Assembly (NCBI GenBank): GCA_030167145.1
Contig: CP126532.1
Location: 1,470,001-1,502,000, forward strand
Length of the DNA: 32,000 bases
Source: Ktedonobacterales bacterium
Lineage (GTDB): Bacteria; Chloroflexota; Ktedonobacteria; Ktedonobacterales; JADMIN01
Direction: 5' to 3'
Made by a program: the position numbers and the translations under genes. Below the pieces are notes generated by a model. The model had not been told where the DNA came from. It did no database searches and saw nothing but the letters and a program-made list of their open reading frames with translations. How positions within the stretch are numbered: the first letter of the stretch is position 1; the number at the start of each line of letters is the position of its first letter. Below are positions 1-32,000 of this stretch, in pieces.

Positions 1-663
1 CGACGGTGCGCGCGAGGGAACAGATGTCACACGGGGGGCATGTGCGGCGCGGCGCGGACGCGGCGCAGCCGCAACAGATGCAACAGCCGGAATAGGCGCG
101 CTGGGCGCGAGGTCGTCGGCCTTAGTGGCACGCGGCAACGGGGAAAGAATCGCTGGATGATCGGGCCATGCGCTCCAGGTTGTCCAGGAATGCGCCGAGG
201 GAACGCCAGAATCGAAACGAACGATAACACTTCCAGGGGGCTGCTGTGCTAGATACCCACCAGAACCGGGATCGGGCCGCCTGGCCCAATCAGGGGAAAA
301 CGTACTCAAATTGTCAAACTCTCCGCTTCTCCCACGCGCATCAGGAATCTTCCTGTCAATCGCGCGTGGTTGGAATATACAGGTGCAAACGTGTGGTAGC
401 AAGGGTGCGCCCGCTCACAGCGGTCTCGCGGCTTCCTCTTCCCAAACCGCGCCGACCGGCGCGCGCGCAACCAACCTTATCTACCCCCTTAGTATGCCCC
501 AGCCGCGCTATCCTGTCAAGTTACTTCACATAAATAGGCTATGGCCGCCCATCGGGCCGAGCGCCACGCTTCCTCCTCCCCTTCCCGTGTTGGAGTCACA
601 TGCGACCGCACTCCCCTTCCCTCGTAGGGCAAGCGAAGCGCAGCCCCTCCGAGCCGTTCCGAA

Positions 664-749
664 GAGGGGCGTCCGGTGGACGCCCGTCCGGTCGAGAGTT
701 AGGCCTTCTCCTCCTCCCATTCCCACGTAGGGGCGTCCGGTAGGCGCCC
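664..749. repeat. Family A GC hairpin elements (GTAGGGGCGTCCGGTGGACGCCC type): one intact copy and one degenerate copy
   Basis: At 667-685, GGGCGTCC-GGT-GGACGCCC forms a perfect 8-bp stem. At 727-749, gtaggggcgtccggtaggcgccc is a decayed copy. Both are flanked by ..gagRgttaggYc.. motifs that are also seen at 13415-13428. Confidence 0.8.
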
Positions 750-810
750 GCACAGTCGAGGGTTAGGTCCGCCATTTCCCGCCGTTCGCCGCGCATGCTA
801 TACTCGCTGT

Positions 811-1599
811 ATGGCACGCACCAGACGCGATGCGCACACCACGCGCGACAACCACGACAACACTCCCAACAATACCACGGCCACGGCCAGCGCTCCGGGG
901 CAAGTGGCGCTACCGTTGGACGGCGCGGCTACCGCCCTGCCCGCAAGCATGCTCTCGCTGGAGCAACTCCGCTCGGCGCTCGAAAGCGTGCTCTTCATCG
1001 CCGGACGCCCATTGCAGATGAGCGAACTGCGCCGCCTGCTGCCAGTCGAAGACCGGCGGCTACGCGAGGCGCTGGCCTCGCTGGCCGAGGAGTGCGAGCG
1101 CAATGCGCGCGGCATTCGCGTGCAGCGCATGGACGACGCCGTGCAACTGGTCTCCGCGCCGGAGAACGCCCGCTTCGTCGCCGCGCTCCTGGGGCTGCCA
1201 ACGCAAGCCAAGCTCACCACCGCCGCCCTCGAAACGCTGGCCGTCGTCGCCTATCGCCAGCCCATCACCCGTTCGCAGATCGAATTCATTCGCGGCGTCA
1301 ATAGCGATCGCGCGCTCAGCAGCCTGCTGCAATACGGCCTGGTGCAGGAGGTGGGCCGCGCCGCCACCGTTGGCCGTCCGGTGCTCTTCGGCACCACCCT
1401 AGAGTTCTTGCAGCAGTTCGGCCTGCCCAGCCTCGAAGCCCTCCCCAAGCCCGAATCGCCAGAGCTGCAAGCGATAGAACAGCAGCGCGCGGCAGCCGCC
1501 CAGCGCGTCCGCGCCGCGGTCGGCGACGACGAGCGCCCACCCGCGCCACCAGCGCTACCCACGGCATCCCTGGATTCCCCCGAACCAGGTGGAGATTGA
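811..1599 (+). CDS. scpB: Segregation and condensation protein B (ScpB)
   Basis: 262-aa ORF. LEQLRSALESVLFIAGRPLQMSEL and LTTAALETLAVVAYRQPITRSQIEFIRGVNSDRALSSLLQYGLVQEVGR...GRPVLFGTTLEFLQQFGL match the tandem winged-helix ScpB family. ATG 811 lies 7 nt after a TATACT box. An alternative ATG at 949 would remove the low-complexity N-terminal extension. truB starts 10 nt downstream. Confidence 0.85.
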   Translation: MARTRRDAHTTRDNHDNTPNNTTATASAPGQVALPLDGAATALPASMLSLEQLRSALESVLFIAGRPLQMSELRRLLPVEDRRLREALASLAEECERNARGIRVQRMDDAVQLVSAPENARFVAALLGLPTQAKLTTAALETLAVVAYRQPITRSQIEFIRGVNSDRALSSLLQYGLVQEVGRAATVGRPVLFGTTLEFLQQFGLPSLEALPKPESPELQAIEQQRAAAAQRVRAAVGDDERPPAPPALPTASLDSPEPGGD

Positions 1600-1608
1600 G
1601 CAACGCCC

Positions 1609-2538
1609 ATGGACGGCATACTCAACATCAACAAACCAGCGGGGATGACCTCGCACGATGTCGTCGCCCGCGTGCGGCGGCTCGCGAAGCAGAAGCGCGT
1701 CGGCCACGCGGGCACGCTCGATCCGCTGGCGACCGGCGTGCTGCTGGTCTGCCTGGGCCAGGCGACGCGCGTAGCCGAATACCTCACCGAGAGCGGCAAG
1801 ACCTATCGCGCCACCGTGCGCTTCGGCATCGAAACCGACACCTATGACGCCGAGGGCGCAGTGGTCGCCGAAGTCCCAGTAGCGTTCGATCTGGCAGACA
1901 TCACCGCCGTGCTGCCAGAGTTTCTTGGCGAGCAGATGCAGCTACCGCCGATCTATTCCGCCATCAAGCGCGACGGCCAGCCACTCTATAAGCTGGCCCG
2001 CGCGGGCGAGGACGTTACCGTACAGCCGCGCCCCATCGTCATCTACGCGCTGACGCCGGTTTCGTGGCAGCCACCCGATCTCGTGCTGGATGTAGACTGC
2101 GGCAAGGGCACGTACATCCGCTCGCTCGCGCACGACCTCGGCGCGCGGCTCGGCGTTGGCGCGCATCTGGCCGCGCTGGCGCGCACCCGCAGCGGCGCGT
2201 TCACCCTCGCCCGCAGTGTCACGCTCGACGACCTCGCCGTAGCCCTGGCCGGTGACGGCTGGCGCGACCTGCTCTACGCCGCCGACGAGGCGTTGCTGGA
2301 TCGCCGTGCCGCCATCCTCGGCGCGGACCTCGAAGCGCGGCTGCGCAACGGCCAGCCGCTGCGCTTTCCGCCGGAGCTACGCGGACCCGCCGCCAGCGCG
2401 CCACCGCTGCCCGACGAACTGCTGCGCGCCTACGCCACGGACGGGCGCTTCCTGGGGCTGGCGCGCTGGGATGCAGTCAGCGACGCATGGCTGCCCCATA
2501 AAGTGCTGGCCGTCCCGCCGCTGGACGATACAGACTGA
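1609..2538 (+). CDS. truB: tRNA pseudouridine(55) synthase TruB
   Basis: 309-aa ORF starting MDGILNINKPAGMTSHDVVARVRRL..KRVGHAGTLDPLATGVLLVCLGQATRV, which carries the TruB catalytic Asp motif (GTLDP). Also has IYSAIKRDGQPLYKLAR and CGKGTYIRSLAHDLG. Confidence 0.92.
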   Translation: MDGILNINKPAGMTSHDVVARVRRLAKQKRVGHAGTLDPLATGVLLVCLGQATRVAEYLTESGKTYRATVRFGIETDTYDAEGAVVAEVPVAFDLADITAVLPEFLGEQMQLPPIYSAIKRDGQPLYKLARAGEDVTVQPRPIVIYALTPVSWQPPDLVLDVDCGKGTYIRSLAHDLGARLGVGAHLAALARTRSGAFTLARSVTLDDLAVALAGDGWRDLLYAADEALLDRRAAILGADLEARLRNGQPLRFPPELRGPAASAPPLPDELLRAYATDGRFLGLARWDAVSDAWLPHKVLAVPPLDDTD

Positions 2539-2581
2539 GCAAACGCTGCGGATCACGTCGGGCATCTGCTGAATTTTGAGG

Positions 2582-3253
2582 CTACATGGCAGCACGGAAA
2601 GCCAGGAGCAGGTGCGCCGGATTCTCGTTCCGCACAATGGCGTCCGCTCGCTCACGTGGCTGCGCCATCTCGAAGTAGAGCCGCTGTCCGGGGATATAGC
2701 GCGTCTGGTAGCGCGCTTCCACCGCCTCCACGGAGCCGAAGAGAGCGACATCGCGCTGCTTGGCTCGCTCCAGCGCGACCTCGAACGGCGTCTCCACCCA
2801 AATGCGATAGTCCCAGAACGCATCAAGCTCAGGCCGCAGCAGGAAAACGCCATCCATGATGAGCACGGCATCTACCGGAGCCGTCTCCTCAGCGGCGTCC
2901 AGAGGGCGGTCGGTGCGGAAGTCGAAGACGGCCCGGCGATATCTGCCCGACCCCATCGGCCCCAGTGGGAGCAGTAGCGCCTCACGCAGCGCGGGATAAT
3001 CGAACGAATCCTGGTAATAGCCTTCCGCTGAGCTGGCTCCGCGTTGGTAGCGCTCGGCGCGTGGCCGGTGAAAGCCGTCAATAGAGGCCCGGATAACGCT
3101 GCGCCCGTGGGCCTGTACGTATGGCACAAGCTCGTCGGCCAACGTCGTCTTGCCCGCGGCGTCTATGCCGTCAACCGCCACACGCGCCGGGTGCGAGCAC
3201 GAACATGCGGCAATGCGCGCAGCCAGCGCTTCGAGCAGTTCATCCCGTCTCAC
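2582..3253 (-). CDS. P-loop nucleoside/nucleotide kinase family protein (uridine kinase-like)
   Basis: 223-aa ORF with a GTG start at 3253 preceded by GAGAGGGG. Walker A is VAVDGIDAAGKTTLADEL, followed by a VLIMDGVFLLRPEL Walker-B-like strand, which is a Udk/PRK-family layout. Starts 33 nt after the stop of the upstream membrane-protein gene on the same strand. Confidence 0.7.
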   Translation of the reverse strand: MRRDELLEALAARIAACSCSHPARVAVDGIDAAGKTTLADELVPYVQAHGRSVIRASIDGFHRPRAERYQRGASSAEGYYQDSFDYPALREALLLPLGPMGSGRYRRAVFDFRTDRPLDAAEETAPVDAVLIMDGVFLLRPELDAFWDYRIWVETPFEVALERAKQRDVALFGSVEAVEARYQTRYIPGQRLYFEMAQPRERADAIVRNENPAHLLLAFRAAM

Positions 3254-3286
3254 ATTGCCCCTCTCGCGTTTCCACTGCGAACACGC

Positions 3287-4558
3287 TTACGGATAGTATG
3301 GCGGTGTCGGTGTATATTCCGTTGGCGCGTCCGGGTCGGCGGGCGGAAAGAGCGTCTGCCCCGTCGCGGGCGGGTACTGCCCTGGATAGGGGTTCGCCCC
3401 CGGCTGCTGATAGCTCCCGCCAGGATAGCCGCCAGGCGTGATCGGCCTGCTATACTGGCCCGCCGGTGTATTCGCGGGATACCCACTCCCTGGCGGTCCG
3501 GAGCCGCCGGGGCCACCCGACGGACCTGAGCCGCCCGATGGGCCGCCCGGTGTCGTGTTGCGTCCGCGTGCGATGACGAAGCCGATCAACCCCGCGATGA
3601 TCGCCAGCAGCAGCGCCGCCACCACCAACAGCGCGATCAACAGGCCATTGCCGCCACTGCTGCCTGCCGTGCCGCTCGTCCCGCCCGCCACCGCCGTCGG
3701 CGCCAGCGTCGGCGAAGCCGTTGCCGTCGGCTGGGGCGTTGCCGTCGGCGCCAGCGCCACCGTCAGCTTTGGCCCCTTATCCATCAGGTCCAGCACACCG
3801 CTCTCGTTGTGCGCGCTCACCACATACTGGCCCGGCGCGGTGTTCGCCGCGATGGGCAGCGTAATCGAGAACGCGCCGTTGCTCGCCGAGGTGGCGTTGC
3901 CGCTGGCGATGGGCGCGCCGTCGCAGTCCGCGCACGGACCAACATAGACGAAGATCTTGTCCTGCGCGGGCAGCCAGTTCTGGCCAGTGATCGTCACCGT
4001 GCCGCCTGCCGCGACACTCCCCGCCGAGATAGCGACCGAAGGCGAAACCGCCGACAGCACCGAGAACGGGCCGTCATCAATATTGCCGGTCGGCACACCG
4101 CCCGTGCCATACACGCAGAAGCTCCACAAGCCAGCGCTAGCGGCGTCAGGCCAATCAAACGAGTAGTCGAATTGCCCAGAGCTGTCCACCTGTCCTGAGC
4201 CAAGCGGCACAATGGGCGAGGCGGGCGCCATCTGGCAAAGCTGCGCGCTCGAAGAGCCACTTGGCGGATTGAGCGTATCCCCTGGCGCCACCGCGAATGT
4301 CACCTGCTGCCCCGCAACGGCAGTGAAGCCTTCACCATGCACCGCCGCATGCTCGCCCACCGGCCCTTCGGGATTGCCATTGTTCTGGCCCGCGTAGATC
4401 ATGCCAGAACTCCAATGGACACACCCATTCGCGCAGTTGCCGCCCGCGTGGACGGCTGGAATAGTGCGGGGAAACGCGATACCCCACGCCAGCAGCAGCG
4501 CCGCCAGCGCGAACGCCGCGCCGCCAAAGCGGACGAGGCGGAAAAAGTGCCGTCGCAT
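3287..4558 (-). CDS. Type I membrane protein, paralogue A (signal peptide, Cys motif, two Ig/IPT-like domains, TM helix, Pro/Gly/Tyr-rich cytoplasmic tail)
   Basis: 423-aa ORF. N-terminal signal MRRHFFRLVRFGGAAFALAALLLAWGIAFP, then GGNCANGCVHWSSGMIYAGQNNGNPEGPVGEH. IPT-like GGTVTITGQNWLPAQDKIFVYVG...PGQYVVSAHNESG. Thr/Pro linker, TM LLIALLVVAALLLAIIAGLIGFVIA followed by RGRN, then a tail rich in P, G, Y and Q. Clear paralogue of 4683-6062. Confidence 0.78.
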   Translation of the reverse strand: MRRHFFRLVRFGGAAFALAALLLAWGIAFPRTIPAVHAGGNCANGCVHWSSGMIYAGQNNGNPEGPVGEHAAVHGEGFTAVAGQQVTFAVAPGDTLNPPSGSSSAQLCQMAPASPIVPLGSGQVDSSGQFDYSFDWPDAASAGLWSFCVYGTGGVPTGNIDDGPFSVLSAVSPSVAISAGSVAAGGTVTITGQNWLPAQDKIFVYVGPCADCDGAPIASGNATSASNGAFSITLPIAANTAPGQYVVSAHNESGVLDLMDKGPKLTVALAPTATPQPTATASPTLAPTAVAGGTSGTAGSSGGNGLLIALLVVAALLLAIIAGLIGFVIARGRNTTPGGPSGGSGPSGGPGGSGPPGSGYPANTPAGQYSRPITPGGYPGGSYQQPGANPYPGQYPPATGQTLFPPADPDAPTEYTPTPPYYP

Positions 4559-4682
4559 GATGATGCCTCATCTTCAACAAGCCGGGCGCGTGGGATATTC
4601 AGTGTACGCGCCGCTGGTGCGGCCAGTATAGCGGGCGCTGGCCATTCAGGCAAGAGACAAATTGGCGGCGACAGCCACGCTA

Positions 4683-6062
4683 TCAGCCGCCGTGCGTACC
4701 TGTCCGCCAGATACGCCAGCGTTTACCGGCCTGTGGCAACGTTGGTGGTGTGTTATAGCCGCCCGATGGCGTTGTCGCGCCGACATCCCCCACACCGTGT
4801 GGTGGCGTAATCGGCGGTGGCAGCGGCGCGTGGAGTGCGTTGAATTGCCCCGCGATAGTCTGGTCGTATGGGCCGGACATCTGCTGTTGTGGCGGGTAGC
4901 CAGGGTAGCCGCCGCTCGGCGTGAGCGGCCTGCCAAATGGGTCCACCGGCGTATTCGGCGAGGGTGGCGCGGGGAAGTTGCCCTGCGGCACACCAGCGCC
5001 GCCACCGCCCGATGGGCCGCGCGGCTTGTTGTTTCTGCCGCGTGCGATGAGGAAGCCGACCAGCCCCGCGATAATCACCAGCAGCAGCGCCACCGCCGCA
5101 ATCAGCACGATCAGCAGCGTGTTATCGCCGCCTGCGCCGCTATTCGATCCGCCACCATTCGCGCCCGTGCCGCCACCTGTTCCCGTCGCGGTCGCCGCGC
5201 TGGTGGCCGTGGGCGCGGTCGTCGCCGTTGGCTTCGGGGTTGGCGTCGGCAGATAGCCAACCGTCATCTTGGGTCCACTGCCGCCGATGTCCAGCGCGCC
5301 CAATTCGTTGTGCGCGCTCAAGATGAACTTGCCGAGCGGCGCGTTGCTGGGAATCGGCACCTTCACCGAGAAGCTGCCGTCGCTGGCCGACGTGGCAAAG
5401 CCGTAAGCCACCTGCACCCCGCCGCAGTTGGCGCACGCGGCGATATACACGAAGATCTTGTCCTGCGCGGGCAGCCAGTGCTGGCCCGTCACGGTGATCG
5501 AGCCGCCAGGCGGAACCGTCGTCGCCGAAGGCGAGATCGAGGGCGCATGCGACGACATCACCGTGAACGGACCATCGTCAATATTGCCGGTCGGCAAGCC
5601 ATCCACCGTGTTATACACGCACACGCTCCACTGTCCACTGCTCGCCGCCGACGGCCAGTCGAACTTGTAGTAAAACGTGCCGGAGAGATCCACCTGCGTC
5701 GTGCCGATGTCCACGCGCGTCGTATTCAGCTTGCAGAACTCATACGACGACCCGCCGCCCGATGGATTATTCACATCACCCTGCACCAGCCGCAGCCGCA
5801 CCGAACCTCCCAGCACGCCCGACATGGTGAATCCCTCGCCGGAGATGTTCGCATGCTCGCCGACCGGCCCTTCGGGGAACCCATTATTCTGCCCCGCGTA
5901 GATCATGCTCGCATCCCAGTGGACGCAGCCACTGCTACAACCGCCCGCCGCTTGGGCCACCGGCGCGGGGCGCGCGAACGCAAGACCCAGCGCCAGGACG
6001 AGAGATGCGAGCAGCAACGCCGCGCCGGCCAGGCGCGCGAGCCGTGATGATGATCGTCGCAT
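4683..6062 (-). CDS. Type I membrane protein, paralogue B (same architecture as 3287-4558)
   Basis: The ORF is open to 6158, but the ATG at 6062 gives MRRSSSRLARLAGAALLLASLVLALGLAFA, a signal peptide collinear with paralogue A. Shared blocks: GGCSSGCVHWDASMIYAGQNNGFPEGPVGEH, TGNIDDGPF, TGQHWLPAQDKIFVY, a TM helix plus RGRN, and a P/G-rich tail. A 31-nt DNA identity with paralogue A (acgaagatcttgtcctgcgcgggcagccagt) occurs at about 3948 and 5449. Confidence 0.78.
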   Translation of the reverse strand: MRRSSSRLARLAGAALLLASLVLALGLAFARPAPVAQAAGGCSSGCVHWDASMIYAGQNNGFPEGPVGEHANISGEGFTMSGVLGGSVRLRLVQGDVNNPSGGGSSYEFCKLNTTRVDIGTTQVDLSGTFYYKFDWPSAASSGQWSVCVYNTVDGLPTGNIDDGPFTVMSSHAPSISPSATTVPPGGSITVTGQHWLPAQDKIFVYIAACANCGGVQVAYGFATSASDGSFSVKVPIPSNAPLGKFILSAHNELGALDIGGSGPKMTVGYLPTPTPKPTATTAPTATSAATATGTGGGTGANGGGSNSGAGGDNTLLIVLIAAVALLLVIIAGLVGFLIARGRNNKPRGPSGGGGAGVPQGNFPAPPSPNTPVDPFGRPLTPSGGYPGYPPQQQMSGPYDQTIAGQFNALHAPLPPPITPPHGVGDVGATTPSGGYNTPPTLPQAGKRWRIWRTGTHGG

Positions 6063-6260
6063 AGGTTCCCCATTTCGCTGCCTGCGCCCGGATTCCTGGT
6101 GCGCGCTCGTATCCGCGGCTGACCGTGGCAGGGCATCCGCGCGGAGTAAACCGGACATGAAAACGAATCGCGCACAGTATAGCGGGTGCTGGCGAGGCAG
6201 GCAATGGGTGAGGCGCGGCGCTACGCACTATTTCTTAGCAGGGGACATGCGTGGGCGCGT

Positions 6261-7109
6261 TTAGCGCGCGAGGCGCACCTGCGCGGGGAAGCCATTGAAC
6301 GTGCCGCGCAACACTTCAGCGCCGTCCTGATTCAGGCAGCGGGCGCTGCCCGTCAGCAGCCGCTGCTCGGCATCCTTCGCGATGAACGTCACCGTGCAGG
6401 TGATCGTGTCGCCAATATAGACCGGCGCGACGTACTGAAAGCTCATCTCCTGCGCCAGAAAGCCGATCATGCCGCCGATGTGCGTCAGCATACTGCCGGT
6501 GAGCAGGCCAGGCACGATGCGCCTGCCAAACCACGTCTCTTGCGCAAAGCTCTCGTCAATGTGATAGGGGTTATAGTCGCCGGTCACGCCGCAGAATAGC
6601 GCCACATCGCCTTCGGTAAACGTGCGGCGGAACTCGAACGTCTGTCCCAGCGCAATCGCCTCGAACGCATCGCGCAGTTGCCGCTTGAACGCATCCGTCG
6701 CGTCACCCGCGCTTCTCGCCGGTGAATTCGCCGCTGCCGGAACTGCTGCCGGGGTTGCCGTCGTTGTTGTCGCCGTCGCTGCTGTGGGCGTCGCATCTAC
6801 GATCATCGTCGGGCGCGCCGTTTTGGGCTTCTGATCCGCCTGTGGCGGCAGCGGCGCCCAGCCATTCTCATCCCCGCGTACACCCGGAATCGCCCCACTG
6901 GACAGCAGCGCCTTCAACTCTGGCAGAGTCGCGAAGCGTCGCATCGGCTGTTGCGCCTGCTCCGCGCCGCCATAGCGGACAGAGATCGCATACTCGCCCG
7001 TGATGTCCTGATGTACGACAATCGCGCCCGCGCCAACCGGCAGAAACGCCGATGCCGCTGTAGCCAAAACACCATCGAGGGTCGCCACCTGCGCGCTCCT
7101 TTCACTCAT
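6261..7109 (-). CDS. MaoC-like (R)-hydratase hot-dog domain protein with an unknown N-terminal domain
   Basis: The C-terminal 140 aa, FTEGDVALFCGVTGDYNPYHIDESFAQETWFGRRIVPGLLTGSMLTHIGG...VYIGDTITCTVT, is a MaoC dehydratase signature. The N-terminal ~95 aa and the Thr/Ala/Pro linker are unassigned. Start is ambiguous: ATG 7109, or GTG 7088 which is preceded by AGGAG at a 7-nt spacing. Confidence 0.75.
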   Translation of the reverse strand: MSERSAQVATLDGVLATAASAFLPVGAGAIVVHQDITGEYAISVRYGGAEQAQQPMRRFATLPELKALLSSGAIPGVRGDENGWAPLPPQADQKPKTARPTMIVDATPTAATATTTTATPAAVPAAANSPARSAGDATDAFKRQLRDAFEAIALGQTFEFRRTFTEGDVALFCGVTGDYNPYHIDESFAQETWFGRRIVPGLLTGSMLTHIGGMIGFLAQEMSFQYVAPVYIGDTITCTVTFIAKDAEQRLLTGSARCLNQDGAEVLRGTFNGFPAQVRLAR

Positions 7110-7265
7110 CCCGCGCTGATAGCATAGCACAGCCGCCTACCATGCGTCCGTCGCGCATCGTACTCTTCCATTCGCGCGCCCCGTGTCGTACACTACGCCT
7201 GCAACCAACCCTGGCCCACGGTGGAGCGGCGTACTGTACCGGCGACGTCCCGTCGGCCTCTGCGC

Positions 7266-7476
7266 GTGGTGGCGCGGACATTCCTGTCTGCCCGCTGCTT
7301 TCTGTGGTGGGGCGGACATTCCTGTCTGCCCGCGTCGGCCACTTTCGTAGGGGCGCATGGCGTGCGCCCTTTGATGGACGCCTTTTCCTTGTTCCATCAC
7401 ATACTCTGTCTCCAACCCGCGACGGCGGGTTTCGTGGCCGCAGGCCTTCAGGCGCGATTTCAACCGCCCGCTCTCT
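7266..7476 (+). repeat. Composite hairpin-repeat module 1 (2x family B + family A variant + family C/C2)
   Basis: Family B: ggcggacattcctgtctgcc occurs twice, at about 7274-7293 and 7309-7331. Family A variant at 7347-7369: GGGCGCA-TGGCG-TGCGCCC. Family C at 7424-7441: AACCCGC-GACG-GCGGGTT, followed by ttcaggcgcgatttcaaccgcccgctctc. The module ends 22 nt before the TIR-FGE start codon. Confidence 0.85.
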
Positions 7477-7497
7477 GACGAAGGGGGAATCATCACC

Positions 7498-8832
7498 ATG
7501 TCCACACCCACCACACCCACCCACCGCACCGCCTTCATCAGCCACGCCCACGCCGACAACGCCCTCTGCGACCGCTACGTCGCCGCCCTCACCGCGCGTG
7601 GCCTCGACGTCTGGTACGACCGCACCAACGCCCAGATGGGCCACATGCTCGGCAACGAGATCCAGAGCCAGCTCGAGCAGCGTTCCGCCTTCGTCTTGCT
7701 GCTCACCCAGCATGCGCTCGACTCCTTCTGGGTCAATCTCGAAACCCAAACCTACCTCGGCCTCATGGCCCAAGACCGCACCCGCCTGCTTCTGCCCGTC
7801 CGTATCGGCCCCTGCGAAGTCCCCTCCATGCTCAACGCCTTCTTCTGGATAGACGCCCTCGCCATGCCCTTCGACCACGCCATAGACGCCATAACCTCCG
7901 CCCTCACCGTAGGGGCGTCCGGCGGACGCCCATCTGCCGCCGTGCCCTCGCCCACTGTAACGCCTTCCCCCACACCCGATCCTCTCCCCGCGCTTGGCCC
8001 CGCCCCCGCCCCGCGCGACGCCACCCCCGCGCTGCACCTCACCCCCACCTCACTCTACAACCTCGGCTTCCGCGGCTACAGTGTGCGCGGCGTCGAATGT
8101 GTCCTCCCACCACTCTGCCCCGTCCCTGGCGGCATCTTCACCATGGGCAGCGACAAGACCAAAGACCCCCAGGCACAAGATCGCGAGATGCCGCAGTATC
8201 CCGTCGAGGTTGGCTCCTTCGCCATCGGCCAGCATCCCGTCACTGTCGCCGAGTACGCCTGCGCCGTCCGCGCCAAAGTGGTCCGTGAACCGCCCGCGTT
8301 TGAATACGGTGGCAAGAAGACCGACTGGCAAACCCAACTGAAGCAGCCAGACCATCCCGCTATCTGCGTCTCCTGGCAGGACGCCGTCGCCTACCTGCGC
8401 TGGCTGGCGGGCGTCACCGGTCAGCCCTGGCGGCTGCCCAGCGAGGCCGAATGGGAGAAAGCCGCGCGTGGCGCGGACGGACGCCTCTACCCCTGGGGCA
8501 ACACCTTCGACAAGGCCCGTTGCAACACCAGCGAGAGCGGCATCGGCACGACCACCCCCGTCGGGCGCTATCCAACCGGCGCCAGTCCGTACAGCGCGCA
8601 GGACATGGCGGGCAACGTCTGGGAGTGGGTCAGCAGTCTCTACAAGTCCTATCCCTATAACAAAGCTGACGGGCGTGAAGACCAGAAATCTACTGATAAT
8701 CGGGTGCTGCGTGGTGGCTCATGGGCCGACGTTTCCAGGCTCGCGCGTGCGGCCGACCGCAACGAAGGCCGACCGGACTACTTCACCGACCTTAGGGGTT
8801 TTCGGCCCGCGTGGGCGGCGGCTGGTTCATAA
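7498..8832 (+). CDS. TIR domain - Pro/Ala/Thr linker - FGE-sulfatase (SUMF1/C-type-lectin-fold) domain fusion protein
   Basis: 444-aa ORF with SD AAGGGGGA at 7481-7488. N-terminal TIR_2-like motifs: TAFISHAHADN, LDVWYD, FVLLLTQHALDSFWVNLE (Glu82). C-terminal FGE-family motifs: GGIFTMGSD, HPVTVAEY, ICVSWQDAVAYLRWL, WRLPSEAEWEKAARG, YPWGN, QDMAGNVWEWV, RVLRGGSW. The FGE catalytic Cys pair is absent after RGGSW. Confidence 0.85.
   Translation: MSTPTTPTHRTAFISHAHADNALCDRYVAALTARGLDVWYDRTNAQMGHMLGNEIQSQLEQRSAFVLLLTQHALDSFWVNLETQTYLGLMAQDRTRLLLPVRIGPCEVPSMLNAFFWIDALAMPFDHAIDAITSALTVGASGGRPSAAVPSPTVTPSPTPDPLPALGPAPAPRDATPALHLTPTSLYNLGFRGYSVRGVECVLPPLCPVPGGIFTMGSDKTKDPQAQDREMPQYPVEVGSFAIGQHPVTVAEYACAVRAKVVREPPAFEYGGKKTDWQTQLKQPDHPAICVSWQDAVAYLRWLAGVTGQPWRLPSEAEWEKAARGADGRLYPWGNTFDKARCNTSESGIGTTTPVGRYPTGASPYSAQDMAGNVWEWVSSLYKSYPYNKADGREDQKSTDNRVLRGGSWADVSRLARAADRNEGRPDYFTDLRGFRPAWAAAGS
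7909..7931. repeat. Family A hairpin element located inside the TIR-FGE coding sequence (linker)
   Basis: gtaggggcgtccggcggacgccc is identical over 23 nt to the intergenic copy at 13207-13229. Here it is read in frame as VGASGGRP. Confidence 0.85.
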
Positions 8833-8906
8833 CGCAAATATGCTATTTTCTATTTTCTATGAATCGTCATTATGCGCGCATGTGTAGTGGGGATGGGCGA
8901 GTCTCC

Positions 8907-8930
8907 TTCGCGCGCAGCGCGAAAAATTTT
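8907..8930 (+). terminator. Possible intrinsic terminator downstream of the TIR-FGE gene
   Basis: TTCGCGC-GCA-GCGCGAA forms a 7-bp stem at 8907-8923, followed by AAATTTT. The U-tract is short and preceded by A residues, so this is weak. Confidence 0.3.
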
Positions 8931-9012
8931 GGCGATTTTGAGCGGCAAAGGATGAAGGGCGAGATCCCGACATAAAGCGCCGGTGGCTCATCCCGTTCAG
9001 AAGGGGCTGCCG

Positions 9013-9519
9013 TTAGCCGGGGAAATCCGCTGCTAGCCCGTGTATGCCGAGGGTGAGCGAGAGTTCGCCGCCGTGGTGCAGGTCGTGCTCCATCACATGC
9101 CAGACGACCCAGGCGCGCGACAACTCGACTCGTTTGCCATCCCAGTCGTCGGGGAACGTTTGTCGCATCGCGTCAGGACTCCAGCGCGCCAGACAACCCG
9201 CCATCATGTGCCAGGTGTGGTCGAGGGCCTGGGCCAGCTCGGCGGCAGGTGGGATGGACGCCCCTGGCGCGAGCGCCGCCTCGTTCCAGCCCGCATACGC
9301 CTTCACCGCATCGCCGCCATCCTCGCCCAGGAACTCGGTGAACCAGAACATGCGGCACCCGACGATGTGAAGCGCAATCTCGCCGATGGAACGCAGCCCT
9401 GGCGCGGCGCGCAGCACGAGCTGCTCGGCGGTGAGCGGCGCAGCCGCCGCTTTGATGTGCTCCTGGTATGCCTGCCAGTTGCTATAGAACGTCGTCAGCG
9501 TGAAGGTGTCTTCAGCCAT
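9013..9519 (-). CDS. DinB family (DinB_2-like) metal-dependent four-helix-bundle protein
   Basis: ATG 9519 gives MAEDTFTLTTFYSNWQAYQEHI...LRSIGEIALHIVGCRMFWF...WVVWHVMEHDLHHGGELSLTLG. The His triad pattern and length (168 aa) are typical of DinB/YfiT-like proteins. The upstream in-frame extension to 9570 is unlikely to be translated. Confidence 0.8.
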   Translation of the reverse strand: MAEDTFTLTTFYSNWQAYQEHIKAAAAPLTAEQLVLRAAPGLRSIGEIALHIVGCRMFWFTEFLGEDGGDAVKAYAGWNEAALAPGASIPPAAELAQALDHTWHMMAGCLARWSPDAMRQTFPDDWDGKRVELSRAWVVWHVMEHDLHHGGELSLTLGIHGLAADFPG

Positions 9520-9652
9520 ATCGTCTCGTATCTCCTGGTGTGGCACGTCGCACCGCCACAGGGATGGCATACTGCCACGCGGGCGGCCACGCGCGTCGCG
9601 CTCCGTGAACGCAGATCAACGTAGCCGCATTCTACCCCACACCTTCGCCCCC

Positions 9653-9715
9653 GTGCTCCGACCATTCATGGCCGAGGCGGGCAATCGTGTGCTCCGGCCA
9701 TTCATGGCCGAGGCG
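9653..9715 (+). repeat. Two 27-nt direct repeats with a 36-nt period, each carrying a GGCCATTCATGGCC-type palindrome
   Basis: gtgctccgaccattcatggccgaggcg at 9653-9679 and gtgctccggccattcatggccgaggcg at 9689-9715, differing at 1 position. Confidence 0.85.
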
Positions 9716-9860
9716 CATTACCCCCATCCTCGCGTCCCCAAATGACCGCATCTGACCACCCCCACCCCCGCCGCACATCCCCCACCGCATGCTACACTAC
9801 CCCACAGCGGACCCATCCCCACCGCAAGGAGCACCCATACCCATGCAACTTCTGCCACAG

Positions 9861-9885
9861 GTGGGGCGGACATTCTTGTCTGCCC
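9861..9885 (+). repeat. Solo family B hairpin element
   Basis: gtggggcggacattcttgtctgccc matches the family B copies at 7309, 10364 and 13282. Confidence 0.8.
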
Positions 9886-9979
9886 ACCCACAAACATCAA
9901 AACATCGGCCACATAGGCCACTGGCGCATGTACCGCCAGCGTCTCGCTGGCAACTCCGGCATCTGCACTTTGCGATACC

Positions 9980-10338
9980 GAAAAATCGGCCATATCGGCA
10001 ACTGTCATCCATGTGCATATCAGCAACTGCGGCCACTCCAGCCACTCCAACCGAGATTACCCGTGGCATTCATGCTACGTCCTCGCCCTACCACCCATTT
10101 CGCCCCACGCGCAAATTGCGAAAAATCGGCAGAATCGGCAACTCTCGCACCCGTCACCATTGCGAAAAATCGGCAGCATCGGCAACTGCCATCTATGCGC
10201 GCCACATGCAATTGCGGCGAAAACGGCGAAAAATCTCCAGACAATTCGCGCCAATTCCGGTCATCTCCCCCACCATCCCGGCCATTCCGGCCATTCCGGC
10301 CATTCCGGCAACTGTGCAAATCGGCAGAATCGGCAACT
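9980..10338 (+). repeat. Dispersed/tandem ATCGGCA-N2-ATCGGCAACT direct-repeat field
   Basis: gaaaaatcggccatatcggcaact at 9980-10003. attgcgaaaaatcggcagaatcggcaact at 10115-10143. attgcgaaaaatcggcagcatcggcaact at 10159-10187 (44-nt period, 1 mismatch). gcaaatcggcagaatcggcaact at 10316-10338. The core GGCAACT also occurs at 9949 and 10306. Confidence 0.8.
10272..10307 (+). repeat. 9-nt tandem repeat (GCCATTCCG), about 4 copies
   Basis: accatcccg gccattccg gccattccg gccattccg. A related ggccattccggcc occurs at 10348-10360. Confidence 0.85.
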
Positions 10339-10363
10339 CCCGTCTGCGGCCATTCCGGCCACT

Positions 10364-10489
10364 GGTGGGGCAGACATTCCTGTCTGCCTGCCACCATTTC
10401 GGCCACAATCCCCGCTCTCTGCCCCAAACCCGCGACGGCGGGTTTCGCGGCGGCACCCCATTCAGGCGCGGTTTCAACCGCCCGCTCTC
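10364..10489 (+). repeat. Composite hairpin-repeat module 2 (family B + family C/C2)
   Basis: Family B: ggtggggcagacattcctgtctgcc at 10364-10388 (perfect GGCAGACA-TTCC-TGTCTGCC). Family C: ccaaacccgcgacggcgggtttcgcggc...ttcaggcgcggtttcaaccgcccgctctc at 10424-10489, roughly 85 percent identical by eye to 7422-7475. Confidence 0.85.
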
Positions 10490-10607
10490 CCATCCACTCC
10501 CACGCCACCCCTCCATCCGTGCGTACAATGCAACGTCACACAACATCGTCACCACAACGGCTGCTCATCCATCGAGCAACCCATTCCCCAACTATCAGGA
10601 GCGCACC

Positions 10608-13157
10608 GTGAAGATTCTGGGCCGCATGGCCGTCTTCCCTTCCATACCCGAACGCATCAGCCGCCTCCACGAGCTAGCCTACAACCTCTGGTGGACCTGG
10701 AACCCCGAAGCCCAGGCCCTCTACGCCACCATAGACCCCGACCTCTGGCAGCGGTCCGAACACAACGCCGTCCGTGTCCTCGTCGAGGCCCCCGCCGACC
10801 GGCTCACCACCCTCGCCGCCGACGCCGATTTCCTCGCCGCCTACGACCACGTCCTGCGCGACTTCGACGCCTACATGCGCCCCGAATCCACCTGGTTCAG
10901 CCGCACGTATCCCCAGTACCGCGACAAACCCATCGCCTACTTCTCCGCCGAATTCGGCATCCACGAATCCCTGCCCATCTACTCCGGCGGCCTCGGCATC
11001 CTCTCCGGTGACCACTGCAAAGAGGCCAGCGATCTTGGCCTACCCTTCGTCGCCGTGGGCTTCCTCTATCCTCAGGGCTACTTCCGCCAGCGCATCAGCC
11101 GCGACGGCCGCCAGGACGCCATCTACGAAAAGCTCAGCTTCTCGCAGGTTCCCGCCACCCCCGCCACCGACCCCGACGGCAACGAAATCATGGTCAGCGT
11201 AGACCTCCCCGGCCGCAGTGTCTACGCCAAAGTCTGGCGCATCCAGGTGGGTCGCATCCCCCTCTACCTCATGGATACCGATGTCGAGCCGAACGCTCCC
11301 AACGACCGCACCCTCTCCGCCCGGCTCTACGGCGGCGACCACGAGATGCGCATCGCCCAGGAGATCATGCTCGGCATTGGCGGCGTCCGCGCGTTGCGTG
11401 CCCTGCGTATAGACGCCATGATCTGGCACATGAACGAAGGCCATTCAGCCTTCCTTGGCCTGGAACGCTGCCGCGAGCTGGTGCATGGCCTCGGCGTAGA
11501 CTTCTCTGTCGCCCGCGAGATCGTCGCCGCCAACGCCGTCTTCACCACCCACACCCCCGTCGCCGCTGGCAACGATGTCTTCAACTTCGACCTGATTGAC
11601 AAATACTTCGGCGACTTCTGGCCCCAGCTTGGCCTCGACCACGACGCCTTTCATGCCCTCGCCGCCCAGCAGACCGGCTGGGGCATGGGCTTCAGCATGA
11701 CCGTGCTGGCGCTGCGTATGGCCAGCCAGCGCAACGGCGTCAGCCGCCTCCACGGCGATGTCTCGCGCAAGATGTGGCATCCGCTCTGGCCCGACCTCGA
11801 TGTAGACGAAGTGCCGATCACCTCCATCACCAACGGCGTCCATACCGCCACCTGGCTTGCTCCGCGCCTGGACGGCCTCTATCAGCGTTATCTCGCCCAG
11901 GACTGGTATCAGCGCCTGGACGACCCCGAACTCTGGGCCAACATCAACGACCTACCCGACGCCGATCTCTGGCAGGCGCATCAAGAGATGAAAGACGCCC
12001 TCATCGCCTATGCCCGCGAACGCCTCGCCCGCCAGCGTGCCCGCGTCGGTGAGGGTGTCGCCTCGCTCCGCGCCGCCCAGCGTGCGCTCGATCCCAACGC
12101 GCTGATCCTCGGCTTCGCGCGCCGCTTCGCCACCTACAAGCGCGCGACCTTGCTTTTCCGCGACCCCGAGCGCCTCGCCCGGCTGCTCAGCAACCCGGAG
12201 CGCCCGGTGCGCATCGTCTTCGCCGGCAAAGCCCACCCCGCTGACAAACCCGGCCAGGATTTCATCCAGCGCGTCTACCAGTTCTCGCGCATGCCCGAAT
12301 TTGAGGGCAAGATCGTTTTCCTCGAAGACTACGATATTGACATGGCGCGCCATCTGGTCGGCGGCTGCGATGTCTGGCTCAACACCCCCATTCGCCCGCA
12401 TGAGGCCAGCGGCACCAGCGGCCAGAAAGCCAGCCTCAACGGCATCCCCAACCTCAGCATCCTCGATGGCTGGTGGGAAGAGGGCTATAACGGCCACAAT
12501 GGCTGGGCCTTCGGCGAGCGCCGCGAGTACGTGGACGACAACACCCGCGATGAAGCCGACGTCAGCGCGCTCTATGACCTGCTGGAGCGCGAAGTCGTGC
12601 CCCTCTTCTTCGACCGTGGCCCCGACGGCATCCCCCACGGCTGGCTCGCCGTAATGAAAGAAGCCATCCGCACCTGCGCCCCCCAGTTCAGCATGCGCCG
12701 CATGGTCAAAGACTACGTCAACGACCTCTACATCCCCGCGCTGCTGCTCGGCCAGCGCATAGACGCCGATAACTACCAGCAGGCCCGCGAACTGGCGTCC
12801 TGGAAACAATCGCTCCTGCCCGCGTGGGAGCGGGTCGCCCTCACCGTCGAAGGTCCGCGCGAGGGACGGCTCGCCATCGGCCAGCCGGTGCGCCTCACCG
12901 CGCTCGTGCGCCTCGGCGACCTCACGCCCGACGATGTGCGCGTCGAGCTGATCGCCGGGCGCGACGACGACGGCGTGCTGCGCGACCATCAGATCCTGCC
13001 GATGGAGCGCGAAGGCAATCCCGACAACGGCGTTTATTACTACGGCGGCCAGCTTGCGCCCGCCACCAGCGGCAGCCTGGTCTACGGCGTCCGCATCGTG
13101 CCACATCATACCGGCCTGCCCCACGCCTACGAAATTGGTCTCGCCCGCTGGGCCTAA
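10608..13157 (+). CDS. glgP: Alpha-glucan (glycogen/maltodextrin) phosphorylase, DUF3417-type GlgP
   Basis: GTG 10608 is preceded by AGGAG (10597-10601); the next in-frame ATG is 10626. N-terminal ISRLHELAYNLWWTWNPEA is a DUF3417 signature. Other motifs: YFSAEFGIHESLPIYSGGLGILSGDHCKEASDLG, FAGKAHPADKPGQ, and EASGTSGQKASLNG (PLP-Lys region). About 849 aa, as expected. The 273 codons open upstream (9789-10607) are repeat DNA, not coding. Confidence 0.92.
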   Translation: MKILGRMAVFPSIPERISRLHELAYNLWWTWNPEAQALYATIDPDLWQRSEHNAVRVLVEAPADRLTTLAADADFLAAYDHVLRDFDAYMRPESTWFSRTYPQYRDKPIAYFSAEFGIHESLPIYSGGLGILSGDHCKEASDLGLPFVAVGFLYPQGYFRQRISRDGRQDAIYEKLSFSQVPATPATDPDGNEIMVSVDLPGRSVYAKVWRIQVGRIPLYLMDTDVEPNAPNDRTLSARLYGGDHEMRIAQEIMLGIGGVRALRALRIDAMIWHMNEGHSAFLGLERCRELVHGLGVDFSVAREIVAANAVFTTHTPVAAGNDVFNFDLIDKYFGDFWPQLGLDHDAFHALAAQQTGWGMGFSMTVLALRMASQRNGVSRLHGDVSRKMWHPLWPDLDVDEVPITSITNGVHTATWLAPRLDGLYQRYLAQDWYQRLDDPELWANINDLPDADLWQAHQEMKDALIAYARERLARQRARVGEGVASLRAAQRALDPNALILGFARRFATYKRATLLFRDPERLARLLSNPERPVRIVFAGKAHPADKPGQDFIQRVYQFSRMPEFEGKIVFLEDYDIDMARHLVGGCDVWLNTPIRPHEASGTSGQKASLNGIPNLSILDGWWEEGYNGHNGWAFGERREYVDDNTRDEADVSALYDLLEREVVPLFFDRGPDGIPHGWLAVMKEAIRTCAPQFSMRRMVKDYVNDLYIPALLLGQRIDADNYQQARELASWKQSLLPAWERVALTVEGPREGRLAIGQPVRLTALVRLGDLTPDDVRVELIAGRDDDGVLRDHQILPMEREGNPDNGVYYYGGQLAPATSGSLVYGVRIVPHHTGLPHAYEIGLARWA

Positions 13158-13206
13158 CCCTCAGGAGGTGTTACGCCCCACGCGGGCGTCAAATCGAATG
13201 CCATCC

Positions 13207-13414
13207 GTAGGGGCGTCCGGCGGACGCCCTCTACGCGGTTGATGCACCTTCACAAATTGATGCCTGTATACTCTCGCCGCTGGTGGGGCAGACATTCCTG
13301 TCTGCCACCGTGCCCCAAGCCACGACGGCGGGTTTCGCGGCGACACGCCATCCGTAGGGGCGTCCGGTGGACGCCCGCCGCGCGCCCTGCTCCCCTTCCC
13401 TGGTAGGGAAGGGG
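13207..13414 (+). repeat. Hairpin cluster / composite module 3 between convergent glgP and clpP (A, B, degenerate C, A, D); probable bidirectional terminator region
   Basis: Family A at 13207-13229, family B at 13282-13306, degenerate family C at about 13312-13340, family A at 13354-13376, and family D CCCCTTCCC-TGGTA-GGGAAGGGG at 13392-13414. The cluster fills nearly all of the 278-nt gap between two converging stop codons. Confidence 0.8.
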
Positions 13415-13435
13415 TTGGGGGTTAGGTCGTTCCGC

Positions 13436-14104
13436 CTACCTTTGGCTTGCTTCAGCAGGTGCGCGGCGCGCCTTCCAGTCTTCGAGCGGCAGCACCTCGT
13501 CAATGATGCCGTACTCGCGGGCCGCCTCGGCGCTCATGTAATAGTCGCGGTCGGTGTCGCGCTGGATGCGCTCCATCGGCTGGCCGGTGTGCAGCGCGAT
13601 GATATCGTTGATCACCTCACGGGTGTGCAACATCTCGCGAGCATAGATCTCGATATCCGTCGTCTGCCCGCCGGGGCCGTTCGGCACCAGCGGCTGGTGC
13701 ATATGCACCCGCGCATGCGGCAGCGCAAAGCGGCGTCCGGGGTCGCCCGCCATCAGCAGGATCGTGCCGAAGCTGGCCGAGAGACCCACGCAGGTGGTGG
13801 CGATGGGGCAGCGCAGCGAGCGCATCGTGTCGTAGATCGCCAGCCCAGCGGTGATGATGCCGCCCGGCGAGTTGATGTACATGTTGATCGGGCGGTTGGT
13901 ATCTTCGCTCGCCAGGAACAGCAGTTCCGCCACAATCAGGCTGGAAAGCTGCTCTTCGATGGGGCCATTGACCAGCACGATCCGCTCGCGCAGCAGACGT
14001 GAGAAAAGGTCGTAAGCGCGCTCGCCACGTGCGCTGGCCTCGATCACCGTAGGGATCACCAGGCTGGCAGGTTGAGACATCGGCATATCGAATTGGGGTT
14101 GCAT
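13436..14104 (-). CDS. clpP: ATP-dependent Clp protease proteolytic subunit ClpP
   Basis: ATG 14104 gives MQPQFDMPMSQPASLVIPTVIEASARGERAYDLFSRLLRERIVLVNGPI...INMYINSPGGIITAGLAIYDTM...CVGLSASFGTILLMAG...HARVHMHQP, carrying the ClpP Ser/His catalytic motifs. 222 aa. Confidence 0.92.
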   Translation of the reverse strand: MQPQFDMPMSQPASLVIPTVIEASARGERAYDLFSRLLRERIVLVNGPIEEQLSSLIVAELLFLASEDTNRPINMYINSPGGIITAGLAIYDTMRSLRCPIATTCVGLSASFGTILLMAGDPGRRFALPHARVHMHQPLVPNGPGGQTTDIEIYAREMLHTREVINDIIALHTGQPMERIQRDTDRDYYMSAEAAREYGIIDEVLPLEDWKARRAPAEASQR

Positions 14105-14138
14105 CGTGAGCCTTCCCTTCAGATTGGCGCTCTGGCGC

Positions 14139-14411
14139 TCACACGGCGCGAACGAAATAGTAGGTGACATGCGCGGCGGCAGCCGCCGACAGGCTTGCTG
14201 GCAATTGGAGGATGCCCGCGAGCAGCCAGCCTTCCGTGCCCAGTTCGGTCAGCCGCGCCTCGTCCAGTGGTGGCTCTTCGCGCAGGTCCACCGTCAGCAC
14301 ACGGTACGCCCAGCGCGGCGGGTCAGCCCGCTCGTAGATGATCGGCAGCGGCGCGACCGGCTGCATGCCGGGCAGGTCGGCATTCAGAATCGTCGGAGCG
14401 AAATACGACAT
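14139..14411 (-). CDS. Small DUF4177-like protein, upstream of and probably co-transcribed with clpP
   Basis: 90-aa ORF with SD GGAG 9 nt upstream of ATG 14411. The pattern WAYRVLTVDL...LTELGTEGWLLAGI...YYFVRA resembles DUF4177 (WEYKVV...LNELGxEGWELV...FKR). The gap to clpP is 34 nt. Confidence 0.55.
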   Translation of the reverse strand: MSYFAPTILNADLPGMQPVAPLPIIYERADPPRWAYRVLTVDLREEPPLDEARLTELGTEGWLLAGILQLPASLSAAAAAHVTYYFVRAV

Positions 14412-14471
14412 GGTAGACTTCTCCTCTGGTCACTCACTTCGCGGTCAGAAGTCACATCCCGCCGCGTTGCC

Positions 14472-14500
14472 TTGAACCGTAGCCCAGTTTTCGCTAGAAT
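14472..14500 (+). promoter_or_regulatory. Sigma-70-like promoter for the ClgR-like regulator
   Basis: TTGAAC (14472-14477), a 17-nt spacer, then TAGAAT (14495-14500). It lies about 100 nt upstream of ATG 14604. Confidence 0.4.
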
Positions 14501-14514
14501 TGAAGGCAAAAGCG

Positions 14515-14557
14515 ATGCTCTGAGCATAGGCGCTTGCTTGTGCTATGCTGTGAGCAT
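14515..14557. promoter_or_regulatory. Two copies of the inverted repeat ATGCT-N3-AGCAT (candidate operator pair)
   Basis: ATGCTCTGAGCAT at 14515-14527 and ATGCTGTGAGCAT at 14545-14557, 30 nt centre to centre. They lie in the divergent region between the DUF4177-clpP pair and the HTH gene. Confidence 0.35.
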
Positions 14558-14561
14558 ATCT

Positions 14562-14584
14562 GTAGGGGCGTCCGGTGGACGCCC
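14562..14584. repeat. Family A hairpin element in the 5' leader of the ClgR-like gene
   Basis: gtaggggcgtccggtggacgccc is identical to 13354-13376. It lies 6 nt upstream of the SD of the regulator gene. Confidence 0.85.
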
Positions 14585-14603
14585 AGCGGTGGGAGGTGGC
14601 GCG

Positions 14604-14948
14604 ATGACCGATTTGCAGCAGACCATAGGCGCAACGCTCCGTCGTCTGCGCCAGGAACGCCAGTTGACCATCAAAGAACTGGCCGAGCGCGCCATCCTCT
14701 CGGTGGTCTACCTGGGCGAGATTGAGCGTGGCAAGAAATACCCCTCCGCCCTCGTGCTAGAGCGCCTCGCCGCCGCTCTGGACCTCACCCTGCCCGACCT
14801 GCTCGAATCGGTCGCGGACGACCTGCGCGGCGTGCGCCAGCCTGTCATGGCGATTGGCTTCGCGCTGCCCACCCACACCGAGCGCGTGGAGCAGCCACAG
14901 CCGCAAACCAGCACAGGTGGCCGCATCCTCAACCTGCTCGTTGCCTAG
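14604..14948 (+). CDS. XRE-family HTH transcriptional regulator, ClgR-like
   Basis: ATG 14604 is preceded by GGGAGG (14591-14596). 114 aa. IGATLRRLRQERQLTIKELAERAILSVVYLGEIERGKKYPSALVLERLAAALDLTLPDLLESVADDL closely parallels, from my memory of the family, the actinobacterial Clp gene regulator ClgR (..[30 protein letters not shown]..). It is divergent from the DUF4177-clpP pair. Confidence 0.72.
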   Translation: MTDLQQTIGATLRRLRQERQLTIKELAERAILSVVYLGEIERGKKYPSALVLERLAAALDLTLPDLLESVADDLRGVRQPVMAIGFALPTHTERVEQPQPQTSTGGRILNLLVA

Positions 14949-14993
14949 TTCAACTCGTTCGCATGTTTGTTTTTGGAAGGATATGCTTCGCTC

Positions 14994-15722
14994 ATGAGTC
15001 AGCCAACTGAAGAGACCCGGCCCCGCGTCATGGCTATTTTTGCTCACCCCGATGACGCCGAATTCCTCTGCTCCGGCGCCATCGCGCGCTTCGTCGCCAG
15101 TGGCTACCGCGCCCAATACGTGCTCGCCACCAGTGGCGACAAAGGCTCCGACGACCCCAACGCCACTCCCGAACAGCTCATCGCCACCCGCGAAGCTGAA
15201 CAGCTTGCCGCCGCCAAGATTCTCGGCGTCGAAGAGGTGACGTTCCTCCACCATCGCGATGGCGAGGTTGAGGTCTCCATTCCCTTCCGCCGCGAACTGG
15301 CCCACGTCATTCGCCGTGGCCGCCCCGATGTGGTCATCACCTTCGACCCCTGGCAGCGCTACCAGATTCATCCCGACCACCGCGCCGTCGGCCAGACCGC
15401 CCTCGATGCCGTCGCCGCCGCCCGCGACCACATGTATTATCCCGAACAACTCACCGAAGGGCTGCGCGAGCACCGCGTGCATAACGTCTATCTCTTCGCC
15501 ACCGACCAGCCCAACTATTACATAGACATCACCGCTACGATTGATAAGAAAGTCGAGGCGCTGCTCGCCCACACCAGCCAGATTCGCAGCGAGGGGCTGG
15601 CCGAGCGCATCCGTGCCCGCGCCCGCGCCGCTGGCCTGGAGATCGGCGTCGAATACGCCGAAGCCTTCCACTACCTGCCGATGATGCAGCCGCCCGCGCT
15701 GATGCGCCACCCCAATTGGTAG
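14994..15722 (+). CDS. PIG-L/LmbE family N-acetylglucosaminyl deacetylase
   Basis: Motifs VMAIFAHPDDAEFLCSG and HPDHRAVGQTALDAV are the zinc-binding PIG-L signature. Start is at ATG 14994 (MSQPTEE...); a TTG at 14967 is an alternative. Confidence 0.82.
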   Translation: MSQPTEETRPRVMAIFAHPDDAEFLCSGAIARFVASGYRAQYVLATSGDKGSDDPNATPEQLIATREAEQLAAAKILGVEEVTFLHHRDGEVEVSIPFRRELAHVIRRGRPDVVITFDPWQRYQIHPDHRAVGQTALDAVAAARDHMYYPEQLTEGLREHRVHNVYLFATDQPNYYIDITATIDKKVEALLAHTSQIRSEGLAERIRARARAAGLEIGVEYAEAFHYLPMMQPPALMRHPNW

Positions 15723-15743
15723 CCAGGAATGAGAGCAGCGCTG

Positions 15744-17030
15744 ATGCGGGTACTGGTCATTGGTGGCGGCGCGCGTGAGCATGCCCTCTGCTGGGCGCTC
15801 AGCCGCTCGCCCCGGCTCACCGCGCTCTACTGCGCCCCCGGCAACGGCGGCACTGGCGAGATCGCCGAGAATGTCACCCTTGACCCGATGGACTTCGCAG
15901 CCTGCGCTGAGTGGGCCGCGCGCAATGCCATTGACCTGACCATCGTCGGCCCCGACGACCCCCTAGGCGGCGGCATCGCCGATGTCTTCATTGCGCGTGG
16001 GCTGCGCGTCTTCGGGCCAAGCGCGGCGGCGGCGCGCATCGAGAGCAGCAAAGCCTGGGCCAAAGACCTGATGTTGCGCGCGGGCATCCCCACCGCCCAT
16101 GCCGCCCGCTTCACAGACCGCGCGGCGGCAGGCGCGCACCTGGACCACTACGACCAAAGCGGCGGCGCATATCCCGTGGTCATCAAGGCCAGCGGCCTCG
16201 CCGCTGGCAAGGGCGTCGTCATCGCCCCCGATCCCACCGCCGCCCGCACCGCGCTGGACGATCTGATGGTCGCAGGCACGCTGGGCGCGGCGGGCCATGA
16301 GGTGCTGATCGAAGACTACCTCGAAGGGCCAGAACTCTCGCTCTTCGCCCTCACCGATGGTGAGTATGTGGTTCCGCTGGCCCCTGCCTGTGACTACAAG
16401 CGCGCCTACGACGGCGACCACGGCCCCAATACCGGTGGCATGGGCGCCTACTCCCCGCCCGCCTTCGCCACGCCCGACCTGCTGGCCGAGATCGCAGCGC
16501 GCATCCTGCGCCCCACCGTCCGCGCCATGGCCGCAGCGGGCGCACCCTTCCGTGGGCTGCTCTACGCCGGGCTGATGCTCACCCGTGACGGCCCCTACGT
16601 CATCGAATTCAACGCCCGTTTCGGCGACCCCGAAACCCAGGTGGTGCTGCCGCGCCTGCAAAGCGACCTGCTCGACCTCTGCCTCGCCGTCGCCGATGGC
16701 CGCCTTGACTCCGTTGCGCCGCCCACGTGGACGCCTGAAGCCGCCTGCGGTGTTGTGCTGGCCTCAGCGGGCTATCCTGGCCCATTTGAAAAGGGGCTGC
16801 CGATCACCGGCCTCGACACGCTCGATAGCGACATCCGCGTGTTTCACGCGGGCACGCGCCGCCAGCCCGACGGCGCGCTCGTCACCAGCGGCGGGCGCGT
16901 GCTCACGCTCGTCGCCACCGCTCCCACCGTGGCCGCCGCCCGCGCCCGTGTCTACGCCAACATTGACCGTGTCTACTTCTCCGGCGTCCACTACCGCACC
17001 GACATCGCCGCCCGCGAGGTTACTGGCTAG
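15744..17030 (+). CDS. purD: Phosphoribosylamine--glycine ligase PurD
   Basis: MRVLVIGGGAREHALCWALSRSP...LYCAPGNGG, an ATP-grasp core VVIKASGLAAGKGV, EFNARFGDPETQVVLPRL, and C-terminal GGRVLTLVA. The ATG at 15729 is an in-frame alternative start. Confidence 0.92.
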   Translation: MRVLVIGGGAREHALCWALSRSPRLTALYCAPGNGGTGEIAENVTLDPMDFAACAEWAARNAIDLTIVGPDDPLGGGIADVFIARGLRVFGPSAAAARIESSKAWAKDLMLRAGIPTAHAARFTDRAAAGAHLDHYDQSGGAYPVVIKASGLAAGKGVVIAPDPTAARTALDDLMVAGTLGAAGHEVLIEDYLEGPELSLFALTDGEYVVPLAPACDYKRAYDGDHGPNTGGMGAYSPPAFATPDLLAEIAARILRPTVRAMAAAGAPFRGLLYAGLMLTRDGPYVIEFNARFGDPETQVVLPRLQSDLLDLCLAVADGRLDSVAPPTWTPEAACGVVLASAGYPGPFEKGLPITGLDTLDSDIRVFHAGTRRQPDGALVTSGGRVLTLVATAPTVAAARARVYANIDRVYFSGVHYRTDIAAREVTG

Positions 17031-17054
17031 GCGGCGATGTGGTAGACGTGTGGG

Positions 17055-18560
17055 CTATGCAGTAGCTGTGGGAGTAGGAGTGGGCGGCGTCGCTGGCGGC
17101 GCAAAGGCGTCCAGGTGGCCGTTCCAGTCTTCGGCGTAGAGCACACCATCGGCGATGGTGGCCGCGCCCTTGAAGTACGACGTGCTGGCGGTCTCCTGGT
17201 ACGAGTAGATAATCTGGCCCGCGTTGGCCCCCGTCGTGGCGATCACGTCGAGCGTGTTATTCGCGCCGACGACGGCCAACCCTGGCACAGCCATCACCGC
17301 GCCCAGCACCGGCCCACTTGTCAGGCAGGTTCGGAAGACGAACGCGCCGGTCGCGGGATTGAGCGCATTCAGGCTGCCAGGGCAGACCACGCCGTTGATC
17401 GTCGTCTTGCCGCCGCCCGCGTAGATGTACGTGCCATCCCATGCGCTGGAGGAGATAGTGCCGGTGGTGGGGCTGCTGCCGCCATTGGCGACGTGCGCAT
17501 GCCACAGCGGCCCGGTGTTGACGTGGGAGCGGTCCCAGGCGTAGTAGTTGCCGTTCTTATCCGCCATGCCGATAAGGTTGCGCTGCACGCCATTGATCGT
17601 CGCGGTGAAGAGGGTTGGCGTGGTGCCGAAGTCAATGTCGAGCGCCTTCTGCTGCTTGATCTGCCAGGAGCCGATGAAGCTCAGGTCAGCCGAGTTGAGC
17701 GCGATAATGGCTTCGTTGAGATTCTCGAAGGTCGCGCAGGTTCCGGCGTTGGCCGTGCCGAAGTAAAGGATGCCCGTCGCCTCATCCACCGTGATAGACC
17801 CCCACACGCCCGCGCCAGTGCAGCCATCGGGGACGATCTTGAAGTCGCCTTGAATCTGGCCAGTGGCGGTGTCGAGCTTGAAGAGTTGGCCCTGCACCTT
17901 TGGCGGCGGACAATCGCCGAAGCCCGCGATACCGATATAGACACTGCCATTGTAGATGGCCGGTGAATCCCAAATGAACGTATCAGTGGGCGAGCCAAGT
18001 GGCGTCTGCCACAGAACCGCGCCAGTCATCGCGTTCAATTTGTACATCTGGGCATTGCCGCCGCCGACATAGAGCACCGGCGTTGGCGTGCCGTTGATCG
18101 TCTCGGTGACGGCGGTCGCGGTGCTGGTCACGCCCATGGTCTTGTTGGTGCAGGAGCTAACTACTTTGCCCAGGTCTGTCTGCCAGATGACGTTGCCGTT
18201 GGCGTCTGAGGCGTATTCATTGCCGCCGAACGACCCCCAATAGATCAGGCCGTTGGCGACGACTGGCTGTGTAAAGAGTTGGTGATGCTCCGGAAACTGC
18301 CAGATGCGTTGCAGGCTGGGCGCGCTAGTTTGGTTGATGACCGTTTCAGCGCCGTTATAGCCCGTGTGCGCGTTGCCGCCCATGTAGGCGGTCCAGTCAT
18401 CCGTCTGCGCCGTGAAATGCGGCGTATGAGCATGCGTGAACGTCATCTCGGCGCTGGCGGCAATGACCAGCACCAGCACACCAAGCACCGCCAGCAGACC
18501 GCCCCTATGTTTCGCAATAGCAGAGAGACCTGTTCTGATCCCGGCCCAAAACTTCGCCAT
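17055..18560 (-). CDS. Membrane-anchored PQQ-like beta-propeller repeat protein
   Basis: ATG 18560 is preceded by GGAG at a 6-nt spacing. N-terminal anchor GGLLAVLGVLVLVIAASA, then repeated propeller strands (VANGLIYWGS, LYVGGGNAQMYKLNAMTGAVLWQ, SPAIYNGSVYIG, GILYFGT, DGVLYAEDWNGHLDAF) and a Pro/Thr C-terminal tail. Confidence 0.8.
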   Translation of the reverse strand: MAKFWAGIRTGLSAIAKHRGGLLAVLGVLVLVIAASAEMTFTHAHTPHFTAQTDDWTAYMGGNAHTGYNGAETVINQTSAPSLQRIWQFPEHHQLFTQPVVANGLIYWGSFGGNEYASDANGNVIWQTDLGKVVSSCTNKTMGVTSTATAVTETINGTPTPVLYVGGGNAQMYKLNAMTGAVLWQTPLGSPTDTFIWDSPAIYNGSVYIGIAGFGDCPPPKVQGQLFKLDTATGQIQGDFKIVPDGCTGAGVWGSITVDEATGILYFGTANAGTCATFENLNEAIIALNSADLSFIGSWQIKQQKALDIDFGTTPTLFTATINGVQRNLIGMADKNGNYYAWDRSHVNTGPLWHAHVANGGSSPTTGTISSSAWDGTYIYAGGGKTTINGVVCPGSLNALNPATGAFVFRTCLTSGPVLGAVMAVPGLAVVGANNTLDVIATTGANAGQIIYSYQETASTSYFKGAATIADGVLYAEDWNGHLDAFAPPATPPTPTPTATA

Positions 18561-19025
18561 CTGGCGCTCCGTTCTACCCATTCCACCCACACTGAAGCGT
18601 TTGAGAGGCCATTGTGACTGGTAGCGCTACCACGCTACCAAGCGCTCCCATTCTGTACAACGATGAGAGACCCGTTTCAATAACGACATATTCAGCGAGA
18701 CTATGTGGCTGGATCTGTCTGGCCGAAAACTATACCATCGCATCATGGTGTGATGGAAAGTGCATGCCGACTGGCATGAGTGGCTCGCCGGTGTGCGGCA
18801 TATACCGGTAGCCGTTCAATCATAAGTGTATACCAGCAGCCACCTGAAAATCCAACGCTAGCTGCGCCAAATCGAGTGCCCTACGCAGCCATCTTTCCCG
18901 TTTGCGACGACACTATTCTAGCATTGCATTACCATGCGCATGCGCGATTCGTTAGATATGTGTACAGCTTCCCCTCAGCTCTGCTGTGAATCTACCCAAC
19001 TCTGCTCGTGTCTGGAGGTGTGCTC

Positions 19026-20552
19026 ATGCGTCGCCGGTTTCCGCGCATCGCGGTGCTGTGCCTGTTACTCGCCGCGTTGCTGCCCATTGGCCTGTTCGCC
19101 GGAGTGCGCCTGACGCAGGCGGCCAGCCCGAAAATCCACCTTGAGCCGTGCTGCGATCCCACCTCTGGCACACCAGCCTCGAACTTTCGCATCAAAGGCA
19201 CGTACTTTGGGGCAACTGAACAGGTGACGATCACCTTCGATAGCGCCCAGATTGGCATTGCGACCACTGACAGCACCGGCGTGTTTAAGACCAAGCTCAA
19301 AGTGCCCGCTACCGCGCAGCCCGGCAAACACACCGTCACCGCGCACGGTCAGACCAGTGGCCTATCCGCATCCGCCACGTTCCTGGTGCGGACGACCTGG
19401 GAGGGCTTCGGCTATCTCCCCTTCGGAGGGCGTTACAACTCGTTCGAGAACACCATCGCGCCAGGCAATGTCGCGAACTTGACGCTGGATTGGTCGTATG
19501 CCGCGGGCAGCGCCGTTGTTTCATCGCCCGCTGAAGTACACAACGTCATCTATGCCGCGTCACAGAGCGGCACACTCTTCGCGCTGGCCGATGCGACTGG
19601 CGCGTCTGCCTGGAGCTATCCCATCGGCAGCGCTGTCGCCTCGTCTCCCGAAGTCGAAGACCAGGTGATCTACATCGGCGCGGACGACGGCAAGCTCTAC
19701 GCCATTTCCACCGCTGGCGCGTTCCTCTGGTCCGGTGCGACCGGCGGCGCAATTCGCTCCGCGCCCGTTGATGCCGAGGGCCTCTCTGGCAGTGTAGACG
19801 CGATGATTATCGCTGGCTCGAACGATGGCAGCTTGTATGCGTTCAACGCCGACGGCTGTGGCGCGGGCGTCACCTCCTGCTCACCCCTGTGGACCGGCGC
19901 GACCGGCGGCGCGATCAACTCCTCGCCCTCCTACAACCGGGGCGTGGTCTACGTCGGCTCCGATGATGGCAAGCTCTACGCCTTCAACGTCTATGGCTGC
20001 GGCGCGGCAACCTGCGCCCCACTGTGGACCGGCGCGACCGGCGGCGCGATTACATCGTATCCAGCCGTGGTGAATGGGGTCGTGTACGTCAGTTCCAGTG
20101 ATGGCAAGCTCTACGCCTTCAACTCGGCTGGCTGTGGCAGCGCCACCTGCTCACCGCTGTGGGCGGGCGTCACCAGCGGCACGAATCTCTCATCTCCAGC
20201 ATTTGCAAAAGGCGCGGTGTATGTGGGGGCAAGTGATGGCAAGCTCTACGCCTTCAGCGCCGCTGGCTGCGGTGCGGCAACCTGCGCCCCCCTGTGGACC
20301 GGCGCGACCGGCGGAGCCATCGCATCATCGCCCGCCATTGCCAATGGCCTGGTCTACGTTGGCTCAGATGACGGCAAGCTCTACGCCTTCAAGGTCGGTT
20401 GCGCCAGTGGTGGCGCAAGCTGCGCCCCACTGTGGACCGGTGTGACCGGCGGCGCGATCACTTCGTCGCCTGCTGTCGCCAATGGCGTGGTCAATGTCGG
20501 CTCGGATGACGGCAAGCTCTACGCCTTTCACCTGCCCGGCGCCACCCCATAA
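19026..20552 (+). CDS. Secreted IPT/Ig-like domain + 8-bladed PQQ-like beta-propeller protein with Cys-loop repeats
   Basis: ATG 19026 is preceded by GGAGG (19014-19018). Signal peptide MRRRFPRIAVLCLLLAALLPIGLFAGVRLTQA. Ig-like FRIKGTYFGATEQVTITFD...PGKHTVTAHGQTSG. Then repeats of SSPA..NGVVYVGSDDGKLYAF...GCGAATCAPLWTGATGGAI. Confidence 0.85.
   Translation: MRRRFPRIAVLCLLLAALLPIGLFAGVRLTQAASPKIHLEPCCDPTSGTPASNFRIKGTYFGATEQVTITFDSAQIGIATTDSTGVFKTKLKVPATAQPGKHTVTAHGQTSGLSASATFLVRTTWEGFGYLPFGGRYNSFENTIAPGNVANLTLDWSYAAGSAVVSSPAEVHNVIYAASQSGTLFALADATGASAWSYPIGSAVASSPEVEDQVIYIGADDGKLYAISTAGAFLWSGATGGAIRSAPVDAEGLSGSVDAMIIAGSNDGSLYAFNADGCGAGVTSCSPLWTGATGGAINSSPSYNRGVVYVGSDDGKLYAFNVYGCGAATCAPLWTGATGGAITSYPAVVNGVVYVSSSDGKLYAFNSAGCGSATCSPLWAGVTSGTNLSSPAFAKGAVYVGASDGKLYAFSAAGCGAATCAPLWTGATGGAIASSPAIANGLVYVGSDDGKLYAFKVGCASGGASCAPLWTGVTGGAITSSPAVANGVVNVGSDDGKLYAFHLPGATP
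19686..20530 (+). repeat. Intragenic tandem repeats with a period of about 135-141 nt (propeller blades) and long near-identical DNA stretches
   Basis: ga(t/c)ggcaagctctacgcc recurs at 19686, 19965, 20100, 20235, 20370 and 20508, with a degenerate copy at 19824. ctgtggaccggcgcgaccggcgg recurs within the units. Confidence 0.85.
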
Positions 20553-20676
20553 CAGCGCCAAGCGTCTGTACCCTCCTTACTATGCCGCAACAATACCGAT
20601 AGCCAGACTGGACACAAGATGATAGCATAAGGAGCATCGCAGGCCGTGCGGTATACCCGCGTCACGCGGGCAGTGG

Positions 20677-22884
20677 ATGAGAGGGATGAACTGTATGTGG
20701 GGACGGCGCAACGCCTCGACCAATGGCTCCTCCGCGAAGGTCGCGGGAACTCCGAAAGCGCTGAGCGCGCTCGATGATTTACTGCGGCAGGCTGAATGGG
20801 ATCGCTTGAGCGACGCGGACCGCACCGCATTGCTCAGCGCATTCCCACAGCGCGAAGCGCCCACGCTGGTGGATGCGCCGGCAACGCCAGAGCCAGGCGC
20901 CGATGAGCAACTACAAGACTGGGTGGCTGGGCTGGTGGCCGCGCGCATGCAACCAGAGCTTGCCGGTGTGGTGCGTGGCTGGCTGGCCGCCGCGCCGCCC
21001 GACGCACATCTCTTCGTCAGCGGCAGCCAGGGGCAGGGGCGCACCAGCCTGATCGCGTCGCTGGCGCGCGAGGCGATGCGCGCTCGCCCCGCGCAACCCG
21101 ATTACTGTTACGTACCCGATCCCGCCGCGCTGGATCGCCCGACGCTGCTGCTGCTGCCAGCGGGCACAGGCGACGACTTCCTGCGGGCGCTCTCCGATGC
21201 GCTGGGGCAGGTCTGCCAGAGTTGGGATGGCGACAGCGACGACAGCGGCGATGACGATAAGAGCAGTGACGCCAATGCCCAGCAATCCGTGGGCAGCAAC
21301 GGCGCAAGCGCGAGCCAGAGCCAGAATGGAACTGCGGCAGGGGACAAGACTTTCAAGCGGGGCGCGCTGATTGCCGCTTTCCATGGCGCGCTCACCGCTG
21401 TTGCGCCGAAGGAAGCAGCAGCGTATCTCGACCGCTTGCGCGGCGCGCTGGATCAGCACAACGCCAATGACACCACGCCGCCGCTCTGCGGCAACGATAT
21501 GCCCATCGGCAATGTGCGGGTCGCCAGAGATGGCGCTGACGCCGCGAATGGCGCGCCGGTGGTGGTCACATCGCTGGCGCAGACGGGGCTAACCGACGCG
21601 CTGTTGCAGGCGAATGGCGGTGTGCTGATTCTCCCAGCGGCGGACCTGCTGGATTCGAGCACGTGGACGCAATTCGCGGGGGCGCTCAAGTCGGGTACGC
21701 TGGCGTTGAAGTCGGGGTGGCCGCCGCTGCCGCTCTCGGTGCGGGTGGCGCTGATCGGCTCGGCGGACTCATATCGCGCGCTCTACAATAACACCGAAGA
21801 CTTCGTGCGATTGTTCCGCTACGAAGCCTGGGCCAATTGGGATGTTGCCTGGGGCCGTGAGTCTGAGGCGGTGTACGCCGCGCTGGCGGCTGGGGTGAGC
21901 AAACGCTACGGCCTGCCGCCGTTCGATGCCAGCGCCGTCGCGCGCCTGGTGGAGGAAAATGCCCGCCGGGTGGACACGCTGAACCGCAGCCGCTTAGGCA
22001 CGAATCTGCTGCTGCCGCACGACATCGCGCTGGAGGCCGGTCGCGCCGCGCGAACCCGGTCGGCGGCGGCCACCACCGGCGCGGACGTGGACGCCGTGCT
22101 GCAACAGCGGCGTGCGCTGCAAAGCATGAACGCCCAGCGTGTGCGCGAGGCGATCATGACCGGCGCGGAGATTACCCCGACGGATGGCACGGCGCTCGGC
22201 CAGATCAACGGCCTGGGCATCTACGAGGTTCACCCGTGGGAGGGCCGCTTCGCGGTGCCGATGCGCATCAGTGTCACGGTCAGCCCTGGGCGCGATGAGC
22301 AACTATTCGACATCGAGCAGGCCGTCTCCGAGGCGGACGCGAACCATGTACGCGGCGCGCTGACCGTGGAAGGCTATCTGACGCAGCATTATTCGCAGAA
22401 TGGCCCCGTCAACGCTATTGCGCGGGTGCGCTTCGAGCAAGAGCACGGCGCGACTGGCGGCGATAGCGCATCGGCGGCGTTGCTCTTCGCGCTGCTCTCG
22501 GCGCTCGCCGATGCGCCGATTCGCTGCTCATACGCCATCACCGGCGCGGTGGGGCAGTACGGCGAGATTCAGCCCATCGGCGGCGTCAACACCAAGATCG
22601 AGGGCTTCTGGGAGATCTGCCGTCAGCGCCGTGCCCAGGGTGAACGCCCCGAAGGCGGCCACGGCGTATTGATTCCCACCGTCAACGCCCGTGATGTGAT
22701 GCTCCGGCCAGAGGTGGCGATGTCCATCGCCCATGAGGGATGGTTCCATATCTTCCCCATCAGCACGGTGGATGATGGTATTCCGCTGCTCATGGGCCTC
22801 TCGCCGCATGACCTGCACGAGCGCGTGCAGCGGAAACTGAAGCGCCTGCATGCGCTGGCGACGCGCACGCACTCATCGCTCTAG
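20677..22884 (+). CDS. Lon-like protease (AAA_32-type N-terminal domain + Lon_C/S16 peptidase domain, COG1067-like)
   Basis: 735-aa ORF; alternative ATGs at 20686 and 20695. P-loop-like LFVSGSQGQGRTSLIASLA followed by PDYCYVPDPAALDRPTLLLLPAGTGDDF. C-terminal GQINGLGIY..., GATGGDSASAALLFALLSAL (catalytic Ser) and PIGGVNTKIEGFWEIC (catalytic Lys). Confidence 0.8.
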   Translation: MRGMNCMWGRRNASTNGSSAKVAGTPKALSALDDLLRQAEWDRLSDADRTALLSAFPQREAPTLVDAPATPEPGADEQLQDWVAGLVAARMQPELAGVVRGWLAAAPPDAHLFVSGSQGQGRTSLIASLAREAMRARPAQPDYCYVPDPAALDRPTLLLLPAGTGDDFLRALSDALGQVCQSWDGDSDDSGDDDKSSDANAQQSVGSNGASASQSQNGTAAGDKTFKRGALIAAFHGALTAVAPKEAAAYLDRLRGALDQHNANDTTPPLCGNDMPIGNVRVARDGADAANGAPVVVTSLAQTGLTDALLQANGGVLILPAADLLDSSTWTQFAGALKSGTLALKSGWPPLPLSVRVALIGSADSYRALYNNTEDFVRLFRYEAWANWDVAWGRESEAVYAALAAGVSKRYGLPPFDASAVARLVEENARRVDTLNRSRLGTNLLLPHDIALEAGRAARTRSAAATTGADVDAVLQQRRALQSMNAQRVREAIMTGAEITPTDGTALGQINGLGIYEVHPWEGRFAVPMRISVTVSPGRDEQLFDIEQAVSEADANHVRGALTVEGYLTQHYSQNGPVNAIARVRFEQEHGATGGDSASAALLFALLSALADAPIRCSYAITGAVGQYGEIQPIGGVNTKIEGFWEICRQRRAQGERPEGGHGVLIPTVNARDVMLRPEVAMSIAHEGWFHIFPISTVDDGIPLLMGLSPHDLHERVQRKLKRLHALATRTHSSL

Positions 22885-23037
22885 CCTGCACATTCTGCCA
22901 CTCACGCACGCTGCGACACGCCATCACTGGTTCCCGTATCGAGGGACTGGTGGTGGCGTGTTCGTTCATCATTGGCGCACATTCGGGCGCGGGTAATGCG
23001 CCCAGGCGCGCGGGAGGCAAATGCCCATTGACGTGGC

Positions 23038-23066
23038 CCGCTTGCCCATGTACGCTTGTTTTGTGT
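23038..23066 (+). promoter_or_regulatory. Possible promoter for the EXORDIUM-like gene
   Basis: TTGACG (23038-23043), a 17-nt spacer, then TACGCT (23061-23066). Confidence 0.25.
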
Positions 23067-23199
23067 TGTGATATGCCACCTCGGTGCTGCGCCCGTCACA
23101 ATGGTGGAGGTCGCAAGCAGGGAGCTTACGGGAGGTGCGGTATCGCGACCCAGTGATGTGCCGTGTAGTGGATGTTGGCAGGCAAATGGGAGGTCTATC

Positions 23200-24207
23200 G
23201 TGTTCGCAAAGAGCCGAAAGCGCGTCCTTGCGGTGGGCGCAGTGATCACGGCCTGTGTCGCGTTGCTGGTCGTCTGGGCGACGGTCCCGGTCGGCGCGAC
23301 GCCATTGAGCGCGGATAACACGCTGGCGGCGGGGACGCCGCACATGTTGAAGGTGCATCACGCCGGCGATGCGCTGCCGGGCGCAGGTGTACCCCTGACG
23401 TACCATAAGGGCAAAGTGATGCAGGCGCAGGAGATCAGCTATGCGATCTTCTGGGAGCCGTCGAACCTGCAAAACGGCAACGCGACTCAAGTCAGCCCGA
23501 CGTACAACAGCCTGCTCAAGCAGTACCTCGGCGATGTGGGCGGCAATGGGCTGTACAACAATAACACCCAGTATTACCAGGTCGTCAGCGGAGCCAAGAA
23601 GTTCATCATCAACAAGTCGTCGTTCGGCGGCGCCTGGGTGGATACGTCCGCATATCCGGCGTCTGGCTGCACCGATAGCGCCACGCCGGGCAACTGCGTG
23701 ACCGACCTGCAAATTCAGGCCGAGGTGGCCAAGGCCATCTCCACCAAGGGCTGGAGCGCGGGACTGACACACATGTTCTTTGTCTTCACCTCGTCTGGCG
23801 AAGGCTCGTGCTTCGATGGCTCCAGCACCACCTGCGCGTTCACAGACTATTGCGCGTACCACAACTACTACACCAACACCAGCGGCCACCCGGTGATCTA
23901 TGCCAATATGCCCTACACCGGCACGTCGCTCGCTGGCTGCGGTGTCTCGAAGTCACCCAACAACGACGTCGCCGCCGACAGCACCATCAACGTCACCAGC
24001 CACGAGCAGATGGAAGCCGTCACCGACCCACGGCTCAACGCCTGGTACGATTCCAGCGGCGCGGAGATCGGCGACAAGTGCGCGTGGAACTTCGGCACGC
24101 TGAGCTACGACGGCGGCAAGGCCAACGAGAGTTGGAACGGCCACTTCTACATCCTGCAGCAGGAGTGGGACAACTCCACGGGCGGCTGTGTTCAGGCCGG
24201 GCCATAA
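23200..24207 (+). CDS. Exported PHI-1/EXORDIUM-like (phosphate-induced protein 1 family) protein
   Basis: GTG 23200 is preceded by GGGAGG (23188-23193). Signal/anchor VFAKSRKRVLAVGAVITACVALLVVWATVPVGA. Blocks LTYHKGKVMQAQEISYAIFWEP, MFFVFTSSGEG..C..YCAYHN, SPNNDVAADSTINVTSHEQMEAVTDP and GDKCAWNFG are collinear with plant EXO blocks as I recall them (YHKGALL..ISINLIWYG, VVLTSADV..C..CGSHG, PNNDVGLDGMVINLA...TNP, SACTGVYG). The family call needs an HMM check. Confidence 0.62.
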   Translation: MFAKSRKRVLAVGAVITACVALLVVWATVPVGATPLSADNTLAAGTPHMLKVHHAGDALPGAGVPLTYHKGKVMQAQEISYAIFWEPSNLQNGNATQVSPTYNSLLKQYLGDVGGNGLYNNNTQYYQVVSGAKKFIINKSSFGGAWVDTSAYPASGCTDSATPGNCVTDLQIQAEVAKAISTKGWSAGLTHMFFVFTSSGEGSCFDGSSTTCAFTDYCAYHNYYTNTSGHPVIYANMPYTGTSLAGCGVSKSPNNDVAADSTINVTSHEQMEAVTDPRLNAWYDSSGAEIGDKCAWNFGTLSYDGGKANESWNGHFYILQQEWDNSTGGCVQAGP

Positions 24208-24243
24208 TCCAACCCATCCCTGGCGCTTCGTATGAGCGCATGT

Positions 24244-24287
24244 GGCCGACTCCAACCGTGTCGTTGGGTTCGGCCATTTTGTTTTGT
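24244..24287 (+). terminator. Rho-independent terminator after the EXORDIUM-like gene
   Basis: GGCCGACTCCAAC-cgtgtc-GTTGGGTTCGGCC forms a 13-position stem with 1 mismatch and 1 G-T pair. It is followed by ATTTTGTTTTGTG. Confidence 0.6.
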
Positions 24288-24412
24288 GCCGCTTTCCCTT
24301 ATCACGAATCACGAACAATACTCGCGACCTCGATAGTTTAGAAAGTACAGAGCATTCTCCGCACGATATGAAGCATTCTCGCAAGTGAAATGCAGCAACC
24401 GTGAAGAACAAA

Positions 24413-24441
24413 TTGACAGACGCAGGCAAGAAGTGTATGCT
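24413..24441 (+). promoter_or_regulatory. Sigma-70-like promoter upstream of the heptamer tract and exported-protein gene
   Basis: TTGACA (24413-24418), a 17-nt spacer, then TATGCT (24436-24441). It sits in a locally AT-richer stretch. Confidence 0.4.
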
Positions 24442-24534
24442 CTGCGACAGAGCGGTAAAAGCTCGTCCAGCGGTGTGCTGGATTGTCAGGTCATCATGGG
24501 CATCTCTAGAGAAACGGAAGTGGAGGTATCCTAT

Positions 24535-24568
24535 GGCGTTGGGCGTTGGGCGTTGGGCGTTGGGCGTG
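24535..24568 (+). repeat. Heptanucleotide tandem repeat (GGCGTTG) x4 plus a partial fifth unit
   Basis: Full units at 24535-24541, 24542-24548, 24549-24555 and 24556-24562, then ggcgtg. The tract starts at the last base of an SD-equipped ATG (24533). Confidence 0.9.
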
Positions 24569-24632
24569 TAATGCCTGCAAGCAGTTCGCGCAAGTCCTCT
24601 TTGCGCGAGTCCGATTTCGCGCGGTTCGTGTT

Positions 24633-25583
24633 ATGGTGCTTGGTGTGCTAATCGCATCGTTCTGTTCCATTTTTGTGAATCTCCATCTATCTCCCGTGCA
24701 TGCTGCGACCGAACCACCAGCGGACTGGAGCTTCTATGTGCAAATGGCAGACACGACGACAGCGTACAATCTTGGCCATAACCAGGGCACCTACGATGCC
24801 AGCCACAGTAACAGCAATAGCGAGGTTGTCCTCGACTTCGGCGGCCAGAAGTCTGATCTCAGTGGCGCGATCATGGTATTCAACGCGGGAGATATCTCGA
24901 ACGCTCAGATCGAGAGTGTGGCCGAAAATTTCGCGCGCGGTTACTATGGTGGCACTGGGGCGGATACCATTTCCGTGCTGACGCTTGGCATCGGCACCAA
25001 CAACTCTGCCTACCACGTGGACTACAACGGTGGCTACCAGTGGGCGCAGTTGGTGGGCACGATCAATACCTATGTTCAGCAGCAGGGATGGGGCACGCAA
25101 GTCCACGTGATCGGCGCCAACGACATCGAGCCAGGTTTCGATGATTACGCGGATACCTACAACTGGGTGCAAGGCTATGCAGGGTATGGCAGCGCCTACC
25201 TCAATTACGGCTCCGCCGATGGCTGTTCGCAAACCGATTCGTCGGGCACCAGCGCATGCAACAATGGCATCGGCGGATGGACGCAAGCCGATGTCTGGTA
25301 TGTGAGTTGGGGAGCCTTCCCAGCCATGCCCCTCCCCGAGATCTACTACTCGTCTATGGCGCTGCAATGGACGATGATCAGCCTCTACGGCGCACAGCAC
25401 AAAGGGGGCGCGGTGCCCATGCAAGGACCATGGGACGAATACGACGAATGTCCCTCCACCCTGACCTCAGCGCAGGCCTGGACCGATTTCTCGAACGACC
25501 TGAACAGTTACTCCCAGACCAAGCAGACCATGCCCTACGCCGCCGAGATCCACACCGAGGGCTCGAACACACAAAGATGTTAA
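24633..25583 (+). CDS. Exported protein of unknown function
   Basis: The frame is open from 24546 (TTG). The first in-frame ATG, 24633, gives MVLGVLIASFCSIFVNLHLSPVHA/ATEPP, a signal-peptide-like sequence. The mature part is rich in G, Y, N, W and D with no family I recognise. The start is uncertain; see the heptamer-tract finding. Confidence 0.6.
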   Translation: MVLGVLIASFCSIFVNLHLSPVHAATEPPADWSFYVQMADTTTAYNLGHNQGTYDASHSNSNSEVVLDFGGQKSDLSGAIMVFNAGDISNAQIESVAENFARGYYGGTGADTISVLTLGIGTNNSAYHVDYNGGYQWAQLVGTINTYVQQQGWGTQVHVIGANDIEPGFDDYADTYNWVQGYAGYGSAYLNYGSADGCSQTDSSGTSACNNGIGGWTQADVWYVSWGAFPAMPLPEIYYSSMALQWTMISLYGAQHKGGAVPMQGPWDEYDECPSTLTSAQAWTDFSNDLNSYSQTKQTMPYAAEIHTEGSNTQRC

Positions 25584-25651
25584 GAAGTGGTCGCGAGTGT
25601 ACTCGCAGTCGTTGAAGCATTTTGGTTCGAGAGAGATGAAGGAGACCCAGC

Positions 25652-26275
25652 ATGGGCACACAACCACAACCCAAGATTCGCTTTCCTAAATGGTCGGTGC
25701 GGCACGGTAGCGCCCGCGTACTGCTGCTCAGTGCGGCGGTGGTCCTCGCGCTGCTGACCGGCGGTGTGCTCGTCTCGCAGCGGGTGATTTTGGCGGGCGA
25801 CAGCTCCGCGAAGTATCCTGCCGCCAAGGCGACCTACATGGCGCGTTATCAACAAGCGCAGGCCACCGCGCAGGCCAAATACCCGACAGCGAGCAAAGGA
25901 GGCCCCACCATTTACACACCCTCCTCACCGCAGCCAACCCCAACCTTCCAGGCAGGAATCGTTGATACGCACGAAGGACCCTTCCCCGCCTGTGACCTCA
26001 CGGTACGCAACGCCTGGCAGGGGCAGGTGAGTGGCGTCTGGGAACTCGTGTACGCGGGTGTGGTCTATTCCGATAAGGCGATGTGCACCGGAGGACAGGG
26101 TGGGCTGCGCATCTACAATAGAGTGAGCACCGCCAGTCTGGGTACGTTCTTAGCGCCTGCGGGCACGAGCGCGCTAACCATCACGGCGGTCAACGGCGTG
26201 GTGATGCAGTTGCGCTCCGATACCGGCCAGATCCTCACCTTCAACCTGCAAACCCATCAATACGCCGCCGGATAA
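25652..26275 (+). CDS. N-terminally membrane-anchored protein of unknown function
   Basis: ATG 25652 is preceded by AGGAG (25640-25644). Anchor VLLLSAAVVLALLTGGVLV, then a ~150-aa extracytoplasmic region with no recognisable motif. Confidence 0.6.
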   Translation: MGTQPQPKIRFPKWSVRHGSARVLLLSAAVVLALLTGGVLVSQRVILAGDSSAKYPAAKATYMARYQQAQATAQAKYPTASKGGPTIYTPSSPQPTPTFQAGIVDTHEGPFPACDLTVRNAWQGQVSGVWELVYAGVVYSDKAMCTGGQGGLRIYNRVSTASLGTFLAPAGTSALTITAVNGVVMQLRSDTGQILTFNLQTHQYAAG

Positions 26276-26291
26276 TCGGCTTTGCGTGCAG

Positions 26292-26338
26292 GACGCCCGG
26301 ATGACGGCTATGAGGCCGCGTCCGGGCGTCTCATTTGG
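26292..26338 (+). terminator. Possible terminator hairpin after the 25652-26275 gene
   Basis: GACGCCCGGA (26292-26301) pairs perfectly with TCCGGGCGTC (26321-26330) around a 19-nt loop. It is followed by TCATTTGGG, a weak tail. Confidence 0.4.
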
Positions 26339-26355
26339 GCTTGTGCGGGGCCTGG

Positions 26356-26384
26356 TTGCGGCGGCGTGGCGCGCATTGTACAAT
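26356..26384 (+). promoter_or_regulatory. Possible argJD promoter overlapping a 10-bp palindrome
   Basis: TTGCGG (26356-26361), a 17-nt spacer, then TACAAT (26379-26384). The -10 box lies inside the perfect palindrome ATTGTACAAT (26375-26384). Confidence 0.35.
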
Positions 26385-26523
26385 ATGCTGGCCTTGTTCA
26401 ATAGACATCGCACGTATGCGTCGCGGTCTGCGCCTCCGCCCGCCGGATATCCCCGCACGCGAGCGGACCGCGCCCAGCCGTGCGCCATCGCGCCGCATCG
26501 CGCTCAACGAGGAGCCTAGCCCT

Positions 26524-27783
26524 GTGTCCGAGTCCGAACTGTATCAGGATAGCTATAAGACGCGCGACCTCCCCGCGGGCCTGCGTCTGATCGAAGGCGG
26601 CGTCACCGCCGCGCCCGGCTTCCGCGCCGGAACCCTCTACTGCGGCATCAAGTCCGATCCCACGCCCGACCTGGCGATGCTCGTCGCCGATGAGGTGTGC
26701 CAGGTCGCCGCCACCTTCACCACCAGCCGCACCGCCTCGCACATCATCCATGTGGATAAGGCGCACCTCGCCGCCAGTGGCTATCGGGCGCGGGCCGTCG
26801 TCGTCAACAGCGGCAACGCCAACTGCTCGAATGGGCCGCGCGGTCTGGCGGACGCCCAGCGCATGACGGAACTGACGGCGCAAAAGCTCGGACTCGACCC
26901 TAACCTCGTGCTGGTCTCTTCCACCGGCATCATCGGGCGTCCGCTGCCGATGGAGAAGGTCGAGAGTGGCATCGCCGACATGCAGGTCGCCGACGACGGC
27001 GGCCCCGCCTACTCACGCGGCATCATGACCACCGATACCCGCCCCAAGATCATCGCCGTCGAGTTTGAGCTAGGCGGCACAATAGTGCGCCTGGGCGGCT
27101 CGACCAAAGGTGTCGGCATGATCTACCCCAATATGGCGACGATGCTCTGCTACCTCACCACCAATGCCGTTCTCGATCACGACTTCCAGCACGAAGTCTT
27201 CCGCGCCGCCGTCAACGACTCTTTCAACATGGTCTGCGTGGACCACGACATGTCCACCAATGACTCGGCGTTCCTCTTCGCCAATGGGCAGGCGGGCAAC
27301 GCGCCCGTGCGCGCGGGCACGCCAGAGGCCGAGACCTTCGCGGCGGCGCTGCGCTACGTCACCCGCTACCTCGCCCGCGAGATGGCGCGCGACGGCGAAG
27401 GCGCGACCAAACTGATGATCGTCAAGGTGCGCGGCGCGGCGACCGACGCCGATGCGCGTAAGGCCGCACGCGGCATCACCTCCTCGGCGATCTGGCAGTG
27501 CGCGGTGGCGGGCGGCGATCCCAACTGGGGCCGTGTCATCGCCGCGCTCGGCGCCACTGGCGCCGACGTAGACCATAGCCGGCTCGACATATCCCTGGGG
27601 GACGTGCTGATCGTGCATGAGGGCGTCGCCACGGCCTACGATCAAGCGCAGGCGCAGCAAGCCATGACCGGACCTGATGTTTATGTGAACTTGCATTTAC
27701 ACATGGGCGAGGCCACGGCAACCGCCTGGGGCTGCGACCTGACCCACGGTTATATTGACGAGAACGCGACGTACACCCGCTAG
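26524..27783 (+). CDS. argJ: Bifunctional glutamate N-acetyltransferase / amino-acid acetyltransferase ArgJ
   Basis: GTG 26524 is preceded by GAGGAG (26509-26514), giving 419 aa. Motifs: GVTAAPGFRAGTLYCGIK, VVVNSGNANCSNG, VSSTGIIGRPLP, IMTTDT, GSTKGVGMIYPNMATMLCYLTTNA (autoprocessing Thr), GDPNWGR. The ORF-track start at 26335 is too long. Confidence 0.92.
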   Translation: MSESELYQDSYKTRDLPAGLRLIEGGVTAAPGFRAGTLYCGIKSDPTPDLAMLVADEVCQVAATFTTSRTASHIIHVDKAHLAASGYRARAVVVNSGNANCSNGPRGLADAQRMTELTAQKLGLDPNLVLVSSTGIIGRPLPMEKVESGIADMQVADDGGPAYSRGIMTTDTRPKIIAVEFELGGTIVRLGGSTKGVGMIYPNMATMLCYLTTNAVLDHDFQHEVFRAAVNDSFNMVCVDHDMSTNDSAFLFANGQAGNAPVRAGTPEAETFAAALRYVTRYLAREMARDGEGATKLMIVKVRGAATDADARKAARGITSSAIWQCAVAGGDPNWGRVIAALGATGADVDHSRLDISLGDVLIVHEGVATAYDQAQAQQAMTGPDVYVNLHLHMGEATATAWGCDLTHGYIDENATYTR

Positions 27784-27793
27784 GAGAAGACAC

Positions 27794-29005
27794 ATGGCCA
27801 GCCCTGAAATGATGCGCCAACCTGAGCAGCGCGACTGGGTCGCAATGGAGCGCAAATACTATCAACACACTTTCACCCGCAATCTGGTGATGGAACGCGG
27901 CGAAGGTGTGCGGATCTGGGACGCCAACGGCAAGGTGTACCTCGATCTCGTCGCGGGCATCGCCACGAATGTACTCGGCCACGCCCATCCCAATGTCGTC
28001 CGCGCGATTCAGCAGCAGGCGACCAAGCTGATCCACACCTCGAATCTGTATATCAACGAGCGGCAGGTTGAGCTTGCCGAACTGCTCTACAACGTCAGCG
28101 GCGAGATGAAGTCGTTCTTCTCGAACAGCGGCGCGGAGGCCAACGAAGGCGCGATCAAGCTCGCGCGCAAATATGGGCGCGTGCATCGCAACGGCGCATA
28201 CGGCATCATCAGCATGGAGCGCTCATTCCACGGGCGCACGCTGGCCACCACCGCCGCCACCGGCCAGAAGAAATATCAGGATACCTGGCTGCCCCTGCCT
28301 GACGGCTTTTCGCAGGTGCCTTTCAACGATCTGGATGCCGTGAAAGCTGCGACCACCGACAACACTATCGCCATTCTCGTCGAGGCCGTGCAGGGCGAAG
28401 GCGGCATCCATCCCGCCAGCCAGGAATACATGCGCGGCCTGCGCGCCTGGTGTGATGAGCAGAACCTGGTCCTGATCTGCGATGAGGTGCAGGCGGGCAA
28501 CGGGCGCACCGGCAAGTATTTTAGCTGGCAGCACTACGGTGTCCAGCCCGACATCACCACCACGGCCAAGGGGCTGGCGGGCGGCGTACCCATCGGCGCG
28601 ATGCTGGCCGCGCCGCGCGCCGACATCTTCGAGCCAGGCGACCACGGCACCACCTTCGGCGGCAACGCGATTGCCTGCGCCGCTGGTGTCGCCACCATTC
28701 GCACGATTCTGGAAGAGCATCTGTTGGAGCACGCGACCCAGATGGGCGAGTATCTTGGCGGCAAGATTGACGGGCTGGCCAAAAAATACGACATCATCAC
28801 CGCTACGCGCGGCATCGGCCTGATGCGCGCCTTCGATCTCGCCGAGCCTCGCGCGCAAGAGATCATGGAGCACGCTTCTGAGCGTGGCCTGCTCATCACC
28901 AACGCGGGCCTTGGAACGATTCGCATGATTCCGCCGCTGATCTTGCAGCGGGCTGATGTTGACGAAGCCATCGAAAAACTGGATGCGTCACTCGCGGCGC
29001 TCTAG
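27794..29005 (+). CDS. argD: Acetylornithine aminotransferase ArgD (class III PLP aminotransferase)
   Basis: ATG 27794 is preceded by AGGAG (27783-27787). Motifs: GEGVRIWDANGKVYLDLVAGIATNVLGHAHP, FFSNSGAEANEGAIKLAR, SFHGRT, LICDEVQAGNGRTGK, TTAKGLAGGVPIGA (PLP Lys). The start lies 10 nt after the argJ stop. Confidence 0.92.
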   Translation: MASPEMMRQPEQRDWVAMERKYYQHTFTRNLVMERGEGVRIWDANGKVYLDLVAGIATNVLGHAHPNVVRAIQQQATKLIHTSNLYINERQVELAELLYNVSGEMKSFFSNSGAEANEGAIKLARKYGRVHRNGAYGIISMERSFHGRTLATTAATGQKKYQDTWLPLPDGFSQVPFNDLDAVKAATTDNTIAILVEAVQGEGGIHPASQEYMRGLRAWCDEQNLVLICDEVQAGNGRTGKYFSWQHYGVQPDITTTAKGLAGGVPIGAMLAAPRADIFEPGDHGTTFGGNAIACAAGVATIRTILEEHLLEHATQMGEYLGGKIDGLAKKYDIITATRGIGLMRAFDLAEPRAQEIMEHASERGLLITNAGLGTIRMIPPLILQRADVDEAIEKLDASLAAL

Positions 29006-29049
29006 CATCAATAACTACTTCCCGGAAACGGGCAGAGGAGCTATCCATC

Positions 29050-30477
29050 ATGGCGCAGGACAGCAATTCACCGAACAGCACAGGCGCGGCCAACCCCGCC
29101 CCTGCCAGCGAATATATGAAGCAGGGTAACGCCGCCGCTGCTGACGGCGATTTCGAAGCGGCGGAAGAGGCGTTCGAGCAGGCGGTCGCGGCCAATCCAT
29201 CGGATGCCCGCGCACGCTACAATCTGGCCCTCGCCCGCCAGAACCTGGGCGACCCGGAAGGCGCTATCGCGTCGTACTGGCGTGCGATCCAGATTGACAC
29301 GAACCTGATCGAAGCCTACGTCAATCTCGGCAATCTCTATGGCGAGCTGGGCTTGGACGAAGAAGCGCTGGAAGTCTTCCAGCAAGCGCTGGAGATTGAC
29401 AACACCAGCGACGAACTCTACATCAATTTGGGCGACGCCTACCGCAACCTGGGTTACTTCGATGACGCCATCCTGGCATACCGGCAGGCGCAGATTCTGA
29501 ATCCACAGAATACGCTGGCCACCGACAACCTGACCGATGTGCGCGAGCGGCTCAACGAGCAGGGCGAATATATCGCAGACCTGGAAAAGCGGCTGGACGA
29601 AGACCCCCGCGACCTGGAACGCTACGCCGACCTCGCCACTGCGTACCTTGAAGCGCACCGTGACCAGGACGCGCTCAACCTCGTCAACCAGATGGTAGGG
29701 CTTGACCCCAACGCGCCGCTGACCTACGAGACGCAGGCCAGTGTCTATGAGCAGATGGCCCAGCCCGATGAGGCCGCCGCCGCCTGGCAGCGTGTGGTCG
29801 AGCTTTCGCCCGACGACGCCGAAGCCTGGGAGCACCTGGGCACGTGGCGCGAGGAGCAGGGGCGCATTGATGATTCCGTCGCCGCCTACCGCCGCGCCGC
29901 GGAGCTGCGTCCGGGGTCGGTAGCCGCACGCTTCAGCCTCGCCGAGGTGCTGCGCGATGCCGACCGCTTTGATGAGGCCATCGCCGCCTTTAGCGAACTG
30001 GTGGCAGAGCACAAGGGCAAGCTCGGCGAAGATAGCGAAGAGACGCTGATCGCCGCCTACAACGGGTTGGCCGAATGCCAGAATCTGGCGGAGAAGTACG
30101 ACGACGCCCTGGCCACGGCCAACGCCTGCCTGGAAAGCTTCCCGGAGCAATCCGAGGCGCTGTATGAGCGCGCGTCAGCCCTCGATGGGCTGGGGCGCCA
30201 CGACGAGGCCATCGCCGCGTATGAGAGCGCCCTGCAAGGCGATCCACTGAACGCGGGCATCTGCAATGACCTCGCAGATACCTACCTTCAGGTGGGGCGC
30301 GCGCAGGACGCCATCGAAATGGCGCAGACCGCCATCGCCCTGGAGCCAGGATTTGTGGTGGGCTACGAGACGCTCGCGCAGGCATTCGAGCGCGTGGGCC
30401 GCGCCGCAGAAGCCCAGGAGGCCCGCCGCCAAGCCGAGGAAATCCGCCAGATTCTGGAGGAGGACGACGAGAGCTAG
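29050..30477 (+). CDS. Tetratricopeptide (TPR) repeat protein
   Basis: 475-aa ORF with about 11 consecutive 34-aa TPR units (e.g. ARYNLALARQNLGDPEGAIASYWRAIQIDTNLIE, AYVNLGNLYGELGLDEEALEVFQQALEIDNTSDE) and an acidic C-terminus. Confidence 0.85.
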   Translation: MAQDSNSPNSTGAANPAPASEYMKQGNAAAADGDFEAAEEAFEQAVAANPSDARARYNLALARQNLGDPEGAIASYWRAIQIDTNLIEAYVNLGNLYGELGLDEEALEVFQQALEIDNTSDELYINLGDAYRNLGYFDDAILAYRQAQILNPQNTLATDNLTDVRERLNEQGEYIADLEKRLDEDPRDLERYADLATAYLEAHRDQDALNLVNQMVGLDPNAPLTYETQASVYEQMAQPDEAAAAWQRVVELSPDDAEAWEHLGTWREEQGRIDDSVAAYRRAAELRPGSVAARFSLAEVLRDADRFDEAIAAFSELVAEHKGKLGEDSEETLIAAYNGLAECQNLAEKYDDALATANACLESFPEQSEALYERASALDGLGRHDEAIAAYESALQGDPLNAGICNDLADTYLQVGRAQDAIEMAQTAIALEPGFVVGYETLAQAFERVGRAAEAQEARRQAEEIRQILEEDDES

Positions 30478-30572
30478 CTCAGGCGAGCCAGTGGCATCGC
30501 CTGTTGAGGCGCGTGGCGTGTGGTATGCGGATGGGAACGACAGACTGACCCGTGGTTGAAAGGAGACCGGGA

Positions 30573-31592
30573 ATGTTCTGTATGGGATGTGGGGCGGAGA
30601 CACCGCCACGCGCTGCGGCCTGCCCCGTCTGCGGGCGCGAATTGGGCCGCCCGGTGAGCACGACGCACGCAACATCGGGGGAAGATACCCTGACCCCCCA
30701 TCCCGAACAGATGCGGACGGTACACCCGCCCTCGGCATCCCCGCCCATGCCAAGCATCGCGACCGGCGATCTGGATATGCCCGGCTTTCCGCGCGATGGG
30801 TTAGGCCGTGCCGTCTTATTCACGGCCATCGCGATGATCGTGGATTTCCTTGCGCCGTGGGTCAATGTGGATGGCGTGGCGCAGATCTCGCCATCGGTGC
30901 TCGGCCTGCCGGTTTTGCTGCCCGCGCTGGCGCTGGGGCTAGCGGCGCTCCCGGTGTTCCGCGCGTCACTGCGTGCCCAGCCCCAGTATGCCGCGCTGCC
31001 GCTAGTGATCGGCGCAGTCAGCTTCGGCGCCGCGGCGGTCATCTGGCTGCGTACCTCTTTTGCCGCGCCGCTGCAAGCTGCCCTAGGCAACACCGCTGGC
31101 AATGGTCCGGCGTATGCGGCGCGCATCGGCCTGTATCTCTTCCTGCTGGGCGCCGCCGTTCTCACGATTACCGGGTATCAACTCTTCCTCAATGCCGCCA
31201 CCGCCAGCGCCGCCCAACAGCGCGCCACTACGCCCACGCTAGCACAGAAACCCGCCGTTGGTTCTGCATCTGTGCGATCAGCCACGAGCGTTGCCAGTAC
31301 CCCCGCTCTGCCAGTGAGCGCGCCGCTCGCGTTGGCCGGTACTCTGGCTGATCCCCCCACTGAAGCGGTGATGCTCCCCGTGCAGCCCGTTCCAATGAGC
31401 CAGCTCGCCGACATATCCCCCGCGCCCGTTGCCGCGCCTGCTGTGGATGTCGCGACCGCGCACGAGAATGGACATTCCGGCATTGCGCTACCAGGCAGCC
31501 CCGCTTGGAATCAGGCGCCAGCGCTTCCCTCGCACCAGCGCCCATCTCCGGCGGCTGGCTGGCCGCGCCACCCCAACATGCGCCGTCGCTAG
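30573..31592 (+). CDS. Zinc-ribbon domain membrane protein
   Basis: ATG 30573 is preceded by AGGAG (30561-30565). N-terminal MFCMGCGAETPPRAAACPVCG is a CxxC...CxxC ribbon. About four hydrophobic helices follow (AVLFTAIAMIVDFLAPW, LGLPVLLPALALGLAALPVF, LPLVIGAVSFGAAAVIWL, IGLYLFLLGAAVLTITGY), then an Ala/Pro-rich tail. Confidence 0.65.
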   Translation: MFCMGCGAETPPRAAACPVCGRELGRPVSTTHATSGEDTLTPHPEQMRTVHPPSASPPMPSIATGDLDMPGFPRDGLGRAVLFTAIAMIVDFLAPWVNVDGVAQISPSVLGLPVLLPALALGLAALPVFRASLRAQPQYAALPLVIGAVSFGAAAVIWLRTSFAAPLQAALGNTAGNGPAYAARIGLYLFLLGAAVLTITGYQLFLNAATASAAQQRATTPTLAQKPAVGSASVRSATSVASTPALPVSAPLALAGTLADPPTEAVMLPVQPVPMSQLADISPAPVAAPAVDVATAHENGHSGIALPGSPAWNQAPALPSHQRPSPAAGWPRHPNMRRR

Positions 31593-31615
31593 CCGCCAGC
31601 GAACACGCGAGCGTG

Positions 31616-32000
31616 TCACCCGGCCAGCGCAATATCGCTGCACAGGCTGATCCGCGTAACCTGGGCCACATGCGGCATCGTCATCAGCGAGCGAACGAGG
31701 CCCAGCAGACGCTCTAGCTCGAACGGCTTGCGAACCAGCGCGCTTGCTGGCGGTGGACATTCATCCTCGTGCGGCGGGCACGCCGTCATAATGACGATAC
31801 GGTGCCGTTCGAGCAATGTTGGCCGTTCCAGCAGCCATGCGCAGACTGTCAACCCGTCCACACGTGGCATCATCACATCCATCAGCACCAGGCACGGCTC
31901 TTCTTGCGCCTCGAGCGTCGCCACCACATCCGCGCCGTCGCTGAGCGTCGCCACCGTGTACCCCTCAAACTCCAGTGCAATCGTCAACAGTTCCCGGATT
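31616..32000 (-). CDS. Response regulator receiver (CheY-like) protein; N-terminus lies beyond the window end
   Basis: The reverse-strand frame is open to the window edge and reads ..IRELLTIALEFEGYTVATLSDGADVVATLEAQEEPCLVLMDVMMPRVDGLTVCAWLLE...HRIVIMTA...KPFELERLL. It has the receiver-domain Asp (LMDVMMP) and the Thr/Lys positions, and no output domain before the stop at 31616. Confidence 0.78.
   Translation of the reverse strand, partial: IRELLTIALEFEGYTVATLSDGADVVATLEAQEEPCLVLMDVMMPRVDGLTVCAWLLERPTLLERHRIVIMTACPPHEDECPPPASALVRKPFELERLLGLVRSLMTMPHVAQVTRISLCSDIALAG

What the first reader, a model, noticed from the sequence alone, without database searches (positions are those of the whole stretch)
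7498..8832. Stand-alone TIR - linker - FGE/SUMF1-fold fusion: candidate single-gene sensor/effector (immune-like) protein
One uninterrupted 444-codon ORF with its own SD has three parts. (i) An N-terminal TIR_2-type domain (TAFISHAHADN, LDVWYD, FVLLLTQHALDSFWVNLE), with Glu82 at the position where NAD-cleaving TIR domains carry their catalytic Glu. (ii) A ~70-aa Pro/Ala/Thr linker. (iii) A C-terminal FGE-sulfatase/C-type-lectin-fold domain (HPVTVAEY, ICVSWQDAVAYLRWL, WRLPSEAEWEKAARG, YPWGN, NVWEWV, RVLRGGSW). The Cys pair that makes true formylglycine-generating enzymes catalytic is missing after RGGSW (the sequence reads ADVSRLARAADRN), so this domain looks like a binding module rather than an enzyme. 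TIR domains are the NAD-consuming effectors or signal generators of Thoeris, TIR-STING, TIR-SAVED and related bacterial immune systems. FGE-like domains are recurrently fused to death/effector domains such as cyanobacterial orthocaspases and have been proposed as ligand sensors in conflict systems. No ThsA, SAVED, STING, Argonaute or other known TIR partner lies within 5 kb on either side, so any immune role would be self-contained. The context looks accessory: the gene is divergent from a MaoC gene across 390 bp of repeats, is bracketed by same-orientation composite repeat modules (7266-7476 and 10364-10489), and is followed by a strikingly AT-rich patch. I know of no named defence system with this TIR + non-catalytic FGE architecture.
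Basis: partly seen in the sequence, partly recalled or inferred. Interest (0 to 1): 0.72.

Follow-up and report, generated by a model that had tools for sequence, protein, structure and literature searches.

The report
TIR effector fused to DGR-type lectin sensor
This gene encodes a cytoplasmic protein that joins a TIR "NAD-cleaving" effector domain to a non-enzymatic lectin-like binding domain, and relatives (including one in the same genome) have that binding domain rewritten by a mutagenic retroelement, so it is a probable but untested member of an already predicted class of immune-like sensors, not a new kind.

Summary
ORF 7498-8832 encodes 444 aa with a TIR_2 domain (E=3e-19), a short disordered linker and an FGE-sulfatase/C-type-lectin-fold domain (E=8e-52). 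Glu82 aligns with the catalytic Glu of solved bacterial TIR NADases and is invariant in 91 homologues. The FGE Cys pair is absent.

Two relatives (55-59% identical) have template/variable repeat pairs whose mismatches fall almost only at template adenines. The source genome has a full DGR (TIR-TPR-FGE target, RT, bAvd, template) about 465 kb away. The window gene's most variable loops coincide with the variable repeat. It mismatches the only template found at 26 of 90 non-adenine sites, so it has not been rewritten recently.

The surroundings are housekeeping genes and the "bracketing" repeats are dispersed intergenic elements. TIR+FGS proteins and DGR-diversified lectin sensors were already catalogued computationally in 2020-2024. 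Function is untested. Verdict: new member of a known, predicted kind.

The parts
7484..7490 (+). Shine-Dalgarno-like AGGGGGA, 8 nt before the ATG
   Evidence: Read from the sequence.
7498..8832 (+). Complete gene, 444 aa, for a TIR-linker-FGE/C-type-lectin-fold protein. Identical to P0001 of a Ktedonobacterales MAG, at contig position 1,477,498-1,478,832.
   Evidence: No hydrophobic segment or signal peptide (maximum Kyte-Doolittle value over 19 residues is 1.19), so it is predicted to be cytoplasmic.
7534..7863 (+). TIR_2 domain, residues 13-122 (the fold extends to about residue 137)
   Evidence: Pfam E=3.3e-19. PADLOC SAVED_TIR and ThsB models match this part only. The AF2 domain model has pLDDT 89 and pTM 0.84. 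Foldseek top hits are all TIR domains: SARM1, SPARTA, RUN1, and AbTir with TM 0.76.
7741..7743 (+). Codon of Glu82 in the W78-V-N-L-E82 motif at the start of helix 77-92: the putative catalytic Glu
   Evidence: Aligned with the Glu of 'WTNYE' in AbTir, 'WPQKE' in PdTIR and 'WPARE' in BtpA/TcpB. Invariant in alignments A1 (91 sequences) and A2 (23 sequences).
7909..7992 (+). Disordered Pro/Ala/Thr/Ser/Gly linker, residues 138-165
   Evidence: pLDDT 46-55. 79% of residues are P, A, T, S or G. Highest sequence entropy and only 18-43% identity among the in-genome paralogues.
7993..8118 (+). Conserved, ordered beta-strand extension preceding the FGE-like domain, residues 166-207
   Evidence: pLDDT above 90 with strands at 175-177, 192-196 and 199-203. 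Low entropy of 1.26. Nearly invariant L189, G190, G198, P204, P205 and C207.
8119..8811 (+). FGE-sulfatase (FGS / C-type-lectin fold) domain, residues 208-438, lacking the FGE catalytic Cys pair
   Evidence: Pfam E=7.9e-52. Foldseek hits: ToxD 7spq, CalU17, EgtB, FGE, pFGE, PvdO and the DGR variable protein TvpA 2y3c. NCBIfam EgtB, PvdO and SenA scores are far below their cut-offs.
8704..8829 (+). Variable-repeat-like segment (residues 403-444), homologous to the confirmed DGR variable repeats of relatives. It contains the two most variable loops of the folded protein (about 410-418 and 422-433).
   Evidence: Aligns in register with the variable/template repeat pairs of L086, L088 and L091. 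Entropy peaks here. Against the in-genome template, 18 of 29 adenine sites but also 26 of 90 non-adenine sites are mismatched.
8815..8829 (+). 15-mer GCGGCGGCTGGTTCA resembling a DGR homing site (IMH), formed by the last codons of the gene
   Evidence: The exact 15-mer occurs only at the 3' ends of TIR-FGE genes in 1.07 Mb of fetched DNA: the window, L091, L086, L090 and L003. L002 has it with 1 mismatch, and there is one unrelated 1-mismatch hit in L039. The template repeats read GCGGCGGATGATYCAGCG instead.
8833..8860 (+).
   Evidence: Window 8815-8860 against L091 9976-10021 is identical at 43 of 46 positions, after which similarity ends. The 22-mer TATGCTATTTTCTATTTTCTAT occurs only at these two loci among all fetched DNA.

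Best explanation
The gene encodes a soluble cytoplasmic two-domain sensor-effector. Its C-terminal FGE-fold domain is not an enzyme. It is a C-type-lectin-type ligand-binding module of the kind that diversity-generating retroelements (DGRs) rewrite. Its N-terminal domain is a TIR domain that keeps the catalytic Glu of NAD-cleaving TIRs.

The gene is one of at least three stand-alone paralogues in a Ktedonobacterales genome, which also holds a fourth, longer TIR-TPR-FGE gene that is the direct target of a complete DGR. The window copy is best read as a fixed, 'off-line' member of this DGR-derived receptor repertoire. It keeps the variable-repeat layout and the homing-site-like 3' element, but its sequence shows no recent rewriting from the only template found.

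Inferred mechanism:
1. The variable loops at the C-terminal end of the lectin-like domain bind a non-self, probably multivalent, ligand such as a phage or other invader protein or glycan.
2. Binding clusters the protein. The flexible linker of about 28 aa lets the TIR domains assemble into the composite active site that TIR NADases need.
3. NAD+ is consumed or a signal nucleotide is made, arresting or killing the cell.

Shown here: the domain identities, Glu82 equivalence and invariance, absence of the FGE Cys pair, the position of hypervariability, DGR targeting of relatives, the DGR in the same genome, the shared 3' element, and the lack of partner genes. Inferred only: ligand binding, clustering, NADase activity and an immune role.
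For: Domains: Pfam TIR_2 and FGE-sulfatase. The full-length model has pLDDT 92.

Catalytic Glu: aligned with the Glu of five solved bacterial TIR sequences and invariant in the family.

Non-enzymatic FGE-like domain: no Cys pair, and scores far below the cut-offs of EgtB (93 against 360), PvdO (100 against 500) and SenA.

Position of variability: within folded parts, the most variable stretches include 410-418 and 422-433. The in-genome paralogues are 17-33% identical at 422-433 against 62-74% in the FGE core.

DGR targeting of relatives: in L088 the TIR-FGE gene is followed by an RVT_1 gene, and 11 of 13 template/variable repeat mismatches fall at template adenines. In the syntenic L086, 18 of 20 do.

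DGR in the source genome: L091 holds a TIR-TPR-FGE target, an RT, bAvd and the template. Against its own variable repeat, 13 of 20 adenine sites and 2 of 82 other sites are mismatched.

Window gene: it differs from the templates preferentially at adenine sites (18/28 against 17/79 for L086; 18/29 against 26/90 for L091), whereas the two templates compared with each other show no such bias. The 46-nt 3' element is identical at 43 of 46 positions to the DGR target's flank and is specific to these loci.

Stand-alone nature: ten loci were examined and no partner gene recurs. One pair lies in tandem on an integrative element (L087).

The published framework for lectin-fold FGS sensors placed C-terminal to TIR or caspase effectors in multicellular bacteria is in PMC7159879, PMC8195603 and PMC10907252.
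Against: No biochemical or phenotypic data exist for any member of this family.

The gene and most paralogues sit among housekeeping genes, not in defence islands, and PADLOC finds no defence gene in the 32-kb window.

The family contains syntenic orthologue pairs (L003 with L090, L086 with L088), so it is partly inherited vertically.

The window copy fails the accepted criterion for an active DGR target, which is identity to the template at all non-adenine sites. It has 26 of 90 mismatches there.

The bias toward adenine sites could arise from ordinary divergence in binding loops.

There is no oligomerisation module such as a STAND NTPase or SAVED domain, so the activation step is conjecture. 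Inter-domain geometry in the model is uncertain (pTM 0.68).
Confidence: 0.55

Rival explanations
1. The window gene is a currently active remote DGR target. Its C-terminal loops are still being rewritten in trans, either by a second template repeat elsewhere in the 5.07-Mb genome or inefficiently by the L091 element, using the intact homing-site-like 3' element.
For: The 15-mer and the 28-nt non-coding flank are nearly identical to those of the DGR's own target (43 of 46 positions). They are conserved far better than the adjacent coding sequence, which suggests selection on a cis-acting site. The RT and bAvd genes are intact in the genome. Trans-acting DGRs and remote variable proteins are documented in PMC10907252 and PMC7517822.
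Against: 26 of 90 non-adenine sites differ from the only template found. No template or RT lies in the 32-kb window, nor near P0002 or P0017. The protein's 90%-identity cluster has a single member, so no variants are visible. A second template could not be searched for, because the source contig is not in the scannable collection.
Confidence: 0.15
2. The protein is a sensor-effector, but not for anti-phage defence. It would act in self/non-self or kin recognition, in developmental programmed cell death, or in signalling within the mycelial, multicellular life cycle of Ktedonobacteria.
For: The setting is housekeeping genes and orthologues are partly syntenic. There are several paralogues per genome. 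The cyanobacterial DGR literature proposes regulatory or signal-transduction roles for TIR-, kinase- and caspase-C-type-lectin variable proteins (PMC7517822). That Ktedonobacteria are filamentous and sporulating comes from my own knowledge.
Against: DGR-driven hypervariation of a receptor is easier to explain by an arms race with rapidly changing ligands. One tandem pair rides on an integrative element beside a methyltransferase and an Mrr_cat-ParA gene (L087). Known bacterial TIR NADases with the catalytic Glu are overwhelmingly defence or toxin effectors (my own knowledge).
Confidence: 0.2
3. The FGE-like domain is an enzyme: a ToxD-, CalU17-, PvdO- or EgtB-like oxidative or tailoring activity on a small molecule or peptide. 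The TIR domain would serve only as an oligomerisation or regulatory module.
For: The best sequence and structure matches are biosynthetic proteins: ToxD 7spq (E=1.9e-34), then CalU17, EgtB and PvdO. The source annotations read 'SUMF1/EgtB/PvdO family nonheme iron enzyme'. A DinB gene lies next door (9013-9570), and EgtB is a DinB+FGE fusion.
Against: The Cys pair of FGE is absent. There is no DinB domain in the protein, and the DinB neighbour is convergent and not conserved at the other loci. All curated enzyme models score far below their cut-offs. The site equivalent to the FGE active-site loops is the least conserved part of the domain and is the DGR variable repeat in relatives, which is incompatible with a fixed catalytic site. 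The TIR catalytic Glu is invariant.
Confidence: 0.06
4. The gene is a decaying relic of a former DGR target with no present function.
For: No cognate template is known and the variable-repeat-like segment has diverged from the template. The DGR's own variable repeat in L091 carries an 18-nt gap pattern that suggests decay or assembly noise.
Against: The 444-codon ORF is intact in a 65% GC genome. All invariant and near-invariant family residues are retained, including Glu82 and the structural residues of the FGE fold. The model is confident at pLDDT 92, and a Shine-Dalgarno sequence is present.
Confidence: 0.04

Closest known systems
DGR-diversified C-type-lectin/FGS 'antigen sensor' proteins of multicellular bacteria (Kaur et al. 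2020, 2021; Dore et al. 2024; Vallota-Eastman et al. 2020)
   Same: A C-terminal FGE-fold lectin domain with the variable repeat in its last ~40 residues, an effector (TIR) N-terminal to it, and several copies per genome in a filamentous lineage. Relatives and an in-genome paralogue are demonstrable DGR targets, with RT and bAvd present. A two-domain 'TIR+FGS' gene next to an RVT gene is listed in the Kaur 2021 source data.
   Different: Most described cases include a STAND or NACHT NTPase, a vWA-MoxR ternary system or EAD adaptors. This protein has none and no conserved neighbour. The window copy has no cognate template within 32 kb and does not match the genome's known template at non-adenine sites. 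The Ktedonobacterales expansion was not found in the literature searched.
Bacterial TIR NADase effectors (AbTir, PdTIR, BtpA/TcpB; ThsB of Thoeris; TIR-SAVED; SPARTA TIR-APAZ)
   Same: TIR_2 fold and the W-x-x-x-E motif with the catalytic Glu. The TIR portions of PADLOC SAVED_TIR and ThsB models match.
   Different: There is no ThsA, SAVED, CD-NTase or Argonaute partner in the window. The matches cover only the TIR part. The sensor is fused directly to the TIR domain, and activity is untested.
Stand-alone TIR+NPCBM lectin fusions of actinobacteria (Kaur et al. 2021)
   Same: The same minimal logic: a TIR effector plus a C-terminal lectin-fold putative invader sensor, often as a lone gene, in a multicellular lineage.
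   Different: A different lectin fold (NPCBM rather than FGE/C-type lectin), and no DGR link has been reported for NPCBM.
STAND/Avs/bNACHT pattern-recognition receptors with FGE-sulfatase-like sensors (Nature 2026, PMC13581612)
   Same: An FGE-sulfatase-like domain used as the C-terminal sensor of an immune effector protein.
   Different: Those proteins oligomerise through a STAND NTPase, and none is present here.
True formylglycine-generating enzymes and their enzymatic relatives (SUMF1, EgtB, OvoA, PvdO, ToxD, CalU17)
   Same: The same fold, 27-34% identity and conserved structural core motifs such as GNVWEW and RGGS.
   Different: There is no catalytic Cys pair and no DinB iron-binding domain. 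The active-site-equivalent loops are hypervariable.
DGR variable proteins Mtd (Bordetella phage BPP-1) and TvpA (Treponema denticola)
   Same: A C-type-lectin/FGE fold that carries the variable repeat at its C-terminal end. TvpA 2y3c is a significant structural match (E=4.7e-15).
   Different: Those are surface or tail-fibre proteins without an effector domain. This protein is cytoplasmic and fused to a TIR domain.

Membership tests
TIR domain NADase (Pfam TIR_2, PF13676) | Profile match above the curated threshold | tested here: met
   70 bits against a cut-off of 28, E=3.3e-19, residues 13-122.
TIR domain NADase (Pfam TIR_2, PF13676) | Flavodoxin-like TIR fold | tested here: met
   The domain model has pLDDT 89. 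The top 50 Foldseek PDB hits are all TIR domains, with TM up to 0.76 to the AbTir filament 7uxu.
TIR domain NADase (Pfam TIR_2, PF13676) | Catalytic Glu in the W-x-x-x-E motif at the start of helix alpha-C | tested here: met
   E82 aligns with the Glu of AbTir 'WTNYE', PdTIR 'WPQKE' and BtpA/TcpB 'WPARE'. It lies at the start of helix 77-92 and is invariant in 91 and 23 homologues. That this Glu is the catalytic residue in those proteins is from my own knowledge. Residue-level 3D superposition was not available.
TIR domain NADase (Pfam TIR_2, PF13676) | NAD+ cleavage, or production of cADPR isomers, upon self-association | not testable with these tools
   Needs a biochemical assay.
Formylglycine-generating enzyme (SUMF1/FGE) | FGE-sulfatase fold | tested here: met
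   Pfam E=7.9e-52. Foldseek gives FGE structures at E of about 1e-17 to 1e-19.
Formylglycine-generating enzyme (SUMF1/FGE) | Copper-binding catalytic Cys pair (human C336/C341) | tested here: not met
   In the alignment to 2afy/2aft the corresponding stretch reads W-A-D-V-S-R-L-A-R, with no Cys.
EgtB/OvoA/SenA sulfoxide or selenoxide synthases | N-terminal DinB-type iron-binding domain fused to the FGE-like domain, and a score above the curated cut-off | tested here: not met
   There is no DinB domain in the protein. NCBIfam scores are EgtB 93 against 360, SenA 89 against 420 and OvoA 55 against 400.
DGR variable protein (target of a diversity-generating retroelement) | C-type-lectin/FGE fold with a variable repeat at the C-terminal end | tested here: met
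   Window 8704-8829 aligns in register with the confirmed variable repeats of L086, L088 and L091 and holds the family's most variable loops.
DGR variable protein (target of a diversity-generating retroelement) | DGR-type RT and accessory Avd encoded in the same genome | tested here: met
   L091 carries RVT_1 (P0264/P0172, with an IGNQTSQ motif) and bAvd on the same 5.07-Mb contig, about 465 kb away.
DGR variable protein (target of a diversity-generating retroelement) | A template repeat identical to the variable repeat at all non-adenine positions | tested here: not met
   Against the only template found (L091 11699-11818), 26 of 90 non-adenine sites differ. No other repeat of 8600-8832 exists in the window, L001 or L002. 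The rest of the genome could not be searched.
DGR variable protein (target of a diversity-generating retroelement) | Homing-site (IMH) sequence at the 3' end of the variable repeat that differs from the template's IMH* | tested here: inconclusive
   The 15-mer GCGGCGGCTGGTTCA plus the 28-nt flank match the in-genome DGR target at 43 of 46 positions, while the templates read GGATGATYCAGCG. Its function as a homing site is not demonstrated.
DGR variable protein (target of a diversity-generating retroelement) | Population-level hypervariation restricted to adenine-templated sites | not testable with these tools
   Needs read mapping from the source sample. The protein's 90% cluster has one member.
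Thoeris (ThsA + ThsB) | ThsB-type TIR protein encoded next to a ThsA (SIR2/Macro-SLOG) effector | tested here: not met
   Only partial ThsB model hits, over the TIR part. No ThsA-like gene among the window ORFs.
STAND (Avs/bNACHT) receptors with an FGE-like sensor | Central STAND NTPase domain | tested here: not met
   There is no NTPase domain. Residues 138-207 are a linker plus a beta extension.
FGS lectin-sensor conflict systems of Kaur et al. 2020/2021 | Effector domain always N-terminal to the FGS domain | tested here: met
   TIR at 13-122 and FGS at 208-438. The syntax is stated in PMC7159879.
FGS lectin-sensor conflict systems of Kaur et al. 2020/2021 | Linkage to a regulatory NTPase, a vWA-MoxR ternary core or EAD adaptors | tested here: not met
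   None in the protein or in the ten loci examined.

The most novel reading that the evidence does not exclude
This Ktedonobacterales lineage may keep a small 'germline repertoire' of minimal, NTPase-free TIR receptors. In this reading the binding loops were written by a DGR and then fixed as separate paralogues. Each copy keeps the homing-site-like 3' element, so it can be re-addressed by the retroelement. That would combine antibody-like diversification with gene-duplication archiving in a two-domain protein that is activated simply by ligand-induced clustering.
Probability: 0.15. Interest if true: 0.8.

Novelty: new member of a known kind. Interest (0 to 1): 0.45.

Why it matters
Lectin-fold (FGS) sensors fused to TIR or caspase effectors and diversified by retroelements have been proposed as an adaptive-immunity-like layer in multicellular bacteria. 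No member has been tested experimentally. This family offers the simplest possible version: 444 aa, two domains, no NTPase and no partner gene. One genome holds both a live DGR-linked copy and fixed paralogues. That makes it a tractable system for two questions: whether ligand binding by a hypervariable lectin domain can switch on a TIR NADase directly, and how DGR-written receptors are retained. For annotation, the public names for these proteins ('nonheme iron enzyme', 'GldJ', 'ToxD', 'formylglycine-generating enzyme') are misleading.

Tried and rejected
1. Mobile-cassette reading of the flanking repeats. Rejected: the same repeat units occur at 13287-13337 and at unrelated places in L001, L002 and L091.
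2. Defence-island context. Pfam and PADLOC scans of the window's ORFs found only housekeeping genes and a generic HTH protein.
3. A local DGR. No template-like copy of 8600-8832 and no RT lie in the window, L001 or L002.
4. Genome-contig scan with the family alignment. It did show one Methylococcaceae locus (L014) matching residues 13-438 at 32% identity.
5. Homology search with the TIR module alone. It returned only short TIR-only proteins or fragments of the same lineage, so it gave no evidence that this TIR clade is shuffled onto other sensors.
6. Metagenome scan for a cognate second template, using an adenine-free 23-mer. It gave two unrelated chance hits, and the source contig is not in that collection.
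7. Literature on ToxD structure and function, and on TIR domains in Ktedonobacteria. Nothing useful is held in the library.
8. DinB neighbour as a split EgtB. Rejected, because the neighbour is convergent and not conserved at other loci.
9. MaoC adjacency, seen in the window and again in L004/L005. Noted but not pursued; it is probably coincidence or weak residual synteny.
10. The exhaustive representative-protein search was not run, because that library has no taxonomy or context and could not answer the open questions.
Full report
**1. Observation**

The 444-codon ORF at 7498-8832 (+) is real and uninterrupted, and an AGGGGGA Shine-Dalgarno-like site lies 8 nt upstream. Pfam assigns TIR_2 to residues 13-122 (E=3.3e-19) and FGE-sulfatase to 208-438 (E=7.9e-52), both far above the gathering scores. 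No hydrophobic segment or signal peptide is present, so the protein should be cytoplasmic.

An AlphaFold2 model built on 91 homologues is confident, with mean pLDDT 92. It corrects the anatomy. Only residues 138-165 or so are disordered.

**2. The two domains**

*TIR.* phmmer alignments to solved bacterial TIR proteins place W78-V-N-L-E82 on 'WTNYE' of AbTir, 'WPQKE' of PdTIR and 'WPARE' of BtpA/TcpB. That is the W-x-x-x-E motif whose Glu is catalytic in NAD-cleaving TIRs; the catalytic role is from my own knowledge of those proteins. Glu82 is invariant in 91 full-length homologues and in 23 TIR-only relatives. It lies at the start of helix 77-92. A model of the domain alone (pLDDT 89) matches only TIR structures in the PDB, including SARM1, SPARTA TIR-APAZ, RUN1, MyD88, BtpA and the active AbTir filament at TM 0.76. 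PADLOC models (SAVED_TIR, ThsB, TIR-pAgo) match only the TIR part.

*FGE-like domain.* The nearest solved relatives are ToxD (7spq, E=1.9e-34), CalU17, EgtB, FGE, pFGE, PvdO and, more distantly, the DGR variable protein TvpA. The copper-binding Cys pair of true FGEs is absent. There is no DinB iron domain as in EgtB, and all curated enzyme models score far below their cut-offs. So it has the fold without the known catalytic equipment.

**3. Family and context**

The protein is identical to a protein of a Ktedonobacterales MAG on a 5,069,607-bp contig. The window gene lies at contig position 1,477,498-1,478,832. The same contig encodes two more full-length paralogues: P0002 (73% identical, about 23 kb away) and P0017 (66% identical). 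More than a hundred TIR_2+FGE proteins were returned, and nearly all the named ones come from Ktedonobacterales. Variants include TIR-FGE-FGE, FGE-FGE and TIR-(about 300 aa)-FGE. One Methylococcaceae locus also matches across both domains, at residues 13-438.

In ten loci examined no neighbouring gene recurs, so the genes are stand-alone units. Most sit among housekeeping genes. In the window the neighbours are ScpB, TruB, MaoC, DinB, glucan phosphorylase, PurD, ArgJ and ArgD, and PADLOC finds no defence gene. Two pairs of loci are syntenic between genomes: L003 with L090, and L086 with L088. One locus (L087) has a tandem pair on an integrative element with a serine recombinase, an excisionase-type HTH, DUF3987, a DNA methyltransferase and an Mrr_cat-ParA gene.

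A third copy lies at 13287-13337, and others lie at unrelated sites of the same genome.

**4.

Within the folded parts of the protein, the most variable stretches are 267-275, 410-418 and 422-433. The three in-genome paralogues are only 17-33% identical at 422-433, against 62-74% in the FGE core. These C-terminal loops correspond to the FGE active-site loops and to the position of the variable repeat (VR) in DGR targets.

In L088 (P0032, 59% identical to the query) an RVT_1 gene directly follows the TIR-FGE gene. A 125-nt repeat links the gene's 3' end (VR) to a copy downstream of the RT (the template repeat, TR). Of 13 mismatches, 11 fall at TR adenines. In the syntenic L086 (P0047, 55% identical), 18 of 20 do. 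The TRs are rich in AAC codons. This is the diagnostic DGR signature.

A search with the L088 RT found a 67%-identical RT on the source contig. Its locus, L091, holds a complete DGR:
- an 824-aa TIR-TPR-FGE target gene;
- the RT, which carries an IGNQTSQ motif that I recall as typical of DGR RTs;
- a bAvd accessory gene;
- a TR at 11699-11818.

Against its own VR, this TR is mismatched at 13 of 20 adenine sites and at only 2 of 82 other sites. This DGR lies about 465 kb from the window gene.

**5. Status of the window copy**

Window 8704-8829 aligns in register with these VRs and TRs.

| Template compared with the window | Adenine sites mismatched | Other sites mismatched | p |
|---|---|---|---|
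| L086 TR | 18 of 28 | 17 of 79 | 6e-5 |
| L091 TR | 18 of 29 | 26 of 90 | 0.0015 |

The window therefore differs from the templates preferentially at adenine sites, whereas the two templates compared with each other show no such bias. However, a 29% mismatch rate at non-adenine sites fails the accepted criterion for a current target, which is identity to the TR at all non-adenine sites (PMC10907252). The adenine bias can also arise from ordinary divergence of binding loops.

No TR or RT lies within the 32-kb window. A second TR elsewhere in the genome could not be searched for.

Set against this, the last 15 coding nt (GCGGCGGCTGGTTCA), the stop codon and the next 28 non-coding nt match the 3' flank of the L091 target gene at 43 of 46 positions, after which similarity stops. 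The 22-mer occurs only at these two loci in 1.07 Mb of fetched DNA. The exact 15-mer occurs only at the 3' ends of TIR-FGE genes, while the TRs carry GGATGATYCAGCG there. This is what a conserved DGR homing site (IMH) plus downstream element would look like, but its function is not shown.

My reading is that the window gene is a fixed paralogue of a DGR-written receptor family. It is possibly still addressable by the retroelement, but it has not been rewritten recently.

**6. Mechanism**

Shown:
- a TIR domain with an intact, invariant catalytic-type Glu;
- a flexible linker of about 28 aa;
- a lectin-fold domain whose ligand-site loops are hypervariable and are DGR-written in relatives;
- no partner genes;
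- a cytoplasmic location.

Inferred: the variable loops bind a non-self, probably multivalent, ligand. Clustering brings the TIR domains together to form the composite NADase site. NAD+ depletion or a nucleotide signal then arrests the cell.

This follows the published model for FGS and NPCBM lectin sensors fused to TIR or caspase effectors in multicellular bacteria (PMC7159879, PMC8195603, PMC10907252) and for STANDs with FGE-like sensors (PMC13581612). It differs in lacking any NTPase switch.

The rivals are an active remote DGR target, a developmental or kin-recognition role, an enzymatic FGE-like domain, and a decaying relic. They are weighed in the rival section.

**7. Comparison with the known, and novelty**

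The architectural class is already catalogued. The Kaur 2021 source data list a discrete 'TIR+FGS' gene next to an RVT gene and a TIR+nSTAND1+FGS gene. They also list many TIR+nSTAND1+FGS proteins and many stand-alone TIR+NPCBM genes. TIR-containing DGR variable proteins are reported in Thiohalocapsa and in cyanobacteria.

I did not find any description of the Ktedonobacterales expansion, or of the fixed paralogues that retain the homing-site-like flank. No member of the class has been tested experimentally.

The protein is not a formylglycine-generating enzyme, an EgtB, a Thoeris system or a STAND receptor, because it fails a defining feature of each. It is a TIR_2 protein with NADase hallmarks, and a member of a DGR-target family that does not meet the TR-match criterion itself.

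**8. Verdict**

It is a new member of a known, predicted kind. Interest is moderate at 0.45, mainly because it is the simplest available test case for the proposal that hypervariable lectin sensors can drive a TIR effector.

Noticed in passing
window 7259-7476, 9851-9885, 10355-10489, 13287-13337; also L001 3128 and 18222, L002 9369, L091 7198-7494 and 12217-13412: A family of composite intergenic repeat units (GGCGGACATTCCTGTCTGCCC, AACCCGCGACGGCGGGTTTCG, TTCAGGCGCGATTTCAACCGCCCGCTC), all on the same strand in the window and lying in front of several unrelated genes. They look like REP/MITE-like dispersed elements of this genome. Gene callers translate them into spurious ORFs containing 'GRTFLSA' or 'WGGHSCLP'.
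   Followed up: partly
window 9571-10580: An intergenic region of about 1 kb upstream of the glucan phosphorylase gene is packed with other short repeats: five copies of a 38-nt unit (CGAAAAATCGGCAGNATCGGCAAC...) between 9898 and 10351, a 9-nt tandem CCATTCCGG at 10273-10308, and a 27-nt pair at 9653-9715. Their function is unknown.
   Followed up: no
L091 9860-9993 compared with 11699-11818: The DGR's own variable repeat in the source genome carries gaps totalling 18 nt relative to the template (1+15+2), giving a locally frame-shifted stretch that returns to frame. This could be real decay of the target or a consensus artefact from assembling a hypervariable population.
   Followed up: no
L087 6560-9305 and its flanks: Two TIR-FGE genes lie in tandem on what looks like an integrated mobile element, with a large serine recombinase, an HTH_17 excisionase-like gene, DUF3987, an N6_N4 DNA methyltransferase and an Mrr_cat-ParA fusion. 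This is the only context seen with a defence-island or mobile-element flavour.
   Followed up: partly
L086 9354-10004: In the locus syntenic with L088 the RT gene is missing, but the template repeat survives inside a 216-aa called ORF whose translation reads '...VLRGGSWNNDSQNTRAAYRNDNRRDNFNNNEGFRLARAADD...'. This is a template without a local RT, so the variable repeat there must have been written in trans or before the RT was lost.
   Followed up: partly
window 9013-9570 (-); L002 3323-3916: A DinB-family gene is convergent with the TIR-FGE gene, and another DinB gene lies 6 kb from paralogue P0017. EgtB enzymes are DinB+FGE fusions, so this could mislead annotation. The pairing is not conserved at the other loci, so it is probably coincidence in a DinB-rich genome.
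   Followed up: partly
window 6261-7130 (-); L004/L005 9611-10096: A MaoC-dehydratase gene lies next to the TIR-FGE gene both in the window (divergent, with a 160-aa N-terminal extension) and beside homologue P0019 in another genome (same strand, 161 aa). Orthology of the two MaoC genes was not checked.
   Followed up: no
window 22969-26275: A lower-GC stretch (55-60% against about 65% elsewhere) holds three ORFs of 306, 345 and 207 aa with no Pfam or PADLOC hit. It is possibly horizontally acquired.
   Followed up: no
window 20677-22884 (+): A 735-aa Lon-like protein (AAA_32, LonB AAA-lid, LonC helical and Lon_C domains, all weak) with no PADLOC match. It may be a LonC-type or otherwise atypical Lon protease.
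   Followed up: no
window 3287-4558 (-) and 4683-6158 (-): Two adjacent large proteins have weak MG2/TIG (Ig-like) hits. The second has a long Pro/Thr/Gly-rich region and a hydrophobic stretch, so they are probably cell-surface proteins.
   Followed up: no
L002 11523-12491; L004 14832-15875: HTH_11-WYL(-WCX) regulator genes lie close to two TIR-FGE genes: immediately downstream and convergent for P0017, and 5.5 kb downstream for P0019. WYL regulators are often linked to defence loci, which I state from my own knowledge. The association was not tested statistically.
   Followed up: no
public annotations of P0001, P0002 and relatives: Source names for this family are 'DUF323', 'GldJ', 'toxoflavin biosynthesis protein ToxD', 'formylglycine-generating enzyme required for sulfatase activity' and 'SUMF1/EgtB/PvdO family nonheme iron enzyme'. 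None fits a TIR-fused, Cys-less, DGR-type lectin domain.
   Followed up: yes
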